Assembly: GCF_001447785.1 (NCBI RefSeq)
Contig: NW_015170287.1
Span: 737,905-801,904, forward strand
Direction of reading: 5' to 3'
From: Gekko japonicus
Lineage: Eukaryota
Length of the DNA: 64,000 bases
Positions 1 through 64,000 of the stretch are shown here, piece by piece. The notes under the pieces are model-generated. The model made no database searches and had not been told where the DNA came from. It saw only the letters and a list, made by a program, of their open reading frames with translations. Position numbers and translations under genes: made by a program. Numbering within the stretch: position 1 is the first letter of the stretch; the number at the start of each line of letters is the position of its first letter.

Positions 1-780
1 CACAACCATCCCTTTCCCCTGTACAACCATGGGCACAGACATCCTTTATCAGCATAATTAAGCCTTAAGTCACCCTTAGTATGCTTCTACTGATAAGGAA
101 GAGAACGAGTTGTCCAAAACCAGATGGTGAAGCTTCACTTCTCAGGCTGAGTTGTGATTGTATCACCACTACTATATTTTTGTCACTGAAAAACTATGTC
201 ATTTCAAAGCCCTCAATGTATTTTTTCAATGACAAGTTCAGAAATATGTCCTTGTCCTTGGACTACAATTGTACTATCACTAGAAAGGACTCTCCCGCTC
301 CCTATACACACACACATACACACACACATTCTTTTTGGAAATGACATTTGAGGCAGGATTTTGAAATGCTTACTTCATGACATTTCCTGGAGTTTTGAAC
401 CAAAAACAGGCACCCCACAGTCATGAACAGAACGACAAAAGTTATTTAATTACATGTCACAGACAGCTTGTCAGTGTAAGAGGACATTCTGTGACAGCGG
501 ACTGGAGCTGGCTGTTTCACACAACCGTCTTTCAGGGCAATGTTTGACTTACGCTGAAGCCTGGCATTGTAAGATTATAAGACTTACAACCCTCCCAGGG
601 GCCTATCTGGAACAAGATATGTACTACGAGGTTATCACAGATACAGAGACTGTTTTTAAAAAGAAAGAAACAAATAAAAAATTATATTCAAGAACTTCAA
701 GACTGTTTTCAAAAACCTTCAGTTCTGAGTTTGAATTTTCAAAAACCTGTTTGCAAAAACCTTATATAGGATAAAACACA

Positions 781-946
781 CTGGTGTGGTGTAGTGATTA
801 AAGCATCAGACTAGGATCTGGAAGACTCAGATTTAAATCCCTACTCTGCCATGGAAGCTTGCTGGGCGACCTTGGGCCAGTTACATACAGTCAACCTAAC
901 CTAACTTACAGTGTTGTTGTGAGGATAAAATGGAGAAGAGTAGAAT
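781..946 (+). mobile_element. tRNA-derived SINE (Squam3-like), diverged
   Basis: Box A-like GTGGTGTAGTGATTAA head, box B-like region, then ACCTTGGGCCAG...GTTGTTGTGAGGATAAAATGG body. Confidence 0.75.
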
Positions 947-2383
947 GGCAGGTCATAAATAAAGTAAATAATGGTGGGTCATCAATAAAGTAGATAAATA
1001 AGTAAATCAGTAAATATAAAGAAGCATAAAGAAAGACCAGTACGGGAATTCCTGAAAAGTTGTAAGTACAAAACTACACTTGGGAGACTGAAGAAATTAC
1101 AGGATATTGTTTAAAATATTTTTGACATTCACAGATTAATAAATAGCTTATTGTTCTGATCTGGCCACTTTGAGCTACTTAATGGTGATTCACTGCCTTC
1201 AGCTTAACGTACGAGTTTGTCTTTTTTGTCATGAAAGGAAATATTAATAAATTATAGAAAATCTTTATCATCACCCAGCAGGATGGCTTTTTCTCCCCTA
1301 TATAAATAATTCTTTTGGTTTGTTCTCCATTTGGTATAAAATATTATCAACACTCTAAATTATTTATCCTGAGAAAAGTCACTGAAGATCTCTTCAGTAT
1401 ATTACACTTCTTCACTCAAGGATCAGCAGCTTCTACTGATTTTTTAAAAATATTAATTTACTTCATTTCTACTCCACTTTGCCCACAGTTGGGACACCAA
1501 ATGGTTTAACCTCCCCTTCTCCTTTCTGTCAACAACAATGCTATGAGGTTGGTTAGACAGAGAGTGTATGACCCAACAAGCTTCCATGAAATAGTCGGGG
1601 TTCAAACCTGGGTCTTCCAGGTTCTGTGTTGATACTAATTCTGTAGAGTCCAGAAATATTAAAAGCTATGTTTCTTTTCTGTGTAAAGCATGAGAATACT
1701 GTTGTGTTTAATTTAGGATGGTCTATCTATCACACACACACAAAGAGAGAGAGAGAGAGGTCCATAGCTATGGTGGGGCATTTTGGGGGCTCCATCCCCT
1801 CAAATGTAAGGCACCCCCCCCACAATAGCTGCTGCCCCTCTCCCTTCCCCTCCTGTGACATTAAAAAGGCCCTCCAGTTGATTGGTGGAAGCATGTGGCC
1901 TGCCAATCAGCTGGAGGGAGGGCTTTTTAGGTCTTGCAGGAGGCGAGGGAGAGGGGCAGCTGCTGGCCGCACACCTTCCCTGAACTCCAAGCAGAAAATT
2001 TGCCTCTTGGAGTTCAGGTGCAGGCAGCCCCCACTTGAAAAACACCCTTTAAAGGGGACCCTTTAATGCTGTTTTTCAAGTGGGAACCTGCCCACATCTG
2101 AAATCACTGCTTGGAGTTCAGGGAAAGCATGTGGCCACCCCTCTCCCTCTTCCCCCTACCCTGCTGCCCCATAACATTTCCCCATGTCCCACCAACTCAA
2201 AATGTCTGGCTACAGGGCTGCATTCCTTCCATAGAATTAATTCTATGCTGTGTTAGACACACTCAGGGAATGTTTAAAAAAATCGTAAGAGGATACCCCA
2301 CATCTCAGCATGTTTTTTTACGCAAGGGAGATAGGAGGGGTTCGCTTCTCAAAATTAAAGAGAATTCTGGAGGGAATATATAT

Positions 2384-3487
2384 GTTTGTTGTTCAGTCGC
2401 ACAGTCGAGTCTGACTCTTCACGACCCCATGGACCATCTCCCGCCAGGCCTTCCGGTCTTCCGCTGTCCTCTGAAGTTTGCTCAATTTCATGTTTGTTGC
2501 ATCGATGACACTGTCTAACCATCTCATCCTTTGCCATCCCCGTCTTCTTTGACCTTCAATCTTTCCCAGCATCAGGGTCTTCTCCAGTGAGTGCTCCCTT
2601 CTCATTTGGTGGCCAAAGTATTTGAACTTCAGTTTCATTATCTGGCCTTCCAGGGAACAGTCAGGGTTGATTTCTTTTAGGATTGACTGATTTGTTCTTC
2701 TTGCAGTCCAAGGGACTCTCAAGAGTCTTCTCTAGCACCATAGTTCAAAAGAATCTATTCTTCGGCGCTCGGCCTTCCTTATAGTCCAACTCTTGCAGCC
2801 ATACATGACTACTAGGAATACCATTGCTTTGACCATGCAGACTTTTGTTGGCTGGGTGATGTCTCTACTTTTTATCATGCTGTTTAGGTTCGCCATCACT
2901 TTCCTCCCAAGGAGCAGGCATCTTTTAATTTCATGGCTGCTGTCACAGTCTGCGGTGATCTGGGACCCCTTCTATTTGCCAAGGAGTGATGGGGCCGGAT
3001 GCCATGATCTTAGTTTTTTTGATGTTGAGCTTCAAGCCCACTTTTGCACTCTCCTCTTTTACCCTGAGCAAGAGGCCAGCATTTCACATGATGTACTCTG
3101 CATATATATTAAATAAGCAAGGTGACAATATACATCCTTGTCGTACTCCTTTTCCTATGCTAAACCAATCAGTTGTTCCATAGCCGGTTCTAACTGTCGC
3201 TTCTTGGCCCTTATACAGGTTTCTCAAGAGACATGTGAGGTGGTCTGGTACTCCCATCTCTTTAAGGACCTGCCATAGTTTGTTGTGATCCACACAGTCA
3301 AAAGCTTTGGCATAGTCAATGAAGCAGAGGTAGATGTTTTTCTGGTAGTCTCTTGCTTTCTCCATAATCCAGCGAATGTTGGCAATTTGTTCTCTGGTTC
3401 CTCTACCTCTTCAAAACCCAGCTTGTACTTCTGGCAGTTCTCTATCCACGTACTGTTGAAGCCTAGCTTGTAGTATCTTGAGCATGA
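2384..3487 (-). mobile_element. RTE-BovB LINE, 5'-truncated with internal deletions
   Basis: Minus-strand RT fragments (CFIDYAKAFDCVDH, KGVRQGCILSPCLFN, RVPWTARRTNQSILKEINP, GVVKSQTRL) and a (CAA)n-like tail near 2384. Confidence 0.95.
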
Positions 3488-4465
3488 CACAGCAAAAAGT
3501 ATTCAATGCATGAAAGGGAAACCACAGCCATCTTCATCATCAGTTTATTCAGCTAATATGACCAGAGCTCTTAGGCATAGTTAAAATCAGCAATTCAAAT
3601 ATACAGTCACCAAATTGTAATTCCAAAAATTGTAATACTAAGAAGTAGATAAAAGATACTAAAACTTTACAAAATTGATAAATAGCAAAACCTTACTAGT
3701 TATAATTTACTGTTAAGAAATAATCCAGATGAGGTCTCTCTTTCGTAACTAGTTTAGAACTGATTAGTAACATTTCAGTGAGATTATGATTGCCAAATAT
3801 TTCACTACTGAGACCATTATTTCAGGTACAGCATCCACCAGAAAATGAGAAATCACCCATAGTTCCAATGGCAGATGGTATTTAAATAGGATAGGGCATA
3901 TTTAATATGTCTTAAAAGCTGTCCATTGAGAGCAAAACAGTAGCAAGCGTGTCAAGGTCTCAAACACACGAAGCACACTAGCATAAAGTCTATCTGAATA
4001 ACTAAGGAATTTGCACAAATCGCCCCTTTAGTTCTGCTGATGGAAAAGCATTTTATTTTGTGAGAGTAAAAACAACCCTGTGAGTAGTAGTCATAAGGTA
4101 GCTTAGATATAAAGGAAGATTCAGTGGAGAGAGAATCCCAAAAGCAAGAGGAGAACAAACATGCCTAGCCTGAGTAGCTGTATCTCTATCCATATTGGAT
4201 GCCTTCAGTTTACTCAGTCTCCAGGCCTCTTGAGTTAATCTCATTTTAGGGAAACCACAGGTAACAATGGAGAGAAAACGAGTTACCCTCTGCCATCTCT
4301 TTTGCAAAGGTGATTTCACTCACCATCACATTAGCAATCAGACTATTACAAAAAACCACCTTGCTGTGGAAGCAGACATTGCTTCTCTACAAATGATAGA
4401 AATTATTCACAGTTGGCCCTTCTCTCTCCCTCCATCTGCTTTCCAACATTAAATAAGACTACTAC

Positions 4466-4880
4466 GGCCCCTGCCACATGGCAGGGAAACCACGAGGCAA
4501 AAGCTCGGCTAATAGAGCCGCTCCAACGTTGAGACGCTGCGGCGGGATCCCACGGATCCCCTGGCTGCAGCGCCTCTTCTCCCCGGCAAGAGCAGACGCC
4601 GGGGAGGACGAGCCCGATGGGAGGGGGAGGCTGCCGAACTGCGCATGCCCGAGCATGTGCAGTACGGCCGGGGGCTGGGATGCGGCAGCGCAAGGATGCG
4701 CCGCCGATCCCACGGCCGGCTTGGGGTGCTCCAGACGGCTGCAACCACCTAGATAGGTTGTTCGTTTTTGCAGCGGGGTATCACCATTTGGGGTATGAAC
4801 GGGGCCAAAGCTTGGGTAACATTTGCTGTGATTCCTTGCCACTGTTTTGTAGAAAACACACTAACCATGGTTTCACTCTC
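4466..4880. mobile_element. GC-rich non-autonomous DNA-transposon-like insert
   Basis: CpG-rich block in AT-rich intron starting GGCCCCTGCCACATGGCA; right terminus not clearly identified. Confidence 0.4.
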
Positions 4881-5625
4881 CACCGGAGACTTGGTTGAAT
4901 TAGCCATACTCCTCATAGGCATTCACGTAGCATGAAGCAATGATTAATGCCATGGGAGGATGGGAGGATACTGTATGATACCATACTGTATTGGCTCCAT
5001 TTGTGAACCATAGTGGGTAGGGAATGAGTATTACATTTGCTCAAGTTTATTCTTCCTCTGTTTGCCTGGTGTTCTGAGTTCTAAACACTATAATTTTTAG
5101 AGCATTATTTTCTAGCACAAGATGTACATTTGCAGATCCAATTCATCATGTAAGTTTGAGAAAGAAAAAAACCTGCCTGCTGAATGCTCTTTATCTACAC
5201 AATCCATACATATGTATAACATTAGTCCCCTTATGTGAATGCATGTAAACTACAATAGGGAGAACAGTCCTCAGGCCAAGAATGTGTACAGATGGCTAAG
5301 AGTCCTCATGTAAGCATCAGATGGAATAGATTAAGATGTCACAAACATTTTGCAAGCTTCCAGAGGAAAAAGCAGTTCAGGACACAAACATCCCTTAAAG
5401 GTCTAATTTCTTAGCAGATTTGCTGTACAAGGAAGCAACTGGGAATACAGGCTGGGATCTTAATGTTGGCTGTTACAAGGCATGAAAATAAACCTCACTG
5501 GGTATTTATAGAAAGTACTGATGTGAACACTGTATTTATTCAATCCATCCTTTTCTTAACCCAAAATTTCCCAGAACACTAAGTTCATCCACAATTTATT
5601 TATTTATATATTTATATATTTACAT

Positions 5626-5650
5626 ACACACACACACACACACACACACA
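5626..5650. repeat. (CA)n microsatellite
   Basis: Direct reading. Confidence 0.95.
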
Positions 5651-5941
5651 TTACATATCTGGACCATTTGGTGTGCACTAGTTCTATAAATTCACATTAT
5701 CATTTGCCCTTTTATAGCTGGCTCATGATCCGTTTGAATTCTCATTGAGTACTTAGCTCTGCTGCTAAACTGATATCCACAGTATCACCCATTCATAGAA
5801 GATCCCCTTTTTAATAGCAACAATAAACAGAAGGTGTTTGATTTTTAAACAGTATGGATTATATTTAATTAAACTGGGGAAGTTATAATCACTGAAAAAA
5901 TAATTATTTCAAGGAAAAGGCTATTTGAGGTTTGATATCTA

Positions 5942-6432
5942 GGCCCCGGTCACATGGGCCGGAAAATGCAGGGGGGGGGAGTGTGGCTGTTTGCCCCGGA
6001 GCAAAATAATGTGCGGCCGCCCGATCACACGTCCCGTCGAGGTCCTGTGGTTAGGGCATCAAGTGCCGATCACACGGCTATCCTGCAGCATGGCAAAGAA
6101 GTGGCGCGGCACGATCACACCAGCAATCGCCAGGCACTGCTTCCATGGCAAACGGGAATGTTTTTTCCTCACCAAAATGTGAGCATGCGCATGATCGTTT
6201 GTGCGCATCCTGTGAAGACTTTAAAAAAAACTAACTGGTTTGCGATGGGACTAGGACGGGACGCGATCAGACGCCCACCCTTGCCCCGCATTTTCCGGAA
6301 ACTAGTACATCGTAAGTACTAGTTTTTTACTCCGTATCTTCGGCACGAAGCCACAGGTTAGCCACAAGTGCACTACACTTCTCAGATGTTGTGGTGTGAT
6401 CGCGCCCGGAAAATCCGCCTATCATCCGTATC
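5942..6432. mobile_element. Harbinger-type MITE (same family as 37752-38241, opposite orientation), one end lost
   Basis: TIR GGCCCCGGTCACATGG; internal sequence is the reverse complement of the 37752 copy. Confidence 0.8.
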
Positions 6433-7967
6433 TTTATGACTGTGATGTGTTTTAATATTTTTAATGTTTTTATTGTTCCATTGTATGATTTGGCGATATG
6501 CCGTGTAAGCCGCCCTGAGCCTCCGGGGAGGGCGGGATAAAAATGTAAATATTAAATAAATAAATAGCTGTTCTGCTGCAGACCAGCATGACTACCCTCT
6601 GAAACCATGTGAAATATTGCACCATTCAAGTTACATTACATTTCAGCTTTCACTCTCACTAATTATTGTATGGAACCTATACATGGTTGGAACCTATAAA
6701 TCAATATCTCTTTTACTACATTACAGCGACGAACTCTCGATGATGCACAATCTCACCACTGCCCAGAATGCATAGCATACATATGCATCTAAATATCTCA
6801 GTCTACTGGTTTCAAAGCACCAGTGTGCCAAATTCTGAAAGAGATGCTATAGCACTGGGGAGACAGCAAGGGTCAGTTTCAAAAACACCCAGAGGTAAAG
6901 CCCTACAGCTTGTACGAAGTATCTGTAAAGCAACAGGGAAAACACACTGGCCTCAGTGATACCTAGGTCCTTTGTGCCCTGTGTCAATTAACATTCTGAC
7001 TCTCATTCACACATTCCTTCCTCCAGAATTAGGTGTGTTTTTTTTTATTCACCTCCTTTGCCTCTACCTGTCAACACATGGAAACTGATATGAAAGTCAC
7101 TGCAGCCTCTCTGACCGTGTTTAAAGCATTTATTGTGGATCAATAATCCCCTATACTGCTACTGGCACAGAAGATTCCTTGAGAAATTGCCTTTCATTAG
7201 AAATAGGCACTTGAAGAGCTCAGTGAATGAGTCAAAAATGGAACTGACAAATGTGACTCAAACAAAAACTGGAAGCAGTTCTCACAGCATTAAATGCCAT
7301 TGTTTGCATGAGTAGGGATGCGTTCTTCTTATGTTAGGCCAAGTCTGGCACTGTTTCGCTATGACTACGACCTGGAAATGACTGGCACACCTGGTAACAA
7401 TGCAAGGACTGGAGCCAATAGCATTGCTGTGATGGTATTTTAGGACCAAAGGCATTTCTCATCTCTGTGCTGCTCTGATACCATTGAAGCCATACAACAC
7501 TGAAAGAGATGCTTAGGATGAAATATCACCACAGCAGAAGAATGAGCTCAGGGGAGTTTCACCCTTATATACACTGGGAGAGAATTACATTTGGGGATAT
7601 GCACAGCTACACCTTTTCATTCATAACACTGTTTTTTTGTAATGAACTCAAGATTGACAGATCAATAATATCCTACTGTGTTCATGCCCTCAGAGCAGCT
7701 GTTATGTTCCATATTAGGTCTCAGCCAATTCCTAGCAGAGCTATTTAAAGAAAAAAGACCTAGATATTTGGAGGAAGATACCGGGGAAGAGTAATTCAAA
7801 AGGGAAGAAGATAAGGATTGGTAAACCCCACAAAAGGATAAAAATACCATAGTTATACCACCAAATTGGAAGTGCTATGGGGCCATTCTGTGAGCAAGCA
7901 TTAAATAATGCAATAGGGGAGGAGGCAGGAATTTATTTTCTTCTCTTTCATACAGGAAATTATTATT

Positions 7968-8203
7968 TTGGTGTAGTGGTTTGGTGTAGCATGGTTAAGA
8001 GTGCGGACTCTAATTTGGGAGAACCGGGTTTGATTCCCCATCCCTCCACATGTAGCTGCTGGTGTAACCTTGGGGCAGTCATAAGTTTTTTCAGAGCTGT
8101 TCTATCAAGGGCAGTTCTAGAGAGAGCGCACTCAGCCCCACCTACTCACAAGGTGTCTGTTGTGAGGAGGGGAAGGGAAAGGGGATTGTAAGCCACTCTG
8201 AGA
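7968..8203 (+). mobile_element. Squam3-like SINE running into assembly gap
   Basis: TTTGGTGTAGTGG...GGAGAACCGGGTTTGATTCCCCA head and CTGTTGTGAGGAGGGGAAGGGAAAGG body. Confidence 0.85.
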
Positions 8204-8526
8204 NNNNNNNNNNNNNNNNNNNNNNNNNNNNNNNNNNNNNNNNNNNNNNNNNNNNNNNNNNNNNNNNNNNNNNNNNNNNNNNNNNNNNNNNNNNNNNNNN
8301 NNNNNNNNNNNNNNNNNNNNNNNNNNNNNNNNNNNNNNNNNNNNNNNNNNNNNNNNNNNNNNNNNNNNNNNNNNNNNNNNNNNNNNNNNNNNNNNNNNNN
8401 NNNNNNNNNNNNNNNNNNNNNNNNNNNNNNNNNNNNNNNNNNNNNNNNNNNNNNNNNNNNNNNNNNNNNNNNNNNNNNNNNNNNNNNNNNNNNNNNNNNN
8501 NNNNNNNNNNNNNNNNNNNNNNNNNN
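8204..8526. other. Assembly gap; others at 22151-22348, 26974-27055, 31908-32070, 60069-60216, 63647-63775
   Basis: N runs. Confidence 1.
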
Positions 8527-8670
8527 AAACTGCTCTTTTTCAAGGACAGCTGTGCCAGAGCTTGTGACTGACCCAAGGTCACATCAGCAGGCGCAAGTGG
8601 AGGAGTGGGGAATCAAACCCGGTTCTCCCAGATTAGAGTCTGCACACTTAACCACTGCACCAAACTGGCT
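8527..8670 (-). mobile_element. Squam3-like SINE (5' part)
   Basis: Reverse complement of the SINE head, ending ACCAAACTGGCT. Confidence 0.85.
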
Positions 8671-11600
8671 CTGAAGGTAAGTTGCAGCAGACATTTTGTG
8701 GCTGGCTCCACCTCTTGTGGCAGCCATTTTATGGCAGCACCCACTATGCTGTGTTAGAATTCCAAAGGTGCCCAAAGGTTCAGAAAGGTTGGGGAGTGAC
8801 CCCTGTCCTAGTCCATGTCCAACATGCTAACTACCGTGAGCCAATCAGATTTTAAATGTCACCTACCTCCCAACACTCCTCCATGATGTAATCACAGCAG
8901 CAACAATCTAAAATGGCAAGCTGGAAGAGGAAAAAGCCCCTCTGGAGTTACCCCCCCCCCAGTGCTCCCTCAGGAGAAATGCCAGGCTAAAGAAGAATCA
9001 CAGTTCTGTAATTCTCCATCCTCATCTATCAGCCCAGTGGAGCAGGTCTTCTTCCACTTCCACTGGATAGATGTTGGCTGCCTTACCGCATTAAAACAAT
9101 TCAGGAGGTCATTTTTTACAAAGGTAATAGAGCTATATTATAATGAAATTGTTCAGTAAGATTCTTTAATAAAGGGAAAGGGTCTGTGGATTATACTACT
9201 GTGTACAGCATGTACCTGTTGCTGAATGTATTATCCCACTATGTAATATCTATGCATTGTTTAACATGTCATGTTACGGGATTTCTGATTTCTGCAGTCC
9301 TAACCCAATTGAATTGCTTATCAAAGCCTCCATCCTGCTAACTGCATTGCTTTACACTCTGCAATCTGCCTTGAGTACCAGTGAGAAAGGTGGGCTATAA
9401 AAATGTACATGAAATAAAATCAATGAACAGCACAGGGGGGTGATTCAATCGGTGGGGGGGGGATTATACAGCCTTCAATGGGCAGAATAAAAACTCATAA
9501 TCACAGTGGATATTCAATACAAATAAGGGGAGGGGAGGAAAGCCTTCACACACTGCAGACTAGAGGCTTCTCCATTATGCCCTGAAATATTCTCTCTCCC
9601 GATACAACATTGAGCTAGATGGATCAATGGTCTGATTCAGTATAAGGCAACTTCATATCTTCATGTCCAACCTGACAAAGAGTTCTGGAGGAACTCAAAG
9701 GCTCTCTTGTCATATTTTGATAAGTCCCTGTGAAAAGGCATTGCACTCCTGTTGTATTTTTCAACACAGATCTGTTCATTTTATTATTATTAGATCTTAG
9801 TCGATTCAAAGTTCTTCACAGCCTTCATTTTGTTTTTCTTCACAGGAGAGGAATATGTTTTTCACATGGTATAAATGATAAGCGGTATCTGAGTCAGAGT
9901 ATGTGCACAGATTTCACCTCAGACCTCACTGAGTTAAATCCAGTTCTCTATTTCACTACATTCAGTACCTGTCAATATATAAGATCGAAGGTTCATTACA
10001 GGATTTTAAGAGGCCTGTTAAACTCTGGAATAATGCATGTGCCATGACTGCACTGAGACAAGGCAATGTGCTATGTTCGCACAGGCCATATATTTTGCTT
10101 CCTCTATAACTAAAACATTTAGTGAAGGATGGAGAAGGGAAATAGAGTGGCCTTATTTATTGATCAATTTCTGCAGGCGCAGCCTTTCTCAGTTATCTTG
10201 ATGGATAATTTCCAGGGCCTGATTTCCACTTCCATGGAACAAAGCTGAAATATAGGGCAACCATAATATCTGTTTGCAGTTGGGGCTTAAAAAAAAGAAA
10301 GAAAGAAAGAAATGTGTTTAAGCAAGCTTGTTGTCGATTTAGCACTCAGTTAAAAAGAAGAACCGTTGACAGCATTATAAAGTCTACAATTCATAATATT
10401 TTCAGGATCCTGATAGTCAAAACAGTCACACGTAGGGTGAATTGTTGTGATCAGACATAGATGTGTATAGCCGGCAGACTCTTCCTATTCAGGAAAGACT
10501 GTAAGTGGCACAACAAATTAACTGGGCAAAGATACCACAAGTATCTGCTGAAGGGAGTGCTGAATCTTGAAAATGTATACCATGGGAATCTTATTTGTTT
10601 TAAGGTGCTACTGGGCTCTTGAATCTTGTTCTTCTATACACACCAACACAGCTACCCACCTGAAACTGCATGCCAAGAAACCTGACACTGCAGATGTAAT
10701 GGTATATCTAAGTTAGGAATCTATGTCTTTAGAAAGCGCAACCCAGTCTAGCACAAATCTCCCCCCACCCCTGGTTGGCAGTATTCTTCTCCAAGAGCAC
10801 CTCAGTGCTGTCTGAACTGAGTTTTAGTTTATTTGTCTCAACTGAATAGAGGAAGATAAATCCCCATGTCCTTGGGGGAGGGAAGTGCTGTTTTGGATGA
10901 GTGCAGACCTCACCTGTCCCAAAAACAAAGGTCTCAGCACTTTAAAATTTGAAATGTTTTTATTACACTTGACCAAATTCAGTTCAAGTTACCATGAAAT
11001 CACCCTGTTTCTAATGCAGCACTGCTGTAGTCATCAAAAATGTTATGATTTCTGGCATATCCTGATGCACTCCTGTGTAGTCACAGATAAATAAAACATC
11101 TAAACTAGTTCTTGGATCATAAAAGAGAGAAAGAGAGAGAGTGAAAAATCTGCTGTCTCTGTAGAATTCTGTACCAAAATTAATAGAAAAAAGTTTTGAG
11201 CATGCCAGTATCCACTTTATAGCTAGCCTTTAAAGAAGGACTCATAAAAAGCAGGAGTGCAATTGGGCAGTTCTGTCATATTGGCAACAAATCACAGGTT
11301 CATATAGCCGGTGCCATTGTTTCACTTTCAAGTGCTTTGTTTTTTATTCTTGTCTCAGCTTGAATCTGTAATGTACCTTTGCAGAACTTTGTGTACAGAA
11401 TGCGCCACGAGCACGGGGATTTCTCCATCTGCCACAACCTTTCTAACCCAAATGTACATTGGATAATTGTGTTTTCTAGAAAACGATAATCGAGTGGGGA
11501 CAATTTGCATAACTGATGGGCACATGCATATGGAACACCATCAAACATTGTATATAACTCACTACACAATACACAGTTTGAGTCCATCTTTAAAACTGAC

Positions 11601-11842
11601 AAAAGTTTTATTCAAGGTCTTAAAGGGGCCACTGGACTCAAACTTTGTCCCGCTGCTTCAACACCTGAATCTACACAATACGCACTACACAATACAAGGT
11701 TTATCTCAAATTGGGATGACTTCTTCTCCCCCTTAGGGATGCAACAATGACAGGAAATCCTAAGTAAAGTTACACTATTCTAAGAAAAATGAATTCAATG
11801 GGCATAGAATAGTCATATTGTTAAGGCCTAAACTTGCATAAT

Positions 11843-12545
11843 AAGGTTTCCCTTGCTCAAAAGCTAGTCGAATCCGACTCTAGGGGGTGGTGCTCATTTC
11901 CATTTGCAAGCCGAAGAGCCAGTGCTGTCCAAAGACGTTTCCGTGCTCATGTGGCCAGCATGACTAAATGCCGAGGTGCACACTGTTACCTTCCCACCAA
12001 AGCGGTACCCAGGGCTATTTTTGGGCAGGAACGGACAGTAACGGAGAGTTCCGGCTGGCTCCTGATTTGGCCACGCCCAGCAGGAACTCATTAGCATAAT
12101 AGGCCACACCCAACAGCAGAAATTTATTAGGATTGGCTACATTAGGGGTGTGTGGCCTAACATGCAAAGGAGTTCTTGCCACAAAAAAAGCCCAGGGTTT
12201 TGAACACAAACAAGGGAAACAGTATAAAAAGCAAAAGGTGGGTGTGGCTGGATGACCACACTTCTGGTAACATGGGGGTGTGGCCTAATATGCTAATGAG
12301 ATGTGCTATCAGGGGTGTGGCCTAATATGCTAATATGCTTCTGCTGTTGGGTATGGCCTATTATGCTAATGAGTTCCTGCTGGGCTTTTTCTACACCCCC
12401 CCCCCCTGGCAGTACCTATTTACCTACTTGCAATTTCTTGCTTTCAAACTGCTAGGTTGGCAGGAGCTGAGGCCAGAGACGGGAGCTCACTCCATCATGC
12501 GGCACTAGGGTATCAAACTGCCGAACTACAGACCTTCCGGTCTGC
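11843..12545 (-). mobile_element. Sauria SINE interrupted by a hAT MITE
   Basis: GGTGGTGCTCATTTCC...GTGGCCAGCATGACT...GTTACCTTCCC...TACCTATTTACCTACTTGCA...GCTAGGTTGGCAGGAGCT. Confidence 0.85.
12010..12408. mobile_element. hAT MITE (CAGGGCT termini) nested in Sauria SINE
   Basis: 8-bp TSD gcggtacc/gcagtacc; subterminal GGTGTGGCCTAATATGCTAATGAG repeats. Confidence 0.9.
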
Positions 12546-13129
12546 ATACCCAGATATAAAACCTATTGAGTTCAGTAGGTCTCATTCCCAAGCAAATGTG
12601 TTTGAGATTGCAGCCTCAATTATAACACAATTGTAACACAAAGTAGTTCTGAATGGACTTAAAAGGGTGTAACTATTTAGGACTGCACAGTTGTTCAGTT
12701 CAGTTTTAACTGGACAACAGCTTTTGTTGCTAAAAAAAAGTTTGATTTTAATTTTTAATGTCAGTAATTAGTCACCAATTGATGGCGGAATCTTTCTTAC
12801 AAGTGCATGTGGCCTGAGAGGCTATTTGGTGGTTGTTGTTCTTTTTTCCCTAAAATGGGGGTTAAAAGCAGCTCTGATGTGTGTGCAATGGTAGCTTAAA
12901 ATTGTACCTATAACATGCATAGGTTAGGTTCAACCCCCTCCCCCCAAAAAATGCCCCAGATCCAGAAGATGGTTTTGTTTACTGCACTCATGGTTTATAG
13001 TAACAGACCTAATCTTAAAAAAATTAGCTCCACCTCTCATAAATGAAACCAGCGAAACATATGAGTTGCAGTTATTTTAATCCATTAATGTGGATTGTCA
13101 GGTCCCAGCATTATTATTTAAAACATTTT

Positions 13130-14235
13130 TTTATTCATTTAAAACATTTGTTAGCCATTTTTCTCCCTTGTGGGACTCAAGGCAGTTTACAATATAAATA
13201 AAACATTATAAAAAGACACAATAAAAACAACAATGATAAAACCCATAAAAGTCACAGGTTAAGAACTCCAATTAGGACTGCCAAACAGACCTAAATAAAA
13301 TTATCTTCAGCTGCCTCTTGAAGAATGACACCGAGGAGGCCAGGCACACCTTCCTGAGGAGGTTGTTCCATAGTTGGGACTTGAAAAGTCAGGCTCACAG
13401 CTTGGGAGTGCTGCTTGATACAGCAGCCACCTTAGAAAATCAGGTGCCTGCTGTGCTTCAAAGTGCTTTCACCCACCTTCAGTTCGTTTGCCAGCTATGC
13501 CTGTTCTTGACTCAATCTGATATAGCCACAGTGATAGTTACATCTAAAGAGTCAGTTTGGTGTAGTGGTTAAGTGCGTGGACTCTAACCTGGGAGAACCG
13601 TGTTAGATTCCCCACTCCTCCACCTGCAGCTGCTGGAAGACCTTGGGCAAGCCATAGTTCTGTCAGAGCTGTTCTCTGAAGGGCAGTCCTTAAAAGAGCT
13701 CTCTCAGCCCTGGCTACCTCACAGGGTGTCTGATGTGGGGAGGGGAAGGGAAAGGTGTTTGTAAGCCACTTTGAGACTCCGAGTGAAGGGCAGGGTATAA
13801 ATCCAATCTCCTCCTCTTCCTCTTCTTCTTGGTTGGACTATTGCAATATGCTCTGCTTGGGGCTTGAAGAGTGTTTGGCGGTTGCAGCCTGCTACTAAAA
13901 CCATGTGACCCCAGTCCTACAGCAATTATTCTGGCTTCCAATCTCCTCCTAAACCCAATTAAAGGTGTTGATTCTTACCTTTAGCGCTACATGGCTTGGG
14001 ACCAGGGTATCTAAAGGACCTTTTTCTCCCATATGTGCTTGGCGGGGAAACTAAGATCACAGGAAGAGGCCCTCTTGCCTGTCACATCAACCAAAGAAGC
14101 TCATCTGGTGGGTACATGAGAGAGGACTTTTTCATTTATTAGCCAGTGGAAGCCCCACAATTATGGAGCTACCTCCCCAGGTGTGCTTGGTCCCCTCACT
14201 CGTGATCTTTAGGAGGCAACTGAAGACAGTTTTAT
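13130..14235. mobile_element. L2-type LINE fragments interrupted by a Squam3-like SINE
   Basis: Degenerate L2 3' motifs (e.g. GGACTATTGCAATATGCTCT, GGCTTGGGACCAGGGTATCT, TTTAGGAGGCAACTGAAGAC). Confidence 0.65.
13548..13830 (+). mobile_element. Full-length Squam3-like SINE with (CTT)n tail
   Basis: GAGTCAGTTTGGTGTAGTGGTTAAG head through ATAAATCCAATCTCCTCCTCTTC tail. Confidence 0.9.
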
Positions 14236-14294
14236 TCATGACGGCATTTGATTAGTTCTTCTCCATACCAGCAATTTTAAATGGTTGATTTTAA

Positions 14295-14537
14295 GAAGAA
14301 GAGCTGTTTTTTACACTCCATTTTTCACTACCCGAAGGAGGCACAGAGCATCTAACAATCACCTTCCCTTCCTCTCCCCACAACAGACACCCTGTGAGGT
14401 AGGTGGGACTGAGAGAGCTCTGAGAGAACTGTGACTGCCCCAAGGTCTCCCAGCTGCCTTCATGTGGAGGAGTGGGGAATCAAACCTGGTTCTCCAGATT
14501 AGAGTCTGCTGCTCTTAACCACTACAAACTGGCTCTG
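14295..14537 (-). mobile_element. Squam3-like SINE
   Basis: Reverse complement of the same SINE. Confidence 0.85.
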
Positions 14538-15255
14538 GAACTTCCAGTTCTTATGTATTTTATGCATTCAATGCTATTTATTATTATTTTCACTGTAAGC
14601 TGCCTTGAGTTCTTATAAGTTAGAAAGGTGGTTAATGAATGATTAATAAAATAAATAAATAATTCTATAAATTGCTGTGGAGATAAAGTGTGTGTCTTGC
14701 CATTATTTTCTTTTCTAAATTTAATAAAACAAAAAAGTGGACACTCATTGTGAGTGATGCATAAATTATAAAAGAAATTGCTTTATTTTAAAATGCAAGG
14801 TAGAAAAGTCTAAAGAACAAATAATAAAATGCAGATTTTAAAATGCCTTTGGATTAACCTTAAATTTACATCTAAACCTATTTCTACCTTGAGGCCATAT
14901 GTGTCACCTATGGAACATATCAAGCAAAACTAGCTTAGTTAGCAAGTGATACAAGATCATCCCAGAAGCAATGCCCATGATATATTCCAGACTCTGTCAT
15001 TGGAGAGAAACAGCCATGGAAATCAATTGAATGGAAGACCTGCTGAAAGCAAAGCTTATTGGCCAAAATGAACTGGTTGCTTCTGCAAAGTCTGGCTGTC
15101 TATAGATTCACCTTGCCCCTTTCAGCGAGTACAAAAACTTATGGATTCTACCTAATTACTCTACAACAGGAACCCTGAAGAATTCCACAGAGAATCCCAC
15201 ATCTGATCCCCGAGATCAACCTGTATAGGAATGTGTCAGGTGTGATTGGCATTTT

Positions 15256-15737
15256 CAGGGGTCATTTCCTGCGGGAGCGCACAGGAGCGGAGCTCCGGCA
15301 GTAGGGAGCCCAGGGGGAGGGCACATGCAATAAGCCCCACCCCCTGCTACCAGCAGCCCTCAGTTGGACCATGAGGAGCAAGAAGCAGCCAGGTAAATTG
15401 TACCCCCCCGGACCACCTTCAGGTACAAGCTCTCCCTCCTCTGTGAGGACAGATCTGCACATTCCCCCCCCCCAGCTAGCAATCCAAAACAGTCCAGTGG
15501 CACCTTTAAGCAAGTTTTATTCCGGTCCAAGCTCTCCCTCCTTTGTGAGGACAGATCTGCATGTTCCCCCACCCCCAATAGCTAGCAATCCAAAACAGTT
15601 CAGTGGAGCCTGAGCAGTGGGTGTTGCCTCCTGACACACTTCCAATGAGGTCAGGGGGTATGGCATATGCAAATAAGGTATGCTAATAAATTATGCTAAT
15701 AAGCTCCTGCACCTCTTTTTCTACGAAATGACCCCTG
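15256..15737. mobile_element. hAT MITE, TIR CAGGGGTCATTT, with internal ~90-bp tandem units
   Basis: Perfect 8-bp TSD ggcatttt. Confidence 0.92.
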
Positions 15738-16361
15738 GGCATTTTTAGCATTTTTACGCTTTTCCCATTTGTTGACACAGTGACTTATCAACCATTTTCT
15801 TCACCATTTCTCTTTCTTTTAAAAACTTCTATCCACATTTTGTGCATTGCCATTACGTAAAAGTTAATAATCATTACAACATTTTAAATCCACTTGAAGA
15901 TTTGGATTCCCTGTTGAAAAAATGTTCAAAACAAGTGAACAAAAATCAAGAACAACTGTTGTTATTTCCATTCCACTGTGCTGCAATGCAGGAATGAGAA
16001 GTATTTGGTTTCAAATCACGATCAATGAGAAATTCAAAAGCATCCATGGAAAAGACAGAAGGTGAAAGCTGAGTGGAGAAACGGATAAAAAGATGATGCC
16101 TTCCTGTCTATCCAGGGCTGCCTGATGCATACGCATGATGTAACCAGAGGCCTTGAAGTGACAACTCTTATCATCCATTCAAAAATGGTTTTACATTTCA
16201 TGGGAAAACCTTCAGGTATAATTTGACCTCGTTGAACCTATGTGCAGTTAATTATTCAGTGAATTAAACAATTAAATTTACAGTGGACATATACAAGGCA
16301 TACCTAAGTCATATTATAGCTGTCAGCCCTTCTGGTTGCGGTTATTCAATAAAGGTCTTTA

Positions 16362-16538
<177 letters not shown>

Positions 16539-16809
16539 TTATAACACAATATTTTATACATAACTTTTATTAAGATACTCATGGCTATTAGAATTACTGC
16601 ATATGTCCAAAAATGGAAAAGGACTTCTGATATATTAAAGACTGATTTCTGCAGAGTCAAAGCACTGGGATGTGCCAGTGATCATCAACATTTCTTAGCC
16701 CAGACCCATCCTTTGGGCAAAGAAAGGGCACCACCACTCTGCCTCTCTACTTTGTATTGCTTCCTGTGAGCATTAAGGAGAATACAGCCCTCTGATTCCA
16801 AGTCTTAAG

Positions 16810-16994
16810 CAGTGTTCCCTCTGAGCTGAGTTAGTGTGAGCTGGCTCACAGTTTTTTAGCCTCCAGCTCACACATTTTGTCTTAGCTCAGGGAGGATGGC
16901 TCCAGAGCAAACTAATTTATGCAGCAGCCAAATTGCTCGCTCACAACTTTAATGCCAGTAGCTCACAAGACTCCACAGCTTAGAGGGAGCATTG
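16810..16994. mobile_element. ~200-bp hAT MITE (TIR CARTGYTCCCTCT)
   Basis: Perfect 8-bp TSD gtcttaag. Confidence 0.92.
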
Positions 16995-17921
16995 GTCTTA
17001 AGTATGTACATTAAAATTATATATGGCATGGTAAGCTGTTAGTGCCTCAGACTTCACATACCATATATGGCTTTTTGGCCTTGAATCTTTAAGTCTCGTG
17101 TGAACCCTGTCTACCTTTCTGAAAAAGGAATAAACAAGGACAGGTAGATTTACATTTCACAAACTAACTGAGGTAAAGCTATTCTTGATTTCTGCAGGCT
17201 ATTTTAACTGTCATTAGGGAATGGTAAATCCTTGTTTCATTTTTTAATGTTCACACATTAAATAATGCATGTAACAAACACCTTGAGCCAAACCAATTTA
17301 TCGTAAGAATAATCACAAGTATATGATTTAGATCAGCAGAACTACTATCACACTTTATTAACACAATAAAACATGGTGTACATTTAAACCATACTTAGGT
17401 CTTGCCACTTGTAAATGAAAGATCAAATGTTCCCTTTTAGGATTTGCTTTTTTCATAAATATATCTGACAGCTGCTACTATTTGTATAGGATTTTAGATA
17501 TTAGATGGATTGATATAATATATTCAGAAGGTGCATCCCACAGTCACTTTCTTATCTGCCATCTGTTATTATGTAGAAACGTCAGGATTTTAATAAGGAA
17601 AAATACATCTTATAAATCCAGAGACTACATCCCAAAACACAATAATGAAATTTATATTAGAGTAACTAGATGCACAATTTATGCATAAGCCTTTACATAA
17701 AATATTCAAACATTGATATCCTTGCATTATTACATTCAAAATAAATGTGTCGTTTTATCCATTAAAAAAAAATCAGGGGTTAGATGAGAGTTCACCACAG
17801 GAAAGTATACAGGAAGTCTGTTTCCTTATCTCTTTGCTTAATGGTTGTGATGAGATAGAGACGAATGCAAATTTAATAGCTACACATTCATCAGGAAGGA
17901 TTAACTTGGGTGACTTTAGAG

Positions 17922-19194
17922 CAGGGATTTTTAACCTGGGGTCCACAGACACCCAAGGGGTCTGTGAATAGATTTCAGCAGATCCATGAACTTGGATGGG
18001 GGAAAACAAATTACATCTTTATTTTCACTAACTGCTAAGTGATATTTAGCATGCCCTTCAATTATAAATGCAGGTAACAAGCCACAGCAATATTAGCAGT
18101 ACCTGTGACTTTGTCACCAATAGAAATCACAGATATTTTCATACCACATTACAGTTGTTGCAGATTATCTCAAAATATCATTTCTGCTCATCACTACTTG
18201 GAAATTATGGTAGTTATTAGACCTGTCGCTAGATTGCATGTGATGGCAGTCTTCCTGCCTACAGATGCTTGTGCAAAGTAGATGGCCAACTATTGGGGAA
18301 TTCTGCGCCTAGTAGTCATTCAGCCACCGAACAGTGAAGTCTCGAGTTCTCACACTGGTGACCCAGACATCGACACTGCTTTCCAGTATTCCCTATCTGC
18401 AATTGTTTATTGATCAATACATGGAAGGAAATGAGTCATTTTCATTGTTTGTTAAAGTTTTGCAAAGCTGGACAGTTCAAATAAGAATTGTTAACTCTGT
18501 GTAAGGCGATGAAGCCTTCTGTAACATGGACAGGCGTGTAGGCTATGAGTGTAAAAGTTCAAATAAGTTCAAACTGTCATTTTTAATGTGTTAACAAAGA
18601 AACACTCAGGGCTATTTTTGGGCAGGAACGCACAGGAACGGCATTCCGGCTGGCTCCCAAGTTGACCACGCCCAGCAGGAACTCATTAGCATAATAGGCC
18701 ACACCCAACAGCAGAAACTCATTAGGGTTGGCTACATTAGGGGTGTGTGGCCTAACATGCAAAGGAGTTCCTGCTACAAAAAGGCCCTGGGTTTTGACAA
18801 CAAACAAGGTAAACAGAATAAGAAGCAAACGATGGGTGTGGCTGGATGACCACACTTCTGGTAATGAGGGTGTCTGTGGCCCAATATGCTAATGAGCTGT
18901 GCTGTCAGGGGGTGTGGCCTAATATGCTAATTGGTTTTGCTGTTTGGTGTGGCCTATTATGCTAATGAGTTCCTGCTGGGCTTTTTCTACAAAAAAAGGC
19001 CTGGAAACACTTATATTACTATATCACAATTAAAAAAAAAAATTTTATAACTGTAATTCAGTATAATTGGTTTTCTTCATAATTGTATGCATTTTATGTT
19101 ATGCATTTACAAACATTGTTCTGAGAAGTGGTCCATAGACTTCACCAAACTGCTAAAAGAATCCATGGCACAAAAAATTGGTTAAGAACCCCTG
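17922..19194. mobile_element. hAT-Charlie (Charlie4-like) non-autonomous transposon with nested MITE
   Basis: TIR CAGGGATTTTTAACC/GGTTAAGAACCCCTG; perfect 8-bp TSD ctttagag. Confidence 0.88.
18607..19003. mobile_element. hAT MITE (same family as 12010-12408) nested in the Charlie-like element
   Basis: Perfect 8-bp TSD gaaacact. Confidence 0.92.
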
Positions 19195-20855
19195 CTTTAG
19201 AGGGGGAAAAGTTCTATAAGTTTATCTGGTTGAATAAATATTATGAAATAAAACATGCATTCAATTAATAAAAAAAGAAAAGAAACGAGACTGTAGTGAC
19301 CATCAGCGGGGACGAATGGAATCATTATCAAAGATTTGTTATCTAATTCATTTTATTACAATGAATGTTATAAAAAGTGCAGGAGGGTAATGAAAAATAA
19401 TTCACACTCATGAACTGACAATTGATAAGTTTTTGAGATACTGGATGTAATCAAGGCAGGGTGTTAGGTGAAAGAAATGTGATTGATATCAGTGTTACTT
19501 CCAAACAGATTTATCTGGGATTGAGAGACGAGATGAGAGCTCAAAAGACCTTGTTGTGCTCTAATTATCCAGAAGCTCCTTTGCAACCTGCACTCGACTC
19601 CTCCAAACATAATTTCTCCATATTTCTAAGCTATGCTGATAATTACTGAGGTATAAAGACAGTTATTGGAGATCTTGTTTGGCAGCCTTATTATTAGTTA
19701 CAAGAATAAATGACTGATAATAAAATGAAAATGAAATTGGACTGCATTAAAAAAAAGGAATTCTAAAAAAGCCTACAAAAGCTAAACCATTTCTTTAAGA
19801 AATACCGTCACATTCTTATGCCACACTTTCAGGGAGCTTAGGGTAGTGTTCACTGTTTTCTGTCCCACATTTTATCTTCAAAACAAACATGGGACGTTGG
19901 TTGGGGGGGGGAGACTGACCAGTAAACTTCAAAGCAGAAGAAAAAATTGAACCTGGGTCCCCAGAAGTACTCACTCTAACTACTGGCCCACAGTGACTGT
20001 AATTCTCTACCATTTGTCATTTTCATATACTCACACAAACCCCAGCTGTTTAAAGTCTTTGAAATCTAATGGCATCATGTACTTTTTGATAGTTTTTTTT
20101 AAATAAATGGAAACAAGATAACTTAAATGATGTCATATATTTTCATAGAGTCTACATCATGGACTAGTTTCCATATAATCAGATGCATGAAATGTATCTA
20201 CTGTTGGCCAATATGGTCAACAGCCAATGGAATGCAAGAAGTACAGTCTGTGACATGTTTATACAAAGCTCAGATGCATACAAGGTAAGAACAGTGACTA
20301 TTCACAACATCGTGATTAGTTAATAACACAGACTTGCTAGCCTTGCTAATCTAACACCTGTAGTGTGAGAAAAACACAGAATTGTCACCTTTTTGTGGTT
20401 TCAGTCTTTTTATTTCTATGCAACAACTTTACTTTTTTATTTTTTTTATCAAAATATTTTCCAGGAAACCCTACCATCTTTATCAATGTACATTAGAAAG
20501 GTATCTAAATATTTTTTTAAAAAAATAATTAAATGTTGTCCCTTATTTTGTCACACCAGAACATAATAAAGATTATACAATTTTCAACAAAATTATCTGT
20601 GCAAAACCGGTATTTCTTGGAGTTCTCTGATAGTACATTAATCCCAGTTGGGACTTTATGCAGCTATCAGCTCATTTAAAAATACTGGAAAGATCAGATC
20701 TTGGCTCTCTCAGTGCCATCTGTTTTGATGCTTATTTTGATGGAATGGGGAAATTCACTAAGAACACTAATTGTGCAATATGTTTATAGGTGTGAAAAGA
20801 CAGAGGTGAAACTTGGCTCATTATAAAAGGACAAGATGCCATCTTAATGAAAAGG

Positions 20856-21729
20856 TGTTATGGCATGTGTGATGGACTGCACTTTTAAAGCTTAGAAATT
20901 CTGTATAAACAGGTAAAGGACTGTGAAGTGTTAATTATTCACAGAGCCAGAGAGCCTTGAGTGACAGGCTGGTCCAAGGGATCTCATTGGTTAGCATTAG
21001 CTGAGCAGAGAAAGACTTCTGAATTGGATGCTGAGGAGAATTCAGTCTGATTCCAGCTCTAGCTGAGGAGAGTCAAGTACTGACAGTCTCAGTATTCAGC
21101 CCTAACTGAGAGCAGTTTAACACAGACAGGAGAACTGGGGAAAGTTGGCAAGGATGAGTGGGTAGTTAGATGGTGACCCACATTCTGGCCAAAGAAAGGG
21201 GACAGATCTTCTAGTGAGAGAAGAATTTCCCTACCCAGTCAAACATGGAGGTAGCTCTGAAAAATACAGAGATCCCTGGTCTGGTGTGGTTAGAAACTGC
21301 CTTTGGAGACCTTTGGAGTCAGTTAAAACATCAAGACCAATATTGGCATTTCAAGAGAAGGGGTTTGGGTACTGGATAGAGTGTACCAGCCTTCTGGAAA
21401 CTGAAAGAGTAAGAGAATACTCATATAAAGTGTACTGGAGTGTTTGGGAAAACACTGGGGAAAAGCCTCTTAACATAAAGATTTTAAGTAACTCTTAATA
21501 GCTTTAAAAACTCTCATTAAACTGAATCATAAGAACTAAAATCTGTGCATGCACTGATTTTACCTCAGGAATTCCAACCTCTGATTTCACCTGACCTTTC
21601 TCCTCTATGTTGAAAAAATGTTTCATTAATTTGGAATATAAAAACATCTTGAGTGCCATTAAAGGGGGTTCCCAATCCTTCCCACGGTTTCCTGGGCTGA
21701 GCAAACAGCCAAAATATTATACTGTGACA
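20856..21729. mobile_element. Possible solo LTR
   Basis: Begins TGT and ends TGTGACA with LTR-like composition; no convincing TSD. Confidence 0.35.
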
Positions 21730-21780
21730 GGGTGGGACAGCCAGAGATCTTCAGCAAAAAAGAAAACACATTACTAGGGT

Positions 21781-22686
21781 CAGGGGTCTTTTAGTAGAAA
21801 AAGAGCTGCAGGAGCTCATTAGCATATGATATGCTAATGAGCCAGTAGGTGATTAGCATATGCCACGCCCCCTGACATCATCTGAAGAGGAAGCAAAAGG
21901 GGGGGAGGCATCTTCAAAAGCCTCCCCTGCCCTTCCCCAACTGGCTTAGGGGGGGGAGCAAAGAGAGAAGGGGTTTAAAGTTTAAACCCCTTCTCACTAG
22001 AGTTGGACCACAGAAGGAAGAAAGAGGGAAGGAAAGAGAGAGAGGAAAGAAGGAAGGAAAGAGGGAAAGAAAGAGAAGGAAAGAAGGAAGGAAAGAAGGA
22101 AGGAAAGAGGGGATAAAAAGAGAGAAGCAAAGAGGGAAAGAAAGAGAAGGNNNNNNNNNNNNNNNNNNNNNNNNNNNNNNNNNNNNNNNNNNNNNNNNNN
22201 NNNNNNNNNNNNNNNNNNNNNNNNNNNNNNNNNNNNNNNNNNNNNNNNNNNNNNNNNNNNNNNNNNNNNNNNNNNNNNNNNNNNNNNNNNNNNNNNNNNN
22301 NNNNNNNNNNNNNNNNNNNNNNNNNNNNNNNNNNNNNNNNNNNNNNNNCCCCCCCCCGGCAGGGCTCTCTGGGCATCCCCCGAGCTGCAGTGCTTCTGCG
22401 CAAGCCCAGGGTACCTGGCGGCAGGTCTCTCCAGGCCTCCTCCGAGCCGCAGTGCTTCTGCGCGGGCCTGGGAGACTCGGCGGCGGGGCTCTCCGGGCCT
22501 CCCCCGAGCAACAACGCTTCTGTGCGGGCCCAGGGGACCCAGCAGCAGGGCTCTCCGGGCCTCTCCCAAGCCGCAGCACTTTCAGCATGGGGAGCTGGGG
22601 GCGGGGCTTGCCGCCGCCACCATTTGCATGGGCTCCTGGGCTGTTGGAGCATCGCTCCAGTGTGCTCCGGCCCCAAAAGCCCCCTG
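21781..22686. mobile_element. hAT MITE with internal purine microsatellite, gap and GC-rich tandem units
   Basis: CAGGGG...CCCCTG termini; perfect 8-bp TSD actagggt. Confidence 0.9.
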
Positions 22687-24434
22687 ACTAGGGTGGCTCA
22701 GTCAGTAAAGGGAAAGAAAAACTGAGGGGAAATTTTGCCTCTGAGGGAGGGAGGGGACGGGGACAGTCGTACATGTCTACAGAGTGCAACTTTTAAAAAA
22801 TCCATACAATGGGACCATGTATGGGTGGGGTTAAAAACAAAGATAAACCCCAGTTTACTGAAAAAAAGTCTTAAAAGGGAAAAAGAAGAACTTCAAACGG
22901 ACAAACATGTGATTTATGGCTTTTCCACAATTTTACCCATTGGTTCTGGGCCCATACTGCTTTGTTTTATCCCCTGATTTCTGCACACATTGTTGTGCCT
23001 TTAGTTTTCACCTTTTTTTGGCCATTTTTTCCTGGTTCTTTGAGAACACTTTTACCTCGGTCCATTTCCAGATGCCCATTTTGAGTCAGCTTTTCATTTG
23101 TGTGTAATTTTTCTGTTGGTTTTCTTTACCCTGCTCACTCCCATGTACCTCCGGCCTACTTTTTGATAACTGGACTGTTGCCATTGCCAAACTACTCCCT
23201 CTCTCTACTTCCTCTCTCCTCATCCTAAAGATTAGAGTTTCTTTCCCTGAAGATACTAAAATATTGATATATTATTGTAATGCATTTTCCCTTATGTATG
23301 AGTGAGGAAAGTGTCTAGAGACTAGATAAAAAAATATCATTACAATGGTACATCAGCATTTCAATATTTTAGTCCATTTAAAAAATGCAGCCACAATATT
23401 GATCTATTGATATAAGAATGTGCGCACACAAAAAAGAGTAGGGGGTGCTGTGACACCACTGATGATGCCACCAGTGATGACAGCCCCCTCTGTCGAAATT
23501 CCTGATTATTTAAGGCACGTGTGCAAGAAAATAAACTGACTCCATAACTGTGAAAATACAGAGGGAGGGCAGATGTGCAGAAGAATGGTACCCAAACCAA
23601 TTCCAATGTTTGTGGATCAATGGCCAAGAAAATCAGGAGCCTGCTGAGTGTGCAGAGATGCCTTTAAAGAAAAGATGAACTTGCAACATCATATTACAAG
23701 ATCTAGGATACCAGTTTGAAGCTGCCTGGAAACCCCAATAAATGTTGCCTGGTCAGGAAGGTAAAAAGAAGGTAACCAGCATGGTGGATTCCTGTGCGGA
23801 AGAAGGTGGGGCCATCTGCTGGGGGGAGAAAGAGAAGGTGGGCATTTATTTATTTACTTACTTCATTTATATCCACCTTTTTTCCCCAATGGGGACCCAA
23901 AGTGGCTTACAACATTTTCCCCTTCCCCATTAGAGTTAGGTTAGAGGCCAGGGGGAGAGAAAGGAGAGGGAAGTAGGTTGTGGTACCGACCATTGGGGGA
24001 AACAAGCTGATGGGAGTGGGACTGAGCAAGAGGAGATAAATGGGGTCCAGTAGAATGATGGGATTTTGCCTTTCCCATGAGTCCCTTCTTAATCTTCACA
24101 CTTCTGTGAAGATTCTATTGTCTCCATATTCACAGTTCCTTCATGAGCCTCATGTTTGGAAATAATCTGGGGTATGGTGGTAAACTGTGAAGCAAACACA
24201 TAGACTCTCTCTCTACATGTTCTTGTTTGAAGTCCATGCTTGACCCCCTTTTTATGCCAGAAAAGAAAGTTGTAGAAGTTCTAGGATATGCCAGTGGAGC
24301 TCCCTCTGACACAGTTCTTCCCCACTCCCCATCATCCCACCTTGAAATGGAGACAAATACAGATATATGGAAGCATTACAGAGGTCTTGCCACATGATTA
24401 CCTTCGAGATTCAGGGGAAAGCCATGATATAGGT

Positions 24435-24750
24435 CAGTGGTGGCGAACCTATGGCACGGGTGCCAGAGGTGGCACTCAGAGCCCTCTCTGTGGGCACGCG
24501 TGCCATCCCAGCCAGGCCCAGACCATCATTAAAGTGTTGAATTCTCTGCCAAATAATTTTAAGTAAATGAAAGCATTTGGGATTGCTTTCCTTACTTTGT
24601 TTGGATCATCTTAAGTTAATGTATGAGTTGTTTTTTCTAAAGTAAAACCTCAGTATTCAGGTTAAATTGCCGCGTTGGCACTTTGCGATAAATAAGTGGG
24701 TTTTGGGTCGCAGTTTGGGCACTCGGTCTCTAAAAGGTTCGCCACCACTG
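24435..24750. mobile_element. hAT MITE, TIR CAGTGGTGGCGAACCT
   Basis: Perfect 16-bp TIR; flanking 8-mers match only 5/8. Confidence 0.85.
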
Positions 24751-26519
24751 CTCTAGGCTGATCCTGCATTGAGCAGGGAGGGTTGGACTAGATGGACTGT
24801 CTGGCCCCTTCAGAGCCCTCAGTGACAGGACCTGCCACAGGCCCCCAGAGAAAAATTCCATCTGCCCTGATCCAAAACAAATATAACAAAACAATCTGTT
24901 TTCCCATTGCAGTTTACAAAATAATAATTGTTCATTAGAACAACAAACTCTACTAAAATGAAATAAACTAACATGAATTTTCTAATGTAGAATGATTCCA
25001 GCTTCATAGATCATCAAGCTGAACTGGGCCCCTGAATTTTGTACCCCTAGTGCCTCCCCCTCGTTGGCACTGCTCAGCCTGTGATAGGACATTTAGAATT
25101 AAGTGTTTGACACCCACTTAATTTAATACTGTACCAATCAAAGTCTGTGGAGTTCTAAAGTGAAAATTATTAAAATCTCTTCCACAATACTTTCTCAGCC
25201 CCCCCCCTTGTGCTGATTTCAACAAAAGGCACACCAGCGATCATTTTGTTAGCAACAGTTGTTTTGAAGTGAATGAAAAATGTGGAGGATTTCAGATGTG
25301 AAATAGCTATCTCCCACGGTCTTCATACTCTTCTGCAGTTTCATCCGTTATCCATTTAAGCAGCCTCATTACAAAGAGAAATCCTTTTTCAGGTTTTACC
25401 CCATTAGCCTGCACATCCTGTGTTAGTTAAAATATTATAGAACAGACCACTTTCCAAAGTTCCTCTGCAGTCTAATATGGCTCGTTCACATTTGGAATGC
25501 TTCAAGGACACCAGTCCCATCCATGTTTCAATTCTTGAGGACAATCATCTTTGTTAGCTAACTCTAAACAAAATTGTCTTCGTATGCTTGAAGAGTTCAG
25601 TTTCACTGCCAGTAGCATCATTATGTTTAGCTTGCTAATGGCACTGCAGTTTTACTGGTTTCGCATTAATAATTTTCTTAAGCACATCACAAACACTGTG
25701 GTTTATTTATTTATTTATTTATTAATCACTGCTCTGGATTGAAATGAACTCCAATGATATATAATGATTAAACATTGTCTTTTTTTCATGCACAGAAACA
25801 CTGGATAGATATCCCATCATTTCATCTTTACCAGGGGATAAAGGAAAGATGGCACACTCCCAGTTTTCTAGGCAATTAAAATAAAGTTCACATATCCTTT
25901 AGAAATGAATACTGCAATATGTCAGGTTCTGCTGGGGTTGGGTCTGAGTCCAGAGCTGTCTCACCCTCCAGGGTCACTTTTAATTAGGCAAGTGTCCCAG
26001 GATACGGCCTCAGAACAGAGCAAGAGGAGGGGGTTTTCCTTCACCAAATTTGCACCTTCTACTCTGCCAGTTACCTATTCCCACCTGCCAGACCAATTCC
26101 AACTCTTCTTCACTGGCTGCTCCCAGGCATGGTTTTTAAATGCCTCCCTAAATGAGGGCTGGCGCCAGGCGAAATGACTAATTGAACACCTTTGCTTATT
26201 AGCCCTTTAATTATAGTACCAATGAGAATTATTGTACTGAAAACAGTGCAGACTCATCTCTCCTCAATGCAAGGATCAATCCTCAATCCCTTTAAGTCAA
26301 TGGAAAACACACACATTGATCTTAGTGATCAAGACTGCATCCAGATACAACTGCTCTAATTCTTTCCCATGCATTCCTGTTGTTGGTGGTCTTCTAATAC
26401 TATAACCACCTTGCTGCCTCTGACAGAGCTCCTACATAGAGCAGGAGTAGCAAGAAAGTTCTTTGCCTGAGGATGCTGCTGTGTCCACCATCTGATACAA
26501 ATATTTTAATACTTATATT

Positions 26520-27237
26520 CAGGGGTCATTTAGTAGAAAAAGAGGTGCAGGTGCTCATTAGCATTAATCATTAGCATAACTTATTTGTGTATGCTACACC
26601 CCCTGACATCACCAGAAGTGTGTCAGAAGGCAACACCCACCGCTCAGGCTCCACTGGACTGTTTTGGATTGCTAGCTATTGGTGGGGGAACACGCAGATC
26701 TGCCCTCACAGAGGAGGAAGAGCTTGTACCTGAACAAAACTTGGTCTTAAAGATGCCACCGGACTGTTTTGGATTGCTAGCTATGGGGGGGGGGACACGC
26801 AGATCTGCCCTCACAGAGGAGGAAGAGCTTGTACCTGAACAAAACTTGGTCTTAAAGATGCCACCGGACTGTTTTGGATTGCTAGATATGGGGGGGGGAA
26901 CACGCAGATCTGCCCTCACAGAGGAGGGAGAGCTTGTACCTGAAGGTGGGCCCGGGGGGGGGGGGCCTTGCAANNNNNNNNNNNNNNNNNNNNNNNNNNN
27001 NNNNNNNNNNNNNNNNNNNNNNNNNNNNNNNNNNNNNNNNNNNNNNNNNNNNNNNAGCTGTTCCCTGAAGGTGGGCCGGGGGGGGGGCTCTGCAACTTAC
27101 CTAGCTGTTTCTTGCTCCTTGTGGCCCAACTTTGGGCTGCTGGAAGCATGGGGTGGGGCTTGTTGCATGTGCCCGCCCCCTGGGCTCCTTACTGCCGGAG
27201 CTCTGCTCCTGTGCGCTCCTGCAGGAAATGACCCCTG
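26520..27237. mobile_element. hAT MITE (family of 15256-15737, reverse orientation) with at least 3 tandem ~90-bp units
   Basis: Perfect 8-bp TSD cttatatt. Confidence 0.92.
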
Positions 27238-27606
27238 CTTATATTTATAATTGTACTGTTCTGATTTCATTTTATTTTTGTTTTAATTGTTTTATATCTC
27301 TATGTAAGCTGCCCTGAGCCTGCCTTGACGGGGAGGGTGGGTTATAAATTAAATAAATAAATAAATAAATTTGGGGAGACAGAGGAAGGGAAGATGTTCT
27401 GAGGCGATACACTATCGTAGAGCACAATCTCAGTTCCCCATCTGGCAAATAGGAACTAGGCAGGTAATTGTGAAAATCCATGAGATAAAACAATGTTGTT
27501 ACAGAATCTTAAAAACACAACACTGTATCCATCCAAATAATTAATAAAGAAATGGACTGGGTTAGAAAGAAAGTTCAGTGGGAAGCCAAAATGGCTAGAT
27601 ATTAGC

Positions 27607-27692
27607 AGTGCCATCCTAACCAGAGTTACACCTTTCTAAATCCATTAAAGTCAATGCGCTCAGAAGGGTGTAACTCTGGTTAGGATGGCACT
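27607..27692. repeat. Short palindromic MITE
   Basis: AGTGCCATCCTAACCAGAGTTACACC...GGTGTAACTCTGGTTAGGATGGCACT hairpin; relatives at about 40662-40748 and 62905-62985. Confidence 0.85.
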
Positions 27693-27696
27693 ATAA

Positions 27697-28308
27697 GGGT
27701 CTGGTCACACGGACGTTTATTGTGGGATTCGCTGCTGATCCCTCGCGCTTTTAAAGTTTCTGTTTACACACGCCAATCCGCCTCCCACACCAAAGCAGGC
27801 TCACTCGCGCAAGACTCACGGGTTTTCCTGACCCCGGGAAAATCAAGTACTTTCCTGGGTCTCGCGCTTTGAAAGCGCGATTTCACCTATATGAACATCC
27901 CTCTTTCGCAATGATTTCGCAATTATTGCGAATAGGGCCGTCTGAACACTCTCTGATATATATATTTTTAAAAGCTTCCAGTTTGAGCGCATGGGCAGGC
28001 ATTCGCTTAAGAACTCAGCTCGTGCCGCGCACCTTCCTGCTGGGCCTCGACCTCCTGGCCGCCCAGAAGCACCGGGAGAAGGCACCCCAGGCTGGTGGCG
28101 ACTGGGCCGATGGCAAGGACAGCCCTGCGGCCGCCCAGGAGCAGCTGCTGCCGTCGCCGGATGGGGACGAGGGCGAGGGGGAGAGCTAGCAGCTGGTAAG
28201 AGGGATGGCTCTTGAGGGGTGGTGTAGACATGTAAAATCGGAACAAAATATTCCCGTTTAAATTACAGCGGGAACAAGGCACATTTACAGCGCCGTGTGA
28301 CCAGACCC
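27697..28308. mobile_element. Non-autonomous PIF/Harbinger-type transposon carrying a captured gene fragment
   Basis: Perfect 16-bp TIR GGGTCTGGTCACACGG/CCGTGTGACCAGACCC; TAA on both sides (27694-27696, 28309-28311). Confidence 0.92.
28022..28195 (+). pseudogene. DHX38: Captured fragment resembling DHX38/PRP16 N-terminal coding exon
   Basis: [20 protein letters not shown]...DWADGKD versus recalled human DHX38 [21 protein letters not shown]...DWEESKD; in-frame TAG at 28187-28189; followed by CTG|GTAAGA. Confidence 0.78.
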
Positions 28309-28349
28309 TAAGATTCTACCCACCCTGCAACTGAGGAATGGGATATGAT

Positions 28350-28536
28350 CAATGCTCCCTCTAAGCTGTGGCATCTTGTGAGCTACTGGCATTAAAGCTG
28401 TGAGTGAGCAATTTGGCTACTGTATAAGTTAGTTTCCTCTGGAGCCATCCTCCCTGAGCTAAGACAAAAATGTGTGAGTTGGAGACTAAAAAAACTGTGA
28501 GCTAGCTCACACTAACTCAGCTTAGAGGGAACACTG
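28350..28536. mobile_element. ~200-bp hAT MITE
   Basis: Perfect 8-bp TSD gatatgat. Confidence 0.92.
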
Positions 28537-28650
28537 GATATGATGTAATTGCAATTCACACCCACATCATAGGATTCTTGCCAACCGTCCTGTAAAGATT
28601 TGTAGTGCCACTCTAAATTAATTGCTTTAAATGAACTTTTTTTTGGGGGG

Positions 28651-28842
28651 GGCATCAAGTCACAGCTGACTTATGGCAACTCTGCAGGGTTTTCAAGGCA
28701 AGAGATTTCAGAGGGGGTTTGCAATTGTTTGCCTCTGTGTAGCAATCTATGTATTCCTCGGTGGTCTCCCATCCAAATACTGACCAGGGCCAATCCTGCT
28801 TATCTTCCAAGAGATCAGGCTAGCCTGGGCTCTCCAGCCCAG
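28651..28842 (-). mobile_element. 5S rRNA-derived SINE (5S-Sauria-like)
   Basis: Reverse complement of 5S-like GTATTTGGATGGGAGACCACC plus RTE-like tail. Confidence 0.75.
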
Positions 28843-28852
28843 ATCTAAATAG

Positions 28853-29110
28853 AGCGCGTTTGGTGTAGTGGGTAAGAGCAGCAGGACTCTGAGTTGGAGA
28901 ACCAGGTTTGATTCTCCACTCCTCCTCCACATGAAGCCAGCTGGGTGACCTTGGGTCAGTTACAGCTCTCTCAGAGCTCTCTCATCCCACCTATCTCACA
29001 GGGGTCTGTTGTGGGGAGACGAAGGGGAGGAGATTGTAAACCACTCTGAGACTCCAAATGAAGAGTGGGGTATATATATCCAACCCTCCTCCTCCTCATT
29101 CTACTACTAC
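28853..29110 (+). mobile_element. Squam3-like SINE
   Basis: TTTGGTGTAGTGG head, body and tail motifs. Confidence 0.85.
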
Positions 29111-29397
29111 TATTGTTCAGGATGGCCCAGTCAGAGAATGAATTGAATGGACCACAGGCAATCTGAGAATGGTACTAGAGATTAGAATCACACTTTTGTC
29201 ATTGATCAGAGTTTGCATTGTGGCCCTAAATTACAAGCAATCGAATGGCGCCATCTGTAGCTGGGGAGGGGAAAAAATTGCAATTGACTTTTTCAAGGAG
29301 TGTATTTCAAATCAAATTGTATCATCCAATTATAAGAGAACTAGGAATCAGGCTCGTTGTAGCATCGAAGACGAGTGCTAGCTTGGCTGGCTGGCTG

Positions 29398-30160
29398 CAG
29401 GGCCCTACCCCCTTCCTGGCGCCCGTCAGCTGCCTGAGTCTCTGGTGGGTGAAGGCCACCAGAAATGTGTCCCCCCCACCCGCCCAAGGGACTGGCGGGT
29501 CCAGGCAGGTGGCATCCAGAGGGCAGGTCTACTGATATAGTGGAAAGGGGTGGGTAGACCTGTTCTCCAGAGGGCAGGTCTACCAATATAGTGGAAGGAG
29601 TTGGGTAGACCTGGCCTCTGGAGAACAGGTGTGGGGGGGGGGCTTGGAGGCATTCTCCCGTCTGGTTCTCTGGGCGTGCGGGAGAAGCGGCGCAGGGGTG
29701 GGGGCCTTGGAGGGCTTCTGCTGCCTGATCCAGCTCTCCGGGCAGGCAGGAGAAGTGTTACGGGGGGTGGGGGACCTTGGAAGGATTCTGCCACCCATCC
29801 GGCTCTCTGGGTGGGTGGAAGAAGCAGCGCGGGTGGGAGCTTGTAGGGCTTCTGCCACCCATCCAGCTCTCTGGGCGGACGGGAGAAGTGATGCGGGGTG
29901 GGGTGGGGTGGTGGGGGTACTGGAGGGCTTTAAGGTGGCATGGGAGGGCTTGGTCTCCCAGTCACCTCAGAAGCCAGCTGGGGGCTTTGGAAGAGAGACC
30001 CTACCTCCTGCATGGCAAGCAAATGGCAGGGCTGCTCCTTGCTGATCTTCTCCTACCAGATCAACGGTCGTTCGGCCGCTGTTGACATAAAGGGAATGTT
30101 GGGATTGTTGGCTCTGTGGGCGGGACCCAGGCACAGATTTTGATGGGCAGTTCATGTGGC
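29398..30160. repeat. GC-rich element with degenerate tandem units, probably transposon-derived
   Basis: Recurring GGAGGGCTTCTGCC...CCATCCAGCTCTCTGGGCGG..GGAGAAG units. Confidence 0.5.
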
Positions 30161-31164
30161 CAACCTATTTTGGCACACATAGAACGTTTTGGGACCAAAA
30201 CTCAGTTATAGATAAAGACAGGATACCCTATGTTCAAAGGCCCTAAGGTACTCTAACAGCAACTGGACAATGAGCAGCTCTGACACTGCAGAAACCTCTG
30301 GTTACCAACATTCAGAAAGAAGTTCACACATAAGGACAACTATGTTTAATCTGTTCTACAACATTAAGACACCATGTCTTCATTACAATTCACCATTATT
30401 CCATACACATGTTTTCTCCTGCTTCCTACAATGGCTCCTGTATTATTTTGTGTTACTGTAAGATGGTAAATAATCAGCATCATTCAGAACTGTGGCTCTG
30501 AACCATCAGAGATTGTCATATAGCTTGCAGGGGTACTGAAGAACCATTGAGTATCCCAGAAAAAAATGGGTCATGCTGGGAACTCTGTCAGTAGGAGTCA
30601 TGCAAGCTGTGCAGCAGTAACAGAATATGGGACACTTTCCAAAAATAAAATTATCTCTGATTTAAATCACAAACCACAGCTCTCAAATAATGGCATATAA
30701 CTAGCAACAGTAGATCAGTGGCTCTGAAGGTTTCCTTTGCTGATTTGCACACAACTGGGATCTTCCTTATTTGTAAAGAACCTTATCTGCAGAATATTAC
30801 TTTCTGTCCCCCCCCAGCTGTTTAAAGTAACTTCTGAACGATGCATTATATGACAATCAGGTTTTATTAAAATGATTTTTTTTGCACAATAAAGTCAGTT
30901 TTAAATGGACTCAATCATGTCAGGAACACAAGACCTTTGTAGTAAACTTGTATGCTTTTTAACACAGTAAAATTATTTTTAAGTGAGATACCTGATAAAG
31001 AGATACTCTCTTTAATATGAAAAGTGAATGCAAAAACATTGAATTAATCTAAAAAAAAAACCCAACAAAAACTACACAGCCATGAAGGCAAACGATAAAA
31101 AGGGGGGAAGGGTCTGAAGCACAAAATTTAACAGAAAGGGGGAAAGTGAATGAAAATGGACAAG

Positions 31165-31411
31165 GATAAGCATATGGAGCAGAGGTCCATCAGTGGCTAT
31201 TAGCCACAAGGTATAGATAGGGACTCTGGGGCAAGTGATGCTCTGTCTTCTTGGTGCTTGGGGGGGTCAACAGTGGAAGGGCTTCTAATGACCTGGCCCC
31301 ACTGGTGGACCTCCTGATAGCACTGGTATTTCTGGCCACTGTGTGACACGGTGTTGGACTGGATGGGCCTTTGGCCTGATCCAACATTGGCGTCTCTTAT
31401 GTTCTTATGTT
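31165..31411 (+). mobile_element. CR1 LINE 3' end
   Basis: CR1 3'UTR ending in (TTATGTTC)n tail. Confidence 0.9.
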
Positions 31412-32070
31412 AAGGATTAGCCAGGGCAACTGTAGTCTGACTGAAAATAAGACTGTGGCAGAAAAACTGGCCATGAACTACACAATGATTAGAAAGAGAA
31501 GGCACTAAATAATGGAGAGATCGGCGCAACTTCTAATGGATAAAGGGGGGGGGGATTCCTTTTTTCTGTGGCTAATGTGAAAAGTTTTACACTGGTGGTA
31601 CCCTTGTATCCTGACTTTTTATCATAATGCCAATAAAGCAACATTGTAAATAAACTCACAACATTTCCCGGTCCACATATCTAAATAACCAGCTTGCCCA
31701 AATATCTCTGGATTTAAAAGACAACACTTTCAATCCTGTAAATTTATACCCTAAAAAATAATGGTACAATGATATCAGTGCCAGTTTAGTAGCTGTGGAA
31801 CCAGACTGGACTTAGTTCTCTGTAGGATTCTGGCCTAAATGAGACCACACCAGGAGTTCCAGAAACTGCCTCCAGAACAGCTGGGGCTGCTTTGCCTCAG
31901 TCTATGTNNNNNNNNNNNNNNNNNNNNNNNNNNNNNNNNNNNNNNNNNNNNNNNNNNNNNNNNNNNNNNNNNNNNNNNNNNNNNNNNNNNNNNNNNNNNN
32001 NNNNNNNNNNNNNNNNNNNNNNNNNNNNNNNNNNNNNNNNNNNNNNNNNNNNNNNNNNNNNNNNNNNNNN

Positions 32071-32312
32071 CCTTCACTCAAAGTCTCAGAGTGGCTTACA
32101 ATCTCCTTTCCCTTCCCCTCCCCACAACAGACACCCTGTGAGGTAGGTGGGGCTGAGAGAGTTCTTTCAAGAACTGCCCTTTCAAGGACAGTTCTTGTCA
32201 GAACTATGGCTTGCCCAAGGTCATCCAGCAGCTGCAAGTGGATGAGTGGGGAATCAAACTTGGTTCTCCCAGATTAGAGTCCACACATTTAACCACTACA
32301 CCAAACTGGCTC
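32071..32312 (-). mobile_element. Squam3-like SINE adjoining gap
   Basis: Reverse complement SINE body and head. Confidence 0.85.
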
Positions 32313-32498
32313 TCTGTAGAGAGGTCTTTTGGATCAACCAGTTCACAAGGCTGAAACCCCTGGGAGGTAGATCTAGGTGCACCCTGCTCCTGTGGCCTAG
32401 ACTGTGCCGAGAGATAGTCTGCAAGGGAAGTTCTGAGTCTCAGAGAGGAAGCCTGAGGCCAGAACACTACCTATCCAAACCTAAGCAATGAAAAATGT

Positions 32499-34426
32499 TT
32501 TTTATAATTTTTATTGCTTTTATACTACACTCTACAAACTACAAAGGGAGGGGAAATAGGGTGAAGACGAAACTTCTTTTTTATACTTTTATACTACATG
32601 CTTTTATACTACAATCTACAAACTACAAAGGGAGGGGAAATAGGGGGAAGACTAAACTAAAATACAGAATTATGCAAGGATCATACAGTACGAATTATAC
32701 AGAAATTATATCTAAGGCTTGGAGCTTCCCCTACATTTGAGCTTTTAAAAATAAAGATTAAGGCTACTATTACAAAGACAAACTAGTACACATATATTTA
32801 GCCTGAGTGCGTACATCTTAGTTCTTTGAATGTTAATAAAATCAAACTTTCAGTATTATGCTATTTATCATATCCCCCCCGTGTTTCTTTTTATCATAGT
32901 TTAATCTGACTTTCAACAATTTGGGAGCTGCCTCTCCCTTATCAGAATCTGACTCTTCTGAAGAGGGGCCCAGAGAACTTTCACTGCTTCCCGATCTATG
33001 TTTGATGTTTTCTTCTGTTACACTGTTGTCCTCTGCTTTTCTATTATTTGCTGTTGCTTGGTGCTGTTCCAAAAATGCTTTTGCTTTTGTAACAGAGTCA
33101 GTTGTTTGCTTCTTTTCTTTGTAGTTGAAGATAAATCCTTCTGGGGTTATCCATCTGTAGAGGGTGGAATTTTTCTGTAGAAAAGATGTTAGGTCTTTAT
33201 ACTTCCTCCTCTTCTTTCTTATCTCAAATGAAATGTCTTTTAAAACTCTTGTTACTTCGCCTTTGATTTTTAGAATTATCCCATTAGTCGCTTTCAAGAT
33301 TGAATCTCTTGTTGACCTTTTGGAGAACTTGACAAATACTTCACCAGGCAGTTTATTTTTCTTTATATGGTCTGGATATGTTCAATAGACCATATCCATG
33401 TTGCTTTGTAGGAGTTCCGCTTTAAGATCTGCCAGTGGAGCCAAAACTTTGCTTAAAATTTCTTTCAAGTTCTCATCTTTTTGCTCTGGGATACCCTGAA
33501 ATCTTAGGATATATGATCATTTCCCCCCCCCCATTTTTAACCACAGCAGCTGTTCTTTATCAGAGGTCTGCTCTTTTCCCACCACCTCTAGTCTTTGTTT
33601 TGTCACTTTTGTCAAAGCATCAACTTTTTTCAGCTCTTTAACTGTTTCCTCTGTTTTTGTAGTAGTTTCTTTCAGTTGCTTTTGAACAGCATCAAAGTTG
33701 TTGTCGAGATTAGTCATCTGGTCCAGCAGAGGGCACAATGCTGTAGCTAACATATCGGGGAAGTCAGTGGTTACTTCCAGTCTAAAAGTCGTCATCGCTG
33801 AGGTGGCAGTTCTTGGAGAAGGTCTCTTCTTATCCACTATTTTGTCAGCCCACTGAGTCATTGTTTACACAGAGGGAAGAATTATTTTAAGTCTCTGAAA
33901 GTTTGTTGAGTCAAACGCTTCCTGCTATTCCGCACACTACTCGGCCGGATTAATGCTTTCCAGTCATGACTGTCGCTCTGCCCCTATGTAGCTTTTTCTG
34001 AAGTGGGGCTTAACTCCTCCCCCCCTTCCACTAGCTCAACTCGAGGCTTTGAAACAGCTGTTTGCTTAGGCACTTGACTAGTTTTAAATAGTTGCAAACT
34101 CACGTTTTCTTCTGCATGTTATTTCCAAAGGTAGGGAGAGCGTCTATTATGCTAGATCACTTGCTTGGTCAGTCCGGTGCGTGCCTCTATTCTCCATTGC
34201 TGGGTCCACGGTGGTGGGACCTATCAGAGCTGAGAGGAGCATCAGTGCCTCGGCCGTCACCTCCAGAGAGGCACCCCTTGTGCCCCAGGCTGCAAGCCCC
34301 CTCCGAGGGCTCTGGGGGGGGAGCCCGTAATTGTCTGGGACCCCTCCCGTTCGGTGTGGTAATGGGCCACTCTCATCGGAATGCGATGGAGTGTGCCCAT
34401 CAGCAAGTCACCAAAACCGGAAGCTC
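32499..34426 (-). mobile_element. ORF1-only L1-clade retroelement (HAL1-like), full length with TSD
   Basis: 19-bp TSD cctaagcaatgaaaaatgt (32480-32498, 34427-34445); 5' end GAGCTTCCGG; ORF1; AATAAA and short A tail; no ORF2. Confidence 0.88.
32842..33861 (-). pseudogene. L1 ORF1p-like protein (coiled coil, RRM, CTD), 339 codons with two in-frame TGA stops
   Basis: Single frame MTQWADK...LRFQGIPEQKDENL...DMVY*...LPGEVFVKF...KDISFEIRKKRRKY...YRWITPEG; stops at 33517-33519 and 33382-33384. Confidence 0.85.
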
Positions 34427-35724
34427 CCTAAGCAATGAAAAATGTGATGTCATCCCAAATCACTATTCTACAAAAAGATGGAAAATAGGCAACCTGCTAA
34501 CTAAGAGCAAACAGAAAAGCCAACAAGCCAAGAAAAATGAACCACAATAAATACAACAATAATAATAATTTTTAAAAAAGAAACAATCATCTCAGAAAAG
34601 GAAAGGAAGATCAAAACAAACCAGATTAACCTGCACAGAAACTAAAACAACAACAGAAATAATACCTCTCCCAAACTACTCTACCCCAGAGATCAAATGC
34701 CACCTGTCTTTACTACCCTCCCCCCGGAAAAAAGGTAATAAGAAAGGCTAGCTAGTAGTAATGAATCAGCAATTGAAATGAATGAAACCAGTTTGTTGAG
34801 AAAACAGTCCAGCAGAGTCTAGGCAGGATTTGACCAGCTAAGCAAAGCATCTCTCCCAGGACACAAGGAGCAGCGCAGCATAGACATGGTACAAAACAGC
34901 TCATACGCCTAATGGCTGCTGCTTAAATTTTCCCTGCCCTCCAAGAAAGACAGTGTAATTGGCCAAAGCAGCTCTTCTGAATGGTCCCAGGGCTAAAGTT
35001 GACTGGGAGAAATGCTGTCTCCCAGGCAATGGGATGCAGGCAACCTCTGTTACATTCTTGACAATTAACCTACAAAGTTAACTGATCTGGGAGTCCTTCT
35101 GTGAAAGTGTTTGACTGCATTGTATATAGCCTATACCACCCAATGCCAGGTGGTTGGATGACTTTTAGTGTTGGCAATATCCACCAGCATGCCACTAAGC
35201 TAAATACATGAGCCTAAAGCAAAGAAGTAACTTACCTGGAGGTTTAATTACCGTAAGAGCTTCATGCCAGAATTGCTTTAAAAAATTAGAAACTCAGAAG
35301 AAGTTGGAATGCTAACAGAGCTGTGGATTGGTTACAACTTTCAAAGCTGCCAGAACTTGGCTTGAAGAGATGAGGATGATACCAGGAAGTCATAATGAAT
35401 TTTGGCTCAGATAAAATGGCAGTGGAAAGGCTGGTATTATCGGTGTCCAAGAGACAGAAAGGCTAAAAATGGAATGGACTTTTATCAAGTAATATATTAT
35501 CTTATTAACTGATGGGAAGTTTAGTGAATCCTTCATTATTGTATACTAAAGTAAAAAAAATAGACAGCAATCTTTAAAAATGGTCTATAAATAAAGCCAC
35601 ACAGAAAGGTGCCCAAGTGTTCTTTATCAAATATGGATTTCTATGGACTTTAATCATAACTTTGTGAACCACAATTGAAATTTCTATACTTTACTGGAGC
35701 TGTTGCAGATGGAAGGCACCATTA

Positions 35725-35925
35725 TCTGGATAGCCCTGGATAGCCAGATCATGGAGGCTAAGCAGGGTTGGCCTTGATTAGTACTTGGATGGGAGACCAC
35801 CAAGAAAGTCTAGGGTTGTTATGCAAAGGCAGACAATGGCAAACCACCTCTGTTTGTCTCCTGCCTTGTAAACCCTAGGGGGTCGCCATAAGTTGGGTGT
35901 AACTTGACAGCACTTTCCACCACCA
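35725..35925 (+). mobile_element. 5S rRNA-derived SINE (5S-Sauria-like)
   Basis: GCTAAGCAGGG...TTAGTACTTGGATGGGAGACC 5S motifs followed by GGCAAACCACCTCTG...GGGTCGCCATAAGT tail. Confidence 0.85.
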
Positions 35926-35979
35926 TCAGAGTAAGCAGGAGATGCTCATGGAGGGTATGCAAACAAGTATAATTTTACT

Positions 35980-36365
35980 CAGGGCTTCTTTTGTAGAAAA
36001 AGCCCAGCCGGAACTCATTAGCATAATAGGCCACACCCAACAGCCAAAACTCATTAGCATATTAGGCCACACCCCTGACAGTGCATCTCATTAGCATGCT
36101 AGGCCACCCCCCCGTGGCTTCCCTTGGCTTGCCTGGGCAAGCTGGCCCTTGGACAGGCTGCGGAAGGCATGGGGAGGCATTTAAATGCCTCCCCGATCCT
36201 TCCAGGGGGCCCCCTGGCCCGCCCACCTCGGAGTCGTCGGGGGGTCACTCTTCAGGCCTTCCCTCTGTAGCCACGCATGCAGAGGTTTTGGCTGTAGTGG
36301 GCGTGGCCAGCTCTGAAGCCAGCCGGAACTCCGTTCCTGTGCGTTCCTGCCCAAAAATAGCCCTG
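35980..36365. mobile_element. hAT MITE (CAGGGCT termini, GC-rich interior)
   Basis: Perfect 8-bp TSD attttact. Confidence 0.9.
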
Positions 36366-36557
36366 ATTTTACTTCATGTGAATGGCATTACAACTAGGTT
36401 GTTGAGATAAGTGTTCCCCTTAAAAACAAAACACCCTTCTCCCAGCAACTGAGTAACTTTCTGGTTGTCTGGTCAAGTTTCCACCTACAGACTGGTACAG
36501 TTGCATTGGCTATTGCTCCTTTTGTTTCCTTGCCAGCAGATACACATGGCTGAGCAG

Positions 36558-36763
36558 CAATGCTCCCTCTAAGCTGTGGAGCCTTGTGAGCAAAAATGCT
36601 ACTTTGTGAGCTACTGGCATCAAAGTTGTGAGTGAGCGATTTGGCTGCTGCATAAATTAGTTTGCTCTGGAGCTATCCTTCCTGAGCTAAGGCAAAAATG
36701 TGTGAGCCGGAGGCTAAAAAGTTGTTAGTTAGCTCACACTAACTCAGCTTAGAGGGAACACTG
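36558..36763. mobile_element. ~200-bp hAT MITE
   Basis: 8-bp TSD ctgagcag/ctgaccag (1 mismatch). Confidence 0.9.
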
Positions 36764-37639
36764 CTGACCAGAAGAGACACTTTGGGGATGGGATTGGGCT
36801 TAAAAGTAGGTCAACAGTCAGAGCAGCTCCTTCATTGTTTATTTATTTAGATTTATATCCTGCCCTTCCCACAAGCCTCCTCTGGGGCCACTGTGCTCAT
36901 GGTAGGCTTGGGATGGCTTTCCCTCCTTGATGCTGTAAATAGCCATTGCACCATTTCTCAGGCCATGTGTTACCAGCCTATACTACCATTGTTCTTCTTC
37001 TTCAGCCTCAGTATGTCAAAAGAAGCAGCTGGAAGAGTAGCTTGTTGAAAAAAAAAAAAGGCCCTGAGAGCAATACATTTGGAAATACTTTTTTTTAATG
37101 GCATTGAGTCCAATGCTTTGGCATGGGTAGAATGTCCTTGGCCAGGAGGTATCAACAGCAGAGTGAGAAGGGGAAGGTGTTCATCTTGCCAAGACTGTGA
37201 ACCAAGGCAGATCAATTGACTGCTGGTGATCATTGTCTTTCTGTGTCCAAGGCCAGATATACAAAATAGCCAGTTACTGAGACAGAATGGTGTTTATCAA
37301 GCTGAGTATTATCTACTCTGCAGCTCCTCAAGGGCTAAACTAAGACCGTTTCATGCCCCACTACCCCAAATCTTTATACCTAGAGATGCTAAGGATAGAA
37401 CTGTCCATATAGAAAATATGTGCTCTACTACTAACTTATTAGTCCTTCCCAAAATATGGAATGCTTTATGAATGTGCAAGTCATCCCTTCGTAGGGACCA
37501 TGTAAACCTTGGGTTGGATACAGCCAGTTTTTTTCACTCAGTCTTACACAGTGCCCCCCACTATAGCCCCTGTCCTGCACAGATTTTGTTCATGTAAGTC
37601 CCATCACCAGTATATCCTTCTTGGTGGTCAGATGACCCC

Positions 37640-37715
37640 TTCCTTCCTTCCCTCCTTCCTTCCTTCCTTCCTTCCTTCCTTCCTTCCTTCCTTCCTTCCT
37701 TCCTTCCTTCCTTCC
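37640..37715. repeat. (TTCC)n microsatellite
   Basis: Direct reading. Confidence 0.95.
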
Positions 37716-37751
37716 TTTTTTTTTTCTTCCACCAGCAGAAAAGTCAATTGA

Positions 37752-38241
37752 AGCTCCGGTCACACGGAGGATTTGCTGCGCTAAAGGCACGAATGTCATG
37801 TGGATTTTTGGTGCGCAATCACACCTCAACATCTGAGAAGCGTAGCACACCCGTGGCGTCCCGCCGAAGATGCACAGTAAAAAAGTACCTCAGAAAGTGC
37901 ACTAGTATTTGGAAAACGCAGGGCAGGGGTGGGCATCTGATCGTGGGAAAGCTAGTATCCCGTGGCATCCGGCACCCATCCACATCCCATCACAAACCAG
38001 ATGTTTTTCGTAAGTGCATGTGCACAAACACGTAACTGAAAGCAGTGCTGCTCTGCGGAACTGTGCATGCGGAACTGTGCCGCTTTTTTGCCACACTCCA
38101 ACATCGCCGTGTGATCGCCAGCTAACAGCCTAAGTGCAAAGACTCAGGAGACCGTGTGATCGGGCTACCATGCTTTATTTTGCTCCGGGGCTAACAGCCA
38201 TGCCTCCCCACCGTAACTATCTGGCCCGTGTGACCGGGGCC
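37752..38241. mobile_element. Harbinger-type MITE
   Basis: TIR AGCTCCGGTCACACGG/CCGTGTGACCGGGGCC; 3-bp TSD TGA. Confidence 0.88.
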
Positions 38242-38632
38242 TGAATCCCATTTCTGTACTGCTGCAATTTTAGTGCATGTGCAGCTGAAGCAAATCAACT
38301 TGGAAATTAACAGGTATTGAAAACATCCAAGCCCACAATATATTTTAAATAAGCCTCCACAGCTTGTGACCTACCAAACAGAACTCAACCCACTATCATG
38401 CAAAGTTAAGATACCTCTTTTTTCTTTCTTTCTTCAATTCTAGTCCATAGGGTTAAAGAAATCATAACAGGTGATGATGATCTATGAAGAAGAACTTGTT
38501 TAAAGCTTGTGTTTGACAGGTACATGTTTGTGGCAATACTTTCTCCTCATGCCTGCATAAAGTAAGGTTGTCAACTGCTTGGCGGCAGGGGGAGTCATGT
38601 CCCTTTAACAAAGGCTTCATGGAATTTATTTA

Positions 38633-39105
38633 CCAGGTGATGTTGGATCAGCACATCCAGGTGCCATCAAGAGGTCCACCAGCAGGGCTAGAACTCCAGA
38701 AGCCCTCCCACAGTTGCCACCCCCAAGCACCAAGAATACAGAGCATCACTGCCCCAGACATAGTGTTCCATCTACACCTTGAGGCTAATAGCCACTGATG
38801 GACCTCTGCTCCATATGTTTATCAAATCCCCTCTTGAAGTTGTCTATGCCTGTAGCCACCACCACTTCTTGCAGCAGTGAATTCTATGTGTTAATTACTC
38901 TTTGGGTGAAGAAGTACTTCCTTTTATCTCTACTAAGCTTACTGCTCATTAATTTCATTGAGTGCCCACAACTTCTTGTATTGTGAGAAAGGGAGAAAAG
39001 TACTTCTTTCTCGACCTTCTCTATCACATGCATAATTCTGGAAACCTCTGTCATGTAACCCCTCAGTCATCATTTCTCCAAGCTAAAGAGCCCTAATCTC
39101 TTTAA
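38633..39105 (-). mobile_element. CR1 LINE 3' fragment
   Basis: Same CR1 3'UTR motifs as 44372-44690, plus ORF2 C-terminal remnant. Confidence 0.85.
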
Positions 39106-39613
39106 ATACCAACAACAACAACAACAAAAGGTAATCACCTTAGCATATGAAGACATGAACTAGCCTGAATTGTTTTATCATATGTTATACTCTGTTCACA
39201 AAATAGTTTTTCTCATACCCGTAATATGCTAAAACACCACAGCATTTTTCAGCATTACTAGGAGAAATCTTTGCTGTTAGATTCAAATTGTTTACAAGTA
39301 GTTTCCTGACTAACTGAATGGTTCTCATTGTATCTGTAATCTGCCATGAGTCTCATGAGAAGGGCAGACTGTAAATGAAGCTCATCACCATCATCATCAT
39401 CGTCATAATCTCAGATATGTGGATGTTATAGATAAATTCAGTGAACCAACATTGCTAGCAAAACAATATAAAGCAGTCAGAAGAAGAAGCAGCAAAAAAA
39501 AATCTACAGATTTCATTTGGACAATACTCCCAGATGCCATCATTATTTCAAAATGAAATAGGAGAACCAAGAAATACTGCAAAATGGCAATGCACACACA
39601 CATACACAGATTG

Positions 39614-39656
39614 ATGATGGATGGATGGATGGATGGATGGATGGATGGATGGATGA
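39614..39656. repeat. (GGAT)n microsatellite adjacent to exon donor
   Basis: Direct reading. Confidence 0.95.
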
Positions 39657-39674
39657 TAGATATTTTTTTTTTAC

Positions 39675-39799
39675 CTTTGCACACTGGCCTATGATCACTC
39701 CAAGCAGCAAAAACCTCTGCTATTCTCTGACAGGTGATACTTTTTGCACCCTGTAGTACATAGTCTTCATCACAAGAAAACTGTACTGTTGAGTCCAGG
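39675..39799 (-). CDS. CSMD3: CSMD3 coding exon (125 bp; C-half of Sushi domain)
   Basis: Acceptor ttttag|C CTG GAC and donor AAA G|gtaaaa; translates (S)LDSTVQFSCDEDYVLQGAKSITCQRIAEVFAAWSDHRPVCK(V); phase 2 to phase 1. Confidence 0.96.
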
Positions 39800-41024
39800 C
39801 TAAAATTAAAGACATCAAAAAGGGGGAGAAGAAACAATTAATAGATACATAATACCAAACTTCAAAGAGTTCTAGAAATATTTATATTAAATTGTTTGCA
39901 TCAGTTACCACAGATGAACTCAAATGCATTCATGTGGAATAGTCAGCATGAGTCTTATTCCTATAGTGGCTTTAATGTAGATGCTTGTACTGTAAACACT
40001 AGGGATGTGTGGCCAGAAACCTATCCTTGTGTTTACATGCAGTGCTCCAGTTTTCTGCCCAAAGTCTTGGATATCCACGGGAATTTCATGGAGTGTCTTG
40101 GGTACTCCTGTGTTTAGGAACTGCTGACAAAGATTGGATAAAGGTAAATTGGATAAATATTTCTATGCTTTAAAACAAAACTGGTTTGTGCAAGAGTTTG
40201 CACAACCAGTACTCAATCATGCATTTTATCCTCCCTAGCGGAAAATAAATCAGATACAACTGAACAGAGGGCAGGTTCAGGATAATTGTCTGTACCAGCA
40301 AAACTACAAAATCTGTATCAGAAACAGAACCTGATGGATTACTGCAACATTCTTGGTAAATATAAATACTTCCCTTTGTATTTACAATAGAAGAGAAGAG
40401 GAGACTGCTGAACAGCAACTTTGAATGCTTCTGATGAGGCAGAGAAGTTAATATTCATTTCAGTGTCGAGGAGTAAATGTTAGAAATTATTAAGGGATAA
40501 TGGCAATTAAACTTAATTAATGTGCTCAAAGAAGCCTAAAATGTCTCCCAATAATTGTTTCTGAGGAATAATGAATTAAAACCTAAATGATTTGACCCAC
40601 ATGTTTCTCTCTTATTCTAACAGTTGTTGTAGAAGGGGGGTTTATGCCAAACTAAATGTGCTGTGCCATCCTAAGCAGAGTTATACTTATATAAGCACAT
40701 TTTCTTCAGTGAACTTAGAAAGGTGGAACTCTGCTTAGGATAGCTCTGCTGGATTTCCATCTCTTTATCAGCGAAGTGAGCTTAGAGGGTGGATTGTCAT
40801 GTAGGAAATTTCTGAAATTATTTTTATTTATATCTGCTTGATGAGTGGCAACATTTGCAGGAATCTTTCCATGTAGATTATCCAAATACATGGACAGCCT
40901 GTGTACTGACATCTACCAAGGACATTCTCATCGTGACTCTCCATATGTTTAGGGGGATCTGCTAGATGAGTCCTTATAAATGTTACAGTTAATTTAAAAA
41001 GTATTTCCAGTGTTGTGAATGTTA

Positions 41025-41171
<147 letters not shown>

Positions 41172-41252
41172 TTACATATACTCCACATTTACAAATGAGG
41201 TCTGCACATCTTTTTACCTTCCAAAATGAACACAAATACTAGAAACTCCCTC

Positions 41253-41253
<1 letters not shown>

Positions 41254-41322
<69 letters not shown>
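41254..41322. repeat. (TATC)n microsatellite
   Basis: Direct reading. Confidence 0.95.
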
Positions 41323-41323
<1 letters not shown>

Positions 41324-41999
41324 CACTGTGACACATAGCCAGAATGCATTACCCCCTTCCCCAGCTTCTTTGAAAATGGAAAAATTGGAAGTCACAGGAC
41401 ATCTTAAAACTAACATTTATAACATTTATCTAACTTTTTTGGGAATCCTCATTTGCCACACAGCTTTACTCAGAATTTCAACGGGACCCAGAATAGGACA
41501 TTAGGAGTTCCTGAGTTAATTTTGTAGGTCCTAAATATCCCAGAGACCAGGGATTGTGAATTACAAACAGCACAGTGATATTCTTAAAAGTACGAAGAAT
41601 AATACCCAGGTGTAGGTTTTGGATATGAACTGCAACTTAAAGTTCCTCAACTGTTATTATTGCAAAATAGACACTAGGTAATGTCCCTTTGTAATGTACA
41701 AAGGCTTAATTTACATTGACCTGACCACACAGTAGACCAGATTCAGGAAATGGCCCTGTAACCTTCTAATCTCTTCAGCACCAGAGATACAGCTCTCCTA
41801 CTGCCAGTGTTATGCTGGAGTTAGGAGCTTTTAAGGGAGTGCAGACACAGTGAACTTTGATGACAACAGAAAGCTCATTTATTCAATGACTACAAATGAT
41901 GGGTCAAATATTACTAACATATGTTTTATAGAAAGATTTAGTACGTCTTCGTAATGTGTGTGTGTGTGTGCATGTGCATGAGTTTGCATACACACAATT

Positions 42000-42204
42000 T
42001 AGGTTTACTAACATCCAGTTGGTGGTATTTGGAGATCTCCTTGAGTTACAACTGATCTGCAGACTACAGAGATCAGTTCCTCTGGAGAAAATGGACTCTG
42101 AGGTATTGTCCCTTTTAAGGTTCCTCCTCTCCCCAAAACCTGCCCTCCCCAGGCTCACCCCCCCAGATAACTAGAAATTTCCAAACCGATAGTTGACAAT
42201 CCTA
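42000..42204. mobile_element. MITE with TAGGGTTGCCA-type termini (degenerate)
   Basis: Shared core GGAGATCTCC...CTACAGAGATCAGTTCC..GGAGAAAATGG; relatives at 48711-48926, 50730-50888, 57806-58006. Confidence 0.75.
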
Positions 42205-44371
42205 CTATACATACATACAGTGTCTATAAACTCATTACTAATAGAGTTTGCATTACCCACTCATGTTCAACCCACAAATTCAAGCAAAAGAGATGGGTTC
42301 TAGTCATGAAATAAACTGTTCTAATCAGGAAATAAATGGTGTATAAAATTGTACTCCAAATCCCAAGCATATCATTTTATGGAATTATATTCAAGTAAAA
42401 GTTTCAGCAAAATGAGAGGTCAAATAGGCAGTCGTCCCAAAACCAGATTAGATGTGGTTGATCTTTCCAGAAGTACAAATGCCCCCATGCTTATGAGTCT
42501 CCATATATGCAGTCTAGAATGGCAGAGCTTCACACATATGGGCTACAGTCAGACTGGCAGGTTGGTGTGGTTTGGGCATGTCACTAATTACTCTGTCACA
42601 ATTTTTTATGGTGATTTTCTATTACCCAACCTGATCTGGTCTCACTGTGCACTTCTTCCATGGTTGACCATTCAGATTTGTGCTGCACGTCAACCACAAA
42701 GCGAGAGATCTGGTGGTGTTGTGTGTTTTTTTTAAACATATTTAAAAAAAACATTTTTTTTAAAAAAATAACTATTTATAACCATAACAAACAAAATGCT
42801 CAGTGTCCAACAGTCTCCAATAAATATGTTAAGAAATTATTCATACACTGACACCCTTGTGACTCTCCCCTCCCTTTTCTCTAGTAAATAATCAATTAAA
42901 TACTATAAGATCCCTCCTCAGGGAGACAAGAAAAACCATTCAACATAACAACAAGCATTCATCAATATTTAGAGTTTTAAATTTGCTTCAAAGGATAACT
43001 AAACTTAGAAGATTAACAACTTCTGAATATATAACGGAGTTATTCTTATATCATTATTGGATAGATATGATAAAATAGGGAACCATTGTTCTGTAAACAT
43101 CGAACGATACTCACTACGTTCTGCAGATTTAAAGTTATTTGTTAACTTATCTAGAACAAAAACTTGTCTAGAACAAAATAGGCCTATGCAGGCTGAAACG
43201 CGTCAGGTCAGGTTTTTAAAGCCCATGTGTATTGCTATGTTATTTATATATTTGATGTGAATGGGCCCTTATATATGTTTTAAATTTGTATTTAAATACA
43301 TGTAGCCTTTTCTATATATCTTTTACATTTAGTTTTTAATATTGGCCCTCTTCTTCACATTTTACTAACCTTTGTTAGGTTCTGAAATTTAGTGTTAATG
43401 TTCAGTTTTTTGCCCTTTCTGTCCCTGCTTCAAGGCGGCTAACAACATTAAAACACTAAAACAATAAACACATTAAAATGCAATGGAATATACAAACAAA
43501 GCCTAAGTGGCTAACAGTACTAGTGAAAATGATGGTGGCATGCAATAAGCAAACAAAGAGAATAACCAGTCAATGTTTCATGTGGGCCGAGATGTACTCC
43601 GGCAGCACATTCGTCAGTGGCGCATTTGCCAGTTGCCCACTCATAATTGTGTATTGTTATTTTTTATTTCCCACTACTATTTTTACTCTCTCTAAACTTT
43701 TAAGTATTAATTTCAATTATTTAAAATTATTTTAACTTGGTTTTTGAGTATTTTGTTATTTTTATTATTTTATTGTTTATTATTTATTTGTTTTATTTAT
43801 TTATATTTTTCCTTGTTATTTGTAGGTAGAAAACAGCAATTTTGATCGTTTTTTGAGACTATTTCTTGGGTGCACATGTGTGCACATGTATATATGCTCT
43901 ACTATTTTAAAACAAAATATGGCAAAACTAGAACTAAAGGTTCACAGTTCCAAACTGGTTTGAGTGTGCACCGTGGCCATCCAGACATCCAGAAGCATGT
44001 AATCAGTGCACAGAGATCCGTAAGCACCTGGTTGTCTCTGATGGCTATTTACTCTGTATCCAACTTGTCATAAGACACAGAGAGTATGACAGGGGAACGG
44101 CTGCCAAATGTGGATGTGTGAATGAACCCATTTAATCCATTAGGGTAATGGACACCATTGCCTTCCTCTAAGTAGCAACCCCAGTCTTCCTTTGAGGTCT
44201 CCCATCCAAGTACTAACTATGGCCAACCCTGCTTAGTCCCCAGCTCTGATGAGCTCAGTCTACACTGAGCTATTTGTATATGTTAATGGCATACCCACAA
44301 CATCTATAAGAAGCAGGCTACTCTCTTTTCTTCCTGCTTATCCTCTAATGTGATTTATGTCATCATGTGTC

Positions 44372-44690
44372 ATAAGAACATAAGAACATAAGAGACGCCA
44401 ATGTTGGATCAGGCCAAAGGCCCATCCAGTCCAACACTCTGTATCACACAGTGGCCAGAAATACCAGTGCCATCAGGAGGTCCACCAGTGGGGCCAGGAC
44501 ATTAGAAGCCCTCCCACTGTTGACCCCCCCCCCAAAGCACCAAGAAGACAGAGCATCACTTGCCCCAGAGCCCCTAGCTATACCTTGTGGCTAATAGCCA
44601 CTGATGGACCTCTGCTCCATATGCTTATCTAATTCCCTTTTGAAGCCGTCCATGCTTGTAGCACCCACCACTTCCTGTGGCAGTGAATTC
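44372..44690 (-). mobile_element. CR1 LINE 3' end
   Basis: (ATAAGAAC)n tail; near-identical inverted copy of 31165-31411. Confidence 0.9.
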
Positions 44691-44691
44691 A

Positions 44692-45220
44692 CGTATTATC
44701 ACATGCCAACAACACCCTTCCTCCCTCTACACTGGATAAACAGGCCAGTTCCTTCAACAAAGAATTAATGGACATAAGTCTGACATTAGGAACCACAACA
44801 TTCAGAAACCAGTGGGGGAACATTTTAACCTTTCAGGACATTCAGTTGCTGACCTAAAAGCAGCAGTTTTCTTACAAATACATTTCAGATGGAGATTAGA
44901 GAGATTGCTGAACTGCAATTGATAATGAAGCTCAAGACAATGCATCCACCAGGATTGAATCAAAACCTAGGTTTCCTGTCTCATTACCAATGCTGATTTC
45001 TCCATGCCTATCACCGCTCTGCATATCTCACCTAAATCCAATCATGCCAGCTATTGTTATTCACCTGCTAATGTCATTCAGCATCTGAAATCACTCCAAT
45101 TTCCAATAAATAGGAGAGATTGACTCCCATTCTAGTTGTGTCTGAAAAAGTGAGCAGTAACTCATGAAAGCTCATACCCTGCTATACATCTTGTTAGTCT
45201 TTAAGGTGCTACTGGACTCT
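44692..45220 (+). mobile_element. Penelope-like element 3' fragment (GIY-YIG endonuclease C-terminus and terminal repeat)
   Basis: Translates ...LYTG*TGQFLQQRINGHKSDIRNHNIQKPVGEHFNLSGHSVADLK...PGLN; ends TTGTTAGTCTTTAAGGTGCTACTGGACTCT. Confidence 0.88.
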
Positions 45221-45222
45221 TA

Positions 45223-45322
45223 GGTTGTGGTCACACACACTAAGTCATCCACTTTCAATCCAGTTGGAAAGTGCACTGAAAGTGGATTGAAAGTGGATTA
45301 TTTAGTGTGTGTGACTGCAGCC
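45223..45322. mobile_element. Palindromic Harbinger-type MITE
   Basis: GTCACACACACTAA...TTAGTGTGTGTGAC inverted termini; relative at 53661-54000. Confidence 0.75.
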
Positions 45323-48300
45323 TTGCTCTTTACTAGTCTTTTCTTCTGTTTTGCAAAGGTCTGCTGAGGAGAGAAAGGACAGGACAAAAGGCTAACAGCT
45401 GCAGTTCGATTAAATGTCCCCTCAAAACTGTCCTGCTGGACTGTAGTTGACAGAGTCACACAAGAGTGAGTCTGGAACCATTTAAGGAAGCACAGTGTGT
45501 TGATCCACTTACCTTGCTTGTGGGTGATTGGAGCTCCCACTCAAAGAGTCCTTAATATTTTCTTCTTTCTTGTGAACCACACCATGGGGGGAGTTAAGGA
45601 TTATAAAACCTGAACAGCTGCAGCACGGTAACATAGCTGGCTGCTGTACCAAAACTTTATCTGGGAATTTACTGAGGTAGAACTTTCACAGCCTCAGATA
45701 GTAACTAACTCTTATTTCAAACTCACATCAAAATAGATCACTTAATAATATGTTATACTCCAGGCATGGAAAAGAAAAAATAAATTGATGAGTCTGTACC
45801 TCTCATGGCTGATGTACTTAAAATTCACAGATTAAGGGGTATGACAATTGCAATTTGTACATTATAGGTGAAAAGTATATTGGTAACATTTGACCTGGCT
45901 CTTGATGCCATATCTAAAGATCCAGCTGTGGACTTGGCAGAAGACCCCATTGAAAGCACCATTGCTTCATTTTCTGTTCCAGACTCCAGCTTTGTTTCCT
46001 TCTATTTAATCCTGGTCATCTCCTTTTGATTCTTTAGTTCATCTTCAGTTCTAAAAACTGGATGCTCCCCATATAAACAATAATGACAAACAGTAAATCT
46101 GCAGGATGTCTGATCCACTTAGTTCCATGCAGCCTACCAGCCATTTACTATAGCCTGCCAAGTGTTTGATAACCATCCTGATTATACAGTTGCCAACAGG
46201 TAGCAAAAAACAGGAACATAATCAAGCCTCCGGTGAATTACCATATGTACTTTAATAATAACTGTATCAAGCTTGGGAGATTGAAAGCTTACTGCCCGAG
46301 GGAGAAAATGAGGTTGCCATAGAGATAAGAATCAGTTTCCTATTCAAAGGAAGACAGTTAGCACCAGGTGACCTACATAAAATTCACAGGAAGTCTCCAT
46401 TTATTCTTCTAAAAAAAGACTCCAATGAGAAAGTGAAGCTGGGAGATAAAAGGGGATTGATCATTAGTAAATTTAACATGTATTGGTGATTTTTTTTATT
46501 GTTTTTGAGCTATGAACTCCTACACTCTTTATTTGGAGGATTAATGAAGCCGTCATCTATCTTCCATTTAGAGGTTAATTTCACAAACTAATACATATAC
46601 CTAAGCATCTTATAAAAGGAGGCAGGGCTTGATGCCATAGTGGTGGTGGTGTCGTTTTGCTATTATTAGAAATAAACTAACAAGTAAAATGGTGAATTCA
46701 TTGCAAAACATACCATTATATTAAGGAGTAAAGCTCTTCTTGTACTTAAAAAAATTATATAATTCCATCAGAAAACAGATATATGTGGAAGGAAATGACC
46801 ACTAAATTTTCATGGGTCTCCCTCTTGTGCATTTACATGTTCAAGCATGTAAAGTCAGAGATGTTGTAGACTGATGTACCCAGGGGCAGGTCCCCCCCCC
46901 AACCCTCAACACAATAGAGAGAGCATCCAGCATCCATCAGCCCTCCCTAGCTGGGAGCGACATGACCTGAGGGCTGGCCTTCCAGCAGGCGGGAAATGTT
47001 GGAGGCAGGACAAGGGGGGAGGGGGAAGAAGGCATTGGGCCTGGTTCTGCAACTAGTGAACAAATTGCCATGCTCTCAGTCTGCTATGTGCTGGGGGGAG
47101 GGAGGGGGAAGAACAAGGCCTTTAGCAGACTCAGCCAAGCCTGAAATGCTGGTCTTTGAAGGTTCCCCGGAAGGCGGGGCTGGGGAAGGAGAGGTCCAGA
47201 CCAGCACTGCATTGGCTCCAAGCCCTGCTGATCAGGAGGACCCAGCCCTCAGAAAGAGGGGATTGGAGATGTCCAGGGATGCCCTTCCTCCAGGGAGGCC
47301 TTTTAAGGGCAGACCTGGATAGAGCTGCGGAGGAAGAGTAAGGACAGTACCTTGCTCTGTGTGGGAAGGTTCTAGAAGGGGCAAGGGATCTGGGTAAATA
47401 CAAACTCCACTCCTCCTTTTGCTTAACTGAAGGACTGAGGGACTCCTGAGGGTCTTCACCAAGAAAGCGTGGAACCCCAAAGCCCTTGAACTCTGACATG
47501 ATAATCAGCTTCATGGTCAAGTCCGTAATTTCTGGATATGGTTATGTTGCCCGATGTAATATATCTATGTAGGGAAAACTCAAAATGTGTGTATGTATGT
47601 TACTCTATAACCTGACAAATGTCATTATCAGCACAACATCAGTAAACAAAAACCAGGAAGCAGGATACTAACCTTTCTCTGGTGACAATGTATATCAATT
47701 GATCTCTATTCAAACACCTGTTATGCTTTTAACATGGGGGGGGGGTGGTCAGGGGAAAAATGGTCCATGCAGCCTTAGCCCAGCCAAGCTTCTTTCATCT
47801 CAAGAACATGAGAGCTTGCATCTTGGTTGTACAGAAAGATGCTGAAACAAAGCACACCTCCAATAGTCTCACGTGGTTACATAACTACAGGCCTTCAAAC
47901 TGCATGAAGACTGAATGTCTGTAAAAACAACTTTCTGCTGAACATTCCAAATTAACTGTTCTAGGTTCATATGTGCAGGACAACTTTCTTAGTCTTTCTA
48001 CCTTTGATCCCAATTTATAATCTGAACTGGTATAATTCAATTTGAGTGGTTTATGTATTGCAGTAGCTATTGATTGTGATCCATCTAGAACTAGCGATGT
48101 GATCATCACAAATAATGTGCTAAAAATTAAATCCATGCTGCACATAATGTCCATTTCTCTTGAGCTGAGCATCCCATTCATTTGTCTTGCTGATTTATGC
48201 ACAATTTAAAACAAATATTTCAAGTGTATTTTTGACTGTACTGTTGGCAGCATTCTCCATCACATAGGCTGCCAGTTGGATCGGGATCAGCTTTTGGCAC

Positions 48301-48467
48301 ACACTCAGAGTTTATGGGATTGCTGGGCATGATACAGATGTAGTTTTCTTCTCTACATCTTTATGAATCTATTTGGGAGACTCCTGAAGAAATTAAATCC
48401 TTTCTGGCAGAATTTCACACCATTGAAGATTGGGAGGAGTCATTTAAATGAAAATTAAGCTTTGGTT

Positions 48468-48650
48468 GGCCTGACCTGGATAGCCCAGGCAAGGCGGATC
48501 TGGTCAGTTCTCGGAAGCTAAGCAGGGCTGACCCTGCTTGGATGGGAGACCTCCAAAGAATACCAGGGTTGGGAGGCAGAGGCAGGGTATCTGAACATCC
48601 TCCATGCCCCAGAAGGAGTCGCCGGAGGTCACCGTGACTTCCAGACATAG
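48468..48650 (+). mobile_element. 5S rRNA-derived SINE
   Basis: GATCTGGTCAGTTCTCGGAAGCTAAGCAGGG...CTTGGATGGGAGACC. Confidence 0.8.
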
Positions 48651-48710
48651 ACACACACACACAAATTTACAATGAAGAGAATTTGTAAGGGGGAGTACTT
48701 CTGTGTATCG

Positions 48711-48926
48711 CAAGGTTGCCACCCTCCAGGTGGGGGCTGTAGAACTTGCAGAATCAAAGCTGTTCTCTAGACCACAGGGACCAGTTCCCCAGGAGAAAAT
48801 AGCTACTTTCAGAGGTGAACTCCATTGCATTATACCCTAAGGTCCCTCCCCTCCCCAAACCCCACCCTCCCTCAGGCACTGGCTCCAAACTTCCAGGTAT
48901 TTCCCAACCCAGAGTTAGTAACCCTA
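48711..48926. mobile_element. MITE with TAGGGTTGCCA-type termini
   Basis: Family core shared with 42000-42204. Confidence 0.75.
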
Positions 48927-49201
48927 TTCTAAATGCATGCATTCTGTGAGTCTCCCATTATTATTTTTTTGCAAATGGCTAGACAGGGATGCCCACAAGG
49001 ATCTGTGTGGTTTAGGGGATCATAATATTTTGTAGAATGGATGGAGGTCTGAAAAGCAGCGTGCCTATCTGCTTTTGTTCCTGCTCTTTCTCCCTCCCTG
49101 CTGTGCATGAGCATCATGCTGTTACTTATGATAGCCATGCTGTGGATATCTCATTTATCTGTTATTTACAGATTAATTCCATTAAGTTGTTCTTAGCCAA
49201 T

Positions 49202-49445
49202 AGGTAAAGGTAAAGGTTCCCTTGCTCGAAAGGGTTGTGGTGCTCATCCCCGTTTCAAAGCCGAAGAGTCAGTGCTGTCCGAAGACGTTTCTGTGGTCAT
49301 GTGGCCGGCATGACTAAACACCAAGGCGCACGGAATGCTGTTACCTTCCCACCGAAGTGGTACCTATTTATCTACTTGCAATTTCTTGCTTTCGAACTGC
49401 TAGGTTGGCAGGAGCTGGAACTAGAGACGGGAGCTCACTCCGTCA
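49202..49445 (-). mobile_element. Sauria SINE
   Basis: (ACCTTT)n tail read as AGGTAAAGGTAAAGG; body matches the 11843 copy. Confidence 0.88.
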
Positions 49446-50729
49446 ATAACTGCCCCTTAAAAACAATTATGGCATGGTATAGTTCTCTGTGTCATTTGTG
49501 TTCCTCAGAAAGCTTTTTTGTTCAAGGTCCGTCCCCCCCTCAGGTGACCACATAGCTACAGTGAGATCACAGGACTTTTCTGTGGAGGACATGGGCCCAT
49601 CCTTTGGAATGGCCTGCCAAAGCCGGTGAAGAGAGCACCATCCCTTAGTACATTTAGGAACGCTTATCAGACAGTTGCTCTTCCAGACAGCGTTTGATGG
49701 TGGGTGAAGATCTGTCTTTTTGTGAATGTTGTATGTTTTTACTGTTGGGTGTGCTATTTAAATGCCTTTAAATTGGTAGAGTGTATATTTTAATCAATTT
49801 TAAATGTGTTAATTTGTGCCTGAATGCTTTTAAATTGGTAGATTGTGTATTTTAATCAGTTTTAATTTTGTTAATTTGTGACTTTGAAACTTGGATGGTG
49901 CACTGTATGTCTCCTTGAATCCAATTAATAATGTGCGATATAGATGTTTTAAATAATAATGTAGCAGCTTTTTAGTAACGGTATATTCATAATCTGTTCT
50001 TGTTGGTCAAGTTTCAGGTTTAATTCTAATGTCTTCATATCTGAAATCTCTCTTAATGGAGCCGAAGACGACATATTTAGATTCTTTTCAATTATATCAA
50101 TGTTAAAGAATAGAGAATATTATCCTACCAGTAAATCTTATTGTATTTCAGTGTGAGGTTACTTTACAAATTTAGTTGGACCAAATAAATATTGATAAAT
50201 ATTATTTCCTGAGATTAAAAACAATGGAATACGCACACACGCGCGCACACACACAATATGATGAGAAAATAATGAAGATGGAAAAGAATATTAACTATAA
50301 CTGATTTGGACTATCTTATACTACTCTAAGACATAGCTGTGTTATTTATATGGGGTATGATCCAACTTCAGTTATGGACTTAAGGTTAAGAACGATGTCA
50401 AAATCCATTTACTTCCTTTAGGAGTAAATGAAGTGTACGTTTCCCATTGAAATCAAGGAGACTTACACTTTGGCTGGATTCTGTCCACACAACTGTATAA
50501 CTATATGGTGGCCACATCCCATATTCACATTTAAGTCTCCTTGTTTGTATTTAAAGAAAATAACGTCTTCCAGAAATTTGTGGAGTCCTCCTTGTATCAA
50601 CTGACAGTGTGCATACAGGGGTTTGGATCAATTATATTTTAATATAACACAGATAATATTGAAAAGATGTGTGTGTTGCTAAAAATGTGCAAATGTTAAT
50701 TTAAATGAAAATACAATAAAATAAACAGT

Positions 50730-50888
50730 TAGGGTTGCCAGCTTGCAGGTGGGGCCTGTAAATCTCCTGGAATTATAGTTACCTCCAGAATACAGAAATC
50801 AGTTATCCAGGAGGAAATGGCAGGGTTGACTCCCCAGGTTTCACTTCCAAATCTCCAGGAATTTTCCAGGCCAGAGTTGGCAATCCTA
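50730..50888. mobile_element. MITE with TAGGGTTGCCA termini (internally deleted)
   Basis: TAGGGTTGCCA...TGGCAATCCTA. Confidence 0.8.
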
Positions 50889-53780
50889 GATGGGAATTGG
50901 GCAACTCTGTATGTCTCCACTCACACACATTTTCCGATCATCTCACCAATAATTGCAAATTACTGTCAAAAATAAGTATTTGAGAAGGATATTTGTGAAA
51001 ATATGAGCTAATTTGGGTTTGTTTAACTGCTTTGCTACTCCCCCCCCCTTTTGCAATAATTTATATACATAAAATGCATCGTAATATTTGGCCAAGATCC
51101 ATAGACACAGCCTAGATTATGTGCACATGTAGTGATTTTTTTTCTTTTATTTTTCATCAGTAGAAGTGCTCTCAACTGCTTTTAAAACGTCTTTATTTCC
51201 ATCCAGCATAGTGAGCTATGTTTGAGAGAGCAAACTCCAGTCAGCACACAGAACTAACAGTGTGGTTCTTTGGATTCTTCACCATATGAACTACTTCTTC
51301 CAAACAGTTGGAATGAAATCGTAGATTCAAATGGTTCCTCAACATGCATAATACAGAAAAAACAGCCTTTCGGTATAGTATACTATCACTGAATCTCTAC
51401 CACCATGTTTTGGGGTGGTTTTTTTTTTGCAATTTATCTAGGGTTTCCTCCTGGCAACCGGTGGGGGATGGGGGGGAGGACTTACCAGGATCAAGAGGTA
51501 GGGCGAGCTGATGTGCAGCACTGTACCTATGTTACCGCCCATGTTGGGAACGTTGGGGCGAAGCTTTGATATTTGAGTAAAAACTGAAAGGTAAACTTGG
51601 CTTCTAACACTGAATTTTCACCCAAATACCAGAGTGATGCTCCCAACATGATGGCATCACTTCCAGGTCACGTGGGCAGTGACGTAGGCACATTGCTGCA
51701 CACCAGCTGGATCTCCCTCCCTCTTTTTCAGGGTAAGTTCTCCTCTCTGGTCAGCTGATCGGCAGCAGGGCACTGGGGCCCGGCATTGAGGGATCCCCTG
51801 CCTCCACCGGAACCATCATTTATCCATTAGCAAGTTTCAACCTTTATTTCACCATCTATCTGTCATTGTTGCAACAAGGCTCTACCCACATAAATAATCT
51901 AACTGGGCCCCATAACCCCCATAGCTTTAAAAGTGTGCCTTAAGACAGTAACACTCTTTATAAAGTTATTCTATTATTAATGTGCTCTGTTCTTGACTCA
52001 TACAGCAAAAATAAAATACTTAAAGAGAGAACATCCATAAAAGAAGGGAGGGAAAGTGGTTTTCTGATGTCTTGATAATGAGCTCTTTCCAAGACATTGA
52101 CTTTTAATTATTCATGTGTATGCATCTGTTAATGTACTCCATTTTAGTGATAGATTGATGGCACGGCAGATATTTATTTTCTAGATCAAGGGTCATACTA
52201 TCTGATTGGTTTTAATCTTTGCTCCTAGAATGAGGCTTTGAAGAACAGTAATACAATTTGCTTTGACTGAAAAAACATACCTTCTACTTGGCAGATAAAC
52301 AGAATTCACTGACTGAATACTCTCAAAAGACTACAGTGATCCCATCTACAATTCAGCAAAGATGTAGTTTTGATCTGATTTAGAATTCAGTCATGTTGTT
52401 GTGAGATTGTTGCCAGTACTGAAAACTGATCTATCAGTGTTATTTGGCTTTAAACTGATACTCAGTGGGAACAAGGCCTTTGACATAAGGATGTTGACGT
52501 TCCTTAATTCAGATGGGGTAGCTTATACCGTAAATAAAATTTGGTTGGTCTTATTGGTGACACTGGACTCAAACTTTGTTCTAATATTCCTTAATGATTG
52601 TTGAACCTCAGCAGGAGTGAATTGTAAGGAGATGATCCCATGACTGTCCTTTCTTTGTTCAAGGACCCAAGTTGACTTGGAGACACACACCCCAGCTGAA
52701 AAGACAGGGCTTGTAGGGTTGCCAGCAACCTGGAGAAAAAGGCTGTGACCAAAATCAAAGATAATGAAGGCCTTACAAGGTGCAAAACTGGACACACTTT
52801 CAGCAGCTTATAGAGTAGTGTTAAAGCACCCCAGAGCTCTCTGGAGCATTTCCCATGGGAAGCATACCATTGGTACAGTAACTTCAGTATCATTTGCTCT
52901 GATTGCCCCAATTTCCCAACACTTGTTATCAAAGATCCTGCCTTTTTCTTTTTTTCTCTTCTACTGACCGTGAATAAAACTTACATACTACTACTACTCC
53001 CACTGAGCCAACACCCTTCAGATGTCAAGAGATGAGAACCTTTGCTGAATTGAAACTGGAAAGAGTTTAAAAGGGTCTAGAAGCCTAAGGGCAGGGCATC
53101 CTGTAAAGGATGGCTGCAGAAATCCAGACGTTAATAACTGATGGGTTTGAAGTGCAGACTTTGTGCACTCAGTAAGTGAAAAGCAAGAGCCTTCAGAAGC
53201 TTTCTAGTACTGTTGTGAGTGAAAAAGCAGAGGAACAACCCTAGAATTGGGAAGCTGCTAGGAAAGAATTTGCAGGAGTTTCAATGACAGTCCAGTATGG
53301 AAGGAAATGAACTGCAGGCACAGAAGTGCACATCCTTATAGGTTTATTTGCCACATAATGCTCTCAAGGAACAGACAGAGAAGCAGGAGAAGTTGGAAAT
53401 GCATAAAATCAGTTGTGGCCAGATGAAATCAAAGACTTTACCACATGAGTGCCTCGGAAATTTCTTTGTGATATAGATCAGTCCCCTGCCACTGGCATAT
53501 CCCAGATACAGGGCTCTGTGAAAATAGTAACCCAGAAGCCCATGGGTTGTAAAACCAATGGAAATCAGTCCGTTTCAGTTCAAAATTCCATCCTGCATAA
53601 GCAAATGGAATAAGATCTTGAGTAAAACCAAACTGTTGCTCCTGCAGAATATGCTCCTTGGAGCAGTCACAAATACTAAATAGTCCACTTTCAGTGTACT
53701 TTCCAACTGGATTTTGCCAGTTCACACAGTAAAATCTAGTTGGAAAGTGCACTGAAAGTGGATTATTTAGTATGTGTGAC

Positions 53781-53986
53781 CAATGTTCCCTCTAAGCTAT
53801 GGAATCTTGTGAGCAAAAATTCTTCTTTGTGAGCTACTGGCCTTAAAGTTGTGAGCGAGTTATTTGGTTACTGCATCAGATAGTTTGCTCTGGAGCCATC
53901 CTTTCTGAGCTAAGACAAAAATGTGTGAGCTTGAGGGTAAAAAACTGTGAGCTAGCTCACACTAACTCAGCTTAGAGGGAACACTG
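53781..53986. mobile_element. ~200-bp hAT MITE nested in the palindromic MITE at 53661-54000
   Basis: Perfect 8-bp TSD tgtgtgac within the host's terminal repeat. Confidence 0.92.
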
Positions 53987-56900
53987 TGTGTGACTGCACT
54001 TAGATTTCTACTTTGGACCAATACCTTTGCTGGAATAGTTCTGGGAGTGTTTTTGGAGAAGCAAAAGGAAAATAAATCAAACCTTTCCATAAATTGAAAA
54101 TGAGACAGAAGATTTGTTATACTTCCCTGGAAATGTGCTTGGCCCTGGACATGTCCCAAACATATATGTCAATGCCTTTGCTGTTAAGATTCAAACAAGT
54201 AGGCAATGTGCAAGGACTTGTGGGGGCATCTCATTTCCCCCTCCCCACTGTTTCCACTTTCCCTTCCCTGAAAACGCCAATAGCCTCTCTACTTTTCATG
54301 AGTCCTTCTTCTTCTTTCCATTCCCCAGCCAACCTACCTTTATTTGCCCTGACTTCAATTTTCCCTCCTTCCCTCCCTCGGCCACCCTCTACCTAGGGGA
54401 AAACAAAACAAAACAAAACACCCATGCCCTAGTTGTGTAAGCCAGGCCAGACCCAGTTGCCAGGATAGGCCCTCACAGGACTTGCAAAGCACACTTCACT
54501 TTCCTATGTATCCCCCCCCCTCTGCATTTCCTCTTCTACTCCCCCTGTCAGGCTTCATATCCTCACTTTTCCTGTTTTCTTCTCTCCTTCTCACCCACCA
54601 ACAATGCTACCTTTTATCCTTCCCCCATCTTCAGCTATTTTTTTAATTATGTGTTTACTTCATTTGTTTCCCACTTTCCTTCACAGCTTACATCATTCTC
54701 TTCTCCTCCATTTTATCCCCACAACAACCCTATAAAATAAGTTAGGCTGAGAATGTGTAACTGGTCCAAGGTCATCCAAGTAAACAGCATGGCAGAGTGA
54801 GAATTTGAATGTAGGTTTCCGAGATCCTAGTCTGAAACTCTTACTGCTACCCAACACTGGATTTTGTGGGCTGGCTGCTGTTGAACAGCAGAAAGCCTGG
54901 GTAAGTCATGCAAATTGCATGGCAACAGGTTGCCTGGTAGTTTCTGCCAGGCCTAGCTCTGATGAGTCATCCCTCAAAGGCCAAAATAGCACTGGAAAGA
55001 GTTCTGCCCCCCTCACCTTTTACTGACAGAAACCAAGGCTGCAAGGCTGGCAATATTGTTGTTGCCCAGAAAGGGCCAGTGAGGGCATTTGTTTTGCAAA
55101 GCTACAGGTGCTGATTTTATTATTTGGGAAGTAAGCACTACAATATTTTGTTTTGTTTTATGGTTTTCTGCAAATCTGGACCATTTTTTTCCAGGTCTGT
55201 AGAAATATCTGCTTTGTCTGTACCTGGCTCCATTCTCTGGATTTAAGAATCAACAGATTTGGCCAAAGTGAGAATCAGATATGTTATATTCAAATGTTAC
55301 CATATAATTAACTTACTGAATAGTTCTATTGTACTTGTAATCTCCCTTGAGTCTCACTGACAAAGATGGGCTGTGGTCAGACGAGCAGTTTGATCTGATG
55401 TCACTGCTGTTCCCTTCCAAATTTAAAGTACACGATCAGAGAGCAACATCTGCCCGGTTGTCGGCACCCCATTCTGACCTGTCTTCGAATCAAAGTTATT
55501 TGACATCACGGAAAGTCTGGTCTTTACAGATGTCAGCTCTTTCACCTCGCATTTCCAGATGTCTGAACTTCCCTGTTGCAAACTCAAGCCAGTTGGGAAG
55601 TGTGAACCTTCCGTTCTGTCTTCAGCCTTTTAAAAAACCTGTTAGTGATATGCACATAAGCTCATAATCACCCCTAGTGTCATTAATCACTGCTTGTGCA
55701 TCCAAGTGGCCAAGTCGTCTTTCTGGTTCAGGACCGTGGGGGGGGGGCTGCCATTGAACAGGTAATCCCAGGAAACAGACCCCAACACATGCTTTTAGGG
55801 ATTGGATGGGATGGAAATATTCCTACTTGTACTCCTATTCCATTGGCCATTTCTCCCTGGAACTTTACTTTCACGTGACATGCTTTGTTAGCATGCACAA
55901 CCAAAAAAGGGGGGGGCAAGGCTGGACAGTGCACTCCATGGTTGACGTGCAGCAGTAATCTGAATGACTGACCATGGGGTGAGTGTGCAGTGAAGCCCAT
56001 TCAGGGTGGGATGTCTAATCAAAACTATCAGTTACAAAATAAAATGGTGTAATTAGAGGCGTGGCTGGACCGTGCCAAGCCTGTTGTCTGACCGTAGCCA
56101 TGGACTATAAATGAAAATAAACAAAATAAAATAAAAACTCACCCTTTGTATATTGCTAACCTCCTATTAATTATCCTAGATGGGTGTCTGCATTCAAAAT
56201 GGCTTAACAAGCAAGTTATTTGGGCCAAAACTTTGCTATATACTACCCAATCCCTAGTGGTCTAAATAAATATCTACAATTAAAAGTAACAATAGCAGTA
56301 GATTACATCATCAAATTCAGTAATATCAAGGTTGGATGTTAGTAGCAATGGCATCATCAAATGGAAGTGTTAAACTATGAATAAATGGCTTTAGCTATAG
56401 CATTGCAAAAAAAAAAGTTACACCAGTTGTATAACTGCCTTCTATATTCATTTACTGATTTCCACAAAAGAAAGACGAGACAATACATTTTCTTCTGTTT
56501 TATGTTTGAAATTTTTCAGCCGACTTTGGTCATATAGAAGCTCGGAAAAAATCAATGCATCGACTTGTCACATCCTGTTCCATGTGCACAGGGAGGAAAG
56601 AAATAAGAGAGGAAAGGGAAATAATTTCTCCTTCCTTTGTCTTCTGCTCTCCCCCCAGTAATTCAATGCAGGCTCTCCTGTTCAGAAATTTATTACACAT
56701 CCTAAATATTAAAACATTTCTCAGGGGATTGTTCAGCAGAGCCTGTTTTGTGGACTGAGTTAGCAACACTAAAAGCTACTATAAAAGAAGAGAGACATTC
56801 ATAGTTTAGTAGAACTTGTGCTTTTGCATGGCTGAAGCCCCAGATTCAGTCTCTGCATCTCCAGTTGAGCTTTAGACCGTGTTCTCTCAATCAGAACTAA

Positions 56901-57805
56901 AATACTGGGCCAATACAGACTATTTGAGAGTGCATATGTTCACATGGGGAAAAAAGGTACAGTGTGGTCTACTTTGTTTCTCCTTCTTGGCCAAATTGGC
57001 ATTGGCTTGGTCATGTAGGGCATCTGCAGCAGAAATTCCTCTGAAGTACAGCTTCCTAAGGGCATACTTTCACCATGCAAGATCTGGTAAATTGCTTCCA
57101 AGACAGCTGTTGCAGGTGCAGATAATTGATGACACAAACAATATCTGCCCAGGTTGCACACAGACTCAACAAATTTCATTACTTTGTGAAGAAGAAAACA
57201 GTGTACATATTTTTATGCATATAGAACATATTTAAATCTTTTGAAAGTGGTTCCACTCTGAAAAGTGACTGTATAAAATGGCAACTATTTACCAACAGCT
57301 CTGTCCCTTCAAAAGTATTATCTGCTGACTTCAAGTACTTGAATAAGGACCTTCCAATTTTCTAATTTCCCTCTTCTTAGCTTTGCCTACTCAACAGAAT
57401 GTCAATCATGTAAATAAGGTTGATTTCTCCCTGTCTGTTTCCAGACTTTCAAACATAAGACCCTCTATTTTCTGTCCTATGCTGAGCTAAGAACAGCAAC
57501 ACATTATGGAGTCATTAAGAATTTTTTCTTTCCTTTGATTTTCTTTTATTTTTACATAAGAACAATGCTAGTGAAGATAATAGGTTGGATCCCACTGACC
57601 TGTTCCACTAATGGTGGCACTTTCCTGCAGTGCAAAGGACATCAGAAGATGCATCATGTAAAAATATGGCCACAGACTCATAGTGGATAGTTTTGTTGAT
57701 ATTTTTAGACTGTCATAAAGCTGCTTTCTCAGCTCAATAAGAAGGGATCTGAATATTTGGTGAAGCGTACATACACCTCCTTGTCAGAGGGTCAATGTGT
57801 CTGGT

Positions 57806-58006
57806 GGGGATGCCAGCTTCCAGGTGTGACCTGGGGATCCCCCGGAATTACAGCTCATCTCCAGACTACAGAGATCAGTTCACCTAAAGAAAATGGAAGT
57901 TTTGGAGGGTTGGCTCTATGGCATTGTACTCTACTGAGGTTCCTATCCTTCCCAGACTCCATCCCCAAATTTCCAGGAGTTTCCCAATCTGGCTCTGGCA
58001 ACCCTA
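57806..58006. mobile_element. MITE with TAGGGTTGCCA-type termini
   Basis: Family core; ends GGCAACCCTA. Confidence 0.75.
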
Positions 58007-58228
58007 CCCCCCATCCCCCACCCTATTTGGCCATTTTATTTTCTTCCTTGCTGTTAATGGTAGGTTATGTGACAGATACTAGGCCTCAAAGGACTTCCAG
58101 ACTGAACTCTGACAGACTCACTTTAGCCTTTAGCTTGGTGAACTATGACTGTGTTTTTGAGGAACAGATATATGTAATGTGTAGGGTCAGGATGCCCTTT
58201 TGTGAAAACTGGTCTTGTGACTCAAAGT

Positions 58229-58649
58229 CAGGGGTCATTTCCTGCAGAAGCGCACAGGAGCGGAGCTCTGGCAGTAAAGAGTCCAGGGGGTGGGCACATG
58301 CAAGAAGCCCCACCCCCTGCCACCCCCTGCTCCCAGCAGCCCCGGGCCACATGGAGGAAGAAGCAGCCAGGTAAGTTGCAGAGCCCCCCCATAGCAATCC
58401 AAAACAGTCCAGTGGCACCTTTAAGGCCAAGATTTATTCAGGTACAAGCTCTCCCTCCTCTGTGAGGGCAGATCTGCGCGTCCCCCCCCCCATAGCTAGC
58501 AATCCAAAAGAGTCCAGTGGAGCCTGAGCAGTGGGTGCTGCCTTCTGACACACTTCCGGTGATGTCAAGGGGTGTGGCATATGCAGATACGTTATGCTAA
58601 TGAGTTATGCTAATGAGCTCCTGCACCTCTTTCTACAAAATGACCCCTG
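58229..58649. mobile_element. hAT MITE (family of 15256-15737)
   Basis: Perfect 8-bp TSD ctcaaagt. Confidence 0.92.
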
Positions 58650-61600
58650 CTCAAAGTCATTTTGCCAGTAAAGAAGATATAAGAATTTTGCTTTTGCCGG
58701 TGAGATTGCGCCCGGAAAATCCGCCTGTCTTCCGTCTCTCTTGCGTGGCTAATGTTCCGTGTGACCGCAGCCACAGAACAATATATGCAATCCTAATGAA
58801 TGGTTAAAGGAAATTCAAAAGCTTTGCACATAACTGGTTTGTGTTATTTGGGCTGGTCTTAATAAAAGGTATCACATACCTTTTGTTCCTGGGTGGTTGA
58901 GTGTACTTCCTTGGGTTGAGACTAAACTGTTTAGGAGTGATTAGAATCCCTATGAATTAGAGGATCAGTGTTTAAGCATTTTAGCTCTATCTCTGAGCAC
59001 TTCAGAAAACTACTTTACAGAAAATTCTAGGGAAATGCAGCCAGGTGCCAGGAAACTGAATTTCCTCTGCGTTAACACATACCAGCCCCACAACTCCTTT
59101 GCACTTCTCTCTAGAAACAAATTTAACTCTTGCATTGCTCTGTGCTGCAAAAAAGTTCAATTGAGTCCCGTTGAATATTAATATTCCCAAGAAACTTGCA
59201 TTTGCTGCAGATAGGACTAGATATAATATCTGTGTTTATACATGGTCGACTGACATGCCATTTCTTTGCATTAATTCAACAGATCTTGAATCAACTCTGG
59301 AAGGTTAATATTCTAAATGCACTTAGAGTAAATCTAGAAAAGTTATGACTTTCCCCATTTCTTTCAACTGTAAGTTAATGCTCCCTTCCCTAGGCATTAA
59401 CCTATCCCTGTATTATTACTCACGACAGGGGAGAAAAAAAAAGATAGACACACATCTTTTGTTGGCCTTCTTCCCCCCAATGAGGGCTAACAACAGCAGG
59501 GAGGAGGGATTTCTGTTTGTGATTGGAAACAGACAGGAGGTAACTTCATGCTATTTTCTCTTTATGTAGCCCAAATTGAAACTGAGCCTGCTCAGAGCTT
59601 CTATTAGCATTTCAAAAGTATTGGAAAGATTTGATCACACATCTACCATCATCTTCGCTTGTGATATTAACTAGGCAGTAAGTCCAAAGGTACTCAAATT
59701 TGATTATTTCTGATCAGACACTGTAAAGATTGCACTGCACCTAGTGGTCTTGATTTTTTTTAAAAAAAATAGTACATACAAATCACAGAAGGATTGATTT
59801 AATGTCAAATTAAATCCTACTGTTAGGAGAAGGGAAAACATTTATTTGTAGGGCCATTAAATTTGGACTATTAAAGTACCAAACAGCACGGTCCAATAAC
59901 ACTAGATTTGCACAAAGTCACTCTTCAGACTACAACTGCACTTTCATATTCACCATGCAGGCTGCAGAAGAAATATTTAATACAAGTTAACTTTCCAATA
60001 TATGTTAACAATATTGAAAACATACACAAACAACACAGACAGCACAAACTTCACTCTTTCACTAGAAANNNNNNNNNNNNNNNNNNNNNNNNNNNNNNNN
60101 NNNNNNNNNNNNNNNNNNNNNNNNNNNNNNNNNNNNNNNNNNNNNNNNNNNNNNNNNNNNNNNNNNNNNNNNNNNNNNNNNNNNNNNNNNNNNNNNNNNN
60201 NNNNNNNNNNNNNNNNTAACAAGAGTTCATTTCAACTGACATTTTTCTTTTAATCACGGAGGTGCATATTTAAAAGTAAATGATTCCCAAAAATTGTGTG
60301 TATCCATAGAGGTAGGAAAAGACTACAAAAGAGCACTTTTACACAAAAGGCAAACATTTACACTGGATTATGTAAAAAACATATAAGAACAAACAAGGAA
60401 TATGCATCTTTCTCTTTTTTTTCTTATTAAAAGATGATGCCTTTTATGCAAAACGTAAAGACAGACTGAAATATGTCAGTTTCCACATGCCATAACTGGT
60501 TTTTGTGTCCCTATATTGTACAATTATGGAACCTGGAAAACTGAGGCTTCAGTATAAGGGATGCAAGAGCACTTCCAAAACTTTATTGGCATTTAGCGGG
60601 TGTTTATTGCTCTTGTTAATGGATACAACTTAACACAGTTATTTTTCTTAAAACTCTTCACTGACATTTCCCCCTTCCCGGCCTGTAGCACAATTTTATA
60701 TGGGCTCAAATTTCTATCCATGGAGAATGATACAAGTAGACCCCTGATAATTCCTCAAAGTATCTCAAACCAAGCAATGGTAAAGCAATGGCAATGTTAA
60801 GTAAAGCATGACAACATTGGTTTCTCTCCTTTTTCTCTCTCTGTCTCATTGCTAACCATATTTAATTACAAGGAGGAAAAAACAGTGAAAAGAAATGTAA
60901 CCTTTTTAAATCACAATATTATATCATGTAAGAGAGGATACAGACAAAGCATGAACAACCTATCTATATGGAAATCAGTTCAGTGTGTGAAACCCTTCTC
61001 TGAAAAAAAAAAGCTACCTTGATGGATTCAATCACAAGGACTTTTCTAGCAGATTTCAGTCATAGTTACTCTGATACAGCATAGCAAATTGGTTGTGCAT
61101 TGTTCCAATTTGTTGTCAAAGTGTCCTTGCGAACACACAGCAAGTAGGATGTATGAGGATAATGTGAGATGCAGTCTGAAGACATGTTGGAATAGCTGTT
61201 GCTTTGCCATGTGGGAAAGTCAACAGGTTTATATTTAGCTCAGAATGGGGAAACTTCCATCTTTTCTGATGGGTCAAGAATAAGGCTGCAATACTATTTT
61301 AACTTGGATGAGACCTATGTATTCTAAGGATTTTTATGAGTCGCCATAACTGTGTTGTAGGTGCAATCAGGTGCAATAAACTTTTCTTAGAAGCCCTTTG
61401 CTGCATTGGATTGTCCTCTTTGAAAAAGTGTTTTCTAATGATCAAATCTGATAAACGTTTCAAACAATGTCTGCTATGGATAGCCCAGTGCCAAAGTATT
61501 CATAGTAAGTGAATGCAGAGATTCCAGCACATGAGAAACTTGGCCCTGTGAATTCACACTAACAATCTTTCTGACTGGATCCCTCCCAACATAGGATATA

Positions 61601-63806
61601 CAATTACTGTAAAACACATGACTATAAATAAATAATTAGTTTGCTATTCTGTGAATCCCAAGAAAGCCTCCATGGTCTAACAAAGGCAGGGTGAGAGAGA
61701 GAGGAAAACCCTATTTTGTTTCTAATCATAGTGTGTTAATTTTTCTAAGAGCACCATCCTATGCAAGTCCCAATGAATTCAACAGGGTTTACTACCCTGC
61801 TTAAGGAGAGAAACAACTGTGTCTTTGGCTGTGGTCAGACGGGCCATTTGGTGTGGTAGGGGAAGTTAGCCCATTTCCCTCGGTTGACATTGACATAATA
61901 TTGTGCTATCACACATACTTTGTAGCTGCGGGCTGAGCCCGTTACTGCCCAATCAGATGGCATGTTTGGTCAAGGGAGGTTGCCTTTTGTTTCCCATGCA
62001 TATAAATGAGGAACCATACCTCCGCACTGAGGGTTCCCCATGGAGTATGCAGTTATGCACATACTGCTATGCGAGAGAAAAAAATGGCACTGAGTTGGGA
62101 TGGAATGAGCAGACAATCTCAACGGCATGAGAGCATGCTTGAGTGATCAGACAGGGGAAAGTCTATCAGTAGCCTGTTGGCAAGCATTAGGACCAGACCT
62201 TCCTCGGTGTCTTTTAACTCCACTTCCATGGCGGAGTGCTGATGGCTGCGGGACCTTTCCATGATGGAGTACTGATGGAGTGCTGACAGCTGCAGGACCT
62301 TTCCCAGATGTTGCTGTCTGATCATGCCCTTTAGATCCATCAGGCATTCGCAGCTGAGTTGGACTTAAAGGCATGTCTGACCATGGCCTCTGTCGCAAAT
62401 GGTGGTTTATGTTTAATGCTGATCCTAAATTAGTTACATTATTTACCAAAGCAAGCTTTACATATCTCTTTTGCCATGTGATGAGCACTATAATTACATC
62501 AATATTTAAACATTTTAAATTGGCTAATTTTTATTTACCTCTCTTAAAAATATATAACGACAACTACTCTGCTTTTTAATTAGACCATTTTCCCTCTCTC
62601 TCCTTGAAACATATGTGTTTGTGCTGTAATTTGGCAAAAGGGTGACATTTCATTTTTTCAGCAGAAAAAAAGCAGGATTTTTTCCCTTCAAAAACTGGGA
62701 ATTAGGTATTTTGCAGCTGTTTTGAAGCAGCTGCGAAGCAAAAAAAATGCAGAATAAGGAGAGGAGACAGGAATCGCAAGCAAGAAAAAAAGATTAGAGA
62801 AAAAGAACCAAAATGAAGTAAGAGACATGGTCTATAGAGAATTAAGCAGTTCAAAATCTTATGGATTTCACTAAGAAAATTAAATATCTGCTTTTGGCTG
62901 CAGTTGGATACACATTTACATGGAAGTAAGTCACAGTGAAAATAGTGGGAGTTACTTGTAAGTAGCTGTATGTAGGATTAGGCTACACATGTCTCATGGT
63001 GAAGTTGATGCATTTTTATTAGATCATGATTCAACTAGAATGCCTTTTGTTGTCTCCTCTAATATGCTACATAAGTAGCATCTGTAACATGATGATGCAG
63101 GGATAATATAAAATATAAGAAATACTAGCTTATATTGATCTTGTGATTAGAATCACTGTAGATACAGTAGAATCACTGTATCTAATAGTATAATATCTGC
63201 CACCCTGCCACCCACAAAAGAAGCAAAATCAGGACACCCCCAGACAAGGCAGAGATCTCTACAAACTTATATGACCTCATTAGCCTGATGAGGACTAATT
63301 GAGTTCCAGGAGCAAAAAATGATTGGCACAGTTGACAGTCAATTAATGCTAAAATCTCATGGTCCAAATAACTAACTCAAATATGGAAGTCTTAGTGGAG
63401 TTCCACACTGCCCCCCCTTCCCTCGATTCACTGATGCCCTTCCAGGTGGTAAGATGAAATGTCAAGAAAGGGAACAAGCACTGGTATAAGGACCAATATA
63501 TCCACGCGCTCATAACTATTGAGCATAGTTTCCTCAGTTCAATGGGTTTTATCTCTCTAAACTTTAGAAGTACATTATAATTAACCCTTTCCCCCATTTC
63601 AGCAACAGATGCTAATCTCACTCATCAATGAAATGAACTATTTGAANNNNNNNNNNNNNNNNNNNNNNNNNNNNNNNNNNNNNNNNNNNNNNNNNNNNNN
63701 NNNNNNNNNNNNNNNNNNNNNNNNNNNNNNNNNNNNNNNNNNNNNNNNNNNNNNNNNNNNNNNNNNNNNNNNNNNGATAGTTCCCAATAATCATAAAAGA
63801 AACCCA

Positions 63807-64000
63807 GGGTGATTTCCCACTAGCGCTGCTCTGGGCTCACTCTTCACTTTTGCCTTGATAGTAGGTGTCAATTTCACACAAGCTGCTGCGCAGCCGCATT
63901 TTGCCTCGCAGCTTCGTGCGATTTCCCCCGCGTCTACTCAATGGTGTTTTTTGAGGATTGAGTAGACGCGGGGAAAATCACACGAAGCTGCAAGGCAAAA
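63807..64000. mobile_element. Palindromic MITE cut by the window end
   Basis: Long inverted repeat TTTTGCCTCGCAGCTTCGTGCGATTTCCCCCGCGTCTACTCAAT/ATTGAGTAGACGCGGGGAAAATCACACGAAGCTGCAAGGCAAAA. Confidence 0.7.

What the first reader, a model, noticed from the sequence alone, without database searches (positions are those of the whole stretch)
27694..28311. Pack-type Harbinger transposon carrying a DHX38/PRP16 gene fragment, antisense inside CSMD3
Seen: a 612-bp element with perfect 16-bp TIRs (GGGTCTGGTCACACGG) and TAA on both flanks. Its GC-rich core (about 28020-28200) reads [35 protein letters not shown]...GEGES*QL and is followed by a canonical-looking donor CTG|GTAAGA. Established: a 3-bp TWA TSD with short TIRs is the PIF/Harbinger signature. 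From memory, the DHX38 N-terminus has [18 protein letters not shown]...DWxxxKD. Inference: the element captured genomic DNA (exon end plus the start of an intron) from the splicing-helicase gene. S>F (tcc>ttc), R>H (cgc>cac) and a TAG fit neutral decay. Intact TIRs and TSD suggest the cargo moved with the element, so a multicopy gene-capturing family is possible; such Pack elements are well known in plants and much rarer in vertebrates. CSMD3 is transcribed from the opposite strand, so its pre-mRNA would contain DHX38-antisense RNA.
Basis: partly seen in the sequence, partly recalled or inferred. Interest (0 to 1): 0.88.

Follow-up and report, generated by a model that had tools for sequence, protein, structure and literature searches.

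The report
Gecko jumping gene carrying DHX38 fragment
A 612-bp non-autonomous DNA transposon in a gene intron carries a decayed piece of the splicing-helicase gene DHX38, and that piece has been copied along with the transposon dozens to hundreds of times in gecko genomes, which is rare in vertebrates but a known kind of event and probably has no function here.

Summary
Element 27697-28308 has perfect 16-nt terminal inverted repeats (TIRs), or 17 nt counting the flanking A/T, with TAA on both flanks and a GC-rich core.

- **DHX38 origin: confirmed.** The core matches seven Gekko kuhli hypothetical proteins at E 1.7e-14 to 6.6e-6 in 1.84 billion proteins. One of them matches human PRP16/DHX38 residues 32-167 at E 1.8e-33.
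- **Multicopy: confirmed.** Summed depth over the whole element, core included, is about 100 times that of the unique flank in DNA runs of two organisms. At least 45 and 79 distinct contig variants cover the core. Nine G. kuhli gene models lie on contigs of seven different lengths.
- **This copy** is an internally deleted (about 150 nt), frameshifted, stop-bearing member.
- **"Exon end plus intron start": not supported.** Orthologous DHX38 exons end elsewhere. GTAAGA most likely lies inside decayed coding sequence (R-K-R). Longer copies span two DHX38 exons; whether they keep the intron is unresolved.
- **PIF/Harbinger membership** fits the TAA duplication and short TIRs. The partner transposase was not tested.
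- **Host gene:** a CUB-domain exon on the minus strand puts the cargo antisense to the host gene. CSMD3 identity was not tested, and no RNA from this locus was seen.

Verdict: a new member of a known kind (animal Pack-TIR), notable for its copy number.

The parts
27694..27696 (.). Left target-site duplication, TAA
   Evidence: Identical to 28309-28311. A 96%-alike contig from another copy (X7 record 17) aligns from 27694 onward and has a different flank before it.
27697..27712 (+). Left terminal inverted repeat, GGGTCTGGTCACACGG
   Evidence: It is a perfect inverted repeat with 28293-28308.
27713..27970 (+). Left arm (transposon backbone). Holds short direct and inverted subterminal repeats at 27742-27756/27861-27875 and at 27904-27932. 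CpG-rich (observed/expected 1.22).
   Evidence: Summed depth in X1 is 2-5 times that of the cargo, suggesting relatives that share the arm without the cargo. Its 3' limit is uncertain, because some G. kuhli copies carry DHX38 sequence further 5'.
27971..28211 (+). DHX38/PRP16-derived cargo, sense on the + strand. The first ~15 codons are frameshifted (..SSLSAWAGIRLR.. where longer copies read ..SSLAAEQHVFK..). The in-frame part is 28019-28186. A deletion of about 150 nt lies at about 28183/28184. The stop TAG is at 28187-28189. The coding remnant continues in another frame to about 28211.
   Evidence: phmmer E 1.7e-14 to 6.6e-6 against G. kuhli models. tblastn maps P0001 to 27971-28177 and P0005 to 27977-28258 with a 47-codon gap. 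BLASTP against real squamate-like DHX38 exon A gives E 2e-10.
28196..28201 (+). GTAAGA, a donor-like hexamer that is most likely not a DHX38 splice donor
   Evidence: Frame 3 reads ..AAGKRDGS across it. This matches the P0002 and P0011 tails and the real ..KERKRDHG. Real exon B ends about 10-17 codons further on, at ..RKRDR.
28212..28292 (+). Right arm. Holds TTACAGCG twice, next to the TIR.
   Evidence: The P0005 tail (..LEGWWRH...NIPV) aligns to 28196-28258, so a G. kuhli copy has the same downstream sequence. Depth roughly doubles from about 28248.
28293..28308 (-). Right terminal inverted repeat
28309..28311 (.). Right target-site duplication, TAA
   Evidence: X7 contigs 19 and 20 stop exactly at 28311.
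16362..16538 (-). Context: open stretch holding a CUB-domain exon of the host gene, on the minus strand
   Evidence: Pfam CUB, E 7.2e-08, 33.2 bits against a cut-off of 21.4. Motif scan. This sets the host gene's orientation. It was not resolved to CSMD3.

Best explanation
This is one decayed, internally deleted copy of a multicopy non-autonomous TIR DNA transposon family of geckos. Its ends look like PIF/Harbinger. Its internal region derives from the N-terminal coding part of the splicing helicase gene DHX38/PRP16.

Most simply, the gene piece was acquired once. In longer copies it covers roughly codons 28-167, which span two exons. It was then carried along as the element was mobilised in trans, reaching dozens to hundreds of copies.

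A shorter derivative lacking about 150 nt of the cargo is the form seen here, and that form is itself multicopy. This copy inserted at a TAA inside an older repeat, in an intron of a CUB-domain gene, with the cargo antisense to that gene. It has a frameshift and a stop codon, encodes nothing, and is most likely a neutral passenger.

Shown: the ends, the duplication, the DHX38 origin, the multicopy state, the deletion and the decay.

Inferred: Harbinger membership, single acquisition, mobilisation in trans, and lack of function.
For: - **Ends and duplication:**
- **DHX38 origin:** the only PDB hits of the core are human PRP16 residues 43-84, weakly (E 0.27). phmmer of the 60-aa core against 1.84 billion representatives gives 7 hits at E 1.7e-14 to 6.6e-6, all Gekko kuhli hypothetical proteins. 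P0006 against PDB matches PRP16 residues 32-167 at E 1.8e-33. The core against a real squamate-like exon-A ORF (P0009) gives E 2e-10. P0007 against P0055 gives 74% identity over 47 aa.
- **Same element in G. kuhli:** P0005 aligns from 27977 through the cargo into 28196-28258. P0001 shares this copy's frameshifted start.
- **Multicopy state:** X1 summed depth is 10,292-21,678 over the cargo bins, against 111-136 on the unique flank. In X16, from a second organism, it is 3,932-17,372 against 18-22. Between 38 and 45 (X1) and 34 and 79 (X16) distinct contigs show variants at cargo positions. X7 contigs are 96% alike and end at 27694 and 28311.
- **Deleted form is itself multicopy:** many contigs cross 28187 with few or no gaps (records 4, 10-15, 19).
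- **G. kuhli models:** nine, on contigs of seven different lengths from 69 to 178 Mb.
- **Decay:** stop and frameshift. No Pfam domain.
Against: - The cognate autonomous Harbinger sharing these TIRs was not found or tested.
- The tool states that summed contig depth is not a copy number.
- Single acquisition rests on protein-level comparison of annotated models only.
- The element is much richer in CpG (observed/expected 0.63-1.22) than its flanks (0.11-0.28). This fits a young insertion, but could also mean the element escapes methylation for some reason.
- The species of the window is coded and was not identified.
Confidence: 0.8

Rival explanations
1. One reading: the element captured genomic DNA consisting of the end of a DHX38 exon plus the start of the following intron, with CTG|GTAAGA as the original splice donor.
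For: - GTAAGA is a good donor consensus.
- Depth over 28196-28247 is like that of the cargo rather than the more abundant outer right arm, so this stretch travels with the cargo.
- Real exon B is followed by GTAA.. in read-through ORFs (..RDR then GK/GN). After an extra internal deletion, the site could therefore be the exon-B donor.
Against: - DHX38 coding similarity in this copy stops 10-17 codons before the orthologous exon-B end, while P0006 continues to ..RDYDHK.
- In another frame the hexamer is part of ..AAGKRDGS, collinear with real ..KERKRDHG and with the P0002 and P0011 tails. Judging from their protein sequences, those two copies lack the GT.
- The upstream 'ttccag' is not an acceptor either, because real exon A is continuous from M1.
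Confidence: 0.2
2. The cargo was taken from spliced DHX38 RNA or cDNA, or from a retrocopy, rather than from the gene itself. Longer copies would then join exon A to exon B without the intron.
For: - Five G. kuhli models (P0002, P0003, P0004, P0006, P0011) read straight across the KD|RHY exon junction.
- ORFs called on genomic contigs of real DHX38 genes run into an intron there: about 43 codons in P0009 and more than 100 in P0055.
Against: - The G. kuhli proteins are eukaryotic gene models, so the annotator may have spliced an intron out.
- P0005 has a 15-nt gap centred on that junction, as a shifted predicted intron would give. This was inferred from the protein sequence.
- The fragment is the 5' part of the mRNA with no 3' end or poly(A), which is unlike ordinary retroposition.
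- This copy lacks the junction, so the window cannot decide.
Confidence: 0.35
3. The element is not PIF/Harbinger. It belongs to another TIR superfamily, and the TAA flanks are coincidental or reflect a different target preference.
For: - Only one copy's flanks were read.
- A related-TIR element at 37752-38241 is flanked by TGA, not TWA.
- No transposase link is established.
Against: - A 3-bp duplication with short TIRs is the stated hallmark of PIF/Harbinger (PMC2213677 and PMC4482050, abstracts seen).
- TTAA is absent, so it is not piggyBac. No 8-bp duplication as expected of hAT (own knowledge) is seen, and a 2-bp TA reading fails on the right flank.
- The second element also has a 3-bp duplication.
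Confidence: 0.2
4. The copy, or the family, is functional. Its antisense DHX38-like RNA, made from host-gene introns, would feed small-RNA or antisense regulation of DHX38, or the cargo would be exonised.
For: - Copies are present in RNA-derived data (X7 contigs, low X21 read depth on the element).
- Antisense transcripts of parental genes have been noted for some animal Pack-TIRs (PMC8277862).
Against: - No reads fall on the unique flank of this locus in the RNA run (depth 0).
- The cargo is decayed, with a stop, a frameshift and a deletion.
- Copies differ by about 15%, with no sign of constraint.
- No small-RNA data were examined.
Confidence: 0.05

Closest known systems
Animal Pack-TIRs (Tan et al. 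2021, Nat Commun 12:4280, PMC8277862)
   Same: A TIR DNA transposon whose internal region is a duplicated host-gene fragment. The captured piece is short (their median is 224 bp). Their multicopy cases tend to carry GC-rich captures, as this one does.
   Different: Of their 370 cases, 87% are hAT or TcMariner, and the word Harbinger does not occur in the main text. Only four were multicopy (frog, alligator), and the one multicopy example described shows three transposition events. Here there are at least dozens of distinct variants per genome. Their pipeline discarded intronless captures of multi-exon genes, so a spliced cargo would have been filtered out.
Plant Pack-MULEs and Pack-type transposons
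   Same: Capture of gene fragments followed by amplification through several rounds of transposition (as summarised in PMC8277862). That these captures are often GC-rich 5' gene parts is from my own knowledge.
   Different: Those are Mutator-like elements with 9-11-bp duplications (own knowledge) in plants. This is an element with a 3-bp TAA duplication in a squamate.
Tourist-like MITEs of the PIF/Harbinger superfamily (e.g. mPing)
   Same: Short non-autonomous elements with TIRs and a 3-bp TWA duplication, mobilised in trans by a transposase together with a second protein (PMC2836001 and PMC2213677 abstracts).
   Different: Ordinary Tourist MITEs carry no recognisable host-gene sequence. The link of this family to an autonomous partner is untested.
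Helitron gene capture in bats and Xenopus (PMC4224331, PMC12001565)
   Same: Multicopy vertebrate DNA transposons that spread host gene fragments.
   Different: Those move by a rolling-circle mechanism without TIRs or target-site duplications. This element has both.

Membership tests
PIF/Harbinger non-autonomous element (Tourist-like MITE) | 3-bp target-site duplication, typically TWA | tested here: met
   TAA at 27694-27696 and at 28309-28311. Only this copy's flanks could be read. One 96%-alike contig of another copy also begins its match at the TAA.
PIF/Harbinger non-autonomous element (Tourist-like MITE) | Short terminal inverted repeats | tested here: met
   A 16-nt perfect repeat, 17 nt with the A/T pair.
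PIF/Harbinger non-autonomous element (Tourist-like MITE) | Cognate autonomous element with the same ends, encoding a PIF/Harbinger DDE transposase and a Myb-like protein | not tested
   None lies in the window. An earlier unverified note (s1-828040) reports a Harbinger transposase gene elsewhere in this genome, but its ends could not be compared.
PIF/Harbinger non-autonomous element (Tourist-like MITE) | Many copies at different loci, with no transposase coding capacity | tested here: met
   Depth and distinct-contig counts in two organisms. The element is 612 bp with no Pfam hit.
Pack-TIR (transduplicating TIR transposon) | Internal region derived from a host gene unrelated to transposition | tested here: met
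   DHX38/PRP16 N-terminal region.
Pack-TIR (transduplicating TIR transposon) | Cargo-bearing copies at several loci, each with its own TSD | tested here: inconclusive
   Many cargo-bearing variants, and nine G. kuhli models on contigs of seven different lengths.
Pack-TIR (transduplicating TIR transposon) | Identifiable parental locus not itself flanked by the transposon | not testable with these tools
   The DHX38 locus of this genome could not be fetched. Only orthologous exon ORFs from unnamed contigs were seen.
Pack-TIR (transduplicating TIR transposon) | DNA-level capture (introns of the parent retained) | tested here: inconclusive
   Annotated models cross the KD|RHY junction seamlessly. 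P0005 has a 15-nt gap there. This copy lacks the junction.
Functional DHX38/PRP16 gene or paralogue | Open reading frame with a DEAH helicase core | tested here: not met
   Only about 70 N-terminal codons remain, with a frameshift, a 150-nt deletion and a TAG stop. No Pfam domain was found.
piggyBac | TTAA target duplication | tested here: not met
   The flanks read ..ctaTAA|GGG and CCC|TAAgat, with no TTAA.

The most novel reading that the evidence does not exclude
The cargo may be a spliced, intron-less two-exon piece from the 5' part of DHX38 mRNA. In that case a cut-and-paste DNA transposon acquired sequence from an RNA or cDNA template, not by ordinary L1 retroposition since the piece has no 3' end or poly(A). 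It then spread that sequence to hundreds of loci in geckos. This would be the highest-copy Pack-TIR known in a vertebrate, possibly still recently active given the perfect ends and undecayed CpGs, and of a class that published screens filter out by design.
Probability: 0.15. Interest if true: 0.7.

Novelty: new member of a known kind. Interest (0 to 1): 0.5.

Why it matters
Gene-fragment capture by cut-and-paste transposons is well documented in plants. In animals the published survey found it to be mostly single-copy and generated without transposition, with only four low-copy multicopy cases in vertebrates (PMC8277862).

A Harbinger-like family carrying a piece of an essential splicing helicase to dozens or hundreds of loci in geckos would be a clear vertebrate case of capture followed by real amplification. 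It gives a tractable system for asking three things:
- how the capture happened, from genomic DNA or from spliced RNA;
- whether shorter deletion derivatives transpose better;
- whether many sense and antisense copies of a host-gene fragment have any effect on the parent gene.

For this particular locus the practical meaning is small. It is an intronic passenger, and such copies produce spurious 'hypothetical proteins' in annotations, as in G. kuhli.

Tried and rejected
- **Direct PDB search with the 56-aa core:** only a weak hit to human PRP16 (E 0.27). It became convincing only through the G. kuhli intermediates.
- **Pfam on the core:** nothing.
- **Copies inside the window:** none beyond the TIRs.
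- **The look-up of encoding contigs for P0005, P0006 and P0002:** Their TSDs and the intron question stay open.
- **The search for homologous proteins with the window's own 73-aa fragment:** a single candidate. The length filter also kept full-length gecko DHX38 out of reach.
- **A possible second, older DHX38-like stretch in the left arm** (27792-27869, weak tblastn hits at E 0.03-0.4): rejected, because 135 of 500 shuffles reach the DNA alignment score.
- **Rfam on the region:** only sub-threshold miRNA-precursor matches to the neighbouring hairpin repeat.
- **Paper search for the TIR string:** only unrelated primer sequences.
- **Paper searches for Harbinger, squamate or gecko gene capture:** no description of this family.
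- **Scan notes by sequence and by the words DHX38/PRP16:** blank.
- **piggyBac, hAT or a TA-duplication reading of the ends:** rejected from the flanks.
- **Empty-site evidence:** contigs joining about 27696 to about 28350 come from paralogous copies of the two flanking high-copy repeats. They are not the orthologous locus, so they were not used.

Full report
**1. The observation.**

The stretch 27694-28311 is as described.
- The repeat finder gives a 17-nt, 100% complementary inverted repeat at 27696-27712 / 28293-28309, with 580 nt between the arms. It is a 16-nt GGGTCTGGTCACACGG plus an A/T pair.
- TAA lies directly outside both ends.
- The TIR pattern with up to 3 mismatches is found 6 times in the window against 0.23 expected.
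- The core is GC-rich, 0.67-0.72 over 28000-28200.
- Frame 1 from 28019 reads [21 protein letters not shown]...GEGES, a TAG stop, then QLV, with CTG|GTAAGA after the stop.
- No other copy lies in the window.
- Three other elements or ends carry the same inner TIR motif ..GGTCA(C/G)ACGG: 37752-38241 with TGA on both flanks, 58757-58772 and 61827-61842.

**2. Is the core DHX38?**

Searched directly against the PDB, the 56-aa core hits only human PRP16/DHX38, residues 43-84, and weakly (E 0.27). Pfam finds nothing.

The decisive result came from phmmer against 1.84 billion cluster representatives. It gave seven hits at E 1.7e-14 to 6.6e-6. All are 'hypothetical protein' models of Gekko kuhli on chromosome-size contigs. 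Two further models came from later searches, P0011 and P0054. The nine models lie on contigs of seven different lengths, 69 to 178 Mb.

These models contain longer pieces of the same sequence.
- P0006 (147 aa) matches human PRP16 residues 32-167 at E 1.8e-33.
- ORFs called on unannotated genomic contigs gave real DHX38 N-termini. The window's fragment matches one of them, P0009, at E 2e-10.
- The G. kuhli model P0007 is 74% identical over 47 aa to another, P0055.

So the core is DHX38-derived.

**3. Is it one mobile family?**

tblastn of the G. kuhli models on the window shows that they are copies of the same element, not just of the same gene.
- P0005 aligns from 27977, through the cargo, into 28196-28258 (..VRGMTLEGWWRH..NIPV against ..VRGMALEGWCRH..NIPV). 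That stretch is downstream of the DHX38-like reading frame.
- P0001 shares this copy's frameshifted start (AAWMGLAWR against SAWAGIRLR).

Read laying on 27500-28500 at 80% likeness gives the copy-number picture.
- In DNA run X1 (organism A), the unique flank 27500-27567 has summed depth 111-136, with one exact contig at depth 64. The element has 10,000-100,000, including 10,292-21,678 over the cargo bins.
- In X16 (organism B), the flank has 18-22 and the cargo 3,932-17,372.
- The tool warns that summed depth is not a copy number. The count of distinct contigs is firmer: 38-45 in X1 and 34-79 in X16 show a given variant at cargo positions.
- Typical pieces are 84-87% alike to this copy.
- Contigs of run X7 (a run guessed to be RNA) are 96% alike. 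One starts its match exactly at 27694 with a different flank before it, and two end exactly at 28311.
- The arms have 2-5 times the depth of the cargo in X1, so relatives without this cargo probably exist.

The family prediction is therefore confirmed, in two coded organisms and in G. kuhli. The scan itself had not noted this family before.

**4. Anatomy of this copy.**

Relative to the longer G. kuhli copies, this copy lacks about 47-50 codons, from ..QATSG.. through ..KDRHY.. to ..VYAS. The junction is at about 28183/28184. Many contigs from both organisms cross that point with few or no gaps (records 4, 10-15, 19). The short form is therefore itself a multicopy subfamily, meaning it was amplified after the deletion.

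The first ~15 cargo codons are frameshifted, and TAG at 28187 closes the frame. The copy encodes nothing.

The element is much richer in CpG than its flanks. Observed/expected is 1.22 for the left arm, 0.63 for the cargo and 0.97 for the right arm, against 0.11-0.28 for the flanks. Together with the perfect TIRs and duplication, this suggests a fairly young insertion from an old family. That is an inference.

**5. The 'exon end plus intron' claim.**

ORFs called on genomic contigs of real DHX38 genes read through introns, and so reveal the exon structure.
- Exon A runs from M1 to ..S(S)RKD. Intron sequence follows (P0009, P0010, P0055, P0056).
- Exon B begins at RHYRS.. and ends at ..RKRDR, followed by GK.. 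or GN.., that is GTAA.. (P0009, P0012-P0030).

Against this structure:
- The upstream 'ttccag' is not an acceptor, because exon A is continuous there. P0007 carries DHX38 sequence further 5', from ..GGLLLKKRSS.
- The DHX38 reading frame of this copy stops at the ..SSKE.. region, 10-17 codons before the real end of exon B. P0006 continues to ..RDYDHK.
- Translated in frame 3, 28174 onward reads ..ELAAGKRDGS. This lines up with the tails of P0002 (..AASSERDGS) and P0011 (..AAADEKDGF), and with real ..ASSKEEKERKRDHG.

GTAAGA is thus most simply a decayed AGG-AAG-A (R-K-R) inside coding-derived sequence. I give this about two chances in three, because the region is purine-rich and of low complexity and I could not see the DNA of other copies.

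The longer copies span the exon A/exon B junction. Five annotated models cross it exactly. That means either a spliced source or introns removed by the annotator. P0005 has a 15-nt gap centred on the junction, which hints at a shifted predicted intron. I cannot decide between DNA-level and RNA-level capture, and this copy has lost the junction.

**6. Superfamily.**

A 3-bp TAA duplication with short TIRs is the PIF/Harbinger hallmark (PMC2213677 and PMC4482050 abstracts).
- piggyBac is excluded, because there is no TTAA.
- A TA reading fails on the right flank.
- No 8-bp duplication, as expected of hAT (own knowledge), is seen.

The defining link to an autonomous element with a Harbinger transposase and a Myb-like protein was not tested. 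An unverified note of this scan (s1-828040) reports a Harbinger transposase gene elsewhere in the genome.

**7. Host gene and expression.**

The window holds an open stretch with a CUB-domain exon on the minus strand at 16362-16538 (Pfam CUB, E 7.2e-08). The host gene therefore runs on the minus strand and the cargo is antisense to it. Whether the gene is CSMD3 was not tested.

In the RNA raw-read run X21 (about 3% of the run was read), the unique flank has depth 0 and the element only 1-25 reads of depth, all attributable to other copies. There is no evidence that this locus is transcribed in that sample. No small-RNA data were examined.

**8. Comparison with what is known.**

Tan et al. 2021 (PMC8277862) found 370 Pack-TIRs in 100 animal genomes.
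- 87% were hAT or TcMariner.
- Most were single-copy and attributed to transposition-independent gap filling.
- Only four multicopy cases were found (frog, alligator), plus one fly family. The one multicopy example described shows three transposition events.
- The word Harbinger does not occur in the main text.
- Intronless captures of multi-exon genes were filtered out.
- Their multicopy cases favoured GC-rich captures, as here.

This family is therefore a new member of a known kind. It is unusual for its Harbinger-like ends and its copy number. Other unverified notes of this scan report Pack-like hAT elements in the same genome (s1-828010, s1-824286), so the genome may be rich in such events.

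**9. Limits.**
- The length filter of the search for homologous proteins kept full-length gecko DHX38 out of reach.
- Run and organism names are coded, so the species of the window is not identified.

**10. Verdict.**
- Observation: confirmed.
- DHX38 cargo and multicopy Pack-type family: confirmed.
- Harbinger membership: likely but incomplete.
- Exon-end/intron reading: not supported.
- Function: none apparent.
- Interest: 0.5.

Noticed in passing
window 27607-27692: An 86-bp hairpin repeat (40-nt arms, 88% complementary, 6-nt loop) lies directly left of the insertion. Its summed depth in X1 is about 150,000-210,000, against about 64-136 for unique sequence. It has only sub-threshold Rfam matches to miRNA-precursor models (best 32 bits against a gathering score of 98). 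It looks like a palindromic MITE.
   Followed up: partly
window 28350-28536: A 187-bp MITE-like repeat with 19-nt inverted ends (CAATGCTCCCTCTAAGCTG..). Summed depth reaches about 1e7 in X1, and thousands of reads cover it in the RNA run. Contigs often join it to the hairpin repeat at 27607-27692, so the two may be parts of one very abundant composite repeat, into which the DHX38-carrying element inserted.
   Followed up: partly
window 37752-38241: A 490-bp element whose ends (AGCTCCGGTCACACGG / GGCCCCGGTCACACGG) share the inner 10 nt of the TIR with the element under study. It is flanked by TGA on both sides and has no internal similarity to that element.
   Followed up: partly
window 58757-58772 and 61827-61842 (possible partner end near 62373-62389): Further ends with the ..GGTCA(C/G)ACGG motif. 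This suggests a wider group of MITEs in this genome that use related ends.
   Followed up: no
window 16362-16538, minus strand: An open stretch holding a CUB-domain exon (..[12 protein letters not shown].., Pfam CUB E 7.2e-08). It is the only coding exon of the host gene that I located in the window.
   Followed up: partly
Gekko kuhli proteins P0001-P0007, P0011, P0054 (GenBank KAL81... and KAL82... accessions): Nine annotated 'hypothetical proteins' of G. kuhli are decayed copies of this transposon's DHX38 cargo. They are annotation artefacts of a repeat family.
   Followed up: yes
window 27697-28308 versus its flanks: CpG observed/expected is 0.63-1.22 inside the element but 0.11-0.28 in the flanks (41 CpGs in 612 bp). 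This points to either a young insertion or escape from germline methylation.
   Followed up: partly
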